A DNA stretch of 64,000 nt, from positions 32,001 through 96,000 of IMG/VR virus record IMGVR_UViG_3300050821_009780. One strand, 5' to 3'. Both the position numbers and the translations under genes were made by a program. This DNA is from a virus. The notes under the pieces are model-generated. The model did no database searches. It saw only the letters and a list, made by a program, of their open reading frames with translations, and was not told the DNA's origin. Position 1 is the stretch's first letter; each line of letters begins with the position of its first letter. This document shows positions 1-64,000 of the stretch, one piece after another.

Positions 1-3000
1 GCCAGGCCGGCCGGGTGCACGTCGTTGACCCCGGCCCGCTCCACCCCGGTATCCCAGTCCTGGGCGGCCGAGTTGAGCGAGGTCTCCCCCTCCATCGTGG
101 TGATCGTGGCCTGGTCCCCGCTGGAGTTGACGAAGGCGATGATGGCCGGAAGCTGGGTCTTCATGCCGCCGCTGAAGTCGGCGTCGGAGATGGCGGAAGG
201 CGGGGTCCAGCCGATCAGGCCGCGCCCGCCGGAACCGGACGCGGCCGGGTTCCAGCCCGACTCGCCGTCAATGGACGCCACCGCGCCGGCGGCGGCGACC
301 TTGTGGCCGCCGAACAGGTTGGCCAGCAGGTAGCTGTAGCCCTCCTTGGCGTTGGCCAGGTCGGACCCGGTGGCCCCGCCGGCCGCTGCCGCCGCCGCGG
401 CGGCCTTGGCGGCCTGGGCGGCGGAGATGGCCGCCGTGAGCGCGGCGGTGTTCAGGTTCAGGTTGACGGCGAAGGCGGCGCCGCCGGAGGCCAGCCCGGG
501 CACCATCAGGGGCACCATCATGCTGGACCCGTCGCCGCCGACCGCGCCGCCGCCGGCCCACTGCTGACTGGCCGCGATGCCCCGGCTGCCGGCCCCGAGC
601 CAGGAGTCGGCCTGGTTCAGGCGGTGCAGGTAGCCGGGGCCGTACTGCTGCTCCAGCGCCATCCGGGCGGACTTGCGGACCACGAACTCGCCAGGCATGA
701 GCATGGCGTGCACGCTGTCGTGCTCCCCGGCCCCGGCGACGGAGCCGTGCTGCGCCTGGCGGCTGGCCCCGATGGGGCCGCCGGATGCCTTGACGGTGAC
801 GGTGACGTTGCCAGACGCGTTCTTGATGCCGGTGTCGATGTCGTTGGTGATGGCGGTCTCGGCACCCTGGGCGGCGTTCCCCAGCGCGGTGGTAATCGCG
901 GTGCCTGCCTTGGTGACGGCAGCGGGCAGGGTGCTGTTGAAATAGGTATTCATCGGGGTCTCGACCTGACCCACGAACACCAGCATGGCCGAGGCCCAGG
1001 CGGTGCCCCAGGTCGAGACCATCTTGGTGAGGTAGCTGTTCATGGTGACGGTGAAGAACAGCCCGAGCGGGGTCTCCACGGCCTTCTGGAAGTCGGCGGC
1101 GGCGTTGGACCAGGTAGAGGTCCACAGCGCAGCCGTCTTGCTGAAGTACCCGGCGATGGTGACGGTGAAGAACAGCCCGAGCGGGGTGATCACGGCCTTC
1201 TGGAAGTCGCCGGCGGCGTTGGACCAGGAGGTGTTCCACAGCGAGACGGCCTTGTTCAGGTACCCGGACATGGTGACGGTGAAGAACAGCCCGAGCGGGG
1301 TCTCGACCGCCTTCTGGAAGGTGCTGGCGGCGGTGGACCAGGTAGAGGACCAGAGCGCGCCCGCCTTGCTCAGGTAGCCGGCCAGGGTGGAAGTGAAGAA
1401 GGTCTGGACGGGGGTGACGACATCCTTGGCGAAGCTGGTTCCCGCCCCCGTCCACAGCGTGCTCATCTCGGTGGTGGCGCTGCCCGCCCACCCCTTGAGG
1501 CTGCTGGTAAAGAACGTCTGCACGGGCGTGGCGACGTCCTTGGCGAAACTGGTTCCCGAGCCGCTCCAGAGCGTGTTCATCTCGGTCGTGGCCGAGCCGC
1601 TCCAGCCCTTGAGGCTGGAGGTGAAGAAGGTCTGGACCGGGGTAACGACATCCTTGTTGAAGCTGCTCTGCGCGCCGGACCAGAGCGTGCTCATCTCGCT
1701 GGCGGCGCTGCCGGTCCACCCCTTGAGGCTGGAAGTAAAGAACGTCTGGGCCGGGGTAACGACGTCCTTGGCAAACGCGCTCTGCGAACCGGACCACATG
1801 GTGGTCATCTCAGAGCTGGCGCTGCTGCTCCAGCTCTTGAGGCTGGAGGTAAAGAACGTCTGGACGGGGGTGACGACGTCCTTGGTGAACGCCCCCTGGG
1901 AACTCGACCAGGCGGCGCTGACCTCGGTGCCCGCGCTGCCGGTCCAGCCCTTGAGGCTGCTGGTAAAGAACGTCTGCGCCGGGGTGACGACATCCTTGGT
2001 GAACGCGGCCTGCGAGCCAGACCAGGCGGTGCTGACCTCGGTGCCCGCCGTTCCCGCCCACCCCTTGAGACTGGAGGTAAAGAAGGTCTGGGCGGGGGCG
2101 CTGACATCCTTGGCGAACGCGCTCTGCGACCCGGCCCAGGCGGCGGTCACCGAGCTCTGCGCGGTCTTGGCCCAGCCGGGGAGCTGGCTGGCGAAGAAGG
2201 TCTTCGCCGGATCTGCGACGTTCTTGGTCAGGGCCGAGCCGGAAGCGGTCCACAGGGCGGCGACCGAGGCCTGCGCGGCCTTGACCCAGCCGGGGAGCTG
2301 CCCGGTCAGGAGGTTCTTGACCGGGGTCGTCAGGTCGGCGTTGAGCGAGGTGCCGGCCTTGGTCCACATGCCGGCCAGGATGGTGGAGTCCGCCGCGACG
2401 TCCGCCTTGAGCACGCCGCCGAACGCCGTGTTGAACTCCACCCCCATGAGGGTGGCGGCGACCTTCCACAGGTTCGCAATCTGCCCGAGGGCGGTCTGGA
2501 ACTCCCCGACGAGGCCGCCGCCCGCGAAGTGCTGCACGCCGCCCTTGACGGTGCCCGCGGCTGCGGGCTGCGGACCCTGCTTCTTCGCCTGCTGGGCGGC
2601 CATCTGGGCCGGGGTGAGCTGCGCCGTCGTCCCCTTGTGCGCCTGGTTGAGCTGGTCCAGCACGCCGGGGCCGTGCTGCGCCTTCAGCGCGTCGGCGGCG
2701 GGCTTCTGCAGGACGAACTCGCCGGGGGTGAGCATCGCGGGCACGGTGTCGCCCTGGCCCTGGCCGGGGACGTGGCCGCCCGCCGCCTTCTTGACCGGCG
2801 GGGGAGGGCCGCCGCCGGGGAGGCCGGGGAGGCTGCTCCCCGCCCCGGCCGGGATGGAGCCGAAGAGCGTGTTGAAGCTGGCCGCGAAGTTGGCCGCCGC
2901 CTGCGCGCCGGCCTTCGAGAACGCCTGGGTGAGCGGGTTGGTGTTGGCCTGCGGCGTGATGATGGTCTTGTTGATGGTGGCGATTGCCTGGTTGCTGAAG

Positions 3001-6000
3001 CCCAGCGAGTGGAGCAGGGTGTCCAGCTGCGTCAGGTCGGTCTTGGGACTGATGTTCAGCGAGTTGAGGAAATCAATCTGCTGCTTGTTGAGGTTCAGCT
3101 TGTCGTAAGTCTTTTGCAGGTTGTCCTGGAACGTAACGGTGCTTGCCCCGACGACCAGCCCGTCGATAATCTTGATTTGCGCTGTGGTAAGACCCAGGTT
3201 GCTCAGCAGCTTGTTAACCGACTGCAAATTAGCACCCGGCTTAATCTGCATCTGGTTGATTTTATCGATTATGCCCTGGGGAAGACCGAGGTCATGGAGA
3301 ACGGTGTTCAAGTCGTTCTGGAACGGGGTCATATTCGGGTTGATAACCTGAGCATTGATTTTCCCGATTTCCGTCGGGGTCAGCTTCAGGTCGGACAGCA
3401 TTTTATCCAGCTGGGTCAGGTCGGTCTTGGGCGTCAGCTGGAGCTTGTCCACCGCCTGTATCTGGGCCGGGGTCAGCCCGATCTGCTTGAAGAACGTGTT
3501 CCAGGCGGTGAAGTTGGTCCCCGGCCCGATGATCAGCTTGTTGATGGCGGCGATGTTCTTCTGCGATATCCCGAGGCTCGACAGCCAGGCATCGTAGACG
3601 TGGAAGTCGGTCTTCGGCCCGATCGTGAACTTGTTGATGGCGGTGATCTGGGCCGGGGTCAGGCCGAGCTTGACGTAGTAGTTGTCGAAGGCCTGCGCCC
3701 CGACCGGCGGCGCGATGACCATTGCATCGATCTTGGAAATGGCGGCCGGGGTCAGGTGCAGCTGGCTGAGCAGCTTGTTGATGTCGGTAAGGTTGGCGCC
3801 CGGCTTGATAACCAGCGCGTTGACGGCGGATATCTGCTTGGGAGTGAGCTTCAGGGTGTTGAGGTAGGCGTCGATGGCGGTCGTGCTGACCGGGACGTGC
3901 ATAATGAGCTGGTTGATAGCGGCGACCTGCGGCGGAAGGAGCCCTATCTTCGCCAGCATGGCGTCGATGGCGGTCACGCTGGTGGTCGGGGCAATCCGCA
4001 GCTTGTTGATCGCAGTTATCTTCTGGATGGACACGCCCGTGTGCGCGGCCAGCTCGTCGATTCCGGCCCAGTCCACCTGGGGCTTGATGACCTGCTTGTT
4101 GGCCGCGACGACGTTATCCGACCAGAGGGTCAGCGCAGTCTGCCGGGCCACGCCCATCGCGCTCAGGGTGGTCAGGAACTCGGCCTTGGCCTGGGCCATC
4201 CCCGTCGGGGTGGTCCCGTACACGGCAATCAGCGCGTTGGCGATGGCGTTGGCACCGGTGATGTCCTGGGGGGAGATGATCCCCTGCTTGAGCTGATCCT
4301 GGGCCGAGTGGATGGTCGTCTCGAAGTTCGCGACGGCCTTGGTCATGCCCGGCATGTTGACCAGCGCCGCGCCGATCGCCTGGTTGAGGTCGGTGTTGAC
4401 GGCGGCAGCCAGGTTGATGGTGTCCTGCTGCAGGTTGGACGACGAGGTCTCCAGGTACCCGACCTGCTTGTTGAGGTCCGCCGTCGTCTTGGACGCCTGC
4501 TGGTTGCCGCCCGACCACTTCACCAGGGCCGCGTAGGTGTCCGCCCCGGTGTAGCCCATCTGCTGCGCCAGGGCGTAGGCGGCGTTGGTCGCCTCCTTCG
4601 AGCCGTCGCCCTGGGCCAGCAGCACGTTGACCATGTCCTGCCCGGCGTGCTGCAGGGAGCCGTAGGACGCGGCGGTGTTGCCGGCGGCGGCGTTCTGCAG
4701 CTGGAGCTGGCTGTAGAGTCCCTGCGCCGCAGTGGCGTTCTGCTCCCAGGACTGGCGCAGCGTGAGGCTGTTGGCGTTCAGCCCGGTCATGGACGCGCCG
4801 GCCGCCTTGGCGTTCGTGCTGACGGTGTTGATGCCCGTCAGGAACGTCTCCAGCTTGGTCTCGCCGCCGGTGACCATGGTGTAGAACTGGGTGAAGTCGC
4901 CGGTGAGGGTGGTGATCTGGCTGTTGGTGGTCTCGCTGGCCAGGGCGACGGCGTCGATGGAGTTGCCGACCTGGTTCATGTGAGTCGAGACCTGGTAGCC
5001 GGCGACCCCCATGTTGGTCCAGCCGGTGACCAGCGCGTTGACCTTGCTTATCTGGACCGACATGCTGTCGGTGACCTTGACCCCGGCCAGGTCCATCAGG
5101 GCGAACGCCTGGTCGCCGGTCACCCCGAACTTCTTCATGCTGTACGAGACCGTCTGGATGGCGGCGTCCCACCGGTCGTTATCCGCGACCAGGGCCGCGT
5201 AAGCGGCGCCGCTCTGCGCCTTCAGCTGCTGGAACGACCCGAACAGGTCGGTGATGGCGCTCTGGAAGTGCCCCGAGGTGATGTCGCCCCAGAAGCTGAC
5301 GGCACCCCCGGCTCCCGTCTGGTTGACCGGCTGGTTGAGCTCCTGCCGCAGCACGCCGTACTGCGTGCCGAGCTTCTGCATGTCGGTCTGGAGCTGACTG
5401 AACCCCTGGGCGGCGTTGAGGTTGTTCAGCTGGGTGTTCATGGCGGAGATCTCGGCCGGGATCGCGCCGCTGGCCTTGTTGAACTGGTAGAACTCGTAGG
5501 CCGCGCCGCCGACGGCACCGGCGATGGCGAGCCAGGCCCCGGCCGAGATGCCGGCCAGCGCCCCACCGATCTTCTGGATGGTGCCGCCGAGCCCGGCCGC
5601 CTCCGGCTCGGCGTCCTTGGCAGCGCCGCCCAGCTTGGCGACGCCCGACTCCAGCTGGCTCACGTTCGCGCCGCCGACCAGGGCCATGGAGGCGGTGGCC
5701 TTCTCCACGCCGCCCAGCCCGGACATCGCGGCCTGGGTCTCCGGGGTAATCTTCCCCAGGTCGGCCGCCAGGCCCTCGGCGCTCTTGCCGGATGCCGCGA
5801 CGGAGATGGCCGCGGCGGCAGCCTGCTTGTCGGTCAGCCCGAACGCGTCGGCCAGGGCCTGGACATCGCTGTTCTGCGACGTGACCTTGACCATCTGGTC
5901 GTAGGTCAGGCCCAGGTTCCCGGCCATGGCCAGGGCGGCGCTGTCGCCCTTGGCGAACAGGGTGCCGATGTTCTCCAGTTCCGGGGTGAGCTGCCCCATC

Positions 6001-9000
6001 TGGATCAGCTTGGCGTTGGACGCGCCGACCGAGCTGGCGAGCCCGCCGAAGACGTTGCTGCCGCCCGTGATCTTGGCGACCAGGCCGCCGAACTGGGTGA
6101 TGAGGGTGCCCGTGTACCGGGTCAGGTCGATGAGGGCGGTGGAGAGCAGCCCGCCGTAGTGGACGACGGCGAAGACGGCGATGCCGAAGGCAATCACCTG
6201 CGGGCCCATGGCGTTCATGGCCTTGGCCAGCAGCGAGAAGGCGTAGGCGAGTCCCTCGAAGAGCAGCTCGGAGACGTGGGTCATCTGCCCGGCCTGGAGG
6301 AACTCGGCCCCGATCTTGAGGATGGAACCGCCGATGGAGCCGAGGATCTTCAGGTCGTTGACGGCGGTCTCGATGAGACCGGACAGCTGCCCCGAGTGGG
6401 AAGTGAGCGCCTGATCTACCTTGATGAAGGTGTCGGTGATGAAGGTGCCGGTCTTCTGGGCAACCCCCTGCATCAGGCCGAGGACGCTGGTGAACGTCTG
6501 GCCGAACGCCTTGATGGGCGCGGTCTTCTGGGTCAGGGCGTCGATGGCGGCCCCGTACATGGTGACCACGGTCGGGGCCATGGCCGCCTGGATGGACCGG
6601 ATGGTCACCGGCATGGGCTTCATGGTCGAGTCGAGCGTGCCCATCTTGGTGCTCAGCGGGCCGATGTGATCGGTGCCGAGCACGTCCGCGCCGGTGCCGA
6701 GGGCGTCCAGCGCGGTGTGCAGCCCCTGGACGTGCGCGAGCAGGTCCAGGACGGACGGCTCGGCGGCGACGCCGAACGCGCCGAGGGCGGTGCCGGCGGC
6801 GATGACCGCGGGCACCAGGACGATGAAGAAGTCGATCAGGGTGTGCAGGGCGACGGCCCACACGCTGATGGTGGCGGCGAACGGGATGCTCTTGAACGCC
6901 CCGCCGAACAGGGTCAGGTCCTTGGTCCAGCCGCCCCAGGCGGCGATGGCGAGGTTGACCAGGCCGGTGGTCTTGGCTACGGAGGCGCCGCCCTGGTCTA
7001 CGGACTGCGTGGCGCCATCCTGCGCGTTCTTGACGAGGAGGGCGGCGGCTGCCGCGTTCTTGGCCGCTTCGGCAGCGCTCATCGTGGACTGGCCGAGCTT
7101 GTCGTAGCTGCCGGAGGCCCCGCTGACGGCGTCCCCGGCCTGCTGCGCGGCCAGCGCCTCGGCGACCATGCTCTTGGCGAACTGCGCCGCCGTCGGCGGC
7201 CCCTGGGCCTGGAGGCCGAACCAGTGCTCGTACTGCGCGGCGTTGGACTCCAGCGCAGCACCGTTCGCGTTCAGCGCGGCATCGGCCTGCTGCACCACCG
7301 GGATGAACCGGGCCATGGACAGCTCGCCGGACTGCACGGAGCCGACGAACCGGGTCCAGTCCACGTCGTTCGCGGCACTGCCGACCTGCTTCAGCGCGGC
7401 GGCGTCGGCCATGGCAGCGGCGGCGTTGGCGTTGAACCCCTTGGCCGAATCGTCGGCGTCGGTGCCGGCCGTCTGGGCGGCCTTTCCCGCGGCCAGCAGC
7501 GCGGCCTGGGTGTACAGCTGGCGGTTGCCCAGGTCGGTGGTGGCCTGGCCCATCTTCGCCAGCTTGGCGGACGCCTCGTCGGCCGACATGCCGGTGGCCA
7601 GGAACGCGTCGGCCAGCTTCCTGGCGGCGGCGGCCTGGATGCCGGCGGAATCACTGGTGAACTTGGCGGCGTTGGAGGCCCGCGCGGCCTCGTAGTCGAA
7701 GGAGTCGCCCGCCTGGTGAATCTCGTCGGCGGCACCGTGCACGGCCCCGCCCAGCCGGGTCCAGGCGGCATCGTCGTTAGGGTTGGGTGCCGACTTGTCC
7801 ACGTCACTGCCCAGCGTGGACAGCACGGCCTCAGCCTGCCGGACAACAGGGATGAACCGGGCCATGGACAGCTCGCCGGACTGCACGGAGCCGACGAACC
7901 GGGTCCAGGCGGCATCATCCGCCGGGTTGGGCGCGGCCTTGGCCAGGGCGGCGGCTTGCTCGGCCAGGGCGGCGTCGGCCTGCTTCACCACCGGGATGAA
8001 CCGGGCCATGGACAGCTGGCCGGACTGGACCAGAGCGATGAACTTCGCCCAGTCGTCGTCATCCGCCGGGGTGGGGACCGGGATGTCCGGCGGAGGCCCG
8101 CCGCCGCCCCCGGCGTGGCCGGCCGTGACCAGTTCCTCGGTGACCAGCTCGGTGACGTGATCGTTGGCGTGAAGGCGGGCCTGGAACGCCATCCACTCGG
8201 CGATGGCCTTGTTGATGCCCGTCAGCTGGACGGCGGTCTTGGCGTAATCGGGAACCTCGTTCAGCTTGGCAATCCAGGCTTCCAGCTGGGCCTTGGCCTG
8301 GTCGTCGGTGAACCGGGCGGTGGTGTCGAGCACCTCGGGGACGATGCCCAGGTCGCGGAGCCAGATCTCCAGGTCTCCCTCGGCCGCTGCCGCGCTGAAG
8401 ACGGCGTTCACGGTGACGCTATCCGGGAGCGCCTCCAGCTGGGCTATCAGGGCGGTGAGATCGGCCTTGGCCTTCTCGTCGTCGAAGACCACCCGGACGG
8501 TCACCTCGGCGGGAACGGACCGCAGCTGGGCCAGCAGCGCGGCGAGGTCATCCTTGGACGCCCGGTCGTTGAAGACCGCGTTGATGGTGACGTTCTCGTT
8601 CTCCGGGGTCTTGCCGACCGCGATAAGCGACGTGGTGATGTGCTCGGGGATGCTGTGGAGCACGGACTTCCACAGCGCGACGTCGGCCAGGCCCTGCTCC
8701 GGGTCGGCCTTCAGCTCGGTGGTAACCGAGGTCGGCACCCCGGCCAGGGCGGAGTTCAGGGCCTGCGCCCCGGCGACGCTGCCCTCCTCGCCCAGCTGGG
8801 TAACGGACTTGTGGGTACCCTCGATCGCGTTGTAGTAGGCGAGGGCGGCGTCGGTGTTGGACTTGTACAGCGCCGCCCGGCGCTCCAGCTCGGCGTTGAA
8901 GTCACGGTACAGGGCGGTCTGCTTCTGCAGGTACTGCAGGTACTGGTCGGCGGTGAAGTACCCGGCCCACTCGGCACGGTTCATGAGGAGCTTCTGGGTG

Positions 9001-9710
9001 TACTCGGTCTGGCGCCACGCGTAAGCCTGCTGGGGCGTGGTGAACATGAGCCAGCGCTGCCGGTTCAGCAGCGTCTCGTACTCCAGCTCCTTGCGCATGT
9101 CGGCCAGGTGCGTGCCCATGTCCGACCGTCCGCCGAACAGCGACTGCTCGTTGTACCGCTTGTAAGCATCCGACGTCGTGTTAACGGCGGCGGTCTCATC
9201 CTTTAGTACACTTATTTCTTCCTTGCGGACGGAGATAAGCCGCTGCTCGTCCGATATCTCGTCAACAACAGCCCGGTCCAGCTTCTCCAGCGTGCTGGTG
9301 ACATTCCGGTACGCCTCGTCGGTCGCCGTGACCTTGTTTACCGTCTCGTCCCGGACGGTAAACGAAGAAATAGTATCCTTGTACCGCTTATAGGACTCAC
9401 TGGCCAGGTCAACGGCCGACACTTCTTCTTTAAGTCCGTCAAGAACAGAACTGTGGTAGCTCTTGTAAGAAGCAGCAAGGGCCTCAATCGAATTCTTCTG
9501 CAGCTTCAGCGACTCGATTGAGGTGTCGCTGTAGTCCTTGGATGCCGCCGCCAGCGAGTCAAGTGCAGTCCGCTCCTCGGTGAGCTTGCTGATCTCATCC
9601 TTGTGAGCGTCTACCAGCTTCTGGTACTCGGCAGTCTGCGCCTTAGCGGCGTCGCCTCCGGCCTTTCCCAGTGCCTCCAGGGCAGCCTTAGCCTCGGCTG
9701 CCTTGCGCAT
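1..9710 (-). CDS. Tape measure protein, 3' partial, >3200 aa, with a phage-tail-lysozyme-like domain at the window edge
   Basis: Open minus frame from a TGA at 9752-9750 to the window edge. It is missing from the ORF track because it has no stop; + ORF 15..9206 is its antisense shadow. Ala-rich, with W/F-spaced repeats, two GDTVPAMLTPGEFV-type motifs and AAAGAVASIDGESGWNP..GLIGW..VERAG near 1-340. It follows the tail chaperones. First in-frame ATG is 9710; true start may be 9781 (see findings). Confidence 0.93.
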   Translation of the reverse strand, partial: MRKAAEAKAALEALGKAGGDAAKAQTAEYQKLVDAHKDEISKLTEERTALDSLAAASKDYSDTSIESLKLQKNSIEALAASYKSYHSSVLDGLKEEVSAVDLASESYKRYKDTISSFTVRDETVNKVTATDEAYRNVTSTLEKLDRAVVDEISDEQRLISVRKEEISVLKDETAAVNTTSDAYKRYNEQSLFGGRSDMGTHLADMRKELEYETLLNRQRWLMFTTPQQAYAWRQTEYTQKLLMNRAEWAGYFTADQYLQYLQKQTALYRDFNAELERRAALYKSNTDAALAYYNAIEGTHKSVTQLGEEGSVAGAQALNSALAGVPTSVTTELKADPEQGLADVALWKSVLHSIPEHITTSLIAVGKTPENENVTINAVFNDRASKDDLAALLAQLRSVPAEVTVRVVFDDEKAKADLTALIAQLEALPDSVTVNAVFSAAAAEGDLEIWLRDLGIVPEVLDTTARFTDDQAKAQLEAWIAKLNEVPDYAKTAVQLTGINKAIAEWMAFQARLHANDHVTELVTEELVTAGHAGGGGGPPPDIPVPTPADDDDWAKFIALVQSGQLSMARFIPVVKQADAALAEQAAALAKAAPNPADDAAWTRFVGSVQSGELSMARFIPVVRQAEAVLSTLGSDVDKSAPNPNDDAAWTRLGGAVHGAADEIHQAGDSFDYEAARASNAAKFTSDSAGIQAAAARKLADAFLATGMSADEASAKLAKMGQATTDLGNRQLYTQAALLAAGKAAQTAGTDADDSAKGFNANAAAAMADAAALKQVGSAANDVDWTRFVGSVQSGELSMARFIPVVQQADAALNANGAALESNAAQYEHWFGLQAQGPPTAAQFAKSMVAEALAAQQAGDAVSGASGSYDKLGQSTMSAAEAAKNAAAAALLVKNAQDGATQSVDQGGASVAKTTGLVNLAIAAWGGWTKDLTLFGGAFKSIPFAATISVWAVALHTLIDFFIVLVPAVIAAGTALGAFGVAAEPSVLDLLAHVQGLHTALDALGTGADVLGTDHIGPLSTKMGTLDSTMKPMPVTIRSIQAAMAPTVVTMYGAAIDALTQKTAPIKAFGQTFTSVLGLMQGVAQKTGTFITDTFIKVDQALTSHSGQLSGLIETAVNDLKILGSIGGSILKIGAEFLQAGQMTHVSELLFEGLAYAFSLLAKAMNAMGPQVIAFGIAVFAVVHYGGLLSTALIDLTRYTGTLITQFGGLVAKITGGSNVFGGLASSVGASNAKLIQMGQLTPELENIGTLFAKGDSAALAMAGNLGLTYDQMVKVTSQNSDVQALADAFGLTDKQAAAAAISVAASGKSAEGLAADLGKITPETQAAMSGLGGVEKATASMALVGGANVSQLESGVAKLGGAAKDAEPEAAGLGGTIQKIGGALAGISAGAWLAIAGAVGGAAYEFYQFNKASGAIPAEISAMNTQLNNLNAAQGFSQLQTDMQKLGTQYGVLRQELNQPVNQTGAGGAVSFWGDITSGHFQSAITDLFGSFQQLKAQSGAAYAALVADNDRWDAAIQTVSYSMKKFGVTGDQAFALMDLAGVKVTDSMSVQISKVNALVTGWTNMGVAGYQVSTHMNQVGNSIDAVALASETTNSQITTLTGDFTQFYTMVTGGETKLETFLTGINTVSTNAKAAGASMTGLNANSLTLRQSWEQNATAAQGLYSQLQLQNAAAGNTAASYGSLQHAGQDMVNVLLAQGDGSKEATNAAYALAQQMGYTGADTYAALVKWSGGNQQASKTTADLNKQVGYLETSSSNLQQDTINLAAAVNTDLNQAIGAALVNMPGMTKAVANFETTIHSAQDQLKQGIISPQDITGANAIANALIAVYGTTPTGMAQAKAEFLTTLSAMGVARQTALTLWSDNVVAANKQVIKPQVDWAGIDELAAHTGVSIQKITAINKLRIAPTTSVTAIDAMLAKIGLLPPQVAAINQLIMHVPVSTTAIDAYLNTLKLTPKQISAVNALVIKPGANLTDINKLLSQLHLTPAAISKIDAMVIAPPVGAQAFDNYYVKLGLTPAQITAINKFTIGPKTDFHVYDAWLSSLGISQKNIAAINKLIIGPGTNFTAWNTFFKQIGLTPAQIQAVDKLQLTPKTDLTQLDKMLSDLKLTPTEIGKINAQVINPNMTPFQNDLNTVLHDLGLPQGIIDKINQMQIKPGANLQSVNKLLSNLGLTTAQIKIIDGLVVGASTVTFQDNLQKTYDKLNLNKQQIDFLNSLNISPKTDLTQLDTLLHSLGFSNQAIATINKTIITPQANTNPLTQAFSKAGAQAAANFAASFNTLFGSIPAGAGSSLPGLPGGGPPPPVKKAAGGHVPGQGQGDTVPAMLTPGEFVLQKPAADALKAQHGPGVLDQLNQAHKGTTAQLTPAQMAAQQAKKQGPQPAAAGTVKGGVQHFAGGGLVGEFQTALGQIANLWKVAATLMGVEFNTAFGGVLKADVAADSTILAGMWTKAGTSLNADLTTPVKNLLTGQLPGWVKAAQASVAALWTASGSALTKNVADPAKTFFASQLPGWAKTAQSSVTAAWAGSQSAFAKDVSAPAQTFFTSSLKGWAGTAGTEVSTAWSGSQAAFTKDVVTPAQTFFTSSLKGWTGSAGTEVSAAWSSSQGAFTKDVVTPVQTFFTSSLKSWSSSASSEMTTMWSGSQSAFAKDVVTPAQTFFTSSLKGWTGSAASEMSTLWSGAQSSFNKDVVTPVQTFFTSSLKGWSGSATTEMNTLWSGSGTSFAKDVATPVQTFFTSSLKGWAGSATTEMSTLWTGAGTSFAKDVVTPVQTFFTSTLAGYLSKAGALWSSTWSTAASTFQKAVETPLGLFFTVTMSGYLNKAVSLWNTSWSNAAGDFQKAVITPLGLFFTVTIAGYFSKTAALWTSTWSNAAADFQKAVETPLGLFFTVTMNSYLTKMVSTWGTAWASAMLVFVGQVETPMNTYFNSTLPAAVTKAGTAITTALGNAAQGAETAITNDIDTGIKNASGNVTVTVKASGGPIGASRQAQHGSVAGAGEHDSVHAMLMPGEFVVRKSARMALEQQYGPGYLHRLNQADSWLGAGSRGIAASQQWAGGGAVGGDGSSMMVPLMVPGLASGGAAFAVNLNLNTAALTAAISAAQAAKAAAAAAAAGGATGSDLANAKEGYSYLLANLFGGHKVAAAGAVASIDGESGWNPAASGSGGRGLIGWTPPSAISDADFSGGMKTQLPAIIAFVNSSGDQATITTMEGETSLNSAAQDWDTGVERAGVNDVHPAGL
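1040..2130 (-). repeat. Tandem coding repeats in the tape measure gene (about 36-aa and 40-aa units)
   Basis: Recurring ggtgacggtgaagaacagcccgagcgggg at 108-nt spacing, and ttgaggctg..gt(a/g)aagaa at 120-nt spacing (FFTVT / FFTSSLKGW units). Confidence 0.85.
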
Positions 9711-9845
9711 GAGGTCGCCGAAATCGGCAATTGCTTTATAAAGGACAACTCAGGAGGTAACCAGTATTCCTCTCCGGCCATAACTCAGCCGCCAGGGAAT
9801 ACTGCAACAGGGTGGAATTCACCCCGGCTCACCTCCCTCCTCCAC

Positions 9846-10948
9846 TCAGCCGACCGTCTTGATGTCGAACGACTGCTTCCCGTGCCCGTCCGTCCAGCCG
9901 CTCCGCAGGGCCTCGTAGGAGCCCTGCGCGTTCTTCCGGGCCGCCGCCTCCGTGTCTCCCTGGAACACCCACGCCGGGAGCACGTCGTCCGCCTCCGGCC
10001 CGTACTGCACCAGCTTGTCCAGCCCCGGGTCGGGGGGCGGGTTCAGCCGCGGGTCGTCGCGGTAATCTGCCGCGACCACCGGGCCGCGCATCTCCTCCAG
10101 CTCCCGCTCCTCCGGGGTCAGCTTCCGGACGCTGCCGGTTCCGTCTATGGAAATCGCCCGCACCGCCTCCAGCAAGGGGTTCTCCTTCCTGCCCCAGTCC
10201 ACCAGCCCCAGGCCCGCCTGCGCGGCGACGAACAGCGAGACGGTCTTGGCCTGCCACTCGGCCAGGCTGGCCCGCTCCTTCTGCTCTAGACGGCGGCGGG
10301 TGCCCGCCGCTTCCGCGCACTGCCGGAGCCGGCAGACGGGGAGATCGAGGAGGTACTCGTCGCTCCATCCGTACTCGGCGCTGAGGAGGTCGAAGAGGCT
10401 GGCGTAGGCTCCGGCAAGTGAAGATCCTGGGCTTCGGGTGCCGTCTCCGCCTGGCCCATCCCGGTGGCCTTCTTCGCCACCGTCCACAGGGCCCGGAGCT
10501 TTTTTCCCAGGGACTGCAGCTCGGGTGCCTCGTTCGCGACAATCACCTCGAACAGCGCGAGGGTGTCCCCGACCTCCGGGTTAAACAGCTCCTCGTTGAA
10601 CCGGTCCCACAGCTCCTGGTTGTGCTCGGACTCCTGCTTGGTGATGTGCTGCGGCTTCTTCTCGCTCAGCCCGGCGGGCTTGCACATGGACTGCAGGAAC
10701 GCGACGGTCTCCTGCTCGGCGTCGGGGACGGAGACCAGCAGCAGGCCGAGCAGCTTCTGCCCGAACGCGGCCTGGTCCTCGTTGAAATCGAGCTGGGCGA
10801 TGGCGGGTCCGGCACCGCGGGTGAGGATGCGGAGCAGCCGGAACATCTGCCGGGTCTTCAGCCGCACCACCTCGACGGGGAACCCCGACTCCAGCTTGAC
10901 GGTGACTGCTTCCGGATCGATTCTGTCCAGCTCGGACTCTGCTGCCAC
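9846..10948 (-). CDS. Tail assembly chaperone, -1 frameshifted long form (gpGT-like)
   Basis: ORF 9846..10487 lies in the -1 frame of 10286..10948 just after a slippery site. It contains LFDLLSAEYGWSDEYLLDLP, typical of T domains. Confidence 0.85.
10286..10948 (-). CDS. Tail assembly chaperone (gpG-like)
   Basis: Lies between major tail and tape measure; SD GGAGG upstream; contains the slippery LGKK. Confidence 0.88.
   Translation of the reverse strand: MAAESELDRIDPEAVTVKLESGFPVEVVRLKTRQMFRLLRILTRGAGPAIAQLDFNEDQAAFGQKLLGLLLVSVPDAEQETVAFLQSMCKPAGLSEKKPQHITKQESEHNQELWDRFNEELFNPEVGDTLALFEVIVANEAPELQSLGKKLRALWTVAKKATGMGQAETAPEAQDLHLPEPTPASSTSSAPSTDGATSTSSISPSAGSGSARKRRAPAAV
10499..10508 (-). 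other. Programmed -1 frameshift site GGGAAAAAAG
   Basis: In-frame CTG GGA AAA AAG contains both G_GGA_AAA and A_AAA_AAG heptamers. Confidence 0.88.
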
Positions 10949-11020
10949 TGGCCCTCCCGGGGACTCTGTGCTTGGCGGACGGCGCTAGCTGCGCTCTACG
11001 GCCCGGTAGATCGGCACCGG

Positions 11021-11049
11021 AACGAAGAAAGGGAGCCCGCAGGCTCCCT
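11021..11049 (-). terminator. Intrinsic terminator after major tail gene
   Basis: AGGGAGCC-TGCG-GGCTCCCT followed by TTCTTCGTT on the minus strand. Confidence 0.75.
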
Positions 11050-11066
11050 CCCTCACGCTGTCAGGA

Positions 11067-11699
11067 CTAGATGACCGCGCCGGAACCGAACTGGCCGATT
11101 TCGGCGGCGGTGAAGGCACCGGTGTTGTTGCCCGGGTAGGAGACCAGGCGGCCGAGCCGGTTGCTGGTGTCGGTGCCGGTGAACGAGCTGCCCTGCTCGT
11201 TCGTGGACGAGAACAGCGCCCTTGCGGAGATTGATACGGAAAGTCCCGTCTTGTACGAGGGTCCCGTGAAGTTGAAGGGCTGGAACTGGCACTTGTACAG
11301 CACGAAGTCCAGCGTGCGGATCGCGCCGCCTGAGTCCTTCGACGGCACCCGCAGCGCCAGCGGCTGCGTCGGCTGGTTCATGGAGTTCAGCGTCCACAGC
11401 GCGACACCGTAGTAGTCGTTCGGCGTGCCGCCGGACGAGGCCACCTGGGTGCCGGTGATCAGGGCGATCGTGGCGAAGGGGACGTAGCCTTCTTCAATGG
11501 TGATGTTGGCGAAGTTGATCCAGAAGTGCTCAGAAAGCACCACGTCGTCGCCGGTGTTCTCGAAGTTGCCCTGGTCGGTGGCGATTGAGCCGTTGCGCAC
11601 CCCGTAGATGCTGGCGTTCTCGGCGCCGGTGCCCTGGGTCAGGATCGCGGCGTGGCTCAAGGAGAAGCCCTCGAAATAGAGGGCATTAGCAGCAGTCAC
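11067..11699 (-). CDS. Major tail (tube) protein
   Basis: 210 aa, Gly/Thr-rich, directly upstream of the chaperones; strong SD GAAAGGA and its own terminator. Confidence 0.8.
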   Translation of the reverse strand: MTAANALYFEGFSLSHAAILTQGTGAENASIYGVRNGSIATDQGNFENTGDDVVLSEHFWINFANITIEEGYVPFATIALITGTQVASSGGTPNDYYGVALWTLNSMNQPTQPLALRVPSKDSGGAIRTLDFVLYKCQFQPFNFTGPSYKTGLSVSISARALFSSTNEQGSSFTGTDTSNRLGRLVSYPGNNTGAFTAAEIGQFGSGAVI

Positions 11700-11737
11700 T
11701 GGCCGGTCCTTTCTCGGCTAACACAGTCCTGCCAGGT

Positions 11738-12127
11738 CTAATCGGCGGAGCGCCGGTCCAGCCAGCGCTGCACGAACGCGGGCTTCTTCTCCAGCCACCA
11801 CACGACGCAGCGCCAGCACATGACGGCGGCGGCCCCGCCGAGGACGAAGATGTCGATCCACGCGGAGGTGACCGGGGTGATGAGGTGCGGGAAGAACACC
11901 AGGAGCGAGCCGGGGACCAGGATGCAGAGCAGCACGATGTCCTTGAGGACGATGGTGGTGCCCACCCGGTCCTTCCACCACGGGGAGGTGAGGGTGTACT
12001 GGACGACGAACAGCAGGAACGCGGCAGTGGCGGCCAGGGTCACATCGCTGACCGCCGTGAGCATCCACGACGGGACCATCGCGTAGGCGGTCACCGTGTC
12101 GTGGACCGGGGCGTGCGATGCCATCAT
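11738..12127 (-). CDS. Membrane protein, holin-like (3 TM)
   Basis: Start re-called at ATG 12127; three hydrophobic segments; FVVQYTLTSPWWKDRVG motif; in the lysis cluster. Confidence 0.6.
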   Translation of the reverse strand: MMASHAPVHDTVTAYAMVPSWMLTAVSDVTLAATAAFLLFVVQYTLTSPWWKDRVGTTIVLKDIVLLCILVPGSLLVFFPHLITPVTSAWIDIFVLGGAAAVMCWRCVVWWLEKKPAFVQRWLDRRSAD

Positions 12128-12345
12128 AGCTTCCTGCCGTTCCCTTCCGTCTTGTCGTACCCGAGCTGCAGCGCGTCCCGGATGATATCTGAGTAGTGGT
12201 TGCGCTGGTTGGCCCGGAGAAGCGGGTGCGCCAGGCGCTGCTCGGTCTCCGCCAGCGCCGCCTGGGAGCGGGCCACCTCGGTCTCGGCGTGCTGCTGCTG
12301 GTCGCGGGCATGCGAAGCGAGGCGCCACAGCCACGGGATCCTCAT
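12124..12345 (-). CDS. Small lysis-cassette protein
   Basis: MRIPWLWRLASH...ANQRNHYSDII; ATGA overlaps with both neighbours. Confidence 0.65.
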   Translation of the reverse strand: MRIPWLWRLASHARDQQQHAETEVARSQAALAETEQRLAHPLLRANQRNHYSDIIRDALQLGYDKTEGNGRKL

Positions 12346-12662
12346 GAGGCGGCACCCTCCTCCGGCACGACGGCCCGCTGGCGGTCCTTCGTGAGATCGC
12401 CGTACGCGTCGCCGGCACGGCTGGCCCGGTGCTCCTCGGCCAGCTGGGTCAGCGCCTGCATGGCCTGCGCCCCGGTCGTCGCCACCTGCTGGAGCCCCTG
12501 GTTGCGCTCCCGCTCCAGGGTCAGCGCATCCTGGAGCTTGTCGTTCGCATCCTTGAGGTTGCGGTAGACCCAGCCGGGCACCAGCATCCCCGACACCATC
12601 AGGACGAACACGAGCCCGAGCGCCCCGAAGTTGAGCAGCCACTGGATGGTCGTAGGATCCAA
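12342..12662 (-). CDS. Membrane protein, holin-like (N-terminal TM plus coiled coil)
   Basis: TTG start after SD AAGGGGAG; LLNFGALGLVFVLMVSGMLVPG followed by a coiled coil. Confidence 0.7.
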   Translation of the reverse strand: MDPTTIQWLLNFGALGLVFVLMVSGMLVPGWVYRNLKDANDKLQDALTLERERNQGLQQVATTGAQAMQALTQLAEEHRASRAGDAYGDLTKDRQRAVVPEEGAAS

Positions 12663-12709
12663 TGCGCTCCCCTTTTGCGGCAGGATGTTCCCTTTTGCTA
12701 ATCGGGGAG

Positions 12710-13627
12710 TCAGCCGCGGAGCCATTCGAGCAGCCGGGCCAGCACGCTGCGCCGGCGATGATGGTGCGCAGGAGGTACAGGAGGCGCAGGGGGCACCGGA
12801 GGCTCCGGCGCGGGGGGCGGGGACGGGAACGGCACCGGGGGCGGCGGCACGGTGGAGGGGAACGGGTTCTGCCCGACGGCCGACTGGAACTCGGCGCCGA
12901 GCACGGCCAGGCTCACGCCCTCCGGGTCGTTCTGGGAGGCAGCGCTCACCCAATCCTGCGACACTACCGGCCACGCCTCGGAGAAGTACCTATCCCAGAA
13001 CGGCCAGGTCACCTGGACGGGGCGGTCCCAGGTCCAGATGACGGGGCCGTTGGCGTTGTATCCGCACACGCAGACGCAGTGCCCGCCGAGAATCCCGCCG
13101 TCGTTCGCCACCACATCCCACTCGTGCCCGGCGTTGAACTGATCCATGGCGGACTGCGGCAGGCCCAGCCCGGCCGACAGGTAGCCGAACTCGGCGACGC
13201 AGACCATGACGCTGTTGTGGTTGGCGAGGCCGGCCAGCTGCCCGTAGGCGGCGACCCGGTGGCCGCCCATCCCCTGGGCCTTGAGCAGGGCGAGGGCGCT
13301 GGAGATCATCCATCCCTGGTCGGTCGGGTTGTTCCCGGGCGGGCCGGCGTTAGGGCTGAACCCGGACTGCTCGTACGCCTGCTCGACCACGACATCGGGG
13401 ACGACAGCCTCGGTGCCCTGCCCGTAGAAGGTGATGCCCTGGACGATGTTCGCATCGCAACTGCAAGTGCAGCACCCGTACAAATCATTAAGGTGCATCC
13501 CGATGACCGGGACCTGGCTGTACCAGTCGGCCGAGTCGGGCGGGGCGACGGCGCGCAGCGCGGTGTCGAACCGCGGCCGGGGCAGCTCGCGGGGGGTTGG
13601 GTTCCACCCGTGGCGGAAGGTGACCAC
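12710..13627 (-). CDS. Papain-like cysteine peptidase, probable endolysin
   Basis: DW..NDLYGCCTCS (catalytic Cys region), GGHCVCVCGYN (His), WTW; Pro-rich C-terminal tail; upstream of the holin-like genes. Confidence 0.65.
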   Translation of the reverse strand: MVTFRHGWNPTPRELPRPRFDTALRAVAPPDSADWYSQVPVIGMHLNDLYGCCTCSCDANIVQGITFYGQGTEAVVPDVVVEQAYEQSGFSPNAGPPGNNPTDQGWMISSALALLKAQGMGGHRVAAYGQLAGLANHNSVMVCVAEFGYLSAGLGLPQSAMDQFNAGHEWDVVANDGGILGGHCVCVCGYNANGPVIWTWDRPVQVTWPFWDRYFSEAWPVVSQDWVSAASQNDPEGVSLAVLGAEFQSAVGQNPFPSTVPPPPVPFPSPPPAPEPPVPPAPPVPPAHHHRRRSVLARLLEWLRG

Positions 13628-13753
13628 GCAGGCTCCAGACGCGAATGAGGGCCGGGCCTTCCGGCCTGACCCTCAGATCGTCTGTTGAGCGGCCCCGGTG
13701 AGGTCGTCGCCGGCAGGGGCCATCCACCGCCGCGTGGGCCTTTCCCGGGGCCG

Positions 13754-14011
13754 CTAGTCACTGGTACGGCCGGCGAAGCCCGCCCCCGTCCTGCGCCAGC
13801 ACCCGCAGCTGACGGTGGGGTAATCGCGGCGGGTCAGGTTCACGATGGCCACCAGCTTCACGGTGCCGCAGCGCAGGCACCGCACCTTCGCGGCCCGGCA
13901 CCCCTTCGGCCTGGCCCGGGTGCGGGCGACGCGGCCGGCCTCCGGGTCCAGCACCTGCAGGAAGCCGAACATGTCTCCCGCAGCCAGGTAGACCTCGATA
14001 CGTCTGCCCAC
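13754..14011 (-). CDS. Stand-alone N-terminal (DNA-binding, Cys-rich) domain of an HNH homing endonuclease; likely remnant
   Basis: GDMFGFLQVLD..VRCLRCG..L..SCGCWR matches GDRFERLEVVD..CVCDCG..L..SCGCWR of 30911..31582, but the HNH core is absent. Confidence 0.6.
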   Translation of the reverse strand: MGRRIEVYLAAGDMFGFLQVLDPEAGRVARTRARPKGCRAAKVRCLRCGTVKLVAIVNLTRRDYPTVSCGCWRRTGAGFAGRTSD

Positions 14012-14014
14012 GGC

Positions 14015-14272
14015 TTACCAGGACCGGTACCAGATGTGCATGGTGATCGCTGCCACGAAGAACCCCCAGAGAACGAGCGACGCCCACCAGGCGGCACCGT
14101 GCCCGCTGACCTCCAGCGCCCGGGTCACGCCCAGCTCGTGCCAGCAGTAGTCGCTGAGCGTGTTCTTCGCCTGGCCCGCAGCGAGCGCGAACACCTCGAC
14201 GGGCAGGAACAGGCTGAGCGAGACGAGCAGGTACGCAGGCCAGTAGACCAGGCCCCAGGTCGGCGCGGGCAT
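14015..14272 (-). CDS. Small 2-TM membrane protein
   Basis: ATG 14272 lies 10 nt after a CGAT motif; two hydrophobic helices. Confidence 0.7.
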   Translation of the reverse strand: MPAPTWGLVYWPAYLLVSLSLFLPVEVFALAAGQAKNTLSDYCWHELGVTRALEVSGHGAAWWASLVLWGFFVAAITMHIWYRSW

Positions 14273-14286
14273 GTCCGGGGAAATCG

Positions 14287-14631
14287 TCACTCCGGCCGGC
14301 CGTAGCCGAACCAGCACTTGATATCTCCGACCGCGTAGCCGGAAATGCTGTCCTGCCTGAACGGGTACGCGGCCAGCAGGGACGTGTACGGACGCTGCCC
14401 CCAGGTGGCGCTGAACCCGACCGGTTCACCATCGCGGTTCCGCACCAGGTCCCAGCGCGCCCCGCAGTCCGGGCACCGGCCCTCCAGGTCCAGCGGCCAC
14501 TGCGCCCGGCCCGGCCCGGTGACGAAGAACGGGCAGAACCCCTCCGCGATCATGCACAGTGCCTCGCGGGCCTCGGCGGTCGGGGTGAACCACTCCTGCG
14601 GGAACGCCCGGAGACGGGCGGGCTTGCTCAC
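14287..14631 (-). CDS. Hypothetical protein with CPxCG motif
   Basis: Fills the operon; GTGA overlap with the upstream gene. Confidence 0.55.
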   Translation of the reverse strand: MSKPARLRAFPQEWFTPTAEAREALCMIAEGFCPFFVTGPGRAQWPLDLEGRCPDCGARWDLVRNRDGEPVGFSATWGQRPYTSLLAAYPFRQDSISGYAVGDIKCWFGYGRPE

Positions 14632-14817
14632 AGGCCGGACACCTCCAGCATCATGCCCATCACGTACGCCACGTTGTAGTCGGCCTGCAGGCAGCGGCGG
14701 CAGACGCTAGGAGACGCTGCAGTAGCGCAGCCTCGGGCACTCGTCGTACGACCGCCGCTCGTACCAGTCCACGGCGGTATCCAGGTAACGGCTCTCACGC
14801 CGCTCGGCACTAACCAC
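14628..14817 (-). pseudogene. Small Cys-rich gene split by a 10-nt insertion
   Basis: The frames of ORFs 14707..14940 and 14628..14810 join into a 59-aa protein (..ECPRLRYCSVCRRCLQADYNV..) if 10 nt at the AGCGTCT direct repeat are removed. Confidence 0.5.
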
Positions 14818-15232
14818 CCGGCAGCTCTCCGCCGAACTCGCCGTCAACTCCCGGGAGGCAGGCGAGCCACTGCCCGGCCTCCGCCGGCAGAGGGCTGCCG
14901 CTGCCCAGGACAGCGCAGTGCGCCAGGCTGATGCCGACAACCCCGTGCTCCTCCGCCATCGCGGTATCGGTGGTCTTCTCGTACCCCTCGCGGACCTCCA
15001 GCAGCCAGCCGGCCGCGTCGCTCCACGGGGTGAGCACCTGCGGGAACTCGCCGGTGGCAGGGTACGCCCGCCACCGGCGTGATCCGGGGAGCCGCTCGGT
15101 GCGGCCCAGCAGGACCGAGCCGTCGGCGTGCGGCTCCCCGAGCCACACCGCGTACCAGGTGGGGTAGCGGGAGTACGCGGCGGTGCCGCGCTTCAGCACC
15201 TCGCGGTGCAGGTCCGGCCGCTGCCTGCGCAT
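14810..15232 (-). CDS. Hypothetical protein
   Basis: MRRQRPDLHREVLKRG..; operon-consistent. Confidence 0.6.
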   Translation of the reverse strand: MRRQRPDLHREVLKRGTAAYSRYPTWYAVWLGEPHADGSVLLGRTERLPGSRRWRAYPATGEFPQVLTPWSDAAGWLLEVREGYEKTTDTAMAEEHGVVGISLAHCAVLGSGSPLPAEAGQWLACLPGVDGEFGGELPGG

Positions 15233-15243
15233 CCCGCCCACGG

Positions 15244-15714
15244 CTACTTCTTCTTGCTCTTGGTGCGGCGCGCGTCGATGGCGCGCTGCTTGGCCAGGGA
15301 CGTGCCGCGGGCGGCGAAGCCGCGCTCCAGCAGCTCCAGCCGCACTTCCGCACGGCGCTCCCGGCTCATGGCCGCGCCGTCGCAGGCTTCCGGGGGCAGC
15401 AGATAACCGGGCACCAGGGTGTAATCGTAGCCGCTGCGCCCGCCCGGCATCAGCGTGCCATCCTTGACGCCGACGAGCTTGCGCAGCACCACGCCGCACC
15501 GCTCGCACGGGGCCTCGATGACGCAGACACCGCGCCGCACCTCCAGGCTAGTCCTCGGGTCGTTGTACCCGGGGATGATGTGCCGTCCGTTGCGGCACTC
15601 CAGGTAGCTGGTGTCCGCCGTCTCCAGCCACGCGCGGAACGACTCCTCGCGCTGGCGGGCGATTTCCGGCGGCGTGCTGCCGACGAGGGTGAACTTCCTT
15701 CTTGCTGCGGTCAT
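15244..15714 (-). CDS. Hypothetical Zn-binding protein
   Basis: SD GGAGG; ECRNGRH..CERCG motif. Confidence 0.7.
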   Translation of the reverse strand: MTAARRKFTLVGSTPPEIARQREESFRAWLETADTSYLECRNGRHIIPGYNDPRTSLEVRRGVCVIEAPCERCGVVLRKLVGVKDGTLMPGGRSGYDYTLVPGYLLPPEACDGAAMSRERRAEVRLELLERGFAARGTSLAKQRAIDARRTKSKKK

Positions 15715-15731
15715 TTGCGACCGACCTCCCT

Positions 15732-15986
15732 TTAAGCGGTGGCACTCCGCCTGCTGCGGTGCAGCTGCCTTTCCCTCGGCGTCGTGCCTCCCCATATTCC
15801 ATACGCCTCCGGGTAGCCGATGGCGTAGTCCCGGCATGCCAGCCGGACCGGGCACGCACTGCACACCGCCTTGGCGGCGATGACCCGCTTGCGGTAGCGG
15901 CGGTCGGTGAGGTCGGTGAACTCGATGAAGAACATCTCGGTCGGCAGCCCGGTGCAGGCCGCTCCCTCTGCCAGGTGCTGCAGCAT
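15732..15986 (-). CDS. whiB: WhiB-family Fe-S transcription factor
   Basis: AAC..MFF..AKAVCSACPVRLAC..YGIWGGTTPRER: four Cys plus G[IV]WGG. Confidence 0.95.
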   Translation of the reverse strand: MLQHLAEGAACTGLPTEMFFIEFTDLTDRRYRKRVIAAKAVCSACPVRLACRDYAIGYPEAYGIWGGTTPRERQLHRSRRSATA

Positions 15987-15990
15987 GCGG

Positions 15991-16218
15991 TCAGCCCTTC
16001 CGGGCGGTCTTCCACGCACAGGTGCACCAGGGAAACTCACTGCCCTCCCGGCGGGCCACAGGGTAACGGGTCACCAGGCAGAACTCACGGTGCCCGGCTA
16101 TCCGGGCGGCCCGCACGGCAGCCTCCTCGCGCTGCTGGGCCGCCTCCTCGGCCAGCGACCGGGCGATGGTGTAGCCGGCGAACGCGACGCAGGCTCCGAC
16201 GAACAGCCACTCGAACAC
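15991..16218 (-). CDS. Small membrane protein
   Basis: N-terminal hydrophobic helix. Confidence 0.55.
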   Translation of the reverse strand: MFEWLFVGACVAFAGYTIARSLAEEAAQQREEAAVRAARIAGHREFCLVTRYPVARREGSEFPWCTCAWKTARKG

Positions 16219-16224
16219 AGGGGC

Positions 16225-16503
16225 TCACTCTTCCACTATCAGGGTCTCGATCAGGAGGCCGAGGAAGTCGTACCGGTGCAGCACGCGCTTCACCCTCCTG
16301 CCTGTTTTACGCATCTTGCGGGTGCAGTCGTCGCAGTACAGCTCGATGTGATTATCCGGGTGCACGTACGTCTCCCGCTCGCCGCGCTGCCGGAGCTTGA
16401 ACAGCAGCCGCCCGGGCTGGCAGGTGCCGTCCGCCTTGCGGTAGCCGTCCGGGCAGCGGACAAGGAAGACCTGCTCGTCGGTCACCTCCTGGCGATCGTC
16501 CAT
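16225..16503 (-). CDS. Hypothetical Cys-containing protein
   Basis: Abuts the GT4 stop; VRCP..IELYCDDC. Confidence 0.7.
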   Translation of the reverse strand: MDDRQEVTDEQVFLVRCPDGYRKADGTCQPGRLLFKLRQRGERETYVHPDNHIELYCDDCTRKMRKTGRRVKRVLHRYDFLGLLIETLIVEE

Positions 16504-17808
16504 CTACCGCACCGGGACGGGGCCGAGTTCCTCCTCGCGGCGGCAGGCCATGGCGGTGTCGTAGACCTGCGCGCCGACGCCGTTGCTGGTCACCTCGTCG
16601 CGGATGCGGCGGAAGAGGTTCTCCACCACCACCGACCAGTCGCACAGCTTCGGGATCAGCTCGGCGGCCTTCTGCCCCTTATCCCTGGCCTCGCTGCGGT
16701 GCGTGTAGATGTGCCAGATGGTCTCGGCGAGGTGCTCCACGCTGACCTTGGCATCGTGCGCGCCCCACGGGCAGTATCCGAAGGTGGCGCCGAGCTTGTA
16801 GTCCAGCGGGTAGGCCCAGTCCCCGCCCATCCACATGGTGTGGCCGCCGAAGTTGGTGGCCGCGACCGCCCCGGCGGTGGACATGAACTCCAGGGCGGGC
16901 AGGTTCTTGCCCTCGCCGCGGCTGGGGGCGAGCAGGCAGTGGCTGGCGGCGTACATGTCCTTGACGCCCTGCACGTCCAGGGACGACACGAACACCTTGA
17001 TGCCGGCGTGCGCGAACGGCAGGTTCAGCTCAGGGAACAGGGTGCCGGGAAGGCTGGTGTGCAGCGCGAGGCGGGCATCGGCGAACGCCCCGCCCTTCTC
17101 GTCCTTGAGCTTGTGCCACGCCTCGATGACGAGCCACGGCTGCTTGCGGGCGTTGAGCGCCCCGTGCATGAGGAACTGGAACCGGTCACTGTGCCAGTCG
17201 CGCTCGACCGGGCGCCACAGCGAGGAGTCGTAGCCGCCCTGGAGGATGCCGGACTTGACGGTCTTGGGGATGAACGGCGCGAACGAGGCGAGGGACACCG
17301 GGTCGTAGCCGAGCACCAGATCGTACCAGCGGAGCCGCTCGCGGAAGCTGGACTTCTGCTTGGCGTGCGGGTACAGCCCGGAGGCCGGGGGCTTCCGGCA
17401 GTTCCGGCAGCCGGGGACGCCCAGCTCGTTCTTGCCGTTCTCCTTCAGGTGCCTGGCGCACGGGCGGAGGATGGGCACGCCATCCTCGCGGAACTCCGGC
17501 GGCGGGGCGAACTCCCACATGGACCAGCCGACCGCGACCCGGGCGCTGGCCCGGGCCTCGCGGGTGATGAGCAGGTGGTCGGGGTCCCAGTGGTTGATGA
17601 GCAGGTCCCACGGGCCGTACAGGGTCTTGCCGAACAGCGGCATGAGGTCGGCCGGGATGGGCACATCCAGCCAGGTGGGCTGGACGTACACGTCGCAGCC
17701 CCAGCGGTGCAGCGCGCGGACCAGGCCGAAGCCGTCGTTGCCGTATCCGGAGTACTGCGAGAAGGGGGCTAAAGCCTTAACACAGACCTTCAAAGGCCGG
17801 TTAAGCAT
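16504..17808 (-). CDS. Glycosyltransferase, GT-B fold (GT4-like)
   Basis: SGYG N-terminus, ARK, LLAPSRGEGKNLPALEFM (E-x7-E). Confidence 0.9.
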   Translation of the reverse strand: MLNRPLKVCVKALAPFSQYSGYGNDGFGLVRALHRWGCDVYVQPTWLDVPIPADLMPLFGKTLYGPWDLLINHWDPDHLLITREARASARVAVGWSMWEFAPPPEFREDGVPILRPCARHLKENGKNELGVPGCRNCRKPPASGLYPHAKQKSSFRERLRWYDLVLGYDPVSLASFAPFIPKTVKSGILQGGYDSSLWRPVERDWHSDRFQFLMHGALNARKQPWLVIEAWHKLKDEKGGAFADARLALHTSLPGTLFPELNLPFAHAGIKVFVSSLDVQGVKDMYAASHCLLAPSRGEGKNLPALEFMSTAGAVAATNFGGHTMWMGGDWAYPLDYKLGATFGYCPWGAHDAKVSVEHLAETIWHIYTHRSEARDKGQKAAELIPKLCDWSVVVENLFRRIRDEVTSNGVGAQVYDTAMACRREEELGPVPVR

Positions 17809-17814
17809 TGGGCA

Positions 17815-18402
17815 TCACCTCTTCGTCGCGGCCAGATAGGCCGCTATCTCGTCGGAGAACTGCTCGTACCAGCCCAGCGAACCATTGCACTTCGTGCACA
17901 ACAGTCCCCGGACACACTTGCCGCAGGAAGTAGGGCCTGAGCAACAGCGCCTATCGTGATCAACAGCAAAGTGCATGAACACGAACTTAGAACCGCGACG
18001 CTCGCCCTCAGCCATCTCCTGCAAGGACCGACTGCATATCCGACAACGTCCTTGCTGCTCGTCGTACATGCGCCAGTAGTCATCAGGATCTATGTTGAAC
18101 TGACGACGCAGCTTCCGCTCCCAGCGGGCATCAGCTTCCCGGGCTACCCGCTCAGTATCACGAGCATGCCAGGAAGCCTTCGCGTACTCGCGCCTACAGT
18201 CCTTGCACGGCACCATGAGACGACCATCTGGATACTTATAGAAGTCGTCTCTATCCTTCTCACGAGTGCACTGATAGCACGTCTTACGAGTCGGACGACA
18301 GGAAGGCCCGCAGTGCTTCTGAACTGAGCCTGTCGGCTGAAACTCTTCTCCGCAGCCAACGCACACCCTAGTAGGCCACTTAAAGTCAGGAGGTCTAACC
18401 AT
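17815..18402 (-). CDS. Endonuclease VII-family free-standing homing endonuclease
   Basis: YWRMYDEQQGRCRIC..AVDHD..VRGLLCTKCNGSLG; visibly lower GC than its flanks. Confidence 0.9.
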   Translation of the reverse strand: MVRPPDFKWPTRVCVGCGEEFQPTGSVQKHCGPSCRPTRKTCYQCTREKDRDDFYKYPDGRLMVPCKDCRREYAKASWHARDTERVAREADARWERKLRRQFNIDPDDYWRMYDEQQGRCRICSRSLQEMAEGERRGSKFVFMHFAVDHDRRCCSGPTSCGKCVRGLLCTKCNGSLGWYEQFSDEIAAYLAATKR

Positions 18403-18504
18403 TCTCCTGCCTACAGACCTTAAGCGGGCGCTGCTGCACTTGCTCCTCCAGGGAGTCTCTGTTGAATGCTGCGCCCTTCGCGTATCGTCCGGGTTCTCCG
18501 GCGA

Positions 18505-18666
18505 TCAGCCCATCTCGGCGAACAGCCGCTCGACGGCGGTCAGGTTCCGCTCCCCGGCGCGGGGCAGCCGGCCATGGTAGCCGAAGAACTGCAGGCACCA
18601 GCCGCAGTAGACCCGGTCGGGCAGCACGCTCCAGTGCCGGCAGTTGAAGCAGTAGTTCTCAGGCAC
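18505..18666 (-). CDS. Small Cys-rich protein (53 aa, not in ORF track)
   Basis: MPENYCFNCRHW..YCGWCLQFF..; SD GAGGT; overlaps the upstream stop. Confidence 0.6.
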   Translation of the reverse strand: MPENYCFNCRHWSVLPDRVYCGWCLQFFGYHGRLPRAGERNLTAVERLFAEMG

Positions 18667-18871
18667 GACCCACCTCGCCGGGCCAGCGCGCTATCTGCCG
18701 CTGCAGGTAGTGCACGTCCACCGCGAACGCCGCCAGCAGAACGGCCTCGACCGCCCAGTAGCGGCAGCTCAGCTCGGAGACGGTCGGCACCCTGCCCGAG
18801 GCGATGGCCGCGATCTCGTAGCCGCACAGCAGCAGGACTGCCCCCTTGAGGACGGACCCCGGCTGCCTCAC
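18659..18871 (-). CDS. Small membrane protein
   Basis: LLLCGYEIAAIASGRVPTVSELS..; GTGA overlap. Confidence 0.6.
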   Translation of the reverse strand: MRQPGSVLKGAVLLLCGYEIAAIASGRVPTVSELSCRYWAVEAVLLAAFAVDVHYLQRQIARWPGEVGRA

Positions 18872-19134
18872 GGCTCCACTGCCAGCTGCTCCCCCTCGCA
18901 CGACTGCCTCCCGGCCACGTACTCGCCCCGCGCGAACAGCTCCGCGCAGAGATTGAGGTAACTGCACTCAGCGTCGGTCAGGGCCGTGGAAAAGCCCACC
19001 AGGTGCGTGCTGGCATCTGCGGGAACAGGCCCGGCTACCTGAGCCTGCTCCGCCTGCAGTGCGAGTCTCCGCAGGTCCGGTGTGCTCAGGTGAGCGTACG
19101 GTCCCGCCATGACTGGAGAATCGGTGAATCCCAT
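18868..19134 (-). CDS. Hypothetical protein
   Basis: SD GGAGG 5 nt before ATG. Confidence 0.6.
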   Translation of the reverse strand: MGFTDSPVMAGPYAHLSTPDLRRLALQAEQAQVAGPVPADASTHLVGFSTALTDAECSYLNLCAELFARGEYVAGRQSCEGEQLAVEP

Positions 19135-19199
19135 CGCAGCCTCCCCAGGTGCGACTGAAGACTTCCCGGACCGGGCTCCCCACCACGGGGCCCGGTCAG

Positions 19200-19325
19200 G
19201 TTGACTCTGTTTCTACACTCTAGTATCCCTCAGTGTCAACGGTTCAGGGATACTAAGGGCTACTGAGTAGGCGGCGATCACCCGAAGTTGACTCAAGACA
19301 ACGTTGGAACTAGGCTCAAGCCTAG
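19200..19325. promoter_or_regulatory. Divergent promoter/operator region
   Basis: Plus strand TTGACT-N17-TAGGCT (19288-19316); minus strand TTGACA at 19239-19234; inverted repeat TAGTATCCCT/AGGGATACTA (19221-19255); two copies of the 16-bp palindrome. Confidence 0.75.
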
Positions 19326-19411
19326 CCGGTACCGCTCACGGCTGAGCACGGCCGGCTCCGGAATTAGATTCCTCCGGACCCTGCGGGAATCTTGAACAGA
19401 GATGTACCCGA

Positions 19412-19855
19412 ATGACAGGAACCATCACCACCAACGCCCCCCTGCGCGGACTGCTGCGCACCGCACGGCGCCACACGCGGCTGTCGCAGAAGGAAGCGGC
19501 AGCGAAGGCCGGGGTGTCCTCGGCCTGGTGGAAGCGCGTGGAATCCGCCTACGAAACCTCAGTCTCCGCCGAGACCCTGGCCGACATGCTCGACGCCGTC
19601 GGCGTCCTGCCGGGCCACCTGGACGACCTGGGCGAGCACGTCCTGGCCGAGCTGATCATTGCCCGGCAGTCGTTCCGCGACACGGTCACCTCCTCCCAGG
19701 AAAGCCTGGAGGAGTACCTCATGAACGCCCCCGCTGCGGACGACCTGCGGCACGAACTTATCACCTACGTCCGCACGAGAAGCGTGCTGCGTACTATACG
19801 TAGTGACCCGTTCACCGACCAGTTCCATCCCGATTCGGCGGAGAAGCACAGATGA
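19412..19855 (+). CDS. XRE-family HTH transcriptional regulator
   Basis: LLRTARRHTRLSQKEAAAKAGVSSAWWKRVES. Confidence 0.88.
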   Translation: MTGTITTNAPLRGLLRTARRHTRLSQKEAAAKAGVSSAWWKRVESAYETSVSAETLADMLDAVGVLPGHLDDLGEHVLAELIIARQSFRDTVTSSQESLEEYLMNAPAADDLRHELITYVRTRSVLRTIRSDPFTDQFHPDSAEKHR

Positions 19856-20334
19856 TATTCAACGCAGTCACCGCCGTGACACTCGCCCCGACGGCAGTCA
19901 GCGCATCCTACTCGGCCCTGCAGGCAGAGACGAGACTGCTCATCCAGCTGAGCTTCTACGCCGCCCTGCTGTTCCTGGTGCTCTACACCATCCGCACCGC
20001 CTGGTGGCACACCGTGCACGGCCGGACGCTCGCGGCGCTGGCAGCCGCCTTCATCATCGTGATGCTGCGCGTCATGCTGGTGTACTGGCACCTCCTCGGC
20101 TCCCCCGACAAGGCCCCCGACGCCCTGGACTGGGGGTCCACCAGCTGCCTGCTGCTGGCTCCGCTGGCGTTCCTCACGATGAGCTGGCAGCTGGCGCGCA
20201 AGCCGGTCCGGCGCTGGGCGGCGAAGCTGCGGCCGAGGCACCCGGCACCGGGCGACGACCCGCTGGGTCCCGGGGCACCGGAGAAGAAGCTGAGCGAGTA
20301 CCCGGAGCGCAACCCGCGGCACAGCCAGGACTAG
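19852..20334 (+). CDS. Membrane protein (3 TM), paralog of 11738..12127
   Basis: FLVLYTIRTAWWHTVHGR versus FVVQYTLTSPWWKDRVG; ATGA-coupled to the XRE gene. Confidence 0.75.
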   Translation: MIFNAVTAVTLAPTAVSASYSALQAETRLLIQLSFYAALLFLVLYTIRTAWWHTVHGRTLAALAAAFIIVMLRVMLVYWHLLGSPDKAPDALDWGSTSCLLLAPLAFLTMSWQLARKPVRRWAAKLRPRHPAPGDDPLGPGAPEKKLSEYPERNPRHSQD

Positions 20335-20849
20335 GACAGCGCGTCGGTCCAGCCGCCGATGTACACCGCGTAGACCGCGCTCCCGGACAGCATCCAGTCG
20401 CCGTCGGGCACGGCTGTCCAGTCCGGCTCGGTGAGCAGCGCGCAGCCGAAGGTCACCAGGTCGCCCCAGGCGACGGTGTCCGCATCGCGGCGGTGCAGGT
20501 GGTTGTTGACGGCGGTGAACAGGGCGTTGGCCCGGTTGGCGGTGTCGGAGCTGGTGCGGATGACGCCCCCGGCCTGGTCGCGCACCGGGTCGGCCCAGAT
20601 GTCCACCCGGAGCCGGCGGAATCGCTGGCTGCCGCCCAGGGGCGGCGCGGACCAGCCGCCGTAGTCGGAGCAGACCACGGCCAGCTGGCTGGTGCCCTTC
20701 ATGTTGACCAGGATGTCCCCGGCGAACAAGTACGGCTGCCCCTGGTTGCCGCCCACCGGGTCGGACAGGCTGAAGCTGCCGAGCAGCGAGGTCACGTCGC
20801 TGAACTGGGACAGGTACTTCCGGCCGCCGGTGCCGACATCGTCAGGCAC
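20331..20849 (-). CDS. Tail terminator/completion protein (putative)
   Basis: C-terminal part of ORF 20331..21377 from GTG 20849; RLRVDIWAD strand; position among neck genes. Confidence 0.6.
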   Translation of the reverse strand: MPDDVGTGGRKYLSQFSDVTSLLGSFSLSDPVGGNQGQPYLFAGDILVNMKGTSQLAVVCSDYGGWSAPPLGGSQRFRRLRVDIWADPVRDQAGGVIRTSSDTANRANALFTAVNNHLHRRDADTVAWGDLVTFGCALLTEPDWTAVPDGDWMLSGSAVYAVYIGGWTDALS

Positions 20850-20985
20850 GGTACTCGTCCCCCGCGCGCCTGACCGCCTGGGCGGTGCAGGCCGCGCAGC
20901 GGCAGCGGAAGAAGCGCCGCCGCTTCCGGGGCGGCGGCTCCTGCTCGGGCTCCTGCTCGGGCTCCTGCGGTTCCTCGTCGGCCAT
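20842..20985 (-). CDS. Small acidic/basic Cys peptide
   Basis: MADEEPQEPEQEPEQEPPPRKRRRFFRCRCAAC..; overlaps both neighbours. Confidence 0.45.
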   Translation of the reverse strand: MADEEPQEPEQEPEQEPPPRKRRRFFRCRCAACTAQAVRRAGDEYRA

Positions 20986-21326
20986 AACGTCCCTACCAGG
21001 ATGCCGGTGTCGGTGCCGTCGCCGGCAACCCAGGTGAACTCGCCCTCGGCCCCGACCGGCCGGTGCATCATGCAGCGGCAGCAGTAGGTGGCCCCGTAGA
21101 AGCCGGGCCGCCGGGCGTACGTCTCGCACAGCGCCAGGCCCATGGTGGTGACCGCGCCGCACTCCGGGTCGTGGTGGAGGTAGGAGCGGTACACCGGGCG
21201 GACGAACCCCTTGGCCCGCTCCTCCTCGCTGAGCACCAGGTACTTGCTGTTCATGCCCTTGGGCTCGCGGTCGGCCCCGTGACCCAGCTCCGGGTCGTCC
21301 GGGTCGGTGGTCAGTCCCGTACCCAT
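20985..21326 (-). CDS. Phage Zn-binding protein whose expected stop is a TTA codon
   Basis: YLVLSEEERAKGFVRPV..CGAVTTM..ETYAR.P.FYGATYCC.C..H.PVG..GEF.W..VGT, then reads on in frame to 20331. Confidence 0.7.
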
Positions 21327-21327
21327 G

Positions 21328-21798
21328 TCAGCCTCCCGAGCGCGGCGCAAGGCCGCCGGCCGGGGCGGCACCGCCACTGCCGTCGGTCACGTAGTCCCAG
21401 ACCGCCTGCCGCACGCCCCGCTCGAACTGGGGGCCGCCGCCGTCGGTGTAGGCGCCGAAGAAGTTGTGGCCTCCCTCGGGATGGTTGTGCGTGGCGCGGT
21501 GGCCGCGGGCCAGCTCGTAGATGCCGGGGTAGCGGGAGTAGTCGATCTCTCCCTCCCAGTCATCGATGCCGGCGCTGGACCGGGTGATGCCGGACCCCTT
21601 GAGGTACCCGGTGATCACGTGCACGTGGGCCTCGGTGAGGACGGCGCCGAGCGCGAGCGCCGCCTCCATGGCGAGCAGGGTCTCCCCGGCCGGGCCCTTG
21701 ATGAGCCGGTCCAGCTCCGGCCCGGCGGCGTGGGGGAAGCCGTAGAGCTCGGAGTTCACCTGCCAGGAGACGCTGACGTGGCTGAAGCTGATGGCCAT
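21328..21798 (-). CDS. Neck/tail completion protein (HK97 gp10-like, putative)
   Basis: VHVITGYLKGSG..YPGIYELARG; neck position. Confidence 0.6.
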   Translation of the reverse strand: MAISFSHVSVSWQVNSELYGFPHAAGPELDRLIKGPAGETLLAMEAALALGAVLTEAHVHVITGYLKGSGITRSSAGIDDWEGEIDYSRYPGIYELARGHRATHNHPEGGHNFFGAYTDGGGPQFERGVRQAVWDYVTDGSGGAAPAGGLAPRSGG

Positions 21799-21824
21799 GC
21801 CTGTCCAATCGGGGGCTTGCCGGG

Positions 21825-22259
21825 CTAGTGGATGTGCTGGATAACGGCGATGATGACCTCGGTCACGATGACGACAACAGATATCACCGCACCGATGATG
21901 AGCATGCGCTGCTGCACGACCGCCTGGTCTTTCCGGCGGATCTCCTTCTCGGTCCGGGCCCCGGTCTCGATGACCGACAGCCGGTCCTCGATGGCGCGCA
22001 GCCGGAGATCGACCGAGACGGCATGCTGGTCGAACAGGTCGCGTCCTACCTTGGTCCCCGCGATATCCCCCATCGCGTCCCGGAACTCGTTCATCCCGCC
22101 CAGCCGCACGGCGAGGTCAGCCGCGGTCTGGGACACCTGGGCACGCTGCTCACTGAACCGCCGGTCCATCTCCCCCTGCAGCTCGCGGTAGATGTGGTCG
22201 ATGTACTCGCGGAAAGAAACGCCGTCAGCTGGCGCCTCCTGGTGACGATGGATGGCCAT
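21825..22259 (-). CDS. Coiled-coil protein with a C-terminal TM helix
   Basis: GMNEFR motif; terminal hydrophobic helix. Confidence 0.75.
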   Translation of the reverse strand: MAIHRHQEAPADGVSFREYIDHIYRELQGEMDRRFSEQRAQVSQTAADLAVRLGGMNEFRDAMGDIAGTKVGRDLFDQHAVSVDLRLRAIEDRLSVIETGARTEKEIRRKDQAVVQQRMLIIGAVISVVVIVTEVIIAVIQHIH

Positions 22260-22275
22260 GCCTGTCCCATCGGGG

Positions 22276-22611
22276 CTATCTGGGCTGCGCCAGGTGCTTC
22301 TTCAGCTCCTCGTGCCGCTTGTCGATGTGCAGCTTGATGTCCCCGGAGGTGAGCCCGGTGGTGACGAGGGAGAACGTGGCCGCGAACAGCGGGATGACGG
22401 TGAGCATCATGGCGACGGCGATGGCGTGCGGGGCCCAGCCGTGCGGGGCGACATCGCCGTAGCCGACCGTGGTGGCGGTGGTGACGGCGAAGTACAGGCC
22501 CACGGCAGCGGAGACATGCTGGGCGGCGGCGAACAGCAGGCCGAGAACGATGTCCAGTGCCACGGCGGCGGCCATGATGCCCGCCGCCCGCCTGTGGTGC
22601 CTGTTGCCCAT
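22276..22611 (-). CDS. Miniature 2-TM potassium channel (KcsA/Kcv-like pore)
   Basis: 111 aa: TM1, GLYFAVTTATTVGYGDVAP, TM2. Confidence 0.92.
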   Translation of the reverse strand: MGNRHHRRAAGIMAAAVALDIVLGLLFAAAQHVSAAVGLYFAVTTATTVGYGDVAPHGWAPHAIAVAMMLTVIPLFAATFSLVTTGLTSGDIKLHIDKRHEELKKHLAQPR

Positions 22612-22973
22612 CAGCCCCCCTGCCCCCCCAGCAGTGCCACTATCTGCTCCAGCAGCTCGCGCTCGGACTTCTCGGGCCTGGCCTTCTCGTGGTGGATGTT
22701 GCACCAGGGGGTGCCGCTGACCTTGTGCCGCCCGATGCGCAGGCAGCCGGGCTCGTGGCAGTTCAGGCTGTGCCACAGGCCGAGGATCATGCCGCTGAAC
22801 CCGAGCGCGGTGATGATCATGGGGCCGACGCCGGACACGAAGTCGTAGTTCTGCGACGCCTGGGTGTCGATGCCGAAGAAGTGCGCCCAGCCGTGCTCGT
22901 ACATGACCAGCGCCCAGGCGCCTCCTGCCCCGAGGAGAATCCCGGAGAGGAACAGGACCGCGAACCGCCTCAC
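22611..22973 (-). CDS. Membrane protein with a Cys/His motif
   Basis: Two TM helices then CHEPGC.RIGRH..WCNIHH; TGATG-coupled to the channel gene. Confidence 0.7.
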   Translation of the reverse strand: MRRFAVLFLSGILLGAGGAWALVMYEHGWAHFFGIDTQASQNYDFVSGVGPMIITALGFSGMILGLWHSLNCHEPGCLRIGRHKVSGTPWCNIHHEKARPEKSERELLEQIVALLGGQGG

Positions 22974-23461
22974 GGGGCACCTCCGGGGAAGGGCGTCGGG
23001 CTGCCGGGACCGGACTGGGCCGCGACCTCGACGACCTGGGTCTCGCAGTGCGCCGCGCCGCGGTAGGACTGGAGCTGATCGGCCGGGTTGCGCATCTCGA
23101 AGGTACCGGAGACGGGGCCGGAGACGCACAGGAACCGGTCGCCCGCCTTCACCAGCGGCACCCCGCCGGCATCGGTGACCGGGTCGTAGTACATGACGCC
23201 GAACCGGTCCTGCGGGCGGCCCGCCGTCAGCGGCGGCGGCTGATCCTTGCCGGGGCGCAGCCGGCCGAGGGCGATGCGGCAGGCGAGCAGGCCGGGCTGG
23301 TCGAGCACCACGTCCACCACGTCGGGGACCGCGTTCCAGGTGATGGACATGCCGCCGGACTCCTCCAGCACCGGGAGCAGCCGCAGCACCTGCACCACCG
23401 AGGAGTACAGGCCGCGGACCGGGGACAGGCCGGCCTGGTAGGGCTGGTAGGGAGTCGTCAC
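22970..23461 (-). CDS. Head-to-tail stopper/closure protein (putative)
   Basis: Follows the adaptor; beta-rich with KAGDR..HCE.QV.E pattern. Confidence 0.6.
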   Translation of the reverse strand: MTTPYQPYQAGLSPVRGLYSSVVQVLRLLPVLEESGGMSITWNAVPDVVDVVLDQPGLLACRIALGRLRPGKDQPPPLTAGRPQDRFGVMYYDPVTDAGGVPLVKAGDRFLCVSGPVSGTFEMRNPADQLQSYRGAAHCETQVVEVAAQSGPGSPTPFPGGAP

Positions 23462-23534
23462 GGGTACCTCACGCTTGGGGCAGGAGCAGAGCCCCAGGTC
23501 ACGTCACTGCCCCTGCCGACGTTGACCATCGGGC

Positions 23535-24143
23535 CTACCCGGTGCCGGGGTCGCCGGGGAACGATTCTGCATTCACGTCCGGGCCGAAGCCGGGGATGTC
23601 CACCTTGTTGAAGTCGCCGGGCCCGAGGAGCACCATCTCCCCGGTGCGGCGGTCCTCGCGCAGCATGATGCCGATGTCCCGGTCGGCGCTGTCGCCGCTG
23701 CGGTCGAAGCAGCGGAGCTGGCCGAAGAACACCCCGCCGGCCCGGGTGCGCTTGGACAGGTACTGCACGGCGGTATCCCACAGCTCGACGCCGGTCGAGC
23801 CGATGCCCAGTTCCTGGGCCTGCACGTTGCGGACCTGGATGGGCGGCGGCTTGCTGAAGGTGTAGTCGCCGATGGTCTCGCTCATGGCCGGGCTGGCGAC
23901 CATCTGCTGGTAGGGCTGCTTGAGGTAGGTCCAGTCGGCGTAGGCGAGGATGCCGTACACGGCGAGCTGCTGGTCGTCGCTGTTGAGCGCGGCGAAGTCG
24001 GAGTTGTTGCCGTAGTTGACCTCGGTGACGGTGGTGAAGATGATGGTCGCCTGGATCAGGGCGGACGTGGCGTAGCTGGTGTAGCTGGTCTCCGGGCGGC
24101 CGGAGAACTCGGCCAGCTGCGCGAGGGACGGGACCGGTATCAC
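23535..24143 (-). CDS. Head-to-tail adaptor
   Basis: GTG 24143; P..L..FSGRP..; SETIGDYTFSK. Confidence 0.75.
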   Translation of the reverse strand: MIPVPSLAQLAEFSGRPETSYTSYATSALIQATIIFTTVTEVNYGNNSDFAALNSDDQQLAVYGILAYADWTYLKQPYQQMVASPAMSETIGDYTFSKPPPIQVRNVQAQELGIGSTGVELWDTAVQYLSKRTRAGGVFFGQLRCFDRSGDSADRDIGIMLREDRRTGEMVLLGPGDFNKVDIPGFGPDVNAESFPGDPGTG

Positions 24144-24574
24144 CCCAGCAGCCTCCGGACGTACTCGTAGGCGGCGTAATCGCTCGCGCTGGCGGTGTGC
24201 ACGCCCGCGTTGCCGCGGTGGTGCTTGACGCAGAGCAGCTCCAGGTTCTCCGCGCTCTCGACCCACGCCCCGACGCCCATGGTGGAGACCCCCGGGTAGG
24301 CAGGCTCCAGCAGCGCCAGGTCAACGCTGTTCAGCGTCGCGAACTCGATAATCCGGTGATGGCACTCCAGCGGGTTGGCGTTGTCGCACTCGCTGGTATC
24401 ACCGCCGCGGTAAGCCTTGGCGAAGTCGCAGTAGTACGTCCCCGCCTTGCGGCGCAGCGCCTTGTAGGCGTGGAAGTCGGCGTAGTGCGGATCAGAGGTG
24501 CGCGGGCCGTGCTCGGGATAGGACACCGAGTACGAGTGGGTCACCTTCTGGACGTGCGCCGGGACATCCGTCAT
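24140..24574 (-). CDS. HNH-like protein
   Basis: LECHH..IEF..WVESAENLELLCVKHHRG..GVH. Confidence 0.6.
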   Translation of the reverse strand: MTDVPAHVQKVTHSYSVSYPEHGPRTSDPHYADFHAYKALRRKAGTYYCDFAKAYRGGDTSECDNANPLECHHRIIEFATLNSVDLALLEPAYPGVSTMGVGAWVESAENLELLCVKHHRGNAGVHTASASDYAAYEYVRRLLG

Positions 24575-24590
24575 GTCCTGGTAATCGGGA

Positions 24591-24983
24591 CTACAGCAGG
24601 GCGGAGATGTCCACGACCGGGCCGAGGGTGTGCGGCACGGAGACCCCGGTCACCGGGACCGGGTTGAGGATGTCCGGGGTGTTCAGCCGCTGGGTGATCG
24701 TGTAGGTGAAAGACGGGGACACCGCGTCGGTGCAGACAACGGTGACCGGGACCGCGGTGCCGTTGGTCACGGTGAGCACGGTGCTGCCCTCCAGCACCGC
24801 CCAGCCGGGAATGTACGCCGGCTCGCTCGGGGTCAGGATGATGTCGCCGTCGAGCAGCTCGCCGCCGGTGCCGACCAGGGACTCGCCGGTGACGGTGATG
24901 ACGCCCAGCCAGAACGGGAACGGGACACGGGTGACCACGGCGTCGGCGGCGGTGCCGGCATCGCTGTCGGAGATCGCGGTCAT
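24591..24983 (-). CDS. Hypothetical Thr/Val-rich protein, possibly virion
   Basis: Beta-strand-like composition; operon-consistent. Confidence 0.6.
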   Translation of the reverse strand: MTAISDSDAGTAADAVVTRVPFPFWLGVITVTGESLVGTGGELLDGDIILTPSEPAYIPGWAVLEGSTVLTVTNGTAVPVTVVCTDAVSPSFTYTITQRLNTPDILNPVPVTGVSVPHTLGPVVDISALL

Positions 24984-24990
24984 GGCCCTG

Positions 24991-25641
24991 CTACCAGGGG
25001 ACCAGGGACTGGGAGCCGTCCCCGGCCGCGTGCGCGGGCACCGAGACGCCGCGGGACCAGCGGCTGGCCGCGGCGGTGCTCAGGGGGATCTCCGCCCCCG
25101 GCGGCGGCGCGGCACCGGGCCAGGGGCCGAAGTCGAAGAAGATCCGGCCGTACCGGGCGTACTGCTCGGCCTTGGACAGCCTGATCCAGGTCAGCGCGGA
25201 CTCCCACTTGGGGTGCTTCGGGCCGATCTGTAGCATCTCGCCGACCTGCCACACCTTGCCGCCCCAGGTGAAGCCGTCCTCGACGAAGTGCACCATGATG
25301 GTCTTCTCGCTCGGGTCCGCAATCTGGGTGACATCGCGGACCTGCTGCTCGGCGGCGAGGTTGGCGGCGAGCACCTGGGCGTGCTCCCGGTCGCGGGCCG
25401 CCTGCTCCTGGGCGGTCAGCGGGCGCTGCACCGCCTCCCGGACGGCCTCCAGGTCCACCCGGGGGCCGAGGTCCACGGAGCCGAGGGGCAGGCCGCACTC
25501 GCCGCAGAAGCGGGTCCCTGCGGCGTTGGCGTGGCCCAGCGGGCACTCGGCCGAACCGGGCTGCGCCGGGGCGGCAGGGGCCGCCTCCGGGCCGTCCAGC
25601 CGCCTTGCCGCCTTGACCACGTCCACCAGGTAATCCGCCAT
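24991..25641 (-). CDS. Zinc-ribbon protein
   Basis: ECPLGH.N..RFCGECG; HFVEDGFT; ATG 25641 lies 10 nt after CGAT. Confidence 0.75.
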   Translation of the reverse strand: MADYLVDVVKAARRLDGPEAAPAAPAQPGSAECPLGHANAAGTRFCGECGLPLGSVDLGPRVDLEAVREAVQRPLTAQEQAARDREHAQVLAANLAAEQQVRDVTQIADPSEKTIMVHFVEDGFTWGGKVWQVGEMLQIGPKHPKWESALTWIRLSKAEQYARYGRIFFDFGPWPGAAPPPGAEIPLSTAAASRWSRGVSVPAHAAGDGSQSLVPW

Positions 25642-25642
25642 G

Positions 25643-25906
25643 TCAGGTCCGATCGTCTGGGGCACGGAGGTTCCGGCCATCGTACTGCTCCACGGTGTAA
25701 GCATTGCCAGCCAGGACCCTGATGACCAGCCCCCGGTAGCCGTACAGGTCCAGGGGATAGGCAGCGTAGCGGTACCAGCGCGGGTTCAGCCGGTAGTGGT
25801 GCAGCCACTGCAGGTACCACCGGAGGTTCCGGGCGATGACCGGCACCGGAGGCTGGTTGGCCGCGAGCGCCTGCGCGTGCCCCGGACTGCTGTACTGCTC
25901 ACTCAT
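25643..25906 (-). CDS. Hypothetical protein
   Basis: ATG 25906 overlaps the upstream stop. Confidence 0.55.
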   Translation of the reverse strand: MSEQYSSPGHAQALAANQPPVPVIARNLRWYLQWLHHYRLNPRWYRYAAYPLDLYGYRGLVIRVLAGNAYTVEQYDGRNLRAPDDRT

Positions 25907-26366
25907 CCGGGTGCAGCGCCTGCCCGCGCGGTCCCTTGCCATCGCGGGGCAGCCCACACGCCAGGCAGGTCTCCGGGGCCATGGCCCAGGCGGTGAACTG
26001 CTCCGGGTCGGCGGGCGGGGTGTAGGCATGCGGCACCGGGCGGGCATCGACACTGATCCCGCCCTCGGCGGTGCGCTTCACCACGACGCGCAGGGCCGGC
26101 CGGCCGCTGCCCGAGCAGCCGGGGCACGCCTGGGCGGTGGGGCTGTCCGCGCCGAGGACCCCGAAGCCGAGGCAGTCCTCGCACAGGCCGAGGCCGGGGC
26201 AGTCCTCGCGGCGCAGCGGGTGCACCTCGGCCTCGGGGTACATCTGCGGCAGGTGCTGGCCGAGGATGTTGACCTCGGTCCAGTCGGTGTGCTTGCTGTG
26301 CGCCGGGCCGAGCTTCCGGGCCCCGCAGGGCAGCGGGCCGGACAGGACCCACGCGGCGGTGCTCAC
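25899..26366 (-). CDS. Cys-rich protein with DnaJ-like CxxCxGxG motifs
   Basis: CEDCLGFG..CPGCSGSG. Confidence 0.6.
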   Translation of the reverse strand: MSTAAWVLSGPLPCGARKLGPAHSKHTDWTEVNILGQHLPQMYPEAEVHPLRREDCPGLGLCEDCLGFGVLGADSPTAQACPGCSGSGRPALRVVVKRTAEGGISVDARPVPHAYTPPADPEQFTAWAMAPETCLACGLPRDGKGPRGQALHPDE

Positions 26367-26500
26367 TGCTCCTCCAGCAGCTCGTCCACCTCGTCCAGGT
26401 CGATGTCCAACCCGGCGGTGTCCAGCGCGGGCAGCGGCCACGCCTGCTCGTGCGGCTCGGCGCGGCGGCTCCGGCGGCGCTGCTTCTGGATGAACTTCAT
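26363..26500 (-). CDS. 45-aa Pup-like peptide lacking the C-terminal GG[QE]
   Basis: MKFIQKQRRRS..LDIDLDEVDELLEEQ; ATGA/GTGA-coupled on both sides. Confidence 0.55.
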   Translation of the reverse strand: MKFIQKQRRRSRRAEPHEQAWPLPALDTAGLDIDLDEVDELLEEQ

Positions 26501-27240
26501 ACCACTAGTACCCCCGGCTCGCACGGGAACACGATCTCCCGGTAGTCTTGAGGGCCGTATCGCGAAGTATAACAGCCGGAGCGGTGCTGCGCATAGAAGT
26601 ACTCCGACAGCGGCCAGGAGGTCTGGGTGGAGGCCAGCCCGCAGTGCATCACCCGCGACCGGGCCGGGAACACGCTGGCCAGGCCGCTGTTCTTCACCTG
26701 CAGCATCAGGTTCAGGTCCCAGCTCTCCGGGTTGCCGTGATCGCCCGGCCCCCAGTGAGGAGCGATGACGTTCTCCCACCGGTCGCGCCAGGTGCCCCAC
26801 ACCAGGGGGCTGAACCAGGGGGCGCGGGCGACGACGGCGGGATCCTTGAGCCTGCTGGCCCGGGTGTGCGCGCAGACCGCGGCCACGTCCTTGTCCTGCG
26901 CGTAGGCATCCCTGGCCCAGGCGAGGTACTCCAGGGTGTCGTCGGCGACCTCCAGATCCTCCTCGGCGACGACGGCGAAATCCTCCCGCTCCAGCGCCAG
27001 CTCCGCCGCGCGGCGGGTGTTGCGCAGGCAGCCCAGCCGCTCGTCCGCGACGTGCACCGAGGAGCCAGGGAAGCTGCGCGCGGCGAACGCGGCGAACTCG
27101 GCGGCGGGGAAGTTGTTCGCCGGCGGCTCCAGCGCGAACAGCATCGTGGCCTCGCGCACCCCCCGGACCTTCGCCCACGACTCCAGCGCGGCCCGCAGGT
27201 ACTGCTGCCGCAGGCAGGAGACGGTGAACGCGACGATCAC
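26497..27240 (-). CDS. GT-A glycosyltransferase (GT13/GnT-I-like motifs)
   Basis: R.QYL..ALESW..EP..EEDL..WGTWRDRW..SWD..P..SRV.H.G. Confidence 0.8.
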   Translation of the reverse strand: MIVAFTVSCLRQQYLRAALESWAKVRGVREATMLFALEPPANNFPAAEFAAFAARSFPGSSVHVADERLGCLRNTRRAAELALEREDFAVVAEEDLEVADDTLEYLAWARDAYAQDKDVAAVCAHTRASRLKDPAVVARAPWFSPLVWGTWRDRWENVIAPHWGPGDHGNPESWDLNLMLQVKNSGLASVFPARSRVMHCGLASTQTSWPLSEYFYAQHRSGCYTSRYGPQDYREIVFPCEPGVLVV

Positions 27241-27470
27241 CCGTCCGCGGCCTCCGGCTTGCGGGCACGCGGCCGGCTGCGCGGGCTCTTCGCCCCGTCG
27301 CCGTCGGAGTCCGCTTCCCGCTCCCACATCACCGCGACCTCGGTGAAGTTCATGATGGTGGTGTGCATGTGCCAGCCGTCGGCGGACATCCTGTCCATGG
27401 ACTCCTGCGCGGCGGCGGCCCGGGAGCTGTCCTGGAAGCTGTACATGGAGAACTGGTAGCGGAAGGCCAT
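27237..27470 (-). CDS. Hypothetical protein
   Basis: Operon-consistent 77 aa. Confidence 0.65.
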   Translation of the reverse strand: MAFRYQFSMYSFQDSSRAAAAQESMDRMSADGWHMHTTIMNFTEVAVMWEREADSDGDGAKSPRSRPRARKPEAADG

Positions 27471-27472
27471 GG

Positions 27473-27634
27473 CTAGTGCGTCCCCGCTTCCTGCACGACC
27501 CGCTGCTCGAACAGGTTCGCCTTGGACCCGCTGTTGGAGCCGGCCGTGGCATCGGCCGGGGTGTTCGCCGGGGCGGCGACCTTCTTCTCGGAGCCGCCGT
27601 CGTTCGACACGGACGGCGCGTTCTTTACGCTCAT
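27473..27634 (-). CDS. Small Ser/Ala/Gly-rich protein (53 aa)
   Basis: ATG 27634 lies 10 nt after CGAT. Confidence 0.6.
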   Translation of the reverse strand: MSVKNAPSVSNDGGSEKKVAAPANTPADATAGSNSGSKANLFEQRVVQEAGTH

Positions 27635-27806
27635 GCTCCTGAGAATCGGGAGGGACAGGCAGCGGCTCTGCCGTCGTGCACGTAGGCCCTGTACTTCAAG
27701 GGCCACGGCCAGCTGTGCTCCCCGCCCCTCCCTCATCTCCGGAGCCGGGCGCGTCTAGTGCCCCACCAGTAGGGTCCGCGTCTCCCGGCACGCACTCCCT
27801 TATACG

Positions 27807-27840
27807 GCAGAGGCCCCCGGATTGCTCCGGGGGCCTCTGC
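27807..27840 (-). terminator. Stem-loop after the major capsid gene
   Basis: Perfect 15-bp stem GCAGAGGCCCCCGGA/TCCGGGGGCCTCTGC with a 4-nt loop. Confidence 0.75.
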
Positions 27841-27856
27841 TTAGCTTGGCTTGAAC

Positions 27857-29014
27857 CTAGTCGATCAGGCCGCCTGCCCAGTAGGAACTTGAGGCCGCAG
27901 ATCCGTTCGAGACGATGCCAGTCGCGACCAACATCTGTTCCGGGCGGTACACGACCGGGAGCAGATGCCACTCAAGCAAATATTGACGAGCTGACGGGTC
28001 CTTTTCCTTCCAGGTCTTGGCGTACTTGCCCGCGAACCCGGAGGGGGCCTCCTCGTCGGCGGTCGGGCCGATCAGCAATTCCAGGGGGCGCTGGTCGGTG
28101 TAGTTGCCGAGGTAGAGCTGGCCGTCGGGGACGAAGAAGGTGAGGTTCCCGCTGTCGTTCTCGTAGACCTGCTCGACGGTGGTCCAGGTGAGGCCCATGA
28201 AGCCGGACAGGATGCCGGTGGAGAAGTACTCGTCCTTCATCCGGTCGCTGATCATGGTGGCGGGGATGTTGACGGTGGACCCGGCGCCGCCGTGCACCCA
28301 GGCTTCCATGAGGGAGGCCATGGTGACGGAGGTGGCGAAGACCTCGCGGGCGGGGACCCGGCCGTGGATCTGGACGATGCGCTTCCAGGAGCGGACGTCC
28401 TCGATGATCTGGAACGGGCTGGCGTAGGTGACGGTGCCGGTGCCGGCACCCAGGTTGACGTTGGCGCTGCCCAGGTCGGTGGCCGCGCCGGTGCCGGTGT
28501 GGTAGGTCAGGGACGTGTTCTGCACCCAGGGCGCGGCCGGGGTGACGAAGTGCGAGCTGGGGAACTTGAAGTCCACCGTCGCCTGGACATCCGCGTAGTT
28601 GTACGCGATGCCGCCGCCGAGGGCCTGCCAGATGCTCCACTCGGCGAAGTTATCGAACCGCATGTTGAGATCGTTGATCTCCCGCAGCACCGACTTCTCC
28701 GCGTTGAGGCGGGCAATCTCGCCCGGCTCGCGCAGCCACCGCAGGGTGGTCGGCTCGAAGACCTTCTTCTCGCGGAGGTAGATGAACGCCGCGGACTCCT
28801 GGCTCCGGCCCAGGCGGCTGATGATGTGCGCCTCGGAGTTGGGGACGTTCGGCTTGGCGACCATCCGCGAGCCCTTGATCACGTCCCACGTGGCGTAGGG
28901 GTACGGGTGCGGGGTCTGGTCCAGGCGGTTGAGCATCATGAGCGACTCGGGGGTCACCCACTTCTCCACCACGCCCCTCAACACCATGGGCTCTAGTAGT
29001 GATATGTCGGGCAC
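27857..29014 (-). CDS. Major capsid protein
   Basis: 385 aa after protease and decoration genes; lambda gpE-like pattern (EW.IWQAL.G, VDF..P..H, LPV..P); SD AAGGAG. Confidence 0.92.
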   Translation of the reverse strand: MPDISLLEPMVLRGVVEKWVTPESLMMLNRLDQTPHPYPYATWDVIKGSRMVAKPNVPNSEAHIISRLGRSQESAAFIYLREKKVFEPTTLRWLREPGEIARLNAEKSVLREINDLNMRFDNFAEWSIWQALGGGIAYNYADVQATVDFKFPSSHFVTPAAPWVQNTSLTYHTGTGAATDLGSANVNLGAGTGTVTYASPFQIIEDVRSWKRIVQIHGRVPAREVFATSVTMASLMEAWVHGGAGSTVNIPATMISDRMKDEYFSTGILSGFMGLTWTTVEQVYENDSGNLTFFVPDGQLYLGNYTDQRPLELLIGPTADEEAPSGFAGKYAKTWKEKDPSARQYLLEWHLLPVVYRPEQMLVATGIVSNGSAASSSYWAGGLID

Positions 29015-29164
29015 GGAGGTCGCTCCTTACACGTCAAGTGTCCACTTGCTCTTGGACAGCGACGCCCTCGGGAGGACGCCCGGCCTGCGCCGCTCATATC
29101 TCAGAGCCACTTGGCTGGCCTTCGTTGCAACTGTTAATCGGCCTGCATCCCCTGCAGGCATGGA

Positions 29165-29202
29165 TCAGCCCCGGCCGCGAAGCAGGAAGCGGCCGGGGCT
29201 GA
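29165..29202 (-). terminator. Stem-loop after the decoration gene
   Basis: TCAGCCCCGGCCGC-N10-GCGGCCGGGGCTGA. Confidence 0.6.
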
Positions 29203-29214
29203 GCTGCTACCGGA

Positions 29215-29799
29215 TCAGAAGATCCAAGCGTTGACGCCCTGGTTGGCGCCGGTGCCGCCCTTGTCCATGCCGTCCATCGGGCCGCCGGGGAACGCCCCGC
29301 CGGAGACGCCGTTGCCGAACGGGACGATGCGCGGCTTGAGCTGGGTGTACGCCCCGGTCGCGCTGGAGCCGACGCCGCCGCCGGTGCCGGTGACCAGCGA
29401 GGTGGTGTCGGTCCCGGAGATCAGGTTGGCGTTGAGGATGCCGCGGTAGACCAGGTTGGCCTGGCAGTCGGTGGACGACTTGCCTGCCGGGGAGGACGAG
29501 CCGCCGGTGTCGCGGCCATCGCGCAGGATGCCGAGGGCGGTCTGGGTGCCGTCGCTCGCGGCGGCGCTGTAGGCGTAGTACTTGCCGTTCGCCGTCTGCT
29601 GGGCGAGCACGCAGCCGGTCGGCAGCACGCCCTGGCCGCCTGCGAGGGTGACGCCGCGCTGGGAGTACCCTGCCATGGACAGCAGGAGCTCCTGCACTGC
29701 CTCGGCATGGAACTCGTCCCCGAAGGTCGCACCGAACTCGTGGGTCGGCTTGGTGTAGCCGGGGGTGTAGTCAAACTCGAAGCTGTCGTTGGCTGCCAC
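29215..29799 (-). CDS. Head decoration protein (lambda gpD-like)
   Basis: VTLAGGQGVLPTG.VLAQ..GKY..Y...ASDG.Q.A.GIL. Confidence 0.85.
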   Translation of the reverse strand: MAANDSFEFDYTPGYTKPTHEFGATFGDEFHAEAVQELLLSMAGYSQRGVTLAGGQGVLPTGCVLAQQTANGKYYAYSAAASDGTQTALGILRDGRDTGGSSSPAGKSSTDCQANLVYRGILNANLISGTDTTSLVTGTGGGVGSSATGAYTQLKPRIVPFGNGVSGGAFPGGPMDGMDKGGTGANQGVNAWIF

Positions 29800-29829
29800 G
29801 GTGTCTCCTCAGCGCCTGTCCGGTTCCGG

Positions 29830-30918
29830 TTACTTCCGCAGCTTGCTGTGGCCGCCGAGGCTGGCGGCCATCTCGCCGAGACGGGTCGTCTCGGAGTCAA
29901 CGTCGAACTCGTGCTTCGCCGCGCCGTCGCCGTCGCCGGTGATGCCGGCGGTCTCGGACATGCGGATGAAGGGGGCGTCCTCGGGGGCGAGCAGCTCGTC
30001 CAGCCCGTCCTGTCCCTCGGAGAGGTACACGTTCACGCCGCGCTTGAACGTCTTGGCCAGCAGCCGGCCGCCGTCCACGTAGGACTGCACGGTGCGCTCG
30101 GCATCCTTGCGGTTCAGCGTCTGGACCGACAGCTCCAGCGTCTCGTTCTTGCGCGCCAGCTCCACGATCGCGCCGACCACGTCGGACTGCTCCAGCGAGT
30201 CGCCGGACAGGGCGACGGCACCGGAGCCGCGGAGGGCGTCGGTGATCGCGGCGGTGAGGGACGCGGTGTCCGTCTGGGCGGTAGCGGCAGCCTGAAGCGC
30301 CTCCACGTCAATGCCGTGGTCGGCCTTGAGGGCCGCAATCAGCTCTTCCCTGGTCGGCACTGGGTCCTCCGTAGATAGCACGACAGGTTCATCAAAGTCC
30401 ATATCGGCGGAGTCCACGGTGGCGGCCACGATTTCCTGGTAGGGTTCCAGGTCCAGCACGTGCGGGCGGTTGGTGAAGCAGTGGTGCAGCAGGGCGGGGC
30501 CGACCTTCTGGCCGGTGCGGCTGTCCTCGTAATCCATGGACAGCATGGCGCTCGCGCCCATGATGGTCTTGTTGCGCAGGCCCTCGGCGACCTGGGGGTT
30601 GCGCACGTCCAGGACGGTGTAGACCTTGTTGCCCTCGCGCTCCAGGCGCACCACCTCGCCGCCGTTGCGCAGCGGATCTTCGGTGTGAGAGTTCTTGGCA
30701 TCGGCAACCGGGGCCTGCACCATAGAAACACGGTTGTCGAAGTTCCGCTTCATCCCGTCCCAGAACTTCTCGTCAAGGTTATAGACCTTACCGTGGAAGT
30801 TCAGTGGGCCGAGATTGAGGATGTGCTTGCGGAACAGTGCCCCAGACGCACCCTGACGGCCCAGCTCGACATAAGACTCAGTGCCTGCGCCGGCAGGGAT
30901 GATAACAAGGTCACTCAT
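29830..30918 (-). CDS. Capsid maturation protease/scaffold
   Basis: Mu gpI-like: H in KNSHTEDP, S in GASA, TNRPH..L; acidic helical C-terminus; start re-called at ATG 30918. Confidence 0.85.
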   Translation of the reverse strand: MSDLVIIPAGAGTESYVELGRQGASGALFRKHILNLGPLNFHGKVYNLDEKFWDGMKRNFDNRVSMVQAPVADAKNSHTEDPLRNGGEVVRLEREGNKVYTVLDVRNPQVAEGLRNKTIMGASAMLSMDYEDSRTGQKVGPALLHHCFTNRPHVLDLEPYQEIVAATVDSADMDFDEPVVLSTEDPVPTREELIAALKADHGIDVEALQAAATAQTDTASLTAAITDALRGSGAVALSGDSLEQSDVVGAIVELARKNETLELSVQTLNRKDAERTVQSYVDGGRLLAKTFKRGVNVYLSEGQDGLDELLAPEDAPFIRMSETAGITGDGDGAAKHEFDVDSETTRLGEMAASLGGHSKLRK

Positions 30919-31582
30919 GCACCTGACTATCGGGGACTGCCTGAAGCCTCCGACGCAGCTCACTGTTCTCGGCGGTAAGCTGGCGCACCTGCGCTTCCAG
31001 AGCAGCGATTGTCCGCCTGCTCAACAACTGCTCCGATGCAGTCGCCCACTGCATATTACCCGGCTCATATCCCCGATCATTGTTGACGCGATCAAGCGAC
31101 TGCCCCTGCGGTCGCGGCCCTAGCTCTGCCTCGATGTCGCGGACAAACACCGCCACGTCATGCCACTGCGGAGCCACGCTTATCCCACGTGCACCATAGT
31201 TCCTGTAGGCATCCGCAGAAGGGTTGTAGCAGCGGGACATCATCTTCCGCCAAGCACCATAAAGCGGATGCCTGCTCAAGCCATGGGTGGTATTCGACAG
31301 CCTTAGCCTGTCCAAACTCTCCGCAGTCTGACCTCTGGCGCGCTGAACATCCACCCGCCAGCATCCGCAGGACTTACTAAGTCCTGCGACCAAAGCGGAT
31401 ACGCGTGTAACTAGAACCGCTCCACAGTCACAAACACACTCGGCGTACCGCTGCCCGTTACTGCTCCACCTTGCAGCAGGATCTACTACCTCAAGTCGCT
31501 CGAACCTATCACCTACACGCACCTGAGTTATCCGAGCATTCTTATGCCTGCCGCACTCGCAGCCTGGGTTACACCTCGCCAT
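30911..31582 (-). CDS. HNH homing endonuclease
   Basis: SCGC..HG..W..M..RC..YG.RGI.V..SLDRVNND.GYEPGN..WAT..EQ; lower GC. Confidence 0.92.
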   Translation of the reverse strand: MARCNPGCECGRHKNARITQVRVGDRFERLEVVDPAARWSSNGQRYAECVCDCGAVLVTRVSALVAGLSKSCGCWRVDVQRARGQTAESLDRLRLSNTTHGLSRHPLYGAWRKMMSRCYNPSADAYRNYGARGISVAPQWHDVAVFVRDIEAELGPRPQGQSLDRVNNDRGYEPGNMQWATASEQLLSRRTIAALEAQVRQLTAENSELRRRLQAVPDSQVHE

Positions 31583-31609
31583 GATTACAGATTACACCTC
31601 GCCATGATT
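31569..31609. repeat. 18-bp direct repeat at the HNH start
   Basis: TTACACCTCGCCATGATT at 31569-31586 and 31592-31609. Confidence 0.9.
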
Positions 31610-31611
31610 GC

Positions 31612-31653
31612 ACAAGAAGAAGGGCTGCCCCGTTGCGCGGGGACAGCCCTTCT
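31612..31653 (-). terminator. Intrinsic terminator
   Basis: AGAAGGGCTG(T)CCCCG stem followed by TCTTGT on the minus strand. Confidence 0.7.
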
Positions 31654-31687
31654 CTCGCAGCGGTAGCGCCCGCCCGTACGCCTTGCG

Positions 31688-31957
31688 CTACCGCACGCTG
31701 AAGGTCGTCGGCCCCTCGCCGAGGGGGACGTTGTGCTTGATGTAGTGGTTACCGGTGAAGCTGAACACCATGAGGTGCACGGTGCCCGGCTCGGGCCGGG
31801 AGGTCCCGGACTGCGCATCGTACATGTCGCCGATGGTCTCGGGCGTGGCCACGATGAAGGCGGCCTTGCGCCGGCCGTCGCGGTCGCGGTACTCGACGCC
31901 GGTGCTGAGGGCCAGTCCGCTGACCAGGGCGCTCGTGGCTTCGGTTGTCTCACTCAT
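31688..31957 (-). CDS. Hypothetical protein with its own promoter and terminator
   Basis: SD GGGGAG; V.YRD.DG..KAA.IV.TP. Confidence 0.75.
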   Translation of the reverse strand: MSETTEATSALVSGLALSTGVEYRDRDGRRKAAFIVATPETIGDMYDAQSGTSRPEPGTVHLMVFSFTGNHYIKHNVPLGEGPTTFSVR

Positions 31958-32009
31958 GGGCTGCTTCTCCCCTTTTTCCTGTTCCGGAGCCTTCCCCCGG
32001 ACGTCTCTG

Positions 32010-32039
32010 ATTTTACTCGCTGACTTGGCTTGAGTCAAG
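32010..32039 (-). promoter_or_regulatory. Sigma70-type promoter with overlapping palindromic operator
   Basis: TTGACT-N17-TAAAAT; CTTGACTCAAGCCAAG. Confidence 0.85.
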
Positions 32040-32300
32040 TCTCGGCAGTGTGCGCAGATCCTCTGCCTTGACTGCATCAAACTCTTCGGCTGTCCGCATT
32101 GCTTCCTGGCGGCTGCGCCTCGGCGTCGCGTACACGGTGCGCGGCTCCTGGAACTCGACCACCTTGACGACGACCGGGTGCTTCGTCTTGACCACCTGGC
32201 CGACCAGCAGGCAGGCGGTGTACGGGTCGGGGGCCGCCTGCTCGCGCACGGCCGGGGTGGTGGTCAGCTCCCCCTGGTAGGTGACCTGGTACCTAGGCAC
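32013..32300 (-). CDS. Hypothetical protein
   Basis: GTG after GGAGG. Confidence 0.6.
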   Translation of the reverse strand: MPRYQVTYQGELTTTPAVREQAAPDPYTACLLVGQVVKTKHPVVVKVVEFQEPRTVYATPRRSRQEAMRTAEEFDAVKAEDLRTLPRLDSSQVSE

Positions 32301-32562
32301 GCGGGGCCTCCCATCCCCCCAGGCGCTTGTCGCGCTGGCCCATGCTCTCGGCCTGCCACAGCCAGCGGTCGCCGGCGGAGCTGGCGACCCGGAAGAGACG
32401 GCGGCCGATGTCCGCCTTCGTGATGTATCCCAGGAACGCGAACACCGGGATGACCTCGGCCGTGGTCTCGATGCGGGTCTTGCCCACGTCATCCGGCTGC
32501 ACCGTGTAGAACACCCGGCCAGGGTCGGGCGGCGGGCCGGCCGGCTTGAACACCTCACGCAC
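32293..32562 (-). CDS. Hypothetical protein
   Basis: GTG after GGAGG; DVGK..DIGRR repeat. Confidence 0.65.
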   Translation of the reverse strand: MREVFKPAGPPPDPGRVFYTVQPDDVGKTRIETTAEVIPVFAFLGYITKADIGRRLFRVASSAGDRWLWQAESMGQRDKRLGGWEAPRA

Positions 32563-32902
32563 GGTCTGCCTCCTCCAGCACCGTGAACGACGCGCGGCGC
32601 ACGAAGTAAACGGCCTGGTCGCGGTTGCCGAACTTGAACTCCACGCCGACGGGCCACAGCTCGTAGGCAATGCCGTCCGGCCAGTGCTCCGCGATGGCCT
32701 CCTCGGGCAGGTCGTGCCGGGTACTCAGGTCGCTGTACCCGATGACCTCGTACTCGCCGCGCAGGTGCCGCACGCTGCCGTGGTAGCGGACCCTGGTGCC
32801 GACCGGCACCTTCGCGGCCTCGCCAGCCTGGCAGGCACAGGAACCCGGAGCGTGCGGGCACACCCGCCCGGTCGCGTCGTAGCGGACCCCTGACTCGCTC
32901 AT
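32555..32902 (-). CDS. Hypothetical protein
   Basis: ATGA overlap with the upstream gene. Confidence 0.65.
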   Translation of the reverse strand: MSESGVRYDATGRVCPHAPGSCACQAGEAAKVPVGTRVRYHGSVRHLRGEYEVIGYSDLSTRHDLPEEAIAEHWPDGIAYELWPVGVEFKFGNRDQAVYFVRRASFTVLEEADRA

Positions 32903-33324
32903 CTCTTCACCGGCTTCCCCCGGGCGCTGCGCACCCTGGCAATCTTCTCGATGGCACCGCACGCCGCGTCGGACGGGTACTCAAGCTCCGCCTGCCCGTG
33001 GTCGGCGGCCTCGGCCCCGGAGGAGAACAGCGGCACCGGGGCCTCGTAGTCCAGTACCGAGGCGTCCAGCTCGTGCAGGTGCAGCCGGACCGCGAGCAGG
33101 TCGTCCGACAGGCTGCGGTGCCCGGCCCAGCCGGCGCACAGCTGCCCGTCCGCCTGGTGGCACATGAACAGCATGTGCCCCCCGGCGCGCATCTGATCCA
33201 GGATGTCGCCATCGTAAGCGCGCAGCTTCTCGTACTCCTCGTGCGACCAGACGCCGGACGGCACGTCCCGGCGGTACGGGCAGAACGCACACGGCTTCGG
33301 CCGCACCTCGGTCTTCTCTGTCAT
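32899..33324 (-). CDS. DUF6283-like Cys-rich protein
   Basis: PCAFCPYRRDVPSGVW..EY.KL..YD..F.CH..LCAGW. Confidence 0.75.
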   Translation of the reverse strand: MTEKTEVRPKPCAFCPYRRDVPSGVWSHEEYEKLRAYDGDILDQMRAGGHMLFMCHQADGQLCAGWAGHRSLSDDLLAVRLHLHELDASVLDYEAPVPLFSSGAEAADHGQAELEYPSDAACGAIEKIARVRSARGKPVKR

Positions 33325-33497
33325 GACCAGCTCCCCTGGCACCGTTCCTCTTCGCTGCCCTCGTGGTAGGCGAGGGACCGTACCTCGTGCAGTATTTCCC
33401 GGATCTCCCTGCGGCGCTCGGCCTCGTCCGGGATGCACTCCGCGACCATGACCCGGGCCAGCGCCTCGTCCACGGTCAGGCCGTAGCGGCTAGGCAC
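33321..33497 (-). CDS. Hypothetical protein
   Basis: Overlap-coupled small ORF. Confidence 0.5.
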   Translation of the reverse strand: MPSRYGLTVDEALARVMVAECIPDEAERRREIREILHEVRSLAYHEGSEEERCQGSWS

Positions 33498-33636
33498 CGC
33501 GCTGCCCGGAGCCGCCGCACTGCCGTCCGGCGCTGACCCCGTCCTTGACCTGGTGCTTGCGGAGCTTGCCATCCTTGGTCAGCGCCTGCGTGCGCCCGCA
33601 GTACGGGCACTTGGCGCGCGGCAGCTTATGCGCCAT
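33490..33636 (-). CDS. Small zinc-finger-like peptide (48 aa, not in ORF track)
   Basis: CPYCGR..L.KDG.LRKH..C.GSG. Confidence 0.65.
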   Translation of the reverse strand: MAHKLPRAKCPYCGRTQALTKDGKLRKHQVKDGVSAGRQCGGSGQRGA

Positions 33637-33838
33637 GGCTCCCTGCCTCCCCGAGCGCCCTGCGCCCGGCTTCCGTCAGCTGGTAGCGGTAACTAGTCTG
33701 GTCAGCCGGCTCAACCAGGCCCTTTTCTGCCAGTCTCCAGACCTGCGGCACGATGCTCGCCGCGTCCCAGATGTACGGCCCCTGCTCGTAGCTGCGCAGC
33801 AGCTCCAGCTCGCCCTTGGTCAGCTCCACGGCACTCAC
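33626..33838 (-). CDS. Small winged-helix-like protein
   Basis: L..KGLV..YQLTEAGRRAL. Confidence 0.6.
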   Translation of the reverse strand: MSAVELTKGELELLRSYEQGPYIWDAASIVPQVWRLAEKGLVEPADQTSYRYQLTEAGRRALGEAGSHGA

Positions 33839-34341
33839 CACCCGGCCTTTTCCAGCAGTGTCAGCCACATGCCGAGCGAGACCCGGTGCCTGTCGTCCAT
33901 GACGACCTCCGCCTTGACCCACAGGCGGTCGCGGACATCCTGCCACGTCTGCTCGGCGGCCTCGTCAAGCTGCTTGCGGACTGCTGCCGCAGCAACCTCG
34001 GTATCCCACTTCGCTGGGCTGTACCAGAGCACCGCAGCGGAGAACCGCCTGGCCCCGTCGGGGGCGCACTCGCCCTTGCCAGCCTTGCGAAGGGCACCCT
34101 CCTGCGTCAGCAGACGGAGCACCCGCCCGACCCTGGCCTGGAAAGCCTTCTGCCGATCCGCTCCCTCCCACCGCCAGCCCGGCTTGACGCCGAGGCTCTC
34201 GTCGCTGTACACGTCGGCACCCAGCTCCTTGGCCACCGCGACGGCGGTCTCCCAGGTGCCCTCGGTCCGGCCCTTGGCCAGGACGTACTTCAGTGCCTCC
34301 GCCTTCAGCTGCTCGACGGTCAGATCCCTGAGCTTGTTCAT
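33835..34341 (-). CDS. Hypothetical protein
   Basis: SD GGGAG; 168 aa. Confidence 0.7.
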   Translation of the reverse strand: MNKLRDLTVEQLKAEALKYVLAKGRTEGTWETAVAVAKELGADVYSDESLGVKPGWRWEGADRQKAFQARVGRVLRLLTQEGALRKAGKGECAPDGARRFSAAVLWYSPAKWDTEVAAAAVRKQLDEAAEQTWQDVRDRLWVKAEVVMDDRHRVSLGMWLTLLEKAGW

Positions 34342-34348
34342 GTCTCCC

Positions 34349-34603
34349 TCAGCACTCCATTAGCCAGTGACGGCGCGTCTCCGGAAGCCTGTCGCACGGA
34401 CCGGGCTGCGGCTCGCCGGTGGCGAACACCGGGTCGCTGCTGCACTGCCATTCCGACGAGATCCCGGTGGGGGAGACGGCGTTGACCGCCGCCTCCACCG
34501 CATCCGCGTCCATGTCCGCCGAGGCGCAGACGCTGCAGACGACCAGCCCTGTCGCGTAGACCACGACCTCGCGCTCGCCTGCGTCGGCAACCTCCCTGCT
34601 CAT
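34349..34603 (-). CDS. Hypothetical Cys-containing protein
   Basis: CSVC..PTGISS.W..P.PC....RH.L..C. Confidence 0.7.
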   Translation of the reverse strand: MSREVADAGEREVVVYATGLVVCSVCASADMDADAVEAAVNAVSPTGISSEWQCSSDPVFATGEPQPGPCDRLPETRRHWLMEC

Positions 34604-35418
34604 ACTGTTGCCTCCACGTCCGCCCAGTGCAGCGACAGCTCGTTGCCGAGCGCGCTGAGCTTCTGCCGGGTGCCGCACATGGGGCACACGCCCGTCTCCT
34701 GGTACCCGTTGTCCGGGACGGACAGCTCGGTGCTGCCCTCGACGGGGGCTACCCACGAACCCTCGCAGGCCCCGGTGCCGTCCAGGTAGCTGCCGGGAGC
34801 GGGCTGCGCGGCAGGCGACTTCTTCGGCTGCTGCTTGGCGGACGCCTGCTTGCGCGGCTTGCGGGCGCGCTGCTTCTTCGGGTAGCCGGGCGGGAAGACC
34901 TTCTCCGGCCCTGCCTCGGGGTAGGGGGACGGGTTGGGCACGCCGCAGTCCTTGCACTTCCTGCTCTTCTCCGGCCACCAGTGGCCCCACCGGCGGCACG
35001 CCTCGATGCCGGTCGGCCAGACGCTGCCGTACTTGCTGTCGTAGAGGCTGGTCCCGTCGCCGGCGGCGAGGAGGTCGTCCCACACCTTGTGGTAGGCGGT
35101 CACCAGGCCGCTGCGCAGCACCGGGTCCTTCAGGCCGTGCTGCTCGCTGGCCGCAGCGTTCTTGAAGTTGGTGTAATCGAGGCCCAGCACGATGCGCGCC
35201 ATGGCCCGGGCCACATCCTCGGGGCGGGCGTACGCCCGCCAGCTGTAGTCCGCCTTGCCATCCGCGAACATGTTCTCGCCCAGCTCGGGGCAGTAAACCC
35301 GGAAGCTGTCCAGCCACTCGACCCGGCGGGCACGCACCTGCAGGGTCCTGTCGTCGTTCTCATCAACCTTGGTGCGCTGGACGATGCTCAGCGCCCCGTC
35401 CGGAAGCATTACCCACAT
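34600..35418 (-). CDS. Hypothetical phage protein with C-terminal Zn motifs
   Basis: MW..G.LSIV..VRAR..ADY.WR..DY.NFK; SD AAGGAG. Confidence 0.8.
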   Translation of the reverse strand: MWVMLPDGALSIVQRTKVDENDDRTLQVRARRVEWLDSFRVYCPELGENMFADGKADYSWRAYARPEDVARAMARIVLGLDYTNFKNAAASEQHGLKDPVLRSGLVTAYHKVWDDLLAAGDGTSLYDSKYGSVWPTGIEACRRWGHWWPEKSRKCKDCGVPNPSPYPEAGPEKVFPPGYPKKQRARKPRKQASAKQQPKKSPAAQPAPGSYLDGTGACEGSWVAPVEGSTELSVPDNGYQETGVCPMCGTRQKLSALGNELSLHWADVEATV

Positions 35419-35456
35419 AACCTGGCTCCTTCGCTCCGCCTTCCCGGCGGTGCCTA

Positions 35457-35502
35457 CTTGGCTTATACCAAGAGTATAGGACTAGACTTGGCTCAAGTCA
35501 AG
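35457..35502 (-). promoter_or_regulatory. Sigma70-type promoter with two palindromic operators
   Basis: TTGACT-N17-TATACT; operators at 35487-35502 and 35457-35472. Confidence 0.85.
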
Positions 35503-35823
35503 TCCTAGCTCCTGCTGGAGCACGAACACGGCCACATCGTGCTTCCACGCCTTGTACACGACAGTGCCGCAGCGGTCAGGCGGGAAGGGGTACTTGTCCA
35601 GCGCGGCCTGGACGACCCACCGGAACGCCTGAGCTGTGTCGGACAGGCCGATAGCCTCGGCGGCCTGGCAGAACGCCGTCAACTTCGCCTCGACCACGGC
35701 ATATGCCTTCAGGTTCGTGTTGTAGGAAAAGCTGCGTCGGTCGCGCTCAGCACCGGCAGCTCTGGCTATCAAGGTAGCCAGCTCTTCAAGTCCCACCGTC
35801 AAGGCAGGAGTTTCTTTGCTCAT
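35482..35823 (-). CDS. Hypothetical protein, probably leaderless
   Basis: ATG 35823 is 7 nt after the -10 TAATCT; lower GC. Confidence 0.65.
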   Translation of the reverse strand: MSKETPALTVGLEELATLIARAAGAERDRRSFSYNTNLKAYAVVEAKLTAFCQAAEAIGLSDTAQAFRWVVQAALDKYPFPPDRCGTVVYKAWKHDVAVFVLQQELGLDLSQV

Positions 35824-35830
35824 GCCAAGA

Positions 35831-35860
35831 AGATTACTTATCCGCTTGGCTTGAGTCAAG
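35831..35860 (-). promoter_or_regulatory. Sigma70-type promoter with palindromic operator
   Basis: TTGACT-N17-TAATCT; CTTGACTCAAGCCAAG. Confidence 0.85.
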
Positions 35861-36148
35861 TCCGTGGCTGACGGCCTTCTCCCTTACGTGCCAGAGAGCG
35901 GCGTGCGCGTCGTACCCGTCCGGGACGTCCTCAACGGTCCACCGGCCGTTGTACGGCAGCCGCTCCGCCAGGCGCCCGCCGTGCTGCGGCCAGGTCGGCT
36001 GGCTGCCCTTATCCAGCAGCTGACCCTCCACTCCCGGCGGCACTCCCTGCGGGATACGAGCCATATCAGGCCACTGACCTGCCTTCAGCGGCAGCGTCGC
36101 GGCGAACGCCGGACCATGGTACGGGCTGTGCCAGACGGCGACCTTCAC
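35834..36148 (-). CDS. Hypothetical protein
   Basis: GTG after GAGGAGG; GTGA overlap. Confidence 0.65.
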   Translation of the reverse strand: MKVAVWHSPYHGPAFAATLPLKAGQWPDMARIPQGVPPGVEGQLLDKGSQPTWPQHGGRLAERLPYNGRWTVEDVPDGYDAHAALWHVREKAVSHGLDSSQADK

Positions 36149-36558
36149 CCGTCCTCCTCGTCGCCGCGGAAGACCCGGCCCTCGGCGGACAACCGCAGCG
36201 ACTCCTGCCGATCCTTCGCCAGCGCCTTCGCCTGGGCGGGGGAGACGTTGCCGCTGCACACCATATCCATGTACCGGTGCGCCGGGGTCTCCCCGCCCAG
36301 GTCCAGGGTCAGCTTCAGCAGCGCGCAGGGCTGCTCCTGCACCAGCGCGCAGGCGGTGACCGCGCCGGAGAAGCTGCGGCCCTCGGAGGGGCTGTCGAAG
36401 AACACCACCGGGTCGATGCCGCGCAGCCGGACGACCTCCGGCCGGGGCACCGGGAGCGTGTGGGCCTGCGGGCTGTCGGCGGACGTGACGATGCAGCCGT
36501 GCGGGAACAGGCGGTCGAACATCGCCTGGTACTTGCGGGCCTGCTCGGGAGGTTCCAT
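36145..36558 (-). CDS. Hypothetical protein
   Basis: TGATG-coupled to the giant gene. Confidence 0.7.
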   Translation of the reverse strand: MEPPEQARKYQAMFDRLFPHGCIVTSADSPQAHTLPVPRPEVVRLRGIDPVVFFDSPSEGRSFSGAVTACALVQEQPCALLKLTLDLGGETPAHRYMDMVCSGNVSPAQAKALAKDRQESLRLSAEGRVFRGDEEDG

Positions 36559-39500
36559 CAGAACGGCGGACCTTCCCCTCCAGAAACAGCAGCATCCTTG
36601 GCTTCCTGAAGGGTATCGAAGGTACCGAGGTACTCAGTGCCATCGTAGGTCATGTAGCCCCCGTACGTGGCCTTCTCGACCTGCAGATCGCCGTTCTTCC
36701 AGGTGGGGTACGCCTCGCCGCCGCCCTTCACCCAGTTGAGGTCGGTGATCTGGCCGAGCAGCTCGCTGACCGTCGGCGGTGCGGCACCCGTCTCCTGGGC
36801 GGCCTGCTGCGCGGCGGCCTGGCCGGACTCGGCGGCCTGGGCGGACGGCTCGGTGGCCCCGGTGTACACCTGGGACTCGGCGAGCGGGTCGAGCAGCTCG
36901 GGGTGCGCGGCGAGGTTGGCCTTGACCTTGTCCACGGACGCCTTGCCGATGTGCTGGACAATCCTATCCTCGACGGGCAGGTAACGGATCTCGGTGATGC
37001 CGTGGTTCTTGAGGTAGGCGATGAGCTCGGCCCGGTCTTCCGCGTAGGACGACTGGACCAGCTCCACGTCGTCGAGCAGGGACAGCGCGTCGGAGATCAT
37101 GGTCTCGTTGCTGCCGCCGCTGTACTTGCGCCACACGTCCGGGTTCCAGTGGGCGTCCTTGCGCCGGTAGACGCCCTCGGCGCTGTACCCGCCCTCGCTG
37201 TACGGTATCTGGTTGCCGAAGTAGTCGTTGTCGTAGGAGTAGTTCCGGGTCCGGGCCAGGGTCAGCGGGCTGAACACGGCGGCGCGGTTATCGGTCACGT
37301 TGAGCCGGGTGAACACGTAGCCGGGGCCGCCGGACTCGTACGGGTTGCCGAGGCCGCCGGCCTCCGTCCCGGCCACCCGGATGAGGGCATCCTTGCCGTA
37401 TGACCCGCCTGCCTTGACGATGTAGGACGCAGCACTGCCGCTGCTGGACTGCCTGATGGGCATGGGCAGGCTCTTGACCTTCGCGGCCAGGTCGAACCGG
37501 TACCAGTCGGGCTTGCCGCCGACAACCGCCGGAGCGGTAGGGTCGAAGTGCTTCTGCCGGGGGAAGAAGCCGCCGCGCTCGGCCCAGTCCGCCACCTGCG
37601 CGGGGGAGGTCAGGGTGGCGAACGCGTCGCGGTACGCCCGCACCTCGGCCTGCGGGTCGGCCTTGCCCAGCGTCTCCAGTGCAGCGATGATCTTCCGGTG
37701 CTCGTTCTTGCCCGGCTTGGCGCCGCCGACAACCGGGTACGCCGTGCCCAGCCTCTCCTGCAGCACCTTCCACACCGGCTGGTCCTTGCTGTCCGCCCGA
37801 TCGTTCATGACGGACAGCAGGTGCCGCCAGTAGAACAGCTCGAAGTCGGGCACCTCGGCCTCGCGCATGTCCAGTCCGGCGAGCTGCAGGGCGGCGCGGA
37901 CGCGCTCCAGCGACGCGGCGCTGCCGTCCTTGCTGGTGAACCGGACGCGGCCCCAGTGGGAGACCTTGACGCCGGTGTCCTGGCCGTCGCCGAACTCGAT
38001 CTGCTCCCCGTCCGGCAGGGTCATCCGCCAGAACTTGCCGGGGTCCTGGTGCGCGCTGGTGTAGCTACCTGGGTTGAACTCGCCGGTGGTCTCGTCGATG
38101 CTGCCCTTGTCGTGCTTGGAGGCGGTGCCGGCCTGCAGCTTGATGCCGAGCGCGGACAGCTCATCCTTGACCTCGGGCTTGGGGGTGCTCTTCGGCAGCC
38201 AGCGGGGCAGATCGCCCTCGCCGAACCCGAACGAGCCTGCCTTGGCGTCCAGCACAGCCGCGATGTGCGACAGGTAGGTCTGGGCCATGTCGAGCAGGTT
38301 GCGGGACTGCTGAACCCCTGGGTCGGTGCTATCCGGGTGGGCACCGACCACGGCTTCTGCCGCCTGCTGCACCAGCTGCAGCTTCTGCTGCACCTCGGCC
38401 ATGGCGTCGAGCTTTCCCTGGTTGTACTGCCCGTCGGTCTTGTGCATGGTGACGCTGCGGGCCGCCGTGATGATCGTGTTGTAGTAGTTCTTTTCCCCGG
38501 CGAGGCCGCCGCGGTCGGGCGAATCGTACGGGGCCTTGCCGGGGCCGTAGCTGTCAGCCGGGTAGCTCACGGTGGTGTCGTCGGCGGGCGCGGCGTCCTT
38601 GCCGCTGTGGCTCTTGAGCCAGCCGATGACCTTGTCGTAGGCGGTGCCCTTGAGGAACGTCTCCCCGTGGGTGACCTTGGCTCCCTGGCCGTCGTTCTGC
38701 TGCCAGAGCAGCACGTGCATATCGCGCAGCTCGGGGCCGCCGAAGAACGCGGGGACGCCGTGGCTCTTGGCGGCGGCGACGTGGTCCAGCAGGCCCGGCT
38801 CGCTGAACCCGGAGTGCAGCGGGGCGCCGTGCGCGTCGGGGAGCCGCTGGACCGGGACCTCGGGCAGCCCGGTGACGCTGCCCTGCTTCAGCACCGGCTT
38901 GTCCGGGGGCAGCGCCTGCCATGCCTTGAGCGCGGCATCCAGGATCGCCTGGTCGCGGGCGGCGACGGTCTTGCTCTCGCTCTGCGCGAGGAGCTGCTTC
39001 GCCTCCTCCAGTGCCACCCATTTCGTCTGCTCGGTCTCCCCGTTGTCCAGCTCCGGGGTAGCGACCGCGCCCTCGGCCTTGGCCAGATAGAAGTAGGAGG
39101 TGGACTGGGTGCCGGTGAAGGCACCGGGCACGTAGCCGACCGGCTGGTACCTGGCGCCCATCTCCTCGGCGGTCTCCCGCACGGCGGCCTGCAGGGAGGT
39201 CTCGCCCGGATCGGCCCCGCCCTTGGAGAAGCTCCACGCGGTGCTGTTGTAGTGGTTCTTGACCTCGCGCAGCTGCACCTGGCCCTGATCGTTGAACACC
39301 ACCAGGCCGTAGCGGGGGTTGTGCCCGGGGGCATCGCCCCACGGGCTGCTCTTGCCGAAGTCGGAGGAGGCCCCGGCGTACCCGGCGTCCTGGTAGACCT
39401 GCGCCCACAGCTTGGTGAAGTCGTCTGCGAGGCTGTTCTTGCGGCGCAGCACCTCGTCGATGAGCGCCTGCCTGGACCCGAGGGAGCCGAACTTGGTGCG

Positions 39501-42500
39501 GTGCGCGAAGCCCTGCTCCAGGATGTTCTGCACGCTGGCGTCGGACACGTTCTGAATCTTGCGCGCCTGCTGGATGACCTGGAGGAACGCCTGGTCGGCA
39601 GCGTCCTTGGTGACCTGGTGGTTGCGGATGCCGTCGTACAGCCGGGTGTAGACGAGCTGGGTCATGGTGTCCATGGCGCTGGTGCCGGCCAGGCCGGGCC
39701 AGTCCATGTTGCCCCAGGCGCGGCCCTTGTCGATGCCGGCGATGTGCCCGTCCGGCGTCTTGATCATGTTGTTGGCGGAGCTGTCATCGTTGGACAGCAC
39801 CCAGTCGAGCAGGTGCTCGGACGCGATGTCGGCGACCTGCGCGGGGGTGAACGCGGACCAGGGCGGCAGGTCGGTGTAGTAGCCGAGCGGCTCGCCGGGG
39901 ATGGCCTTCTGCGCCTGCACCGGGCTGCCGCCGAACGCGGGGTCGGTCAGCAGCTGGGACTCGGCGGTCCGGAACCCGAACAGCTTGCCGAGCCGGTTGG
40001 CGGCGTGCTCCTGCTCCAGCCGGAACAGCCCGCCCCCGGCGCTGCTGGAGGGAGGCGCTGGCTTGACGTACCAGGTGCTGGTCTCCCCGGTGTAGGGGAT
40101 GGTCCTGGTGGCCTTCCACACCTCGTGCCCGTGGCTGGGCATATCCCCCGTGGGGATCTTCTTCCACACCGGGACGGACTGCTCGGCGACGGCCTTGACG
40201 TGCTCGTTATCGAGCCACTTCTGGATCGCCTGCTTCTTGTAGAAGGTGTAGTCCAGGACGTAGGCGAGGGTGTTGCCCATCTCGTCGGCGAGCTGCTGGA
40301 GGTAGGGGGTGACCTCGGCCTCGTGGTCGTCGGCGAACGCCTGCACAGCGGTCTCGGACCACTCGTCGGCGGGGGTGCTCGCCTGCACGTACGCGTCGTA
40401 GGCGTTGGCTGGCTGGAGGCCGTCGGTCCAGACGGGCGGCTCGGTCTTGGGAGACTGGCCCTGGCCGAACCGGTCGTTCGCGGTGCCGGTGAGCTGGTCC
40501 ACCGCAGCCTGGTCGTGGCCGCGGTGCGCCTTGACGACCATCTCCCGCTCGTAGGGGTACAGGTGCTCGGCGTGCTGGAAGCCCATTTTGATCAGGTAGT
40601 TGGCGACCTCTGCGGCGGGAAGGTTGGCCAGCCCGGCGGAGGACCAGGTGCCGGGGATGTCCTGGCTGGCCGGGACCTGGTGCGGGTCGAGCGGGGACCA
40701 GGTGACCTGGTGGGTTTCCGTGTTGTCCGGGGCTCCGGGGTGGGCGGGGGAGACCTTGCCGCCCTTGGCGTCCAGCTCGAAGACAGCCTTCATGTCCCCG
40801 GCCTTCCACGCCTTGGCCCACAGCAGGAGATCGTAAGCCGACAGTGAGGACAGGTGCGTGCCGACCACCTGGCCCTTGCCGAACTGCTGGGAAATGTCCT
40901 TGATCTTGGCGATGGTCTCAGTCTTGGTGCCGAGCATCCCCGAGTCGGGGAGGAACCCGGTGTAGGGCTGCGCCCAGCCCTGCGGGGTGAAGGTGAAGAT
41001 GTCCTTGGCAGAGGTGACGCCCTCCGGCATGGTCTTCAGGAAAACGGGGCCTTCGGACTTCTCTGCCTTGGCCGCCTTAGCCGGGACTGCGCCTGGTTCG
41101 ACCTTGCTGACCTCCGCGCCCTCCGGCAGTCCGGGCACGGCGAGCAGCTCGGTCAGCAGCCCGGTGACTGCGGCCTTCTGCTTGTCCCCGGTATCCCCCT
41201 GGTGGTCGGCCATGAACTGCTTGCCGAAGCCCTTGTAGCTGTTCCACTTGACGAAATCGTCCCCTGCCAGGAACTTCTGGAACTCCGGGACGAACTGCAG
41301 TCCCGGGCTGTTGTTCAGCGTGTCGAGCAGCGCCTGAATCTCGTCCCTGGTCTTGATATCGCTGCCCCAGATGTGGTAGCCCGTCGGCTTGGTCCCCGGC
41401 TCGACGACGGTGGTGCCATACTTGTCGAGTACGGTCCCGGACTGCATGAGCGCGTCTACCGTGTAGTCCGGGACGACATTCGGGGCGGCCCCGTCGTTGG
41501 ACTTCCACTGGGCGCTGCCATCGCTGAAGACGACAAGCTCCCCCGCTGTTTCCGGAGCCTTCCCGGCGCCGCTCCACAGTTTGAGGTCACTGGCAGGAGC
41601 CAGCACGGTGGCGTAGGCGACCTGGTCCGGGGGCTGCCCCGCCTGCGGGAACGGGACGCTTGAGTACTGGGTGGCCTTCTCCAGCTGCTTCGCGGCGGCG
41701 GCCGGAGTCAGCTCCTTGCTGCTGCCGTCGGTGGCGAAGTAGATGTACTTGCCCCACGCCTTGGTGCCGTACTTCCAGAAGTCGGAGTTGTAGCCGCCGA
41801 CCTTGACGGGCTGCACGTGCAGGTAGGACTTGCCCTTGGGGTTCTTCCAGTACCCGGCCCCGAACAGCTTGCCGTCCACGTTGACGGCGGCGGGCACGAC
41901 GTTCGCCTTGACCGCCTGCAGCAGCTGGTCCTGCAGCTCGGGCGACGGGGCCGCCAGGTCCCCGCCCTGCGGGTGGTAGGACACCTCCAGGGTCAGCGGG
42001 TTGACCTTGTAGTACTCGTCGGTGCTGCTCTGCAGGTACCCGCCGTGCCAGTTGCCGTACTCGTGCGAGATGTACTCGGTATCGCTGCCCTGGCTGCCCT
42101 TCTCGGCCAGCTTGTAGGCGGCGGCGAGCAGCCAGGTCGGGAAGAGCTTTTCGCTGCCGTGCTCGCTTATCGCCTGCCCGGCGGTCATGGCCCCGAACGA
42201 GACGGTCTTCAACGCGTCGGCGACCTCCTTGCCGTGCGCAGCCTCCTCGACGGACGGCGGCTCCTTCGGCGTCAGGGAACTACCGTTCAGGTCCTTATCG
42301 CTGACGTAGTACGACGGAGCCTTCTTGACCTGAGTGTTACCGCTGTAGCTCTGGATGTACCACCACTGACCGGACGGGTCGCGGGCATAGGCGCCACCGT
42401 AGGGTCCGGTCTTCTCGTAGACCACCGAGCCGGGCGGGAACTCCCCGACCAGCACCCCGCCCTTGAGGGCGGGCACGGGAGACTCGGCGGGCTTGTACGA

Positions 42501-44951
42501 CGGCTCGTCTGCCGGGATAGGGACCGGAGACCCTCCTGGCCCGAGTCCGGGTGCCTCCGGCTCCGGAGCAGCAGGCGGCTCCTCGGCGGGCTTGACGCCC
42601 TGCTTCAGGTAGAGCAGCACCGACTCCGGCTCGCGCGGGAACAAGGTGCCGCCCGGGGCGTGCATGAGCACCCGGTGGTCCGGGGTGACCTCGTAGAACA
42701 GCTCGCCGGGGGCACCGAGGGTGCCCTCAGTCGGCTTGGAGGTGGTGGTCTCCCAGCTGCCGGCGTCGTTCTTGTAGAGGTACTGCTTAGTATCCAGCGC
42801 GCTGGTGTAGACCAGCAGCCGGGCCAGGTGCTGGGCCAGGGTCGTCGCCTCGTGCGGGTTGTAGAGATCTGTCGGCTGAAGGTCGGTCAGCTTCTCGTCG
42901 ATCTCCTTCCACTGCGGGTTCTTCTTCCACTGCGCCGCCGTCGCCCAGTCCGGCAGCCGGGCGGCGGCGGACGGCTCGGGGGCCTGCTCCGCAGCGGCCT
43001 GGGACTTATCCTGCGCGGCCTCGGTCCCGCCCTGCGGCTCCAGCCAGATGTGCACAGCATTCCACAGCAGCGTGTCGGCGCTGGTCGGCTCGCCGCCGAA
43101 CATGTCGTGGTAAGTGGCCTTCAGCTGCGGGGTGACCTTGTAGTACGGCACACCATCTGGAGCAACCGGCTGGACTCCGAACTGGCCCGCCACGGGCGTC
43201 GTATAGTAGTCCTGGCCGAAGTCCGCGGCGTTCTGCGCGGCCTTGGCCATGGCACCATACGCAGTGCTGTACCAGCTCTTCTTGATGTTGCCGTTCTTGG
43301 CCAGGTCGTACAGCTCGGCGGCCTCGGTGTGCCCGGTGGCGTCGTCGGCCTTGGCGAGCAGCCCGGCCTTCTCGGTCAGCGCGGCGATGAACACCGTCTT
43401 GGCGTAGCCGAAGTGCTGCTGCTTGGTGCCCTTCTGCTGCGGCAGGTGCTCGGTATCGGGGTGCTGGTCCTCGTAGGCGTGGATGACGGCCCAGTAGTCG
43501 GACTCGGCGAGGGGGTTGCCCTTGGCCTTGAGCACCTGCTTGATCGCGGTGGACTTGGCGGCGGTCAGCGCGTCCACCGCATCCTGCACCTGCTCGGCGG
43601 TGGCGGTGACCCCGCCCAGCTCGAAGGTGTGCGGGGTGAGTAGCTGAGCGTGCTCCGCCTCGGCCTGCACCTTGTCCTGGGCGGCCTGCAGCGCATCCTG
43701 CTCGGCCTCGGTGTGCGCCAGGTGCGCGGCCCGCCCGGCCAGGTGGTGGATGACCGCCGACTTGACCTGCCCGACGTGCTCCTTCTTAGTGCCGGGAGCG
43801 ACCTTCAGCTCGGGGTGCTTGCTCAGTTCCTGCTGAGCTACCTGGTGGTAGTCCATCGCTGCCAGCGCGTGGCCGGCCTTGGCGAGGGGCTGCTTGACGG
43901 CGGTGGACTTGTCGTCCTGGAGGATTTTCAGGGCATGCTGGATCTCGTCCTTGGTGACGGCGAGCGGCGGGCCCTCCTTAGCAGCAACCTCGGCCTTAAG
44001 CTTGCCGGGCTGGCTCTCGCCAGGGACGGGCAGCGGCGCGTGCTGCTCCGCCTGGTCGTCGTCCGGGACAATGGCACCAGCCTTGAGCCAGGCGTCCTGA
44101 TGCTGCTCGGCTGGCTCCTTAACCACCTCGCCGCTGTGGAGCACAAGGTGCCAGGCACCTTGCGGGTCCTTAGCCCACTTGCCGTGCAGGTTCTTATCAT
44201 CCGCGTTGACTGCCTTGTAGACCTTCCAGTCAGCGGGTACCCAGGCGGCGTGCTTGCCGTTAAAGCTGACCGATTTCTGCGGCGGTGCCTCGTCCAGCTT
44301 CTTCCAGTGCTGGGCGAGGATCTCCTGAGCGGTCTTAGCGGTCGGCAGGGCCGACGAATCGGCCGGGTGGTCCGAGTGGAACAGGACGTGCTCGGCAGGC
44401 TTGCCGTCCTGATCCTTCTTGACGATAACCTTGGGCGCGGCCTTGACCGCCGCCGGGTTGTGCACGTCGGTGCTGTTCGGCACGTGCACATCGAGGTCCT
44501 TGTGCACGGCGAACTCGTGGTTGCCGGACTGGACCCACTTGTGGGTGCCGGCCTCGACCGCCTGGTGCGCGTCCTTGTCGGCCTTATCCGGGTCCTTCCA
44601 CTGGTTGGCGACCCACTTGGCCTCGGAGGTGTCGTAGATGAAGTGCGACGGAGCGCCCTTGACGTAGTGGGCGGTGCCGCCGTGCGCCTCGGAGGGAGCG
44701 TGCTGCGGGTGCGGGATGATCAAGCTGCCGATGGGGGCCTTGTAGAACGCCTCGCCGAGAGCGGAGGCGACCTTCTTCGGCGGCCCGTGCTGCCCCTGCA
44801 GCCCGGCAGCCTTCTGCGCGGCATCTTGGGCAGCCTCGGTGGTGGCTGCGGCCTGCTGGGCGATGGTGGCCCCGGGCAGCGCCGCAGCGGCGGGGTTGCC
44901 TGCCAGGTAAAGCAGCCCGAGCGTCAGGGCCTGCTGCTTCGTGAGGGCCAC
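36558..44951 (-). CDS. 2797-aa multidomain protein: PI3/4-kinase/HipA-like domain, Nudix hydrolase, possible ART-like C-terminus
   Basis: WYVKP..EQEHAANRL..DWVLSNDDSSANN..IDKG; exact Nudix box GGADPGETSLQAAVRETAEEMG; GGPGYVFTR..SNETM; SD GAGGGGAG. Confidence 0.85.
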   Translation of the reverse strand: MALTKQQALTLGLLYLAGNPAAAALPGATIAQQAAATTEAAQDAAQKAAGLQGQHGPPKKVASALGEAFYKAPIGSLIIPHPQHAPSEAHGGTAHYVKGAPSHFIYDTSEAKWVANQWKDPDKADKDAHQAVEAGTHKWVQSGNHEFAVHKDLDVHVPNSTDVHNPAAVKAAPKVIVKKDQDGKPAEHVLFHSDHPADSSALPTAKTAQEILAQHWKKLDEAPPQKSVSFNGKHAAWVPADWKVYKAVNADDKNLHGKWAKDPQGAWHLVLHSGEVVKEPAEQHQDAWLKAGAIVPDDDQAEQHAPLPVPGESQPGKLKAEVAAKEGPPLAVTKDEIQHALKILQDDKSTAVKQPLAKAGHALAAMDYHQVAQQELSKHPELKVAPGTKKEHVGQVKSAVIHHLAGRAAHLAHTEAEQDALQAAQDKVQAEAEHAQLLTPHTFELGGVTATAEQVQDAVDALTAAKSTAIKQVLKAKGNPLAESDYWAVIHAYEDQHPDTEHLPQQKGTKQQHFGYAKTVFIAALTEKAGLLAKADDATGHTEAAELYDLAKNGNIKKSWYSTAYGAMAKAAQNAADFGQDYYTTPVAGQFGVQPVAPDGVPYYKVTPQLKATYHDMFGGEPTSADTLLWNAVHIWLEPQGGTEAAQDKSQAAAEQAPEPSAAARLPDWATAAQWKKNPQWKEIDEKLTDLQPTDLYNPHEATTLAQHLARLLVYTSALDTKQYLYKNDAGSWETTTSKPTEGTLGAPGELFYEVTPDHRVLMHAPGGTLFPREPESVLLYLKQGVKPAEEPPAAPEPEAPGLGPGGSPVPIPADEPSYKPAESPVPALKGGVLVGEFPPGSVVYEKTGPYGGAYARDPSGQWWYIQSYSGNTQVKKAPSYYVSDKDLNGSSLTPKEPPSVEEAAHGKEVADALKTVSFGAMTAGQAISEHGSEKLFPTWLLAAAYKLAEKGSQGSDTEYISHEYGNWHGGYLQSSTDEYYKVNPLTLEVSYHPQGGDLAAPSPELQDQLLQAVKANVVPAAVNVDGKLFGAGYWKNPKGKSYLHVQPVKVGGYNSDFWKYGTKAWGKYIYFATDGSSKELTPAAAAKQLEKATQYSSVPFPQAGQPPDQVAYATVLAPASDLKLWSGAGKAPETAGELVVFSDGSAQWKSNDGAAPNVVPDYTVDALMQSGTVLDKYGTTVVEPGTKPTGYHIWGSDIKTRDEIQALLDTLNNSPGLQFVPEFQKFLAGDDFVKWNSYKGFGKQFMADHQGDTGDKQKAAVTGLLTELLAVPGLPEGAEVSKVEPGAVPAKAAKAEKSEGPVFLKTMPEGVTSAKDIFTFTPQGWAQPYTGFLPDSGMLGTKTETIAKIKDISQQFGKGQVVGTHLSSLSAYDLLLWAKAWKAGDMKAVFELDAKGGKVSPAHPGAPDNTETHQVTWSPLDPHQVPASQDIPGTWSSAGLANLPAAEVANYLIKMGFQHAEHLYPYEREMVVKAHRGHDQAAVDQLTGTANDRFGQGQSPKTEPPVWTDGLQPANAYDAYVQASTPADEWSETAVQAFADDHEAEVTPYLQQLADEMGNTLAYVLDYTFYKKQAIQKWLDNEHVKAVAEQSVPVWKKIPTGDMPSHGHEVWKATRTIPYTGETSTWYVKPAPPSSSAGGGLFRLEQEHAANRLGKLFGFRTAESQLLTDPAFGGSPVQAQKAIPGEPLGYYTDLPPWSAFTPAQVADIASEHLLDWVLSNDDSSANNMIKTPDGHIAGIDKGRAWGNMDWPGLAGTSAMDTMTQLVYTRLYDGIRNHQVTKDAADQAFLQVIQQARKIQNVSDASVQNILEQGFAHRTKFGSLGSRQALIDEVLRRKNSLADDFTKLWAQVYQDAGYAGASSDFGKSSPWGDAPGHNPRYGLVVFNDQGQVQLREVKNHYNSTAWSFSKGGADPGETSLQAAVRETAEEMGARYQPVGYVPGAFTGTQSTSYFYLAKAEGAVATPELDNGETEQTKWVALEEAKQLLAQSESKTVAARDQAILDAALKAWQALPPDKPVLKQGSVTGLPEVPVQRLPDAHGAPLHSGFSEPGLLDHVAAAKSHGVPAFFGGPELRDMHVLLWQQNDGQGAKVTHGETFLKGTAYDKVIGWLKSHSGKDAAPADDTTVSYPADSYGPGKAPYDSPDRGGLAGEKNYYNTIITAARSVTMHKTDGQYNQGKLDAMAEVQQKLQLVQQAAEAVVGAHPDSTDPGVQQSRNLLDMAQTYLSHIAAVLDAKAGSFGFGEGDLPRWLPKSTPKPEVKDELSALGIKLQAGTASKHDKGSIDETTGEFNPGSYTSAHQDPGKFWRMTLPDGEQIEFGDGQDTGVKVSHWGRVRFTSKDGSAASLERVRAALQLAGLDMREAEVPDFELFYWRHLLSVMNDRADSKDQPVWKVLQERLGTAYPVVGGAKPGKNEHRKIIAALETLGKADPQAEVRAYRDAFATLTSPAQVADWAERGGFFPRQKHFDPTAPAVVGGKPDWYRFDLAAKVKSLPMPIRQSSSGSAASYIVKAGGSYGKDALIRVAGTEAGGLGNPYESGGPGYVFTRLNVTDNRAAVFSPLTLARTRNYSYDNDYFGNQIPYSEGGYSAEGVYRRKDAHWNPDVWRKYSGGSNETMISDALSLLDDVELVQSSYAEDRAELIAYLKNHGITEIRYLPVEDRIVQHIGKASVDKVKANLAAHPELLDPLAESQVYTGATEPSAQAAESGQAAAQQAAQETGAAPPTVSELLGQITDLNWVKGGGEAYPTWKNGDLQVEKATYGGYMTYDGTEYLGTFDTLQEAKDAAVSGGEGPPF

Positions 44952-44961
44952 CGTACTCCCC

Positions 44962-45180
44962 TCACTCGTCCGACAGGTACAGCCCGGGCACCTTCTCCAG
45001 CAGCCGGGTCACCATCTCAAGATCGGGGCCGGTGACGGTCAGGCCCTCGCGGTGCAGCTGCTCCAGCGAATCAGGCCCGAAGTCGAACTCCGCCTGGCTG
45101 CCGCGACCGTACTCGGCCAGCGCAATGAACGCGTTCGCGTAAGAGACGGTGCTCGCGGCACGGTACCGGACGGTGGTCAC
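44962..45180 (-). CDS. Hypothetical protein
   Basis: 72 aa; GTGA-coupled to MuF. Confidence 0.65.
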   Translation of the reverse strand: MTTVRYRAASTVSYANAFIALAEYGRGSQAEFDFGPDSLEQLHREGLTVTGPDLEMVTRLLEKVPGLYLSDE

Positions 45181-46187
45181 GTCCCTAGTACCTTCCGCAG
45201 CCGGGACAGTGCCTGACCCAGCTCGTGGGTGGCGGCCTTGAGGAAGTGCAGCAGCGCCTGGTACTTGTCCTCGGGCAACTCCCGGACATCGGAGGCGGCC
45301 AGGAGGCTGCCGGAACCTGGCCGGTCCGGGCTACCTGAGACTTTCTGATGGGGAGCAGCAGCAGTCTTGGCGCCCCCCTGGCCGCTCCCTGATGGTACCT
45401 GCCCGGCCTGGGGCGGAGGAAGATCAGCGACAATCACTGCGCCGCACCGGCACCGGGGATGCCGGGGCGGGCCGCGCAGCACGCCGTGGTAGAGCCGGGG
45501 CGGGCGGGTGAGCCGCCCGTGCCCGGCCAGGTCGGCCGGCTCCCCGGCCGGGAAGTTGCCGTGCAGCGGGACGACCATGCCGTTCAGGGCCCGGCACCAG
45601 TGGCAGGTGCGGGCATCGGGCGGCGCGGGCCAGGAACTGCACCGCCACTGCTTCCACACCCGCTCCCCGGACTCCTCGCGCAGGGTGCCGTCGGCGATCT
45701 CCTTCTCGGTGCGAGCGGCGACGGCAGCGGACTCCAGGGACAGCCGGTTGCGGAGCGCCAGCTCGAAGCCGACCTGGAGGACGGCAGCCCGGACGTGCGC
45801 GGCGCGCTCGCGGGCGGACTCGGCGACCGGGGCCTGGCGGGGCGGGGTGACGCCCGCCCGGAAGTGCCGGGTTTCCACCGAGGTGTGAGCGGCCCGGATC
45901 TCCGCCCGCAGGCGGCCGAGCGCATCATAGGAGCGGTCCACGTCGTCCACCAGCCAGGACAGGTAGTCGTGCGGTGGCCCCCCGGCGGCAGCCCACGCCT
46001 GGCGCACCGCCTCGGCAGCGGTCTCCCGGGCGCGATCGAGGGTCTCCTGGAGCACCGCGTCCACGTCCGGGCGGGTCAGCAGGGCGGAAGCGGACCCCTG
46101 CGGGTTGTTCTGCACCAGCAGCCCGATATACCGGGCGGCGTAGGCGAACGCCTCACGGACGCTGCGGCTCAGCTCCTCCGGGGTCAC
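45177..46187 (-). CDS. MuF/SPP1 gp7-like minor head protein
   Basis: KQW..DARTCHWCRALNG..PPRHPRCRC. Confidence 0.85.
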   Translation of the reverse strand: MTPEELSRSVREAFAYAARYIGLLVQNNPQGSASALLTRPDVDAVLQETLDRARETAAEAVRQAWAAAGGPPHDYLSWLVDDVDRSYDALGRLRAEIRAAHTSVETRHFRAGVTPPRQAPVAESARERAAHVRAAVLQVGFELALRNRLSLESAAVAARTEKEIADGTLREESGERVWKQWRCSSWPAPPDARTCHWCRALNGMVVPLHGNFPAGEPADLAGHGRLTRPPRLYHGVLRGPPRHPRCRCGAVIVADLPPPQAGQVPSGSGQGGAKTAAAPHQKVSGSPDRPGSGSLLAASDVRELPEDKYQALLHFLKAATHELGQALSRLRKVLGT

Positions 46188-46476
46188 GCTGCGGATGATC
46201 GCCCGACGCCGCCTCGTAGGCGGCGTGCAGCTGCTCGTACTGCCGATAGTCCACCCGCCCGGAGTGGAAGGCGCTGTTCACCTCGCCGAAGCTGCCCGGC
46301 GGCGGCAGCTCGCCCAGCTGCCCGATGGCATCGGCGAGCCTGGTCTGGAAGGCGGTCTTGCCGGCGGCGCGGGGCCAGTTCATGCCGCGGACCTGGGCGC
46401 AGGCTTCGGCGAGGCTGATGCGCCCGTTCTCCAGGTCGTCGAGCAGCGCGGACAGCCGCTTCTCCTGATCGCTCAC
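46153..46476 (-). CDS. Small helical protein coupled to the zeta-like gene
   Basis: GTG 46476 overlaps the upstream TGA. Confidence 0.65.
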   Translation of the reverse strand: MSDQEKRLSALLDDLENGRISLAEACAQVRGMNWPRAAGKTAFQTRLADAIGQLGELPPPGSFGEVNSAFHSGRVDYRQYEQLHAAYEAASGDHPQRDPGGAEPQRP

Positions 46477-49022
46477 GGTGCCCCCGGAGACTCGATGCCG
46501 GCCACCACCATGGCCGCCTTCCATGCATCCTCGCTGAACCCCGGCTCCGTGCTGGCCTGCTCGCGGACAGCATCCAGATCCAGGTCGTCCATCCCCGTGC
46601 CGGCGGTCATAGCTACCTGCCCCTTCTCCGCTGCCCGGGCCTGCGCCTCGGTAGCCCCTACGTACTCCATGATGTGGTAGTCCGGGTGATCGAACTTCTC
46701 CGTGTTCCAATCCGGTGCGGCCAGCGCCGGGTCGAACGGGAAGACCTGCTTGTCCCGGAACCCGAGCGACGCGTACAGCTTGGGCAGCACGGGACCGTAC
46801 GCCTCGATGTAGTTCGCCCCGTGCTCACTGACGGCCAGCCTGAGCAGCGCCAGCCCGGTGCCCTTATCCCCGGAGGTGTTGAACAGCCCGGTCGGCTCGA
46901 TGCGCCCATCCTTGTGGTCGTGGATGAGTATCCCGGCCTTCCCGCCGGCTGCGAGGATAGCTGTCATGCCCGCGTTCCTGATGTCCGCTGCGGTGTAGTG
47001 GTTGACGAAGGCACTGTACGGGCTGCCCTCGAATGCCTTGTTGAGCGTGCTCGCGAACTCCTCGGGGCTGGCCAGCCGAGTGCCGGGCGGCCCCGACCCG
47101 GCGGCGCGGGCTGCCTCCTGCGCCCGGGCCTCCTTGCTGCCGGGCTGCAGCGTGCGCAGCAGCGCCTCCACCGACGGGATGCCGGCGGGCACGGACGGCG
47201 CGGACTTCTCCGCCAGCCTGGGCGCGGTCCCGTTGTTGTCCCAGAGCTGCCAGTCGGCGAACCGGGACTTCAGCGCCTCGAAGACGAGCTTGTTGCGGGT
47301 GATGCCGCGGACGACCTCCTGGGAGCGGATCAAGTCGGGCGGCACGTACCGGCCGCCGAGCGGATCGCGTCCCTCCCGGTAGGCTTCCAGGCCCTGCCGG
47401 TAGCGCTTAGCGGCGCGCTGCACGGCCCGTTCCACCGGGCTATCCACGAACACGCCGCGAGTGGTGTACCCGTGCTGCTCCAGGGCAGCGAGGCGCTGGG
47501 AGACGCTGGCCTCGTCGGCCATGGTGATATCCCAGGCGATGTTCTTGCCGCGCTCGGCCAGCAGCCGGGCGGCCTGGTCGGCCAGGTAGGACGACTCGTC
47601 GTGCACCAGCGGGGAGGCTTCCAGCGGGGACAGCCCGGCGACCTCGGGGACCAGCCCGCGCCGGGCCAGCTCGGCCTTGAAGTCGTCGGGGTTGACGACG
47701 GCGTAGTCGCGCAGGCTGATGTCCGGGATCTGCTTGAGCACGGTGGTCTTGCCGGCCCCGCCGAGCCCGCCCATGACCAGCGCCCGGTGCTCGGACGGCA
47801 CGGATACCTGCCTGGCCAGGAAGTCCTGGAGGATCTGCTGGTGCTCCAGGGCGCGCTGCGGCAGCCAGGAGTAGCCGCCGTCGCGGGAGTGCAGCACGGA
47901 GGTGGCCTGGCCCTTGCCGGCGGCGGCGTTGACCTTCTCCTGCACGTCGCGGGCGTGCACGGCGTACTGCTCGTCGGTGAGCGGCGCGTACTGGCCGGGG
48001 GCGGCCTGCCCGGCGGCAGCGGCACGGGCGGCGGCCTGCGCGGCGCGGGCGCCGGACTCGGCCTTGCGCAGCTCCCCGAGGTGGTCGCGGAGATCGGACT
48101 GCCGCTGGCTCTCCTCGCGCTGGGCGTAGCCTTCCAGCCGCCGGTTGGCCTGATCCAGCGCGGAGTCCTGGGGAGAGGGTGCCTGCTGCGGCAGCGGCTG
48201 CGGCACGTGCGCGTGCGCGTGCCGGCTGAGGGTGTCCCCGGCCAGCGGGGTGACGAACCGGGAGCCGAGGTGCGGGTGGACCGCCTGCGCGCCCGTGGGG
48301 GGCGGCGGCAGCTTAGGCGGCTCGGGCTGCACGGCCGGGTGCTGCGGGCCCTCCTGAAGCCGCTCCGCCGCGCGGGCGGCCCGTTCGGGGACGGCCCCGG
48401 TGAGGCGGCGGGTGCGGGTGGACCTGACCCCGGACTGCTTGTCGATGTCCCGCATCCGGGACTGGACGTGGGAGATGCTATCGCGGACAGACTGCTTCTG
48501 CTGGTCGGTCTCCGCACGGGGCAGCAGCTGCTCGGCGGCGGTCCGGTGCGCCTCGTGCAGCTGCTCGTAGCCCTTGGCCAGAGCGGGACTATCCGGGTCG
48601 GACAGGTGCTGGTGGGCGGCGTCCACGTGCCCGGCGAACTTCTCAGCAGACGGCTTGTCGATATCGTGGAAGCGCTGGCTGCCCCACAGCGCCTGGCCCT
48701 TCTTCGCCCACGCCTGCTGCGCGGCCAGCCACTTGGCCTGGCTGGTGTCGTCGATGACGTGGCCGGGGGCACCCTGGACGAAGTGCGGGTCGTGGCCGCC
48801 GGGGTGCGGCAGGTCGCTGCGCAGCTCGGTGTGCGCCTTGACGTGCTCGGGGATGACCTTGCCCTGCTTGGTCTTCTGCAGCCGGGAGAACGGCCGGACC
48901 TGGAAGCTGGCCAGCTCCAGCGCCTCCGGGTCGGCGGCCAGCTCCAGCGCCCGCCCGGCGCTGATCTCCTCGACCAGATCGCGGGCCAGCGCGGCCAGGG
49001 CCTCCTCGGCGGGACTGGTCAC
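46473..49022 (-). CDS. Zeta-toxin-family P-loop kinase with a C-terminal GNAT-like domain
   Basis: MGGLGGAGKTT, VNPDDFK, VHDESS, WDITM, QRA..R, GGRYVP, WDN; then GLFN..GTG..LL..AV..GA..EAY..LPKLY..LGF. Confidence 0.88.
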   Translation of the reverse strand: MTSPAEEALAALARDLVEEISAGRALELAADPEALELASFQVRPFSRLQKTKQGKVIPEHVKAHTELRSDLPHPGGHDPHFVQGAPGHVIDDTSQAKWLAAQQAWAKKGQALWGSQRFHDIDKPSAEKFAGHVDAAHQHLSDPDSPALAKGYEQLHEAHRTAAEQLLPRAETDQQKQSVRDSISHVQSRMRDIDKQSGVRSTRTRRLTGAVPERAARAAERLQEGPQHPAVQPEPPKLPPPPTGAQAVHPHLGSRFVTPLAGDTLSRHAHAHVPQPLPQQAPSPQDSALDQANRRLEGYAQREESQRQSDLRDHLGELRKAESGARAAQAAARAAAAGQAAPGQYAPLTDEQYAVHARDVQEKVNAAAGKGQATSVLHSRDGGYSWLPQRALEHQQILQDFLARQVSVPSEHRALVMGGLGGAGKTTVLKQIPDISLRDYAVVNPDDFKAELARRGLVPEVAGLSPLEASPLVHDESSYLADQAARLLAERGKNIAWDITMADEASVSQRLAALEQHGYTTRGVFVDSPVERAVQRAAKRYRQGLEAYREGRDPLGGRYVPPDLIRSQEVVRGITRNKLVFEALKSRFADWQLWDNNGTAPRLAEKSAPSVPAGIPSVEALLRTLQPGSKEARAQEAARAAGSGPPGTRLASPEEFASTLNKAFEGSPYSAFVNHYTAADIRNAGMTAILAAGGKAGILIHDHKDGRIEPTGLFNTSGDKGTGLALLRLAVSEHGANYIEAYGPVLPKLYASLGFRDKQVFPFDPALAAPDWNTEKFDHPDYHIMEYVGATEAQARAAEKGQVAMTAGTGMDDLDLDAVREQASTEPGFSEDAWKAAMVVAGIESPGAP

Positions 49023-49144
49023 GACTCGCTCCAGGTGCAGTTATTGCAGCACAGGAACTCCTCGCCGGAAGCTGTAACCTCGGTGCCTAGGTCAGCGCTG
49101 CCGCACCGGGGGCAGTGCTCCTCGCACTCAGCGGAATCCGGCAC
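49019..49144 (-). CDS. Small zinc-ribbon peptide (41 aa, not in ORF track)
   Basis: HCPRCGS..LCCNNCTWSE; fills the gap with overlaps. Confidence 0.5.
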   Translation of the reverse strand: MPDSAECEEHCPRCGSADLGTEVTASGEEFLCCNNCTWSES

Positions 49145-50723
49145 CGCTGCCTCCGCCCGACGGCCCCTGCCCGCTCACCGGCTGGCTGTTCCCGCCGCCT
49201 CCGCCTGCGGCGGGCTGCGGCGAGGGCACGGCGGGAGACTGGGCGGCCATGTTGCCGGCGGTGTTCCCGGCCATGACCGGCATGCCGCCCATCATCTGCT
49301 GCTGGGCCTGGTCCTGCATGAGCTTCTGCTGCTTCTCCCGGTCGGCCTTGATCTTGTCGTAGTCGATGTCGAACGCCAGCTCCTCGCTCATCCGCTGCTC
49401 CAGCTCCAGCATGAACTCAGGGGTGACGTTGGCACTCTGCCCTGCTACGGCCAGCTTGTCGAAGGTGTCCTGGATCGCGGCCTTCTGCTCGGCGGTGAGC
49501 GCCCCCCACTTGAACTCGGGGTACTTCTCGGAGCCGAAGTTCCAGTCCACGAACCGCGGGAAGATGCAGTTGTTAATGACCTCGGCCATCTCCTCCAGGA
49601 TGCCCTCCAGCATCATCATGAAGGTGGTGTCGTTCTGCTTGCCGAAGTCCACCAGGGTGGAGTCGCCCTGGCCGGCCCCCGCCCCGGAGTCGGAGTCGAA
49701 CCACTGGGCCAGCACCGACTTGGACATCTGGCTGTTGTGGTGGTTGATGAGGCCGAGGAAGTCGAACCGGGAACTGGTCTCGTTGATGGACTGCACCGTC
49801 CAGTCGGCGGACGGGACGACCATGTACTGGGCCAGGCCGAGCTGGGACAGCGCCCGGGTGAAGTTGTTCTTGTCCTGCGGGGTCGGGTTGGGCACCATGG
49901 TGCCGACCCGCAGCCCGACGGCGGCGCGCTGCGCGGCCAGGTGCGCGATGAAGTAGAGCTTTTCCTTCTTGTCGTAGTGGTAGAAGGCGCTCTCGAACAT
50001 GCTCACGCCGTAGAACGGGCGCTCGGCCTCGTCGTGGGCGAAGTAGACGGCGGTGTCCTTGGGGATCTTCACGTCGATGGTGCGGCCCTGGAAGAACGTG
50101 CGCTGCCGGAAGCCGTTCCACCGGCCCTGGCCGTCGAGCAGGAAGGTCAGCGTCTCGGCGGGGCGCCAGTCCAGGGCGCGCAGCGTGGTCTTGCCCTTGT
50201 TGGGGCCGGTCTTCGGGGTCCAGTAAATCATTTCCCAGGCGCTGAACCCGGAGAACAGGGCGAGCAGCATCTGCTTGACGAACCGGGTGAAGCTGAACTC
50301 CATGCCGCCCGCGGACGGCGGCAGGAACAGCAGATCCTTGCAGAACTGGGCTTCCTCGGTGCCGCCGACCACCCCGTCGCGGGGAATCACGTCGGAGTGC
50401 TTGAGGCTGGCGAGAATCGGCTTGGTGATGAGCCGGAACAGGGCCCGGGCCTGGCCGTCGCGCCGCCGCATGGTGACAAGCTGACGGACCGTGACTGGAT
50501 CGTCCCTGAATAGCTCCCAGCTATCCCGGTACGGAGTGGCGAACGGGAGAAAGTACGGGACACCGACGCTGAAGTTGTCCGCCTCGGGCGGCGGCTGGGG
50601 CAGGGCCTGCGCGTCCTCCAGGACATAGCCCTCCTGGCCGAACCCCTGGGACGTGACTCCCATACCGCCCGGAGGGGACAGCCGTCCCTCGGATGAGCCG
50701 AAGCCGCTACCTGGTGTCGTCAC
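49128..50723 (-). CDS. Portal protein (DUF935/Mu gp29-like)
   Basis: GFSAWEM, PFYGVSMFESAF, INHHNSQMSKSVL, DWNF..YP.F; start re-called at GTG 50723. Confidence 0.92.
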   Translation of the reverse strand: MTTPGSGFGSSEGRLSPPGGMGVTSQGFGQEGYVLEDAQALPQPPPEADNFSVGVPYFLPFATPYRDSWELFRDDPVTVRQLVTMRRRDGQARALFRLITKPILASLKHSDVIPRDGVVGGTEEAQFCKDLLFLPPSAGGMEFSFTRFVKQMLLALFSGFSAWEMIYWTPKTGPNKGKTTLRALDWRPAETLTFLLDGQGRWNGFRQRTFFQGRTIDVKIPKDTAVYFAHDEAERPFYGVSMFESAFYHYDKKEKLYFIAHLAAQRAAVGLRVGTMVPNPTPQDKNNFTRALSQLGLAQYMVVPSADWTVQSINETSSRFDFLGLINHHNSQMSKSVLAQWFDSDSGAGAGQGDSTLVDFGKQNDTTFMMMLEGILEEMAEVINNCIFPRFVDWNFGSEKYPEFKWGALTAEQKAAIQDTFDKLAVAGQSANVTPEFMLELEQRMSEELAFDIDYDKIKADREKQQKLMQDQAQQQMMGGMPVMAGNTAGNMAAQSPAVPSPQPAAGGGGGNSQPVSGQGPSGGGSGAGFR

Positions 50724-50769
50724 ACCGAGGTAGATCGGTGCCAAGCGGGCAGCTTATCCCCGCTAATCC

Positions 50770-51318
50770 CTACCGCAGCACCTGTATTTTCAGGGTGGTC
50801 GCCACCAGGACACCGGTGGTGGACTTCGCCCCCGGCTGCTGCAGGGTGAGGTCCAGCTCAGGGGCGTTGTTGGCGATCTTCTGCGCCTTCGCCGCCGCAT
50901 TCAGGATGACCTGCGGGTCGGCGGCGGCGCTGACGCCCGCGCCCGCGCTCGCGGTGGACTTGGCAGTGGAGGAAGTATTCACGCCCGCGCCCGCACTCGC
51001 GGTGGACTTGGGCCCGGCGGTGTTCACGCCCGCCCCCGCAGTCTTGGTGCCCGCTGTGTTCGGCTTGGCTGCAGCCGACGTAGGCTTGTACGGCTTGATG
51101 GCGGTCACCGTGTACGCGGTCCGGCCGACCTGGATGACGTTCCCCGGCTTGAGCGACGAAGCAGGCATAAGGCCCGATCCTCCGGCGACGTGGCCCTGCA
51201 CGTGCTGCCGGACCACCTGGGGACGGCCCCGCTCGACCCGCTGGTACATGCGGACGGGCACCGTCTGGCGGGCGGTGCCGGCCAGGCGCAGCAGCTTGCC
51301 CAGGGGAGTCTCGGTCAC
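50770..51318 (-). CDS. Probable internal virion protein with Ala/Thr/Ser repeats
   Basis: GTG 9 nt after CGAT; LLRLAG; V..YQRVERGRPQVVRQH; KSTASAGAGV repeats. Confidence 0.7.
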   Translation of the reverse strand: MTETPLGKLLRLAGTARQTVPVRMYQRVERGRPQVVRQHVQGHVAGGSGLMPASSLKPGNVIQVGRTAYTVTAIKPYKPTSAAAKPNTAGTKTAGAGVNTAGPKSTASAGAGVNTSSTAKSTASAGAGVSAAADPQVILNAAAKAQKIANNAPELDLTLQQPGAKSTTGVLVATTLKIQVLR

Positions 51319-51336
51319 ACCGGACAAATCGGTGCC

Positions 51337-51370
51337 GGAAAACAAGCAGCCCCGGCGAGCCGGGGCTGCT
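51337..51370 (-). terminator. Intrinsic terminator
   Basis: AGCAGCCCCGG/CCGGGGCTGCT stem then TGTTTT on the minus strand. Confidence 0.8.
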
Positions 51371-51379
51371 CCTGGGGTA

Positions 51380-51529
51380 CTAGCGCTTCCTGCCATGCGG
51401 AGTCCTCTCCGGGTTCCGCTGCGTGCGCGCCGGGTTGTTCTTCGTCCGCCGGTGCTCGGCGGCGTACCTGGCGCACTTGACGCGGTTCCTGTTGAACTTC
51501 CGGTTCTTCTTTCCCTGCTTGTGGGGCAT
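51380..51529 (-). CDS. 49-aa highly basic peptide (not in ORF track)
   Basis: MPHKQGKKNRKFNRNRVKCARYAAEHRRTKNN..; purine-rich SD; terminator directly after the stop. Confidence 0.7.
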   Translation of the reverse strand: MPHKQGKKNRKFNRNRVKCARYAAEHRRTKNNPARTQRNPERTPHGRKR

Positions 51530-51608
51530 TTCCTCTCACCCCCTCTCACATCCGGTCCTAGGACTGGGGTGTGAGATGGCGCAGAAGAACCACGGCCCCT
51601 CCTCTCGA

Positions 51609-51646
51609 CAAGAAACAGCTCCCGCCGGGGGTGCGGCGGGAGCTGT
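51609..51646 (-). terminator. Intrinsic terminator
   Basis: 13-bp stem ACAGCTCCCGCCG/CGGCGGGAGCTGT then TTCTT. Confidence 0.75.
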
Positions 51647-51719
51647 CGGGCTGCAGGCGGTTGCCCGCAGCGGGGTTGTGGACGGCCGATGCAGCTGACA
51701 AGGCTGCTAGCCGCCAGCC

Positions 51720-51748
51720 ATACTACCGGACGGTTGCCTCAAGTCAAG
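51720..51748 (-). promoter_or_regulatory. Sigma70-type promoter with operator variant
   Basis: TTGACT-N16-TAGTAT; CTTGACTTGAGGCAAC. Confidence 0.65.
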
Positions 51749-52023
51749 TCGGTCATGGTCCCGGTCTCCACGCCGCCGGTGACGACATCGTGGCACAGGC
51801 AGAGGCAGCCCGAGCCTTGCGGCGGCTCCTCGCCCTTGCAGGCCGCATGCAGGTGACGGGCATATTCCGGCTTACTGCCAGTGAGCTTCATGGCGTCCTG
51901 GCAGGTGAGGCTGAGCCTGCTGTTCGCCGCTATCCGGTGCGCCTTCTGGAGCTGCCGGGCCAATATCTCCTCGCGGAGCCTGCGGCGCTCCAAGATGGTC
52001 ATTCCCCGCCGGAAGCTAGGCAT
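51739..52023 (-). CDS. Hypothetical Cys-containing protein
   Basis: H..CKG..GCLCLCH. Confidence 0.6.
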   Translation of the reverse strand: MPSFRRGMTILERRRLREEILARQLQKAHRIAANSRLSLTCQDAMKLTGSKPEYARHLHAACKGEEPPQGSGCLCLCHDVVTGGVETGTMTDLT

Positions 52024-52252
52024 ACCGCACGCTCGTCTTCCCCTGGTAAGTGGCTACTGTCATCTTGTCGGCCTGGTCGCCTGGCAGCAGGTGGCAGTAC
52101 GCTGCCCCGCTCAGGTGCACCAGGCCGAACGAACGGCCGTCCGGCATTCCCGGACGTACATCAGCTCCGCAGTGATCGCATTTCCTGATCCAGACAGCAG
52201 CACAGTCGCACCCGAGCAGCCCGGTGATGCACTCGCCGTACAGGCACGCCAC
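52016..52252 (-). CDS. Hypothetical Cys-containing protein
   Basis: Operon-consistent. Confidence 0.5.
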   Translation of the reverse strand: MACLYGECITGLLGCDCAAVWIRKCDHCGADVRPGMPDGRSFGLVHLSGAAYCHLLPGDQADKMTVATYQGKTSVRYA

Positions 52253-52361
52253 CTACAGCACCCCCACCAGGATCAAGCCTCCGAGGGTGCCTGCGGCAAC
52301 CGCGAAGAACAGGGCAGCTCCGAACAGCCAGTACAGCAGACAGCCCAGATCACGCCCGAAG

Positions 52362-52685
52362 TCATCCACGGAGACGCTCCAGCAGCAGCTCCCCGTCGCT
52401 CGGGTATCCCCGGCCCGGATACCGCTGATAGGCAAGAAGCGGCGGGACAGTACGCCGGGCCTTCTTCGCAGGGCGCCACTTATCGCCCATATCCCGCATA
52501 AGACCGTGACCGGCCGGGCACCGGGGTCCTCCGCCGAAACCGAGGTGCGGGGCCTTGCACACGTGCAGGCACGTCTCGCACAGGAACTTGCTCTTCGGGC
52601 CGGACCGGCAGCAGCGGCAAAACGCGTTGATACCCGGACCGACGTAACCGTGCGCCACTAACCTCACCGCCTTGTCTTGAGACAA
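52362..52685 (-). CDS. Hypothetical Cys-rich protein (start uncertain)
   Basis: FLCETC..PRCP.GH..M.DMG.KWR. Confidence 0.6.
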   Translation of the reverse strand: MSQDKAVRLVAHGYVGPGINAFCRCCRSGPKSKFLCETCLHVCKAPHLGFGGGPRCPAGHGLMRDMGDKWRPAKKARRTVPPLLAYQRYPGRGYPSDGELLLERLRG

Positions 52686-52694
52686 GTATACCAG

Positions 52695-54701
52695 CTACTG
52701 CTGGTGGTACCCGGCCTCTCCTACGTCGTACACCCGCTCGCCGCCCGGCAGGCTGTAGTACTCCATCTCCCGGTCCTTGACCTCCTCCGGGATAGGGTCC
52801 TCCGATATCAGGTAGGTCATGTCCGGCATGCCGATGGGCAGCAGCGACCGGTCGGCGGACCCGCCCCACGAGTAGTTGCCGGACGGGAACGCGCGCCGTC
52901 CCTGCTCGTCCTCCTGCCCGCCGAGGCGCAGCGCCCCGGACACCGCCCCGGACAGGCCGTCGGCCAGGTCCTTGCTGCCGCCGGCCGGGTGATCGATCTT
53001 CCCGTTCGGCATCCGGGACAGGGTGAGCAACTCGCGCATCATGATCTCGTTGCCGGGCATCTCCAGCCGGCTCTCGTACGCCGTGTCGCGCAGGTTGCGC
53101 CAGCCGGTCTCGTCGCGGTCCAGGGAGAACTTGTCGGTCTCGATGCCGGCGCTCGCCAGCCGCTGCAGCAGGTCGGTGGACTGCCACTGGTCGGCGGTGA
53201 ACAGGGCGAGGATGAAGCCGCGGCGGCGCAGCTCCAGCGCCAGGTCGCCTACCCAGCGGATCTGGATCTCCCGGGCGGGGACGGCGGACTTGTCGGCCTC
53301 GTAGCCGATGACGAAGTCCACCTTGACCAGGGGACGGGACTCGTGCAGGGCCACGTCCAGCCCGCCCTCGTCGGCGCCGAGCACGGTGACGTCGTTCCAG
53401 CTCTTGACGTGCGCGAGGGCGACCCCGGCCCGGCAGGCGTCCACCGCGAGGTCGGCGTGCAGCGCGTACCGCGCGCCCTGGATGGGAATCAGGTCGGGGC
53501 TGAACTTGTAGACCGGGCGCCACGCTTTGCCGTCCCGGACGTAGTCCACTTCCAGCGGCTGCACGTCGTGGCTGGAGGTGTAGACGCAGGAGCGCAGCGC
53601 CAGCTCGTTGGCGAAGTAGGGCGACACGGTGTAGGAGGGCTTGCACTCGTACCGCGCCCGGGCCATGACGGGGTCGTCCCGGTAGTCCTTGGCGAACTGC
53701 TCCTTGCCCTTGACCCGGGGGTTGACCTCCCAGGTGGCGAAGGGGCCGGAGACGTAGTGCCGGGACTGGTCGCCGTGCGCCGCCAGATCCTGGTTGCCCT
53801 CGTCCACCAGCTGCTGGATCTTGCTGCCCAGGTAGCGGGGCCAGGAGATACGGATGTTCTTGTAGGTCTCGAACCGGGTGGAGGCCGAAGTCTGGAGCAT
53901 CATGAGGATGGCCTCGGCAGTGGTGGTGGACTCGCGGGCCCCGCGCCGCCCGCCGGACTTCTCCAGCTCGCCGACCGTCTTGAACGCGTCGATCTCGTCG
54001 GCGACGCCGAGGATCAGGTTGAGGCCCTCCTGGCTGTCGGCGTCGGAGTGGCCGGAGACCGCCTCGATGTTCTTCGGGAAGCGGATGGTGTCCAGCAGCG
54101 CGGTGGCGTTGCGCTCCTCGCCGGGCTTGGGCTTGGGCGGCCTTCCGCGCCCGGCCTTGCGCTCGTTGATCTCCACCGCACCCATGGTGGTGAACCAGTT
54201 GCCGGAGCGGGTGACCGCCTTGCGGAGCGGGGCGAAGAACGCGCGCTGCGCCTGCCGGGAGTTGGACGCCACGTTGAGCACGTGGATCGAGTCCTGCGGC
54301 GGCATCTCGTAGTACGCCTGCGGGGAGCGCAGGCACAGCAGCAGGTAGCAGACCCGCAGCACCGCGATGCGGGACACGTGGTCCTTGCCAGAGCCCTTGC
54401 CCCACTCCAGCTCCAGGAAGTTGACCTGGCGGACCGGGGTCTTCCAGAACGCGCGGCCGACCGGGTCCGGGTGGTGGGCGGCGATGTACTCGTAGGTCTC
54501 CGGGTAGTAGATACGCTCGGCGTGCAGCACCGAATCGTACTGGATCTCCGACAGCCGGGGGTTGGCCAGGTACAGCGGGCTGGTGACGAACTCGGTCAGG
54601 GTGACCGGCCACTCCTCGAAGACACGGTCGGTGGAGCTGCCGCCGCGAGTGATCTTCGGCGGGGCGAGCGCGGAGAAGTCGGAGTTGGCCCACTCAGTCA
54701 T
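52695..54701 (-). CDS. terL: Terminase large subunit
   Basis: Walker A WGKGSGKD, Walker B LGVADEID, RNase H-like HADLA, DQWQS, KIDHP..GSKDLAD; start re-called at ATG 54701. Confidence 0.95.
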   Translation of the reverse strand: MTEWANSDFSALAPPKITRGGSSTDRVFEEWPVTLTEFVTSPLYLANPRLSEIQYDSVLHAERIYYPETYEYIAAHHPDPVGRAFWKTPVRQVNFLELEWGKGSGKDHVSRIAVLRVCYLLLCLRSPQAYYEMPPQDSIHVLNVASNSRQAQRAFFAPLRKAVTRSGNWFTTMGAVEINERKAGRGRPPKPKPGEERNATALLDTIRFPKNIEAVSGHSDADSQEGLNLILGVADEIDAFKTVGELEKSGGRRGARESTTTAEAILMMLQTSASTRFETYKNIRISWPRYLGSKIQQLVDEGNQDLAAHGDQSRHYVSGPFATWEVNPRVKGKEQFAKDYRDDPVMARARYECKPSYTVSPYFANELALRSCVYTSSHDVQPLEVDYVRDGKAWRPVYKFSPDLIPIQGARYALHADLAVDACRAGVALAHVKSWNDVTVLGADEGGLDVALHESRPLVKVDFVIGYEADKSAVPAREIQIRWVGDLALELRRRGFILALFTADQWQSTDLLQRLASAGIETDKFSLDRDETGWRNLRDTAYESRLEMPGNEIMMRELLTLSRMPNGKIDHPAGGSKDLADGLSGAVSGALRLGGQEDEQGRRAFPSGNYSWGGSADRSLLPIGMPDMTYLISEDPIPEEVKDREMEYYSLPGGERVYDVGEAGYHQQ

Positions 54702-54990
54702 CCCAGTCGAACCCCCAGCGCGGCTCGTACTCCACGCTCTCGCCCGAAGCCAGGCGGAGCGGGGCCTCCTCGGGGGCGTACCGGTGGCCGGGAACGCTCC
54801 AGTAGTGAGCCATGGCGCAGCGGCGGGACTCCCAGCACGCCCGCACACCCTCGTCGGTCAGGCCGCCGTTGATGCGCTCCTCGCCGCAGTACAGGTGCCA
54901 GTAGATGCCCTCATCTACCAGGGAGAAGCGGCGGGTGTACCCGGCGGGCAGCCGGTACGTCCGGTCGAGATCTAGGTAGTTCTGTGCCAC
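54694..54990 (-). CDS. Hypothetical protein
   Basis: GTG 10 nt after CGAT. Confidence 0.65.
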   Translation of the reverse strand: MAQNYLDLDRTYRLPAGYTRRFSLVDEGIYWHLYCGEERINGGLTDEGVRACWESRRCAMAHYWSVPGHRYAPEEAPLRLASGESVEYEPRWGFDWDD

Positions 54991-55008
54991 GCAGCAGGCA
55001 ATCGCCTG

Positions 55009-55557
55009 CTACCAGTCGCGGTCCCCGCCCGTCGTGTGGTTGGAGTCGTTATTGTGGTGGTGGTCGCCATCCTCGACGCGGATAACACGATGCGGGTGGC
55101 TGTGAGTGCCGTTGAACCGGCCGTGCTCCATGGCGACCGCCTGGGAGGCGGGGGCCTTGCCGGCCAGCCGCATGAACGTCTCGGAGTCGCTCTCGGCTGC
55201 CTCGCGGGCGGGCACCCGGGACAGGAGCAGCTCGCCGCCCTGCAGCGCGGACAGCGCGACCATGGCCTCCTGCACCAGCGCGGACGCCTTGACCTTCTTC
55301 TTGCCTGCGTCCTGGTCCGCCTTGGCGCCCTTGGCCTTCTTCTTGCCGAGCCACGGCGGCTTCTTCTTGCCGCCCTTGGCGTCGTCCTCATCCTCGTCGT
55401 CATCTTCGTCGTCGCCATCACCGTCGTCGTCCGTGTCGGCGAGCAGCAGCACCAGCTCGTTCAGCCGCTCAGCCGCCGCACGGACCAGCTCCTCGGCATC
55501 GTCGGCCGGGCCGCCCTCGGGGGCGGCGAGCCGCAGAACCTTTTCCAGGGCAGACAA
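55009..55557 (-). CDS. Probable internal head protein with acidic, Lys-rich and His-rich tracts
   Basis: SD GGAGG; MSALEKVLRLAA. Confidence 0.75.
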   Translation of the reverse strand: MSALEKVLRLAAPEGGPADDAEELVRAAAERLNELVLLLADTDDDGDGDDEDDDEDEDDAKGGKKKPPWLGKKKAKGAKADQDAGKKKVKASALVQEAMVALSALQGGELLLSRVPAREAAESDSETFMRLAGKAPASQAVAMEHGRFNGTHSHPHRVIRVEDGDHHHNNDSNHTTGGDRDW

Positions 55558-55599
55558 TGAGACCTCCGGTGTCGTTAGCTACGGCTGTCTAATCGCCCT

Positions 55600-56721
55600 C
55601 TACATCCGGAGGTTGGGCAGGTAGCCGTTGACCCGCCCGGCGAAGTAGTGGCGCCGCACCCGGTCGATGAGCCGGGCGACCTCGGTGCCGATCTTGCGCC
55701 AGGCGTTAGCCTGGTCCTGGTAGTCCTTCAGCATCTGGGCGAGCGCGCTGCCCTGCTCGGCAGGCGGCACCGCCTGCGCCCCGTAGACGGCGGGCCGACC
55801 AGCCCCGGCATCCTTCTTGCTGGCCGAGTACAGCGCGGACTGGGCCTGGCGCAGGCAGGCGAGGGCCTGGATGACGTCGTTCTTCTCCAGCTTGAGCGCG
55901 GCCATGCGCAGCGCCTGCCGGACGGTGTTGGACAGCGTGACATCGATGCCGTCGGGCACCAGCTTCACCAGCGCGGTGCACTCCTTCGGCGTCGGCAGCG
56001 CCACGTGGGGCGGCAGCGGCGGGGACGGGGAGACAGCCTGGCTGGGCACCTGGTGCAGCCCGTACTGGCCGCGCGGGGCGGGCGCGGCCAGCTTCAGCGC
56101 CTTCCAGGCCGGCTCGTCGGTGACCAGCTGCCCGTCCTGCAGCTGCTTGAGCAGCCGGACCCAGCGGCCCTCGCCCGGGTAGTTGTCCACTACGTGCTCG
56201 GACAGCTTGTCGATGTGCTCCTGCGCGCCCTTCAGGTGCTTGCGGGCGTGGTCGGCGTTGAACTCCCAGACCACCTTCGGGTCCGGCTTGAGCATCTCGT
56301 CGGCGTGCCGCTTGGCGTGCGCCAGCTCGTGCAGCACGGTCTCGGTGAGGTGCGCGGTCGTCGCGATCCGGAGGGACTTGTTCAGCGACCGGGCCAGCCC
56401 GACGCACTGCCGGACCGCCTCCAGCTCGGCGGCCTCGGCCGGGTAGTGGTGCCGGAGGTCGTCCACCAGGAAGTGCATGTTGTCCAGGGCGACGGACAGG
56501 TGGTTGGCGATGTGCGTCGAGTGGTACTTGCGCAGCTCGGCGGTGCCTGCCTTCAGCGCGGCGGACATCCGCTCCTCCCCGTGCCCCACCGCCCGCACCG
56601 TATCGTCGATGCGGTGCGCGACGAGCATCTCCCTGGAGTCCTTGTCACCGGGGGTGGCCGGGAGCGGCAGCTTGTCCCGGCCGGGGAAGGGGGAGGCCCC
56701 GGGGAACCCGCGCTCAGCCAT
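55600..56721 (-). CDS. His-rich helical protein with an internal repeat
   Basis: H..xHL..A....L...l...YP.E motif occurs twice; start ATG 56721. Confidence 0.75.
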   Translation of the reverse strand: MAERGFPGASPFPGRDKLPLPATPGDKDSREMLVAHRIDDTVRAVGHGEERMSAALKAGTAELRKYHSTHIANHLSVALDNMHFLVDDLRHHYPAEAAELEAVRQCVGLARSLNKSLRIATTAHLTETVLHELAHAKRHADEMLKPDPKVVWEFNADHARKHLKGAQEHIDKLSEHVVDNYPGEGRWVRLLKQLQDGQLVTDEPAWKALKLAAPAPRGQYGLHQVPSQAVSPSPPLPPHVALPTPKECTALVKLVPDGIDVTLSNTVRQALRMAALKLEKNDVIQALACLRQAQSALYSASKKDAGAGRPAVYGAQAVPPAEQGSALAQMLKDYQDQANAWRKIGTEVARLIDRVRRHYFAGRVNGYLPNLRM

Positions 56722-57199
56722 TCTTCTTCCCGCCCATGGTGCGATCCTTCTCCCACTCGGCGACGTTGCGCTGCGCGGCGGCGCGGACATCTGGGTGCGT
56801 CCGCTTGCCCTTGCCGCTCTTGGTCTTCCACCCGCCGGGGTTGACTCCCGCTGCCCATTTCTTCACGACCCCCACGGCGACCCGGTAGGCATCGTGCTTG
56901 CCGTACCGCTTGACCAGGTGGAACCACAGGTGCTGAATGTACGGCGGCAGGTGCAGGCCCTTGTGGTGGAACAGCCCGGGGCCGCCCGACGGGACGGTGG
57001 GCTTGTCCACGGTGGACGCCTCGGCGGTGTGCGGGGTAAGGCTGACCGTCAACCTGCCGTGTGCTCGGCGGCAGCTAGCCGGGTCGGCATTCTCGCCGTG
57101 GTGGACTTTGGCGTACCACGGGCACTCGCTCATGAGGAAGTCGTGGGCGTGCTGCTCCTCCTCGGCGGCGAGCCGCAGCACCTTCTCCAGGGCGGTCAC
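56714..57199 (-). CDS. Hypothetical phage protein, probable head component
   Basis: MTALEKVLRLAA; LPPYIQH..AVG.VKKWA.G..AEWE. Confidence 0.75.
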   Translation of the reverse strand: MTALEKVLRLAAEEEQHAHDFLMSECPWYAKVHHGENADPASCRRAHGRLTVSLTPHTAEASTVDKPTVPSGGPGLFHHKGLHLPPYIQHLWFHLVKRYGKHDAYRVAVGVVKKWAAGVNPGGWKTKSGKGKRTHPDVRAAAQRNVAEWEKDRTMGGKKNG

Positions 57200-57702
57200 T
57201 CGACCAGGCCCTCCTTCTGCATGTGCGGGAACAGGGTGGACTGGACCCAGAACTGCAGGTCGGTGCCGGCCACCGGGTCCTGGACGCTGACCGCCTGCTG
57301 CAGCAGGGCCTGGACGCAGCGGATAAACTTCTGATCCCGTTCGGCGAGCGCGGACTGGAGCTGCTCCGGGTTGGCCCGGACCACCCGCAGCCGCAGCATG
57401 GCGTCGCGCAGCGCCGAGAGCGCGCTGTTGAGGGAGGACAGCGCGGCCCGCTCGCTGCCGGGGTCGGTGTAACCGCCCAGCTCGGGGTACCCATACGGCT
57501 TGCGGGACGCCTGCATGTGCTTGGAGAACTGGTTGATGGCGGCGGACGCCTCCATCAACACCTCGACCGGGGCACCGACCGCGAGCAGATCGGCCTTGAG
57601 CGTCTCGGCGAGCTGGGCAACCGCCGCGCGCAGGTCCTTATCCGCTACCGATTCGGGCACGTTGAACAGGCACTCAAGGCTGGCCGGGAAGGAATCGCTC
57701 AC
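57196..57702 (-). CDS. Helical protein, candidate terminase small subunit
   Basis: Size and position upstream of terL only; function is a guess. Confidence 0.4.
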   Translation of the reverse strand: MSDSFPASLECLFNVPESVADKDLRAAVAQLAETLKADLLAVGAPVEVLMEASAAINQFSKHMQASRKPYGYPELGGYTDPGSERAALSSLNSALSALRDAMLRLRVVRANPEQLQSALAERDQKFIRCVQALLQQAVSVQDPVAGTDLQFWVQSTLFPHMQKEGLVE

Positions 57703-57718
57703 CTTCCGGTAATCGGGC

Positions 57719-58060
57719 CTACTTGGGCGGGTCGATGCCGTGGCACTCCGGGTCGCCCGGCACCACGTACATCACGCCGAACTGGTCCACGTACATGCCG
57801 TCGGTGCCGAGGCAGGCGCGCATCAGGGACGGATACCCGGCAGGGGTGTCCACCCTGGTCCAGCGCGGGATCTTCGCAGCCGACGAGTACTTATCCGGAG
57901 TGGCGTTCGCCGGGAGCGCCAGTCCGGTGCGCACGGTGATGTAGGTGACAGCGGGCGCGCGGTGGGTCGTGGACCAGACGGTATTCCAGATGACCGCGAA
58001 CAATATCACGGCGAGGACACCGAACAGGAAGTGGTCGAACCTGAACTGGAGCTTCTTCAC
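57719..58060 (-). CDS. Membrane-anchored protein
   Basis: GTG 10 nt after CGAT; N-terminal TM; C-terminal Cys pair. Confidence 0.65.
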   Translation of the reverse strand: MKKLQFRFDHFLFGVLAVILFAVIWNTVWSTTHRAPAVTYITVRTGLALPANATPDKYSSAAKIPRWTRVDTPAGYPSLMRACLGTDGMYVDQFGVMYVVPGDPECHGIDPPK

Positions 58061-58077
58061 GGCAGGTCCTATCGCGG

Positions 58078-58545
58078 TTACGGCAGCTTGCGCAGGCCGA
58101 AGTTCATCTCCTGGCCTTCCAGCCGATAGTTGTCCTTGGCGAACTTCACCTTGCCGCCGAGGCCGTAGGCGGCGCCGTACCGCGCGCTCAGGTGGTTGCC
58201 GGGCACCCAGTAGTCGAAGGTCTCCTCGGTGCAGAACCGGCGGTGGGTCGGATCGGTGTAGGCGTTCCGGTGCTTCCAGTGGGAGACCCGGATGTCGAGC
58301 ACGCCGTCCTCGTGCAGCACCCGCCAGCACTCCTGCATGAACAGGACGGGCTTGTCCACGTGCTCGAAGATGTCGTAGGCGCGGATGCAGGAGACGCTGC
58401 CGTCGGCCCAGGGCCACGGAGCGGTGTCCAGATCATAGACGACATCTACTTCCGGGATGTCGGCGATGTCCACGTTGACGTACCGCGGCAGCCGGTCGGT
58501 GCCGCTGCCCAGGTTCAGGTAGATTCCCACGGCAGTGTTACCCAT
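58078..58545 (-). CDS. Class I SAM-dependent methyltransferase
   Basis: LNLGSG..NVD..DL..PWP..S...I.A..IFEH..ECWRVL..G..DPTH. Confidence 0.9.
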   Translation of the reverse strand: MGNTAVGIYLNLGSGTDRLPRYVNVDIADIPEVDVVYDLDTAPWPWADGSVSCIRAYDIFEHVDKPVLFMQECWRVLHEDGVLDIRVSHWKHRNAYTDPTHRRFCTEETFDYWVPGNHLSARYGAAYGLGGKVKFAKDNYRLEGQEMNFGLRKLP

Positions 58546-59248
58546 CAGCCAGGAGGTACCGCTGGGGCGGCGCGTCCGGCAGGTAGCAGCGGGACTGCAG
58601 GTCCTCGAAGGCGGCCGGTGAGCAGTGCGCCCCGCCGTACTGGCCGATGTGCTGGGACCTCGCCAGGTGCGGGTAGACGACCTTCCGGCCCTGCTCCCGG
58701 CACCAGTAGTCGTTGAGCCGCCAGTCCCAGCCGTTGTGCTCGTAGTTGAACGTCCAGTCGGCGGCCAGCTGCTCCCAGCGGTCGCGCCAGGTGCCCCAGA
58801 CCCAGCCGTGAAACTCCTGCTCGACGCTGACGGCGGCGGCCTGCTGCGGGTCTCGCGGGTACTGCCGGTAGGTAGAGACCGCCAGGATGCCTGGGTCAGC
58901 GGCGAACCGCTCACTCGCCCAGGCAAAGTACTCCAGGGTGTCCGCGCCGACCGTGATGTCGTCCTCGGCGAGGATGACGAAATCGTCCGGCTGCGAGTAA
59001 TCGGGGAAGGCCCCGAACCCGCAGGTGACGGCGTGGAACGGGTTGGCCTGCACGCCGAGGTGCCTGCTGTTGACGTGCACGGTCACGGACGGCAGGGCCG
59101 CCTCGGCGATGACGCGTTCCATGTGCGGGCAGCCCGGTTCCACGTGGAAGTCCAGGGGCGTGTTCTCGACGCCGCGCACCCGCGCCCAGCTGGCCAGCAC
59201 CTCCTGCATGTAGTTGGCCCGACTGAACGCGGTAAAGACGACCCTCAT
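58538..59248 (-). CDS. GT-A glycosyltransferase (GT13/GnT-I-like motifs)
   Basis: R..Y..VL.SW..EPG..AEDDI..WGTWRDRW..GWDW..RSQHIG. Confidence 0.82.
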   Translation of the reverse strand: MRVVFTAFSRANYMQEVLASWARVRGVENTPLDFHVEPGCPHMERVIAEAALPSVTVHVNSRHLGVQANPFHAVTCGFGAFPDYSQPDDFVILAEDDITVGADTLEYFAWASERFAADPGILAVSTYRQYPRDPQQAAAVSVEQEFHGWVWGTWRDRWEQLAADWTFNYEHNGWDWRLNDYWCREQGRKVVYPHLARSQHIGQYGGAHCSPAAFEDLQSRCYLPDAPPQRYLLADG

Positions 59249-59913
59249 CACCCGTTCGGCCTCGCAATCTCGGGGGGCGGCCACGGCTCGGTCCACTGCC
59301 CGGCCTCGACCATCTTCCTGGCCTGCTGGAACAGCAGCTCGTCGTACTGCATGCGCCCGCCCTCGGTCATGCCCGCGCCGCGCAGGTGCTGCGCCCAGTG
59401 GTGGGTGAAGCTGTAGCCGGTGCGGAGCCGGGACCGCCAGCCTTGCCGTGACCCTCGGTAGCTGAACCAGTCATCTGTGTAATAATGACAGGTGAGCAGC
59501 GGGACGATCTTCTCCAGCTGCGCCCGGGACACGAACGGCAGCGCGGTCATGCTGACCTCAGCCCAGTCCCGGCCGACGACGCCGACCTGCGGGCAGGACT
59601 GGGGGTAGCCGTCCGGAGCGTACACCTGCGGGGCGGGCAAGAAGCCGAGGTCGGCGGCCTCGACGGCCGGCTGCGCCCAGCCCGGGTGCGGCTCGATGTC
59701 ATCGCAGGTGAAGTGAAAGTACCGGGCACGGGTGCTGGCCCGGTCCAGCCCGGCCTGCCAGGCGGCCCCGCAGGTGGGGTGGTTGCGCTCGATGATGAGG
59801 TTCAGCTCGTAGGCACCGCCGGCGCAGTCACGGTACGCCTGCCAGCAGCGCTCGAAGTGATCTTCCCGGCCATCGACTGTCGGAATTATTACACTGATGA
59901 CGGGAAGGCTCAC
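59248..59913 (-). CDS. GT2-like glycosyltransferase
   Basis: ISVIIPT..FTCDD..HYYTDDW. Confidence 0.82.
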   Translation of the reverse strand: MSLPVISVIIPTVDGREDHFERCWQAYRDCAGGAYELNLIIERNHPTCGAAWQAGLDRASTRARYFHFTCDDIEPHPGWAQPAVEAADLGFLPAPQVYAPDGYPQSCPQVGVVGRDWAEVSMTALPFVSRAQLEKIVPLLTCHYYTDDWFSYRGSRQGWRSRLRTGYSFTHHWAQHLRGAGMTEGGRMQYDELLFQQARKMVEAGQWTEPWPPPEIARPNG

Positions 59914-60638
59914 GTCTCCTCGATCCACGTGCTGAGGTACCCGCACTCGCGGCGCCCCTTGACCTCGTAGTACTGCTGCGGCGGGTAGTGCTGGCTGAAG
60001 CACCGCGACTGGACCTGATCGAGCGGGGGCTGCGGCTGGTAGCCGAACTCGCCGATGTCCTGCGCCCGGCTCAGGGCGGGCCGGAGGACGTCGTAACCCC
60101 GGCGCTGGCACCACGCCTGATCGATCCACTGGTACCAGTCCCCGTACCGGGACTCCGCCCAGGCAGCGCTGAGCAGCGCCCACTTCTCCCGGTGGAAGCC
60201 GTGCAGCCAGCCGATGGTCTGGGTACGCCAGACAGCGGCGGGGCCGCCGTCCAGGGCGGTATCGCGCCAGCAGGACAGGGCGAGGACGGTAGGGTCGTCG
60301 CGGTAGTTGTCGCGGTGCCAGGCGTGCAGCTCCAGCGCGTCATCGGAGGGCAGGTAGTCGTCCGAGGCGAGCACGGCGTAGCCCGCCCGGCGGCAGCCGA
60401 TGTCCAGCGCCTGCTGGGTATTGCGCGAGGCACCGAGCTGCTTCAGGTTGACATAGACGTACCGCTCGGCGAAGTCCACCGACCAGCACAGCTCCCGCAC
60501 CTCCTCGCAGCCAGGCTCGCAACAGAACTGGAGGACGGCATCTTCGATACCGCGGACCTTGGACCAGGCGTCCAGGGTCTGCCGGAGGTAGTCCGGGCGG
60601 TTCCAGGCGGTGAAGGCGACAGCGGTGCGCTCAGCCAC
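59910..60638 (-). CDS. GT-A glycosyltransferase (GT13/GnT-I-like motifs)
   Basis: NRPDYL..L..W..EPG..SDD..P..SRAQDIG. Confidence 0.8.
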   Translation of the reverse strand: MAERTAVAFTAWNRPDYLRQTLDAWSKVRGIEDAVLQFCCEPGCEEVRELCWSVDFAERYVYVNLKQLGASRNTQQALDIGCRRAGYAVLASDDYLPSDDALELHAWHRDNYRDDPTVLALSCWRDTALDGGPAAVWRTQTIGWLHGFHREKWALLSAAWAESRYGDWYQWIDQAWCQRRGYDVLRPALSRAQDIGEFGYQPQPPLDQVQSRCFSQHYPPQQYYEVKGRRECGYLSTWIEET

Positions 60639-61068
60639 GGCCGGCCTCCAGCACCCGGCGGCGGATCTCGGTGGTGGAGATAGACAGGCTCTGCCGGTAG
60701 GGCACCCAGGCGAGGATGACCCCCTGGGCATCGAGCCAGTCCTGGGTCACGCCGACCTGGGCCAGGTAGTCCTTCCCCCGGCCCGGTGCCCAGTCCGTCC
60801 CGATCGCGAGCACGTCCGGATGGAATTCGGCCACCATCTCCTTGCCGGCCGAATCGTTCAGCCGGGTCTCGTAGCCGAGCAGATGGAGCGCCAGGATACG
60901 CTCCCGCTCACTCATGATCGGGGCGGGCTTGAACTCCCGCACGAACCGGTCGGTATTAATCCCGACGACGAGCCGGTCGCCGAGAGCCGCGCACTGCTGG
61001 AGAAATGCCACGTGCCCGAAATGCAGGATATCGAACGTGCCGATGGTCAGCACCAGCCGGGGACTCAC
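60631..61068 (-). CDS. Cytidylyl/adenylyltransferase (TagD/RfaE-like)
   Basis: GTFDILHFGH, LVVGINTD, ER, G.DW, ISTT.I. Confidence 0.92.
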   Translation of the reverse strand: MSPRLVLTIGTFDILHFGHVAFLQQCAALGDRLVVGINTDRFVREFKPAPIMSERERILALHLLGYETRLNDSAGKEMVAEFHPDVLAIGTDWAPGRGKDYLAQVGVTQDWLDAQGVILAWVPYRQSLSISTTEIRRRVLEAGRG

Positions 61069-61697
61069 TCGCACCACCGGAAACACGGGACGGGGATCTC
61101 CGGCCGCTCGTGCGGCTGAGCAGGCTTCGGCTGCGGCCCGTTCTGCGTGGTGTCCCAGGCGGACCACTGGTAGTCGTACACCGGGCGGCGCAGCAGCACC
61201 TCGTGCTTCAGCAGCGGCAGCACGCTGTTCACGTACACCATGTCCTCACCGGTGTAGCCGTACCCGCCGCGCAGGAAGGTGCCCTGCTTCGCCAAGCTGG
61301 ACCGCACCGGGTTCATGTGGGTGAACCGGCGCTGGTAGCCGGAGTCCCGGTTGCCGGGCTGCAGGGCGATGCTCACGTCGGTGTAGAAGCCGGGGGTGCC
61401 GTGGTTGATGTGCCGCCAGCCGACCACGTCCGGGTCGCTGCGCAGCGCCTCCAGGATGTCGGCCACGTAGTACGAGGCGACCTTGTCGTCGTCGTCCACG
61501 AAGCACAGGTAGTCACCCTCGGCGGCGTACAGCAGCCGCTCGCGGTACGCCTCCAGCAGCTCCTCGCCCTGGTTCTGCAGGGCCACCACCTCAACTTGCT
61601 CGGCGGCGGCCTGGCACTGCGGCAGCAGCTCGCTGAGCAGGTGCAGGAACTTGTGCTGCCGGCGGGCGAGGGTGGGGATGAGGACGGACAGTCTCAC
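61065..61697 (-). CDS. GT2 glycosyltransferase
   Basis: LSVLIPT..R..A.GDY..FVDDDD..GED. Confidence 0.9.
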   Translation of the reverse strand: MRLSVLIPTLARRQHKFLHLLSELLPQCQAAAEQVEVVALQNQGEELLEAYRERLLYAAEGDYLCFVDDDDKVASYYVADILEALRSDPDVVGWRHINHGTPGFYTDVSIALQPGNRDSGYQRRFTHMNPVRSSLAKQGTFLRGGYGYTGEDMVYVNSVLPLLKHEVLLRRPVYDYQWSAWDTTQNGPQPKPAQPHERPEIPVPCFRWCE

Positions 61698-62353
61698 AGC
61701 GTCGCCCGTATCCAGCCGTTCTGCGGCTCAGCATCATAAGGCGGCACCCCGTCCGGGTAAGGGTAAGGGATGACCTCCAGCCGGTAGGCGGACAGCATCT
61801 CCTGGCAGGTGTCCCGCAGCGCGGGGGAGTGCCATTCGACCAGCCACTCGGTGCGGCCCATGAGGGTGCCGGCCCCCTCCAGCACCCGGACCTCGCCACC
61901 CTCGGTATCCACCTTCACCAGCTGCGGCACCCCGTACTGCGCGGCGAGGGCATCCAGGGTGACGCACCGGACGGTACGACGGCCGGTCTCGCCGCTCCAC
62001 CACAGATCCGGGGAGTGCCCGACCAGCTCCGGGGCCAGCAGCTCCCCGCCCTGGATGGCGCCCGCGCACACGGACAGCTCCAGAGTGCCGGTGCGCTCGG
62101 CGGCAGCCCCCTGGAGGAGGGTGACCCGGCCGTCGCTGCCGAACTCCCGCACGAGCACCTCCCACGCCTCGGCGGACGGCTCCAGCGCCACCGCCCGGCG
62201 GAACCGCCCGGCGGTCACCATGGCCCGCAGCGACTGGCCGTGGTTGGCGCCTACGTCAAAGGCGAGGTCTCCCTCGAAGTTCCACAGCCAGTAGTGCAGC
62301 GGGACCGGGTCGTTGGTCTCGTAGGAGACCCCGTTGTACTGGACCGGCGTCAT
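61694..62353 (-). CDS. FkbM-family methyltransferase
   Basis: FDVGANHG, EP, TLD, KVDTEGGE..VL.G, VEWH. Confidence 0.92.
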   Translation of the reverse strand: MTPVQYNGVSYETNDPVPLHYWLWNFEGDLAFDVGANHGQSLRAMVTAGRFRRAVALEPSAEAWEVLVREFGSDGRVTLLQGAAAERTGTLELSVCAGAIQGGELLAPELVGHSPDLWWSGETGRRTVRCVTLDALAAQYGVPQLVKVDTEGGEVRVLEGAGTLMGRTEWLVEWHSPALRDTCQEMLSAYRLEVIPYPYPDGVPPYDAEPQNGWIRATL

Positions 62354-63312
62354 CCCTGCCACGCCCCGTTCCGGTCAAACTTGCGGAAGTACTCGTAGGT
62401 GCGCTTCATCCCGTCGGCCAGGTCCATCTCCGGCTCCCAGCCCAGCGCCCGCAGGTGCGAGTCGTCCAGGGACTTGCGGAAGGTAATCTGCCCCGGCGGC
62501 GGGACCTCCACGATGCACGACTTGCTCCCGGCCAGCTCTCTGGCCATCTGAGCCAGCTCCAGGACCGGGTAGTGGTCGTCGTTGCGGCAGACGTTCCAGG
62601 TGCCAGCCTTGCCGGCCTCCAGGATGGCGGCCAGGCCGCGCACGCTATCGCCGACCCAGGTGAGGCAGCGCTCGGTGCCGAGGTGGACGCGCAGGTCCAT
62701 CCCGTGCTCGGCCTCCCAGAGCATGGAGTGCAGCACGTTGTATCCGACGGTACCGGGCTTGCCAGAGATGTGCGGCTTCTCGGCCGTCCGGGGCGGCCAG
62801 TAGGCGGGACCGTAGGGCATGTTCAGCCGGGCGACCATGAGGCCCTTCGGGGCGTAGACCCGGCATGCCTCCTCGCCCCACTTCTTGGACAGGCCGTACA
62901 TGTTGACCGGCCGAAGCTGCGAACCGGGGCCGACGGTGCCGCTGTTGGCGGACTCGCCGTACACCTCGGAGGAGGACATGAACATGAGCCGGGAGCCGTA
63001 GTGCGCGCAGTCGCGGGCCAGCTGCCCGGTGAGGCCGGCGTTCATGCCTGCGGTCTTGTGCATGTCCACCTCGCCCCACACCCGGCCGTACAGCGCGGCG
63101 AGGTGGACCACGACATCAGGGCGGCGGTCCTCCAGCCAGTCCTCGCGGGCCTCGCGGCAGTTCAGGTCGAACAGGCGGAAGGTATCCCAGACCGGCTCGG
63201 TGGTGTTGGGGTAGACCAGGTCCTGGGCGTGGACCTCGTGGCCGCAGCGGTGCAGCTCGGCGAGCAGCCAGCCGCCGACATATCCTGACGCGCCAGTAAC
63301 AGCGATTCTCAT
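62350..63312 (-). CDS. NAD-dependent nucleotide-sugar epimerase/dehydratase
   Basis: VTGASGYVG, HLAA, SSSEVYG, YGLSK; start ATG 63312. Confidence 0.93.
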   Translation of the reverse strand: MRIAVTGASGYVGGWLLAELHRCGHEVHAQDLVYPNTTEPVWDTFRLFDLNCREAREDWLEDRRPDVVVHLAALYGRVWGEVDMHKTAGMNAGLTGQLARDCAHYGSRLMFMSSSEVYGESANSGTVGPGSQLRPVNMYGLSKKWGEEACRVYAPKGLMVARLNMPYGPAYWPPRTAEKPHISGKPGTVGYNVLHSMLWEAEHGMDLRVHLGTERCLTWVGDSVRGLAAILEAGKAGTWNVCRNDDHYPVLELAQMARELAGSKSCIVEVPPPGQITFRKSLDDSHLRALGWEPEMDLADGMKRTYEYFRKFDRNGAWQG

Positions 63313-64000
63313 GCGGTGAAGTACTCCGTTTTCAGCAGTCCGGCCGCCGTCAGCGGCGCGTGGTGGCCGTTCCCGTTGCCGTTCGTCGGCGGCAGGGGCG
63401 GGCAGAGCTTCTCGCTCAGCACGGCAGCGGCCAGCTCCAGCCCGGCCCGGCGGTCCTCGGTGCGGCACCTGACCTGCAGGTCCCACAGCACGCCCATCGC
63501 CCGCACCACGCGCCGGGAGTCCACGCTGTGTGCCAGCAGCAGGCGGCCCTGCAGGGCCTCGCCCTGGGCGGCAACCGTGCCCCCGGCGGACAGCACCAGC
63601 ACGTCGCGCAGGCAGGTAACCAGCTGCCGGGTAAGGGCGGGGTAGTCGCTGCAGGTGAGCAGCGCCCGGTCCAGCTCGGCGTACATCCCCTTGTGGTCGC
63701 CCTGCGCGGCGGCGGCGAGCAGGGCCGGGGCGAAGTCCTCGTCGCAGGTGAGCTGCTGCCAGGCGTCCAGGGTGACGATGTCCACCGACGCAGCCTGGTC
63801 GAGCAGCATGAGTCCGTCGCGCATGATCCCGTCGGCCCGGTCGGCCAGGTGGAGGAGCAGGCTGTCCTCGACGACAATGTCCTCGGCGGCGCAGACGTGG
63901 CGCAGCCGGGAGGCGATGACGGACGGGGCCAGCCGGGCGAACGCGAAGGGGATGCAGCGCGACCCGATCGTGTCCGGCACCTTGCCGTGCTCGGTGGTGG
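63309..64000 (-). CDS. dnaX: DNA polymerase III gamma/tau-like clamp loader subunit, 5' partial
   Basis: TTE..KVP.TI.SRC, ADGIMRDGLMLLDQ. Confidence 0.85.
   Translation of the reverse strand, partial: TTEHGKVPDTIGSRCIPFAFARLAPSVIASRLRHVCAAEDIVVEDSLLLHLADRADGIMRDGLMLLDQAASVDIVTLDAWQQLTCDEDFAPALLAAAAQGDHKGMYAELDRALLTCSDYPALTRQLVTCLRDVLVLSAGGTVAAQGEALQGRLLLAHSVDSRRVVRAMGVLWDLQVRCRTEDRRAGLELAAAVLSEKLCPPLPPTNGNGNGHHAPLTAAGLLKTEYFTA

Follow-up and report, generated by a model that had tools for sequence, protein, structure and literature searches.

The question raised by this locus is how a phage can make a tape measure protein (TMP) when the reading frame of its gene is broken at codon 7. The window, that is, the whole 64,000-nucleotide stretch analysed, derives from an uncultured soil actinophage with a GC content of 68.9%, and matches to PHROG profiles give the gene order major tail (phrog_4971/36442), chaperone and TMP. 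The T-extension of the chaperone lies in the -1 frame relative to chaperone G (10286-10948) and stops at TGA 9848-9846; a canonical slippery heptamer could not be identified for this G-T shift. The TMP gene itself is recognized as a very long coiled-coil-rich ORF, located 3' of the major tail and G/G-T chaperone genes and displaying TMP-family homology. Counted from the internal ATG 9710, the full protein comprises 3638 amino acids (codons). Neither a sigma-70-like promoter nor a terminator was detected nearby, between 9600 and 10000.

On the minus strand, the TMP start ATG (9781-9779) opens a short segment that ends with TGG (9763-9761). This is followed by the 11-nt gap and then by the codons GTT(9749-9747) GTC CTT TAT AAA GCA ATT GCC GAT TTC GGC GAC CTC ATG(9710). 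An earlier note had described the sequence of this break, its coordinates and the out-of-frame ATG 9781, all of which proved correct to the base; its statement that the long ORF has the stop TGA 9752-9750 as its upstream limit agrees with our reading of the minus strand. Excision of exactly 9760-9750 leads to MAGEEYWVVLYKAIADFGDLMRK, and an intact relative, L030, encodes VAGEEYWVVLYKAIADFGDLMRK unbroken, i.e. the same 23 N-terminal residues except the start codon. As L030 specifies these residues without any break, the window carries a clean 11-nt insertion; indeed, alignment of the two DNAs displays a single one, between TGG and GTT. The natural-looking N-terminus that the earlier note obtained by skipping the gap is thus the one that L030 encodes, and the contiguous MAGEEYW-VVLY that it proposed to look for in relatives is found there as VAGEEYWVVLYK. 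The junction is also continuous in P0017 (MPEWVVLYK) and P0004 (MAGEEYWSVVYR). Two features of phiHau3-type bypassing are therefore present: TTA directly follows the last sense codon TGG (9763-9758), and removal of a short block, here 11 nt, restores a conserved contiguous junction, as in L030.

Table 1. Features of the chaperone-TMP region of the window (positions in the window; minus strand throughout).
Feature	Position	Strand	Sequence or evidence
Tail assembly chaperone, T-extension frame (G-T)	9846..10487	-	phrog_34893 and phrog_33493 matches
Purine-rich SD-like stretch, GGAGGGAGGTGA (9840-9829), 6 nt, GTG 9822-9820	9822..9840	-	alignment with L005 and L004
Mini-ORF, 28 codons, third frame, GTG 9822 to TAA 9738-9736	9736..9822	-	HNH 3'-end remnant
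Stem 5' arm, CAGTATTCC	9796..9804	-	pairs with 9770-9762; 0/300 shuffles as good
TMP segment 1, MAGEEYW	9761..9781	-	ATG GCC GGA GAG GAA TAC TGG
Stem 3' arm, GGAATACTG	9762..9770	-	inside TMP segment 1; abuts take-off codon
Coding gap, 11 nt, TTACCTCCTGA	9750..9760	-	TTA 9760-9758 first; TGA 9752-9750 last
TMP segment 2	3..9749	-	resumes at GTT 9749 and runs off window end; phrog_167 and phrog_33360 (tape measure)

The comparison set comprised 43 distinct alleles, i.e. the window and 42 related gene versions, of which 18 are intact and 25, drawn from Logan, JGI and IMG/VR assemblies, are gapped (the homologues P0008 and P0009 have no DNA locus in the set, and the locus of P0014 is L017). At 11 codon positions, the gapped alleles display 28 distinct gap variants, 4-16 nt long, each of which opens with TTA. 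Take-off and landing codons are the same triplet in 12 variants, synonymous in 5, alike at two of three positions in 9 and poorly matched in 2, so that 26/28 match at two positions or more (binomial 3e-19); the match is absent from the L004 and L040/L042 gaps. The landing UGA of the window agrees with the take-off UGG at 2/3 positions, a third-position mismatch shared with L005, and L007 and L049 land on TGT. Gap lengths cover all three frame classes, and homologous gaps differ between relatives by non-multiples of three while their flanks stay coding (11 nt in the window versus 8 in L005; 14 and 13 nt in L011, 13 and 13 in L020, 16 and 16 in L007). Two in-frame gaps (L008, L055) include an internal stop, and 17 of the 19 3n+1 gaps begin with TTAA or TTAG and so carry a +1-frame stop; these gaps are therefore beyond rescue by frameshifting. 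The break in the TMP gene is real and far beyond chance, and its grammar recurs in 28 distinct variants from independent assemblies. The geometry proposed in the earlier note (take-off on UGG, UUA in the A site, landing on UGA, resumption at GUU) fits this grammar, in which the opening TTA is common to all 28 variants and a landing match to 26.

The TMP is thus probably expressed via programmed translational bypassing, i.e. a ribosome hop, a reading to which we give a probability of roughly 0.78. Initiation at ATG 9781 would yield MAGEEYW and place peptidyl-tRNA-Trp on UGG in the P site, with UUA occupying the A site. This codon, nearly unused by the phage, is presumably decoded slowly in a high-GC actinobacterial host. 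The stalled ribosome would drop its codon-anticodon pairing and slide over 11 nt, the tRNA would re-pair at the near-cognate UGA (9752-9750) and decoding would restart at GUU 9749. The expected product begins with MAGEEYW-VVLYKAIADFGDLMRK, as intact relatives encode unbroken. The rarity of the codon is manifest: none of the 311 leucine codons of the TMP is TTA, and the genome displays about 22 in-frame TTA per 40,000 codons. No tRNA genes were found in the phage genome. A genome-wide GC3-based scan for further TTA frame breaks gave a signal too noisy to read.

A stem whose arms are separated by the TMP start may form again once the ribosome has passed and thereby draw the mRNA forward. In L005 and L004 this stem covaries, with CAGTACTCC pairing with GGAGTACTG. 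When stems were tested locus by locus against shuffles, a 5' stem abutting the take-off codon was significant at 8/24 gapped loci versus 0/32 mock sites in intact alleles. RNAalifold did not recover the 5' stem from a mixed alignment because MAFFT misaligned the two lineages. In the minimum free energy fold, 9760-9752 pair with 9837-9829 and no hairpin forms within the 11-nt gap; ATG 9781 has no good SD and sits in a predicted hairpin loop.

It could be argued that the 71 nt upstream represent a relic in decay, the insertion having simply inactivated the old start region, and that the TMP is made from ATG 9710 (MRKAAE...) only, with its first 20 residues lost. This ATG is the first canonical start in the long ORF and the one picked by gene callers, Met is common at this position across the family, a TMP short of 20/3658 residues might still function, and few TMP copies are needed. 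However, ATG 9710 is not preceded by an SD, as the earlier note had remarked (the preceding GCCGATT, likewise found in intact alleles, encodes a conserved A-D-F), and Met is missing at the MRKAAE position in L008, L023 and L025. Furthermore, comparison of the alleles points to strong purifying selection on the codons upstream of the gaps. In the lineages that share a gap, codons upstream of the internal Met give pN/pS of 0-0.2 in most pairs, with pS of 0.4-0.9, on the assumption that alleles with a shared gap owe it to common descent and have seldom undergone gene conversion from intact ones. The window and L005 differ there by 8 synonymous changes and 1 non-synonymous change, and the start codon of segment 1 is preserved, as ATG or GTG. 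An untranslated region would also leave the strict TTA and landing-codon grammar of the 28 variants unexplained. The relic is therefore improbable as the whole account, and ATG 9710 may serve as a second start. As an indicator, purifying selection on upstream codons serves only as a proxy for the trans-frame product.

Two other accounts are very unlikely. A -1 frameshift after reading of the gap codons TTA CCT CCT GAG would give MAGEEYW-LPPE-VVLYK, and the gaps of the window (11 nt) and L005 (8 nt) are indeed both 3n+2; yet no slippery heptamer marks a frameshift site here. With TGA 9752-9750 closing the -1 frame, the slip would need to shift tRNA-Glu from GAG onto UGA. Such a product would hold four extra residues at the junction, versus none or one in relatives, its synthesis needs decoding of the avoided TTA, and the mechanism is unusable by related gaps that belong to other frame classes or are in frame with stops. 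No more credible is the view that the break stems from faulty sequencing or assembly, or that metagenomics caught a defective genome bearing a lethal mutation. The record is a single metagenome-assembled contig, but L005 and L006, which come from different runs, are gapped at the same site, with TTACCTGA, and their protein occurs on 9 contigs. All 25 gapped alleles, whether from Logan, JGI or IMG/VR assemblies, obey one grammar, and an 11-nt insertion is atypical of sequencing errors.

Bypassing thus remains the preferred reading of the break, and the neighbourhood of the gaps suggests how it arose. An HNH gene lies directly upstream in 13/25 gapped alleles versus 0/18 intact ones. These nucleases belong to three different HNH families (Endonuclease_7-type, HNH, HNH_3/AP2), and the HNH ORFs of L005, L008 and L011 terminate inside the TMP start. 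The link to HNH homing-endonuclease cassettes is a stronger association that the earlier note had missed. Alignment with L005 and L004 indicates that the window keeps only a 3' remnant of about 65 nt of such a cassette, the nuclease gene being gone; the stem next to the take-off codon belongs to this remnant. In both relatives the HNH ORF runs through the stretch equivalent to window 9822..9840, which, being homologous to the HNH 3' coding end, is therefore a cassette remnant. The chaperone-TMP junction probably once harboured an HNH endonuclease gene, and the gap is probably a 'savior' insertion that disrupted the target of this homing endonuclease, through which the phage would have gained immunity to the nuclease.

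At about even odds, TTA-led gaps constitute a general, selectable 'savior indel' class of high-GC actinophages, driven by HNH nucleases and orphaned after nuclease loss. At least three HNH families would invade the chaperone-TMP junction, and the surviving target insertions would be those that ribosomes can hop, i.e. those that combine a rare A-site UUA with a matching landing codon and, in most cases, a stop in the +1 frame (TTAA/TTAG). The 3' end of the nuclease cassette would supply the 5' stem that drives the slide, and once the nuclease is lost, as in the window, the hop would persist as an orphan. If this holds, TMP output would be sensitive to the host supply of tRNA-Leu(UAA); the earlier note had likewise suggested that TMP synthesis may depend on the level of this tRNA.

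To our knowledge, established natural bypassing is limited to T4 gene 60 and its relatives and to the yeast mitochondrial 'byps'. The terminase of Streptomyces phage phiHau3, to which the earlier note had pointed as a precedent, does exist as such (PMC5009743; PMC10732093): it displays UUA-led gaps of 7-10 nt, and its junction peptide was detected by mass spectrometry in E. coli (PMC10732093). UUA bypass has likewise been attributed to the large terminase of the StrepC.1 and S. catenulae prophages (Smith et al. 2013; Antonov et al. 2023, PMC10732093). The phiHau3-type terminase is a candidate case, supported in part by experiment and comprising four sites in three genes, and the words 'HNH' and 'homing' are absent from the text of that paper (PMC10732093). 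Like this terminase, the TMP gene of a high-GC actinophage carries the rare UUA directly after the last sense codon, a short non-coding block (11 nt, 4-16 in relatives), a junction conserved in intact homologues, a landing codon that resembles the take-off codon in most variants (at 2/3 positions in the window), and a 5' stem-loop and SD-like element as proposed stimulators. Unlike it, the gene encodes a tape measure and is interrupted at its beginning rather than in mid-gene; there are 28 variants instead of 4, the gaps show a clear link to HNH homing-endonuclease genes, the landing codon of the window is a stop triplet, the host is probably not Streptomyces, and the TMP hop is a prediction from sequence.

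In T4 gene 60, ribosomes bypass 50 nt that lie in the homing-endonuclease cassette of mobA (Huang 1988; Bonocora 2011, both as cited in PMC5009743; see also Manning & Atkins, bioRxiv 2022.08.31.505936). As in that system, an essential gene is gapped and, in 13/25 gapped alleles (the window itself keeps a remnant only), adjoins a gene for a homing endonuclease; the landing codon mostly matches the take-off codon, as re-pairing of the P-site tRNA would need, a 5' stem could drive forward movement, and the gap is plausibly an insertion that shields the target from the nuclease. However, the window has a gap of 11 nt and not about 50, a sense codon, UUA, and not a stop after take-off, and neither a take-off hairpin nor a nascent-peptide signal was identified in the TMP; the nucleases are unrelated, and that of the window is gone. 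When E. coli reporters display hungry-codon sliding or stop-hopping (Weiss 1987; Gallant & Lindsley; both cited in PMC5009743 and PMC10732093), an A site left empty at a slow codon allows the peptidyl-tRNA to detach and to pair again with a similar codon a short distance downstream, as proposed for the TMP. Whereas those events were low-level and took place in synthetic constructs, the TMP arrangement occurs naturally, is conserved and seems to be needed for the full-length N-terminus. On balance, the TMP break seems best likened to the phiHau3 terminase in its signal and to T4 gene 60/mobA in its origin.

To these cases the TMP family contributes 28 natural variants of the gap, spread over 11 codon positions and diverse in length, frame and landing codon. 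The intact alleles are internal controls, and the variants provide a natural mutagenesis series for the rules of short hops, which appear to involve an A-site UUA, a stop in the +1 frame, some tolerance in the landing codon and a 5' stem. UUA-led hops tied to homing endonucleases would join the phiHau3 and T4 paradigms and offer an origin for the gaps. As gene callers truncate such TMPs, their true N-terminus is missed by annotation pipelines.

Searches of cultured phage genomes with the break region or the TMP N-terminus, at the DNA and protein levels, gave zero matches. The major tail protein alone was matched, in phages of Microbacterium and Arthrobacter, which are the hosts of the nearest cultured relatives; the TMP of Microbacterium phage Magritte, tried as a comparison, is unrelated and uninformative. 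No relatives were found in the genome contigs scanned, and therefore no prophage host can be assigned. An initial scan of viral contigs with a single protein gave no relatives either, and the pattern GGNGARGARTAYTGGTTA occurred at 46 loci across viral contigs, 0 of them related. Within the window, the in-frame TTA of the mini-ORF (9783-9781) overlaps the TMP start as TTATG, and the same genome may use TTA as a pseudo-stop at such gene junctions.

The 5' end of the tape measure protein (TMP) gene matches, at every base of the minus strand, the description in an earlier note of a coding sequence broken after its seventh codon by an 11-nt gap. The long TMP frame is closed by the TGA that ends this gap, and no canonical start was found in that frame between this TGA and ATG 9710. 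Reading the TTA in the zero frame would lead to an unrelated 56-aa peptide. The window TMP contains 311 leucine codons, none of them TTA, and in-frame TTA codons number about 22 per 40,000 codons across the genome. The window covers bases 32001-96000 of an IMG/VR virus record (143.5 kb, 68.9% GC) in which no tRNA genes were found. Judged by its major tail protein, the virus is an actinophage, closest among cultured phages to Microbacterium phage Magritte and to Arthrobacter phages. Upstream of TMP, the chaperone G/T frames (9846-10948) share about 200 nt, offset by -1 as expected, and a scan of this shared stretch for a canonical X XXY YYZ heptamer gave no match.

Features around the TMP break and related sites (window coordinates unless marked genome)
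Feature	Position	Strand	Remarks
Major tail protein	11699-11067	minus	
Tail assembly chaperone G	10948-10286	minus	
T extension of chaperone	10487-9846	minus	-1 frame
Spacer		minus	135 nt, between T extension and TMP ORF
TMP ORF		minus	3638 codons, downstream of spacer; tape-measure PHROG matches
HNH 3' remnant	about 9840-9782	minus	SD-like GGAGGGAGGTGA, GTG 9822, 28-codon mini-ORF
TMP segment 1	ATG 9781 to TGG 9763-9761	minus	opens MAGEEYW; TGG is last codon
Gap	9760-9750	minus	TTACCTCCTGA, directly after TGG
TGA in gap	9752-9750	minus	long frame resumes at GTT 9749
Predicted helix	9804-9796 with 9770-9762		CAGUAUUCC with GGAAUACUG
Second predicted helix	9760-9752 with 9837-9829		gap with SD-like stretch
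Intact Endonuclease_7-type HNH genes	17815-18402; genome 20820-21065 (outside window)	minus	
TTATG junctions	9783-9779; 20987-20983; 51170-51166	minus	

Fifteen relatives of 1910-3042 aa were recovered from a database with residues 1-420 of TMP as query. The contiguous N-terminus that the earlier note expected in relatives does exist: a version of it opens five of the 15 (e.g. MAGEEYWSVVYRAVADF and MPEWVVLYKAVADF) and is also found in L030, an intact allele close to that of the window, which has the same 23 residues and whose DNA alignment reveals one clean 11-nt insertion in the window. Most other relatives are called from the equivalent of MRKAAE (the N-terminus starting at ATG 9710) or MADF, and two start further downstream; where the DNA upstream of such short starts was fetched, it carries the conserved N-terminal codons interrupted by short inserts. 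A further 52 loci came from IMG/VR and JGI metagenome scans, and gaps were mapped by aligning intact N-terminal peptides with DNA through spliced dynamic programming permitting arbitrary jumps. This yielded 43 distinct alleles, of which 18 are intact; the 25 gapped ones show 28 distinct variants of the gap, spread over 11 codon positions.

When each gap is set at its right-most protein-equivalent position, TTA forms the 5' end of all 28 variants. The landing codon (the triplet that closes the gap) is identical to the take-off codon preceding the gap in 12 (e.g. TGG...TGG, GGT...GGT, AAG...AAG, GTC...GTC, GCT...GCT), synonymous with it in five, in agreement at two of three positions in nine (including TGG/TGA in the window and the related locus L005, and TGG/TGT in L007 and L049) and poorly matched in two, an overall agreement with a binomial probability of 3e-19. 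Gaps range from 4 to 16 nt and represent all three frame classes. Two in-frame gaps contain a stop (TAA in the 15 nt of L008, TGA in the 9 nt of L055), and of the 19 gaps whose length is 3n+1, 17 open with TTAA or TTAG, hence a +1-frame stop. Homologous gaps vary by non-multiples of three (11 nt in the window and 8 in L005; 14+13 in L011, 13+13 in L020, 16+16 in L007), and the segments flanking them stay coding. Neither frameshifting nor readthrough nor error explains this gap set. As judged from sequence, take-off of the P-site tRNA followed by re-pairing at the landing codon can account for it. In L004, the gap (1473-1485) lies between TGG and AAT and reads TTAATCCAGT, with a zero-frame TAA and no landing match; its upstream stem is that of L005. 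This element may have decayed, or may use another route.

Initiation at ATG 9710, downstream of the gap, may also occur. Between the upstream start and this internal Met, however, pN/pS within lineages sharing a homologous gap is 0-0.2 in most pairs, at pS 0.4-0.9; over 19 codons, the window and L005 differ by eight synonymous changes and one non-synonymous change, and one starts with ATG and the other with GTG. L008, L023 and L025 lack the Met of MRKAAE, so that the internal start is unavailable in these alleles. ATG 9781 is devoid of a good SD; the TTATG that it forms with an in-frame TTA of the SD-led mini-ORF may couple the two. In the "site B" lineage (L002, about 1417; L008, about 1387), the TMP start position is an ATA within ATAG, overlapping the TAG stop of an upstream HNH ORF or mini-ORF and kept in both loci despite a pS of 0.8; ribosomes may re-initiate at this ATA, or may arrive from the upstream ORF by a stop-led hop of 5 nt.

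For the region 9850-9700 (151 nt), the predicted MFE is -66 kcal/mol (z = -4.6). Its predicted helix ends inside the take-off codon, with the start codon in the loop, and a compensatory change preserves it in L005 and L004 (CAGUACUCC with GGAGUACUG). Of 24 gapped loci, 8 have a comparable stem next to the take-off codon with p <= 0.03 against shuffles, as against none of the 32 mock sites taken from intact alleles. By extension from work on T4 gene 60 (bioRxiv 2024.12.09.627546), the 5' stem would re-fold behind the stalled ribosome and drive its slide. The second predicted helix is not conserved in L005 and is given little weight.

Immediately before the TMP start, 13 of the 25 gapped alleles carry an HNH-type gene, against none of 18 intact ones (Fisher 1.6e-4). 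These genes belong to three Pfam families, Endonuclease_7 (PF02945), HNH (PF01844) and HNH_3 with AP2, and end within about 40 nt of the TMP start, mostly 3-30 nt inside its coding sequence. In four more gapped alleles, that of the window among them, nothing but the 3' end of an HNH-type gene is left. In T4 gene 60, the bypassed insert is thought to shield the target of the adjoining MobA nuclease (PMC5009743); the window, with its HNH gene remnant, offers a parallel. For the phiHau3 terminase, UUA-led bypass of blocks of 7-10 nt was put forward in 2013; the 2023 paper that backed it with Streptomyces reporter data and with a junction peptide seen in E. coli found three such genes among 100, and mentions neither tape measure genes nor HNH nucleases (PMC10732093). 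A rare UUA close to a candidate bypass was noted in 2025 in the Bxb1 primase (PMC12646305). Our literature search found no published description of TMP gaps or of their HNH link.

TMP itself (3-9710) carries long arrays of ~35-40-aa repeats (e.g. ...LTPAQI.AINKL..., residues about 1900-2300 and 2500-3000), repeated "VTPVQTFFTSSLKGW" units, a weak TAL-repeat-like Pfam match and, towards the C-terminus of the complete protein, a lysozyme-type domain (PF18013). In the TTATG junctions, which include one at genome position 17001 outside the window, the ATG is the very point where coding potential (GC3 above 0.85) moves into the +2 frame, with no stop there in the upstream frame; the TTA may be a pseudo-stop or a 2-nt hop site. 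Two intact HNH genes lie elsewhere in the genome, and just downstream of the one within the window, a gene with a glycosyltransferase-like N-terminus (ATG 17808) reads GCT TTA GCC CCC at codons 12-15. This TTA could lead an in-frame hop of 6 nt whose landing codon is synonymous, or be a plain Leu codon.

Follow-up and report, generated by a model that had tools for sequence, protein, structure and literature searches.

The stretch of DNA analyzed here (the window) is 64,000 nucleotides long and corresponds to bases 32001-96000 of an IMG/VR virus record of 143,503 bp, which was rated 100% complete by CheckV. The G+C content of the window is 68-70%, and almost all of its genes are carried on the minus strand. 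The phage that carries the channel and its partner is of soil origin. The relevant features, given in the reading direction of the minus strand, are:

52695-54848, minus strand: weak terminase-like gene (phrog_17415, E 2.7e-6)
49128-50744, minus strand: Mu-type portal
45177-46187, minus strand: MuF-like protein
Listed after the MuF-like gene and before the major capsid gene, minus strand: 2,797-aa ORF
27857-29014, minus strand: major capsid protein (Phage_cap_E), with the channel and partner 5 kb beyond it in the reading direction
22970..23461, minus strand: 163-aa head-tail connector, stopper-like (AlphaFold and Foldseek); upstream flank of the cargo slot
22611..22973, minus strand: two-TM partner of 120 aa (translation, AlphaFold model)
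22276..22611, minus strand: two-TM K+ channel of 111 aa (Pfam Ion_trans_2, phrog_14690)
21825..22259, minus strand: third gene, 144 aa (translation)
21328..21798, minus strand: 156-aa HK97-gp10-like neck/tail-completion protein (ESM Atlas); downstream flank of the cargo slot
19852..20334, plus strand: Phage_holin_2-family membrane protein (PF23778, E 2.1e-7), 1.9 kb from the channel
11783-12040, minus strand: second Phage_holin_2 paralogue of the window phage (genome search)

The translation of the channel gene opens with MGNRHHRRA and contains TATTVGYGDVA, which includes the selectivity-filter signature T-x-G-Y/F-G-D. The protein is laid out as TM1, pore helix, TTVGYGD filter, TM2, and a short His/Lys-rich C-terminal helix, and it has no gating domain, because only about 25 residues follow TM2. 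Pfam Ion_trans_2 (PF07885) matches the protein with an E-value of 1.2e-11, scoring 44.8 bits where 22.5 is the cut-off, and phrog_14690 matches with an E-value of 2.9e-12, residues 12-107 being aligned to profile positions 14-109 of 122. A search of the PDB with the channel-family profile returned the pore domains of KcsA, TOK1, and K2P channels at E-values of 1e-10 to 1e-13, and 226 short channel homologues were found in metagenomes. By these sequence matches, the protein is assigned to the K+ channel pore superfamily (Ion_trans_2), as had been proposed in an earlier note on this DNA, which described a 111-aa two-TM K+ channel with an intact TTVGYGD and without a gating domain. The GC3 of both the channel and the partner is 0.95, on par with the neighboring genes, indicating that the two are real genes rather than chance ORFs.

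The partner gene begins with a GTG that overlaps the stop codon of the preceding gene (GTGA), and a GGAGG element lies 8 nt upstream. Its TGA stop codon and the ATG of the channel have one base in common (TGATG). An AlphaFold model of the partner (pLDDT 89) revealed two helices (2-32 and 41-70) paired as a TM hairpin, followed by a small beta hairpin at residues 83-90 and a C-terminal helix. Cys72, Cys77, and Cys91 do not vary among 43 partner homologues; conservation is 90% or more for His73 and His94, and Arg79 and Gly81 are nearly invariant. The resulting pattern, Cys-x4-Cys...Cys-x2-His, is typical of a zinc knuckle, and this zinc-knuckle-like element may bind zinc. The overlap of the genes, the modeled hairpin, and the conserved Cys/His residues together bear out the coupling of the channel to a two-TM Cys/His protein. 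In the model, the TM hairpin (residues 2-70) precedes a Lys/Arg/Glu-rich C-terminal region, an arrangement expected of holins, which are small proteins with one or more TMDs and a charged C-terminal end in the cytoplasm. The partner had no match in Pfam, PHROG, or PADLOC and resembled none of the described holin families, the best PHROG holin being phrog_27838 at an E-value of 0.1. Foldseek comparison of the model with the PDB gave nothing below an E-value of 2.5, with only weak rows for small zinc fingers at E-values of at least 2.5, and searches of the ESM Atlas by shape and by features returned only the partner's own unnamed viral and actinobacterial clusters. No match was obtained when the window partner and two family members (from loci L033 and L008) were compared by tblastn with 50,697 GenBank phage records.

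The genes that flank the pair yielded nothing useful in Pfam or PHROG at E-values up to 10. Since the sequence profiles were uninformative, the context was settled by structure. The 163-aa protein was modeled with AlphaFold from 30 homologues, and its best Foldseek match in the PDB was the connector of Mycobacteriophage Douge (E 8.5e-5), with further connector and neck matches to a GTA particle, Mycofy1, Bxb1, PBSX XkdH, and the SPP1 gp6/gp15/gp16 connector. On the other side, the 156-aa protein matched an HK97-gp10_like cluster of the ESM Atlas with a feature score of 0.95, and TM-scores to clusters of the HK97 gp10 family were 0.61-0.77. These structural matches place the channel within the head-tail joining genes, where the earlier note had put it. 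The overlapping, operon-like chain that the pair forms with the connector genes is consistent with late expression. A consensus scan for promoters and terminators between positions 19000 and 25000 gave nothing informative. The Phage_holin_2 gene at 19852..20334 scored 32.9 bits in the genome search, above the cut-off, and a link between this gene, on the opposite strand, and the channel/partner module is possible.

The gene that follows the channel encodes a protein with a long helical region, judged by eye to be a coiled coil, and a C-terminal hydrophobic or TM segment. No family match was found for it in Pfam, PHROG, or PADLOC, and no homologue was present at the loci that carry the pair or in the rest of the window genome. 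The genes downstream of other pairs are unrelated, and the third gene was therefore rejected as a part of the conserved unit. A similar-looking gene at locus L064 also proved to be unrelated on comparison. Thus, a gene with a C-terminal hydrophobic segment does follow the channel, as had been described, but it is not conserved with the pair.

Four related phages (L211-L214, contigs of 63-150 kb) were used to examine the insertion site. The stopper-like gene is kept in all four and the gp10-like gene in three of them (L211-L213), and several further neighboring genes are also conserved, whereas the channel and the partner are absent from all four. Between the flanks, L212 carries a 46-aa ORF, L213 an 85-aa Tad2-like (PF11195) gene, and L211 three unrelated genes. 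The retention of the flanks, together with the differing contents, indicates that the module is accessory cargo in a variable slot. Contigs with sequence identical to this region were recovered from three soil metagenomes of separate studies, dated 2018 and 2025. A comparison of 12 kb of the window with the 50,697 GenBank phage records by megablast gave no match. In a soil metatranscriptome, one 184-nt contig was identical to positions 22825-23008, where the stopper-like gene meets the partner, and the channel itself was represented by a partial match of only 35 nt; this is at most a weak hint of transcription.

The earlier note had called phage K+ channels uncommon and had named a lack of conservation of the gene pair among the outcomes that would refute its proposal. 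Channel relatives were found to be encoded in 231 IMG/VR stretches, and phage channels had already been catalogued in 2018 (PMC6163359), so such channels are not rare in metagenomes. The pair itself proved to be strongly conserved and, as a two-gene membrane module, is found in several dozen uncultured phages of Actinobacteria. In the first three long contigs examined, a partner homologue lay directly upstream of the channel in all three. When IMG/VR was then scanned with the channel profile, 80 loci were kept (47 of high and 33 of low G+C), and the partner lay directly upstream, on the same strand, in 42 of the 47 high-G+C loci. The five exceptions are L126, L136, L140 and L141 (where the channel follows a MazG-like gene), and one locus at a contig end; three or four channel loci of this set are wholly without a partner. 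The 33 low-G+C loci, which belong to Firmicute-type prophages, are without the partner as well. Among the 46 distinct pairs that were collected, the two genes overlap by four nucleotides (ATGA) in 25. In one locus (L148), the ORF of the channel is continuous with a truncated partner in the same frame. A profile search of 1.84 billion representatives gave neither long nor fused partners among its best 150 matches. One carrier record was classed as a provirus.

The identities of the partners and of the channels are correlated over the pairs (r 0.27, a value reached in 0 of 2000 permutations), which demonstrates co-inheritance of the two genes but not co-adaptation. On a tree of 148 partners, channel linkage can be explained by 3 changes, compared to 39 with shuffled labels, and the window partner belongs to a starred clade in which 31 of the 32 rows are channel-linked. 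This clustering indicates that the two-TM, channel-linked form is a specialized branch of a broader family.

The selectivity filter is not retained in every pair. GYGD is kept in 32 of 43 paired channels, and GYG has been lost in the other 11, giving degenerate filters such as TVGCD, TDGCD, TAGAD, and TSGNS, with Cys in place of Tyr in seven. The nine paired loci that were found via the partner, whose selection carries no bias toward either filter state, include eight with a degenerate filter. The channel tree revealed that GYG loss arose at least 3-4 times independently, and the Cys/His residues of the partner are retained where the filter of the paired channel has been lost. The repeated loss of GYG from pairs that are otherwise kept indicates that K+ selectivity is dispensable for whatever holds the pair together. 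This, in turn, argues against a pure K+-uptake role and favors a function that depends on a pore or membrane complex rather than on the identity of the ion.

The partner belongs to a much larger family, which comprises 877 proteins in a collection clustered at 90% and 1,249 clusters at 50% identity, all of 72-189 aa (profile searches, the latter against the 1.84 billion representatives). Most members are about 90 aa long and have one TM helix and the same knuckle. Of 74 IMG/VR loci found via the partner, only nine contain a channel. In GTDB genomes, 46 further relatives were found, all but one in MAGs of Actinomycetota; these include Nocardioides, Acidimicrobiales, Solirubrobacterales, Mycobacterium, and Streptosporangiaceae. 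A mini channel adjoins none of these 46 relatives, and cellular relatives of the partner have sdhA and sdhB, rather than lysis genes, as neighbors.

In channel-less phage loci, the family was found next to lysis genes of several kinds. The partner-family gene is directly followed by a GH25 lysin in L019, L028, and L038, by an Rv2525c-like lysin (a glycoside hydrolase) in L036, L063, and L065, and by a CHAP lysin in L050. Overlap between the partner-family gene and the endolysin gene next to it is frequent in channel-less loci. In L034, L035, L042, and L062, the order is the partner-family gene, a TM-coiled-coil gene, and a Phage_holin_2 gene. By our own tally, a recognized lysis gene lies less than 700 nt from the partner in about 15 of the 22 loci that have one (binomial P 2e-7, under a model of uniform placement within 4 kb).

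A minority of the channel-linked pairs share this setting. In a complete record of 99 kb (G001; locus L129), the genes are arranged as a TM-coiled-coil gene, a 3-TM protein, the partner, the channel, and a GH25 lysin (Pfam E 4e-24), the start of which overlaps the stop of the channel. An Rv2525c-like lysin lies 0.7 kb downstream of the pair in L172, and Phage_holin_2-like genes, under the Pfam cut-off, lie just upstream of the pairs in L009 and L134. In L169, the gene after the channel overlaps the channel stop. About 37 of the 47 channel-linked pairs have no recognized lysis gene within 3 kb; some pairs sit about 0.8 kb before the large terminase gene, and others are flanked by a head-tail adaptor gene and a major tail protein gene, with glycosyltransferases in the vicinity. 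A search of the window phage genome gave no GH25, Rv2525c-like, Amidase_2, or M23 protein, and its sole PG_binding_1 protein is encoded at genome position 109.5 kb, about 55 kb away and outside the window. Position beside an endolysin is thus a property of family relatives and of some pairs, but not of the window copy.

These findings bear on the earlier suggestion that the pair forms a late membrane-potential module, with the partner as the regulator of the channel. Lysis timing, one of the functions then named, has gained genomic support, since the partner family and several pairs are found in lysis cassettes. The regulatory part was not upheld: most relatives of the partner occur without a channel and directly before endolysins, which makes it more likely that the partner is holin-like in its own right. 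The reading that is preferred here, tentatively and with slightly less than even confidence, is that of a late module for membrane potential and lysis timing, in which the partner would be holin-like rather than a mere regulator. The pair, an accessory insertion in the late head-tail-joining operon of the window phage, would be expressed late, and both proteins would be made in similar amounts and delivered to the host cytoplasmic membrane. The channel would tetramerize to form a KcsA-like pore that conducts K+ selectively, and the knuckle of the partner, with its putative zinc, would face the cytoplasm together with the C-terminal helix. The partner, itself holin-like, would act with or on the channel, probably through direct contact, and the two proteins together might alter or sense the membrane potential that governs holin triggering and the access of the endolysin to the wall, serving as a lysis clock. 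Holins are triggered in dependence on the proton motive force, and an actinophage lysis cassette commonly contains more than one holin-like TM protein (PMC9671378, PMC13056207). A pore with strict selectivity for K+ would be expected to clamp the membrane close to E_K and not to depolarize it, so that any effect on triggering could run in either direction. Further weak points of the lysis reading are that no lysin lies beside the window module and that most pairs are away from recognized lysis genes. In a bolder form, which is speculative and on balance doubtful, a K+-channel-derived pore and a membrane-anchored zinc-knuckle protein would act as, or on, the holin in many actinobacterial phages, constituting a new lysis clock in which the ionic state, and possibly cytoplasmic zinc or redox as well, sets the moment of lysis.

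The placement of the module in a variable slot, which holds a Tad2-like gene in L213 and unrelated small genes in other relatives, could also be explained by superinfection exclusion or counter-defense. The channel, with the partner as a sensor or anchor, would then change K+ flux or membrane potential, so as to keep the DNA of competing phages out of the cell or to counteract depolarizing abortive-infection systems. Actinophages carry two-gene defenses that combine a sensor with an ion channel, such as the RexAB-like gp30/gp31 of Sbash (PMC6426596), and the carrier record classed as a provirus would suit such a role. However, the channel, the partner, and the third protein gave no PADLOC match at E-values up to 1, the module is embedded among overlapping genes of a late structural operon rather than in an early or lysogenic locus, and relatives of both genes lie within lysis cassettes. 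Exclusion or counter-defense is accordingly judged unlikely. A further reading is that of an auxiliary metabolic gene for K+ homeostasis, in which potential-driven re-entry or retention of K+ would sustain translation during virion production, and the partner would aid the insertion or stability of the channel. The canonical TTVGYGD of the window channel and the filters kept in three quarters of the pairs (32/43) would be expected of such a helper. Small viral and bacterial K+ channels of the Kcv and KcsA types have been reported to complement K+-uptake-deficient cells. According to Greiner et al., host K+ conductance is altered by phages such as T4 and T5 (PMC6163359). Against this stand the recurrent loss of GYG from channels whose partners keep their Cys/His residues, most clearly in the partner-seeded loci (8/9), and the mostly channel-less state of the partner family; moreover, the association with lysins and holin-like genes would be left unexplained, and the homeostasis reading is considered quite improbable.

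That the module is a neutral or decaying moron, hitch-hiking without a role in the window phage, might be suspected from its absence in four relatives that retain the flanks and from the decay of filters in some lineages. Such a history would hardly leave a GC3 of 0.95 like that of other phage genes, intact frames with coupling overlaps kept across the 46 distinct pairs, invariant key residues in both proteins, and an identical sequence in three soil metagenomes from 2018 and 2025; it is regarded as very improbable.

Phage mini K+ channels as such are already known from the 2018 catalogue. What appears to be new is the conservation of the pair and its association with lysis genes; recurrent filter loss is also counted among the new features of the module. 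In the literature searched, no paper linked a K+ channel to a lysis cassette, neither a K+-channel-derived pore nor a zinc-knuckle membrane protein was described as a lysis protein, and no name was found for the partner family. Phage K+ channels thereby gain a conserved genetic partner and a recurring lysis-cassette setting, which turns the open question of their function into concrete experiments. Beyond the channel, a very large unnamed family of small Cys/His-knuckle membrane proteins is seen at holin positions in uncultured actinophages. If the lysis-clock proposal is true, this family would rank, with its more than 1,200 clusters (50% identity), as a major unrecognized group of holin-like proteins. 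If the lysis link holds, a classical ion-channel fold would be tied to the way in which membrane potential controls the triggering of holins, and a minimal, naturally paired channel and partner would become available for biophysics.

The phage K+ channels catalogued by Greiner et al. in 2018 are among the closest known systems. They were reported from Mycobacterium phages Myrna and Phabba, Streptomyces phage BillNye, Pseudomonas phage ventosus, and Acinetobacter phage ME3, and none has a known function (PMC6163359). Like the window channel, they have two TM helices, a GYGD pore loop, a length of 110-125 aa, and no gating domain, and they, too, come from large phages of Actinobacteria and other hosts. 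The window channel, judged by its profile match, is a distant member of this group (PHROG 14690); its identity to the BillNye group is only about 28% (tblastn E 0.1). The BillNye channel gene, in contrast, is located in a tRNA island and has no partner-like gene upstream. KcsA, the pH-gated channel of Streptomyces lividans, has the same 2TM pore fold (profile E about 1e-10 over the pore helix, filter, and TM2) and shares an actinobacterial background with the window channel. The HHRRA before TM1 and the His/Glu/Lys-rich stretch after TM2 of the window channel presumably recall the cytoplasmic pH sensor of KcsA. Compared to KcsA, the window channel is about 50 residues shorter, lacks the long C-terminal bundle, is encoded by a phage, and has a neighbor gene that looks obligate.

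The chlorovirus Kcv channels (PBCV-1, ATCV-1) and other algal-virus channels share the same minimal module of TM1, pore helix, filter, and TM2, and both Kcv and the window channel are thought to act on the host membrane potential. The window channel differs from Kcv in its late operon, its coupled partner, and its nearest relatives, which are of the actinobacterial type. The virion of a tailed phage has no internal membrane. The Kcv channels of eukaryotic giant viruses have been reported in the internal membrane of the virion, acting at entry (PMC7019647).

RexAB of lambda and gp30/gp31 of Sbash combine an ion-conducting membrane protein with a second protein and act through the membrane potential (PMC6426596). 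They resemble the channel pair in being two-gene units with an ion-conducting membrane protein that are carried by phages, in the case of Sbash by an actinophage. Their channel, however, consists of four TM helices and falls outside the K+ pore family, the second protein is cytoplasmic (DUF4747), and expression is lysogenic; no homology between these systems and any of the three window proteins was returned by PADLOC. Holin, antiholin, and pinholin systems differ in that the partner has no sequence match to a holin family and the window module is not beside a lysin. In the lysis cassettes of actinophages, small, late holin-like multi-TMD proteins such as LysF1a/LysF1b, and those of Gordonia phages, are encoded next to endolysins (PMC9671378, PMC13056207), and the partner family, together with some of the channel pairs, occupies holin-like positions of the same kind.

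The slot between the stopper-like gene and the gp10-like gene, which holds the channel and its partner, is a variable cargo site in the phage group of the window. Comparison with four related phages that lack the pair but keep the stopper-like gene, three of them with the gp10-like gene as well (L211-L214), showed that the same slot is occupied there by a 46-aa ORF, by an 85-aa Tad2-like gene of the anti-Thoeris family (PF11195), or by three unrelated genes. The connector gene block also contains an HNH-endonuclease-like ORF. Of the four relatives, L214 clearly encodes a homologue of this ORF (E 1.6e-67), L212 gave no more than a marginal match, and L211 and L213 have none; this patchy presence gives it the appearance of a mobile element.

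Window 21799-22969: variable cargo slot, between 22970-23461 (stopper-like) and 21328-21798 (gp10-like)
Window 24140-24574, minus strand: HNH-endonuclease-like ORF (phrog_8048, E 2e-4)

The window also encodes a large kinase-like protein, whose gene is placed between the portal and MuF genes, and an Endonuclease VII domain protein adjoined by a glycosyltransferase gene. Two Phage_holin_2 paralogues, both above the Pfam cut-off, were found in this phage, one of them 1.9 kb from the channel on a lone plus-strand island. The sole candidate endolysin detected in the phage, a PG_binding_1 ORF, lies beyond the window, approximately 55 kb from the channel module.

Window 46473-49022, minus strand: 849-aa protein with a Zeta_toxin / AAA_33 kinase-like domain (E 1.6e-18)
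Window 17815-18402, minus strand: Endonuclease VII domain protein (PF02945, E 8.6e-14)
Window 16504-17808: GT-B glycosyltransferase
Window 11783-12040, minus strand: Phage_holin_2 paralogue (PF23778)
Window 19939-20202, plus strand: Phage_holin_2 paralogue (PF23778)
Genome 109483-109884, minus strand: 492-aa ORF with two PG_binding_1 domains

Each member of the pair also occurs without the other. Close homologues of the channel lacking the partner (L126, L136, and L140/L141) are preceded by a gene for a MazG-like pyrophosphohydrolase; the phages that carry them have about 61% G+C. In L095, L110, and some 12 further Actinomycetota MAG loci, on megabase-scale contigs, cellular relatives of the partner stand in convergent orientation to the succinate dehydrogenase genes sdhB and sdhA, and no phage genes were recognised around them.

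In a second clade of pairs, the channels are longer (about 120-195 aa) and a small gene encoding three to four TMs lies directly 5′ of the partner, the three adjacent genes thus forming a membrane unit. In L148 (3713-4369), a partner-like N-terminal part has one TM and the sequence NCGTKGCWR, but the latter half of its Cys/His motif is missing. It shares a reading frame with the channel ORF, with no stop codon between the two, and may represent a fusion or a decayed partner.

L070, 3408-3902: 3-4-TM gene upstream of the partner, VIT1 family match (PF01988, E 2.6e-7)
L169, 3142-3561: 3-4-TM gene upstream of the partner
L172, 28-357: 3-4-TM gene upstream of the partner

Degenerate selectivity filters were found in 11 paired channels (L005, L007, L008, L009, L011, L013, L070, L072, L132, L134, and L157), seven of which carry Cys in place of the GYG tyrosine (TVGCD, TDGCD, TAGCN). 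If such a channel forms a tetramer, four thiols would be expected on the pore axis.

Follow-up and report, generated by a model that had tools for sequence, protein, structure and literature searches.

The window, a stretch of 64,000 nucleotides from a complete, high-GC phage genome of 143.5 kb (IMG/VR record IMGVR_UViG_3300050821_009780, positions 32,001 to 96,000), contains a head-gene module that includes one very large gene. Its product, a protein of 2797 aa, is referred to here as P0001. The frame is open throughout, with zero stops and a GC3 of 0.92, a Shine-Dalgarno sequence (GGGGAG) lies 4 nt 5' of the GTG start, and the stop codon shares bases with the start (ATG) of the following gene, in the form TGATG. 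This is a real gene, as the first-pass annotation had it, and its position downstream of a portal gene and a weakly matching MuF gene on the same strand was also read correctly. Table 1 lists the features of the locus.

Table 1. Features of the giant gene and the surrounding head module (positions in the window).
Feature	Position	Strand	Basis
Whole gene, P0001, 2797 aa	36558..44951	-	open frame, GC3, Shine-Dalgarno and GTG start, stop/ATG overlap
N-terminal leader, aa 1-120	44592..44951	-	family conservation
Duplicated ~95-aa KSTA..KQ..L..DY..GTK..H.G..K unit (aa 330-421, 448-544)	43317..43964	-	BLASTP
Three modules with [YF]Y[KE]V[TN]P...H..GG (aa 603, 752, 980)	41952..43274	-	motif scan
Conserved domain X (aa 1340-1589)	40185..40934	-	A1 alignment; model with pLDDT 79-97
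Atypical protein-kinase-like domain, PI4K/CtkA/HipA type (aa ~1589-1860)	39372..40184	-	
Nudix hydrolase insert (aa 1862-2029)	38865..39368	-	PF00293; PHROG Nudix families
Conserved linker within the core (aa 2030-2464), made up of an alpha/beta unit, a long helical bundle, a beta unit and a helical unit	37560..38864	-	AF2 model
Probable ADP-ribosyltransferase-fold domain, DarT-like (aa ~2465-2680)	36912..37559	-	
Gene of 137 aa with translational coupling to the giant gene	36145..36558	-	TGATG overlap
Conserved partner gene of 72 aa, lying between the MuF and giant genes	44962..45180	-	
MuF-like minor head protein	45177..46187	-	PF04233 28.2 bits, just below cut-off; several PHROG head-morphogenesis families
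849-aa zeta-toxin-domain protein	46473..49022	-	PF06414 E 1.6e-18; N-terminal motif in common with P0001
Mu-type portal protein	49128..50744	-	PF06074 E 1e-31
Rest of head module (protease/scaffold, decoration, capsid)	27857..30963	-	
Probable protease/scaffold	29830-30963	-	gene position alone (analogy: L002, L003)
Decoration protein	29215-29799	-	PF02924 E 2e-12
Major capsid protein	27857-29014	-	PF03864 E 1.6e-22

The 72-aa partner is 42-50% identical to the 75-aa genes that L002 and L003 have in its place, and its comparison with Magritte gp16 gave an hhalign probability of 56% (E 1e-4); the 137-aa gene is 34% identical to the same-position gene in L003. The window, two metagenomic relatives and Microbacterium phage Magritte present one order, namely portal, MuF, 72-75-aa gene, X, small gene, Mu-like protease, HDPD and capsid E, in which the occupant of X differs and may be a 1276-aa core-only protein (P0050), a giant of 2300-4200 aa, or Magritte gp17, which is without the core. 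No MuF domain was matched within P0001, MuF being a separate gene two genes upstream, and P0001 as a MuF-fused polymorphic toxin was ruled out by the absence of that domain from the same polypeptide. That MuF is unfused and that its own Pfam match is sub-cut-off were counted against packaging of the giant protein as cargo. The zeta-toxin-domain protein is a second candidate cargo.

The kinase-like and ADP-ribosyltransferase (ART)-like domains form an ancient conserved core of ~1150 aa, represented by 2018 cluster representatives and found either on its own in proteins of ~1270 aa or making up the C-terminal half of giants of 2300-4200 aa. Full-length collinear relatives of P0001 number 31 (2067-3608 aa). 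Accessory enzymes vary around the core; for example, Nudix domains occur in 2/25 distant N-terminal halves, and P0020 and P0041 carry ADPrib_exo_Tox. A free stack of three effectors was rejected as a description of P0001, in which kinase and ART-like domain are the fixed old core and the Nudix domain a recent insert. In the collection searched, no cultured phage carries the core, an absence counted against the cargo reading.

Four motif observations of the first-pass annotation hold up: kinase motifs at ~39420-40120, a perfect Nudix box at ~39155-39225, a C-terminal GG..YVFTR motif domain at ~36950-37470 and a duplicated KSTA unit near the N-terminus. The kinase motifs (K1630, E1648, D1723-x4-N1728 and I-D1741-K-G, at nt ~39730-40064) fall inside the range given and are conserved well above chance among 158 diverse relatives, K1630 being kept in 143, E1648 in 135, D1723 in 144, N1728 in 139 and D1741 in 148. 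The domain has a bilobal kinase fold, and the motifs supply the beta3 Lys, the alphaC Glu, the catalytic-loop D-x4-N and the metal-binding D of DxG. In the profile alignment to PI4KB, NDD..N pairs with DRH..N and IDKG with IDFG. A kinase fold for aa ~1589-1860, and with it the earlier domain call, is strongly supported. Residues 1560-1880 and 1600-1857 of P0001 matched no Pfam family, PI3_PI4_kinase and HipA_C included, and among 118 relatives HipA_C matched 52 (best 1.1e-7) and PI3_PI4_kinase 43 (best 5.8e-7); since its own sequence is unmatched, the P0001 kinase is a divergent relative outside both families. Identity to PI4KIIalpha, Helicobacter CtkA, actin-fragmin kinase, Legionella MavQ and HipA is 11-14%, and the catalytic loop reads N-D-D-S-S-A-N-N, as against D-R-H-x-x-N in such atypical kinases. 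In about 10 of 32 close relatives the catalytic residues are gone; kinase activity is therefore dispensable for the role of the conserved core, and this loss was counted against the cargo reading.

On sequence grounds the Nudix assignment is certain. PF00293 matches aa 1878-1992 with E 2.7e-16 (60.2 bits against a cut-off of 21.1), and the box GGADPGETSLQAAVRETAEEMGA is intact at aa 1911-1933 (nt 39153-39221), agreeing with the consensus GX5EX7REUXEEXGU and its catalytic REx2EE, which is kept in 11/11 Nudix-bearing relatives. PHROG Nudix families match as well, and among proteins of solved structure the closest in sequence are Ndx1, RppH and Ap4A hydrolases, with no better than E ~4e-6. The domain occupies this site in 11 of 32 close relatives, the segment elsewhere being 2-4 residues only, and is a lineage-specific, recent insert in the older core.

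The linker belongs to an AF2 model of pLDDT 87.9 and gave generic helical-bundle structure matches only. Model residues 102-646 align with an Atlas cluster that bears the name 'phage head morphogenesis protein', a neighbour that was counted for the cargo reading. Beyond the linker, the motifs YVFTR2549, Y2571, D2576, G2579 and NE2616 are each kept in 122-133 of 133 diverse domains (R2549 in 123, Y2571 in 122, E2616 in 131). Judging by the model, aa ~2465-2680 probably adopt an ADP-ribosyltransferase fold, DarT-like. DarT is the best structural match for aa ~2485-2672, and apart from helical bundles the model matched nothing but three DarT structures (PDB 8baq, 7omu, 7omv) and a DarT cluster of the Atlas, over 150-170 residues, most of a DarT chain. 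This agreement of two independent libraries, together with PLM leads and the near-invariant R, Y, D and E residues, was counted for the cargo reading. The neighbours of the domain by PLM are enriched in ART-clan families (weak support). A conserved Glu stands at a strand start with Arg and Tyr upstream at DarT2-like spacing (DarT residues from PMC11543638); the layout R2549 - 22 aa - Y2571 - 45 aa - E2616, with E opening a strand, appears to fit ARTs, and a single local hhalign alignment sets NE2616 opposite the region of DarT's invariant QAE.

These points stand against an alternative that we regard as a serious if lesser possibility, namely that the C-terminal domain is no ADP-ribosyltransferase and that its resemblance to DarT reflects a common alpha/beta arrangement serving another activity or a binding role. 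Such a reading would agree with the absence of significant hits by Foldseek against PDB and BFVD and of any ART family match by Pfam or PDB profile. The DarT HMM (PF14487), which found EPEC DarT at 5e-53, matched nowhere at E <= 10 when all six frames of the complete phage genome were scanned; when A4 (114 sequences) was aligned with A7 (20 DarT2 sequences), hhalign put the probability at 0.8%; and neither DarG (Macro, PF01661) nor NADAR (PF08719), the antitoxin partners, was matched in the genome, unlike DarTG. Membership of the DarT family was rejected on the HMM, profile-profile and antitoxin results alike. Whereas DarT, the DNA ADP-ribosyltransferase toxin of DarTG, is a bacterial toxin of ~210 aa, the P0001 domain is one part of a giant phage protein, is without sequence similarity to it and has no clear H of H-Y-E. 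The tentative ART call made earlier has gained independent fold-level support of a DarT-like kind, and no sequence method agrees with it; the absence of an HMM or profile link to ART families, together with a kinase that lacks a Pfam match, was counted against the cargo reading. The accompanying suggestion that the protein modifies host proteins is not established, because the ART-like domain comes closest to a fold whose substrates are DNA bases.

The leader is conserved throughout the giant-gene family and presents its motifs in the order 'LGLLYLAG', KKVASALGEAFYKAPIGSLIIPH, HYVKGAPSHFIYDTSEAKWVANQWK. The third, HYVKGAPSHFIYDTSEAKWVANQWK, is common to the zeta-domain protein (19/39 identical, E 8e-7) at an equal distance from the N-terminus, and the core 'V[KR]TPxGxxxYxLPIG' also occurs in Magritte gp17 and in distant giants. 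We propose that the leader may be a capsid-targeting or protease-processing signal. The two KSTA units are 36% identical (E 3e-12), and in the relative P0020 an ADPrib_exo_Tox domain lies inside the segment matching aa 330-620, where these units reside. The three [YF]Y[KE]V[TN]P modules had no Pfam or PDB sequence match. Domain X is the most conserved stretch of P0001 and holds most of the 42 invariant columns of the 523-aa A1 alignment, including H1366, D1394, GKVSP1398-1402, HPGAP1404-1408, N1410 and TH1413-1414; its model (pLDDT 79-97) gave no lead in a structural Atlas search.

P0001 unites in one polypeptide an atypical kinase, a Nudix hydrolase and, probably, a DarT-like ADP-ribosyltransferase, the last by fold resemblance; it has the makeup of a polyvalent protein, with at least two effector-type enzymatic domains on one polypeptide in a virion/transfer gene context. 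We think it somewhat probable that the giant gene encodes capsid-internal polyvalent cargo of a Mu-like-head actinophage, a set of ejected enzymes. The leader, with MuF and the 72-aa partner encoded just upstream, would steer the protein into the prohead, from which it would be ejected into the host together with the DNA. The core kinase, of the atypical PI4K/CtkA/HipA type, may be active on Ser/Thr or on small molecules; it is coupled to a putative NAD+-dependent ADP-ribosyltransferase-fold domain like that of DarT, with the predicted Nudix pyrophosphohydrolase inserted between them in the P0001 lineage. At entry, kinase and ART might modify host proteins or nucleic acids by phosphorylation and ADP-ribosylation, and the Nudix domain might cleave a nucleoside-diphosphate-X compound, for instance ADP-ribose, a signal derived from NAD or the 5' end of an RNA, so that host functions or defences would be disabled ahead of phage gene expression. 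The virion-delivered effector proposed from the first reading is strengthened because the head-module slot is invariant in relatives, because the conserved leader is partly common to the zeta-domain protein and its core motif to Magritte gp17, and because accessory enzyme inserts are swappable in relatives.

P0001 might instead be mainly structural, an inner-body, ejectosome or head-completion protein that builds a conduit or fills the capsid, its enzyme domains being secondary or degenerate passengers. We consider this unlikely, and it retains some probability because aa 1-1589, half of P0001, are without an assigned fold. These ~1590 N-terminal residues bear repeats and no enzymatic signature, the core is kept even without kinase residues, and the head-module position and an N-terminal module are held in common with the enzyme-less Magritte gp17. 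However, both core domains keep their putative catalytic residues in 85-99% of >130 diverse sequences, which argues for selection on catalysis, scanning the protein revealed no transmembrane or hydrophobic segments, and the same slot is filled by core-only 1270-aa forms. Similarly improbable is a late-expressed, unpackaged cytoplasmic enzyme that, late in infection, modifies the DNA of the phage, its capsid proteins or targets in the host, or that acts as a superinfection-exclusion toxin. Co-transcription with late head genes, a DarT-like fold suggesting a DNA substrate and the lack of a MuF fusion would all suit it, but the post-MuF slot is strictly conserved across distant phages, the leader motif sits on differently built proteins of that slot, with part of it on the zeta protein, and in mycobacteriophages the kinase-like domain is fused to MuF/VG15.

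T4 Alt and such giant enzymes as N4 vRNAP and P1 DarB are loaded into the capsid via an N-terminal signal and injected with the DNA; they resemble P0001 in concept only, no homology having been detected. The head-packaged polyvalent effector is already known as a concept, and the large protein family itself is undescribed. Very large multidomain proteins encoded beside head genes and predicted to be packaged and injected have been described as polyvalent proteins (PMC5512222, Iyer, Burroughs, Anand, de Souza, Aravind 2017; PMC9503650, NAD/ADPr survey 2022); ART, kinase, zeta-kinase, Nudix and further enzymes are found together in them, a precedent counted for the cargo reading, and their kinase belongs to a truncated Ser/Thr/Tyr-kinase clade from phages of Verrucomicrobia, Chlamydia and Bacteroidetes (PMC5512222, PMC9503650). 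By contrast, the P0001 kinase is a full PI4K/CtkA/HipA-like domain, and kinase and DarT-like module stay together as a fixed core instead of being shuffled. A Pfam search of P0001 matched no family besides NUDIX, and therefore found no polyvalent-protein-associated domains.

The mycobacteriophage MuF/VG15-ART fusions (for example prophiFSIL01-1 gp53, McProf gp54, Onyinye gp16) have the kinase-like domain in common with P0001 (24-26% identity, E down to 8e-14) and likewise an ART and a head-gene context; the recurrence of this domain alone in such minor-capsid fusions was counted for the cargo reading. Unlike P0001, they are ~1180 aa and joined directly to MuF/VG15, their ART is of the ADPrib_exo_Tox (R-S-E) type rather than DarT-like, and they are without domain X, Nudix domain and DarT-like module. 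Microbacterium phage Magritte (OR553905) is the nearest cultured phage by portal (48.6% identity), and its slot is identical (MuF, 75-aa gene, giant gene, small gene, scaffold, capsid). Its hypothetical protein gp17, of 1991 aa, lacks the kinase/ART core and the Nudix domain and has a weak GNAT match only. The N-terminal module of gp17 has no detectable similarity to that of P0001 but shares homology with the corresponding module of distant giants in the family (HMM E 1e-60), and its leader motif is as in the P0001 family.

The 2797-aa giant protein, here P0001, belongs to a very large family that is new in having a fixed kinase plus DarT-like core (~1150 aa), a recognisable slot among the head genes and a recognisable leader. 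Its gene is genuine and packed closely into an operon on a single contig of 143,503 bp (CheckV 100% complete, ~69% G+C; the window covers bases 32001-96000). The frame runs for 2797 codons without a stop, and its third-position G+C of 0.92 is level with that of the remaining minus-strand genes. The GTG start directly follows the stop of the 72-aa gene and has a GGGGAG Shine-Dalgarno sequence 4 nt before it, while the stop and the ATG of the next gene (137 aa) overlap as TGATG. A high-GC artefact is ruled out by this codon composition together with 31 collinear homologues and high-confidence predicted folds. The minus-strand gene order (see table) bears out the placement downstream of portal and MuF given in the first-pass annotation. 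Two other identities, tape-measure protein and virion RNA polymerase, are also rejected: the gene belongs to the head module, neither a fold nor a motif of a polymerase was evident, and a tape-measure role is better filled by another giant ORF elsewhere (3638 aa, GC3 0.93). That ORF may encode a tape-measure or other tail protein; Pfam found no match in its 3236 window-encoded residues.

Coordinates and order of features in the window and in compared loci (L002, L003, L004)
Feature	Locus	Coordinates	Strand	Remarks
Weak terminase-like protein	window		-	gene order 1
Portal_Mu	window		-	gene order 2; E 1e-31
849-aa zeta protein	window	46473-49022	-	gene order 3, between portal and MuF; Zeta_toxin E 1.6e-18; Zeta_toxin/AAA_33 domain at aa 413-566
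MuF-like protein	window		-	gene order 4; 28 bits, slightly under cut-off
72-aa gene	window	44962-45180	-	gene order 5, between MuF and cargo gene
Giant gene (P0001)	window	36558-44951	-	gene order 6
Nudix box of P0001	window	39153-39221	-	aa 1911-1933, complete
Several small genes	window		-	gene order 7
DUF6283 (PF19800, E 2.9e-30) / phrog_18249 protein	window	32899-33438	-	among the small genes between giant and protease genes
377-aa protein	window		-	gene order 8; Mu-like protease position
Head decoration protein (HDPD)	window		-	gene order 9
Major capsid protein E	window		-	gene order 10
3638-aa ORF	window	3-9710	-	continues to genome 30794-41710
Leaders, hydrophobic-x-L-A-(A/G)	window	44592-44951; 48700-49022; 51270-51318; 55520-55557; 57160-57199	-
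72-75-aa gene between MuF and cargo gene	L002	9712-9939
72-75-aa gene between MuF and cargo gene	L003	3529-3756
72-75-aa gene between MuF and cargo gene	L004	11787-12014
Glycosyltransferase-like genes	window	16504-17808; 26497-27552	-	in or near structural modules
Glycosyltransferase-like gene(s)	L002	20746-21879		in or near structural modules
Glycosyltransferase-like gene(s)	L004	3310-5335		in or near structural modules

A word-indexed search returned 31 full-length relatives (2067-3608 aa), all metagenomic and unnamed, that are collinear with P0001 along nearly its entire length except for the Nudix segment. A family profile of aa 1340-2700 minus that segment was searched against 1.84 billion cluster representatives and matched 2018 proteins at E <= 1e-3, 391 of them at E <= 1e-30. 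Many are proteins of ~1250-1350 aa consisting of the core alone, and in others the core forms the C-terminal part of giants of 2300-4200 aa; none of the ten matches for which names were sought had one. The N-terminal halves are more varied. P0001 carries a duplicated 95-aa unit and three [YF]Y[KE]V[TN]P modules within aa 1-1340, two relatives (P0020 and P0041) have a true ADPrib_exo_Tox domain there, and two of 25 distant N-terminal halves have a Nudix domain of their own. The most conserved stretch of P0001 is domain X (aa 1340-1589), with invariant H, D, K, S and N residues, for which a protein-atlas feature search (aa 1340-1590) gave no usable match.

No match came from a megablast search of 50,697 phage records with the gene, and the sole tblastn match of the protein was a weak one in the kinase domain. 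Pfam searches with seven pieces of P0001 yielded nothing except Nudix, and phmmer and profile searches of the PDB with four family alignments (A1, A2, A4 and A8) yielded only Nudix and a sub-threshold PI4KB. Head-packaged polyvalent effectors with ART, kinase, zeta-kinase and Nudix domains have already been proposed from comparative genomics (PMC5512222, PMC9503650); their kinase belongs to a truncated kinase clade, whereas that of the P0001 family is of PI4K/CtkA type. If our reading is true, the 2018 cluster representatives define a large unannotated family of phage head-slot proteins with no Pfam or PHROG family save the inserted Nudix and no member in cultured phages.

The first-pass annotation had called a kinase-like domain, and several lines of evidence together show that this call was right. 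An AlphaFold2 model of aa 1340-1862, built from a 32-sequence alignment, reached a pLDDT of 90.5, and Foldseek matched it to kinases only (CtkA at E 3e-5, Vps34, actin-fragmin kinase, HipA and RIO2). Kinase residues are kept across 158 diverse family domains (K1630 in 143, E1648 in 135, D1723 in 144, N1728 in 139 and D1741 in 148). Among 118 relatives, 52 match HipA_C (best 1.1e-7) and 43 match PI3_PI4_kinase (best 5.8e-7), and the family profile aligns NDD..N with DRH..N and IDKG with IDFG of PI4KB. Pfam gave no match for P0001's own kinase domain, and direct membership of HipA_C or PI3_PI4_kinase is rejected, as neither family HMM matches the protein; judged by predicted structure and residue conservation, the domain belongs, as a divergent member, to the PI3/4K-HipA-CtkA group. 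The kinase residues are lost in a subclade of about ten close relatives (P0018, P0022, P0024 and P0026-P0032), which lack the kinase Lys, the D-x4-N loop and the DxG Asp, keep the fold and the ART-like residues, and are a pseudokinase version of the core. The same kinase-like domain, without the rest of the core, occurs in MuF/VG15-ART minor-capsid fusions of mycobacteriophages (prophiFSIL01-1 gp53, McProf gp54 and Onyinye gp16). There the kinase is joined to an ART in a head protein for a second time, independently of the P0001 family.

The Nudix domain seen at first pass is likewise borne out, by a Pfam match at aa 1878-1992 (E 2.7e-16), with which PHROGs concur, and by the complete box. Eleven of the 32 family members (P0001-P0007 and P0009-P0012) have the segment (aa 1862-2029); the others keep 2-4 residues there, with abutting flanks, so the alignments mark it as a lineage-specific insert that separates two conserved modules. 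A Nudix match in such giants should therefore be annotated as an accessory insert and not as the protein's function. The nearest solved relatives by sequence (Ndx1, RppH and Ap4A hydrolases) match only at E ~4e-6, too remotely to point to a substrate.

The C-terminal motif region flagged in the first-pass annotation is exactly where residues are kept in 133 diverse domains: R2485 in 131, D2487 in 129, R2525 in 123, R2549 in 123, Y2571 in 122, D2576 in 132, G2579 in 133 and E2616 in 131. The tentative ART assignment made there has gained fold matches to DarT but no ART family. The model of aa 2030-2700 (pLDDT 87.9) had no significant Foldseek match in PDB or BFVD. An exhaustive VIA search gave mostly helical-bundle matches at model residues 116-212, the non-helical exceptions being three DarT structures at residues 456-643 (aa 2485-2672). 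In an independent ESM-Atlas shape search a DarT cluster came up (TM 0.48 over 168 aa; 98% of its members carry PF14487), as did a 200-aa cluster at TM 0.67; the first-listed row was a 947-aa cluster bearing the name 'phage head morphogenesis protein', with 356 residues aligned. Language-model neighbours include DarT, PARP, Arr and OspC clusters, all below 0.9 and thus leads only. On the other side, Pfam and PDB profile searches with the 114-sequence alignment found no ART, a per-member Pfam scan of these 114 domains matched no ART family, and hhalign against 20 DarT2 sequences was not significant (probability 0.8%), its sole local alignment placing NE2616 opposite the part of DarT that holds the invariant QAE. 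Direct membership of the DarT family is rejected, the family HMM having no match to P0001 or elsewhere in the phage genome, and a search of the genome for a Macro or NADAR gene found neither. We consider an ART fold for this domain (aa 2465-2690) somewhat more likely than not. Among the weak structural and language-model neighbours of aa 2460-2700 (BFVD, Atlas) are uncharacterised proteins, ~170-250 aa long, from giant eukaryotic viruses (IIV-6 422L at probability 0.92, Pithovirus, Tupanvirus and DUF5846 clusters), which may share a common small ART-like fold with this domain.

The surroundings can be read in two relatives whose flanking DNA extends far enough, the core-only P0050 (1276 aa; 138-kb contig) and P0014 (2721 aa). 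In both, the portal is followed by MuF, a 75-aa gene, the family protein, a ~100-aa gene, the Mu-like protease, HDPD and capsid E. The 72-75-aa proteins of the window and these relatives are 42-50% identical; the protein has no known family, is present at every locus examined including that of Microbacterium phage Magritte (hhalign probability 56%), and may help to load cargo as an adaptor or chaperone. A complex prediction with the N-terminal 140 aa of P0001 scored 0.02, which gives no verdict either way.

Magritte is the nearest cultured phage by portal (48.6% identity) and its slot is identical, but its gp17 (1991 aa) lacks the kinase/ART core. This protein nevertheless matches an HMM of the distant giants' N-terminal halves at E 1e-60, and its leader, '..LELAA..RYVRTPEGAEKYGLPIGAPI', is the same as that of P0001 relatives, 'L.LAG ... 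KHV(A/K)T..G...Y..PIGSLIIPH', and of the distant giants, which have a comparable consensus. The hydrophobic-x-L-A-(A/G) leader opens gp17, the distant giants and several head-region proteins of the window (ALEKVLRLAA twice, GKLLRLAG, ALELAA and LGLLYLAG), in some of which a basic V..[YF].R...G..V..H-type motif follows. P0001 and the adjacent zeta protein also have in common a 35-aa N-terminal motif, 'H[FY]V.G.P.H......S.AKW.A.Q', at equal distance from the N-terminus (E 8e-7); the zeta protein, whose position is empty in L002 and Magritte, is likely a second packaged cargo. Taken together, the conserved synteny, the gp17 leader and HMM match and the zeta-protein motif show a cargo slot that accepts varied enzymatic payloads behind a leader, with a core motif recurring on dissimilar cargoes. 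Capsid-targeted internal proteins such as T4 Alt and the T4 internal proteins behave in this way. The shared leader may act as a signal for targeting to the capsid or for the prohead protease.

From these comparisons we infer that P0001 is probably packaged into the virion, as comparative genomics proposes for polyvalent proteins (PMC5512222, PMC9503650). In such a scheme P0001 would enter the prohead by way of its leader, together with MuF and the 72-aa partner as loading factors, possibly with cleavage after 'LxLA(G/A)', and on infection the protein would be ejected alongside the DNA. The kinase and ART-like domain would then modify host targets, nucleic acid being a real candidate from the resemblance to DarT, and some nucleotide-diphosphate compound would be hydrolysed by the Nudix domain inserted between them; free ADP-ribose, NAD-derived defence signals, RNA 5' ends and ADP-ribose adducts trimmed to phosphoribose are candidates suggested by the general biochemistry of Nudix enzymes. 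The core has ~2000 cluster representatives and a MuF-adjacent head slot at every locus examined, and part of the leader is also found on the zeta-toxin protein, its core motif on differently built giant cargo proteins. That the core is specifically a capsid-delivered nucleic-acid (DNA-base) ADP-ribosyltransferase, acting with an atypical kinase and loaded via this leader as a portable element, is an unlikely proposal by our own estimate. Bacteria use DarTG chemistry against phages, and if that proposal were true the phage side would be using it as well. More broadly, the family would join its conserved atypical kinase to a transferase that probably depends on NAD+, the cargo slot would be modular and its N-terminal leader recognisable, and it would become testable which host process is hit first when actinobacteria are infected, whether a phage injects a DarT-like enzyme, and whether the leader serves as a portable capsid-loading tag. 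The glycosyltransferase-like genes of this phage and its relatives may point to glycosylation of the virion or the DNA.
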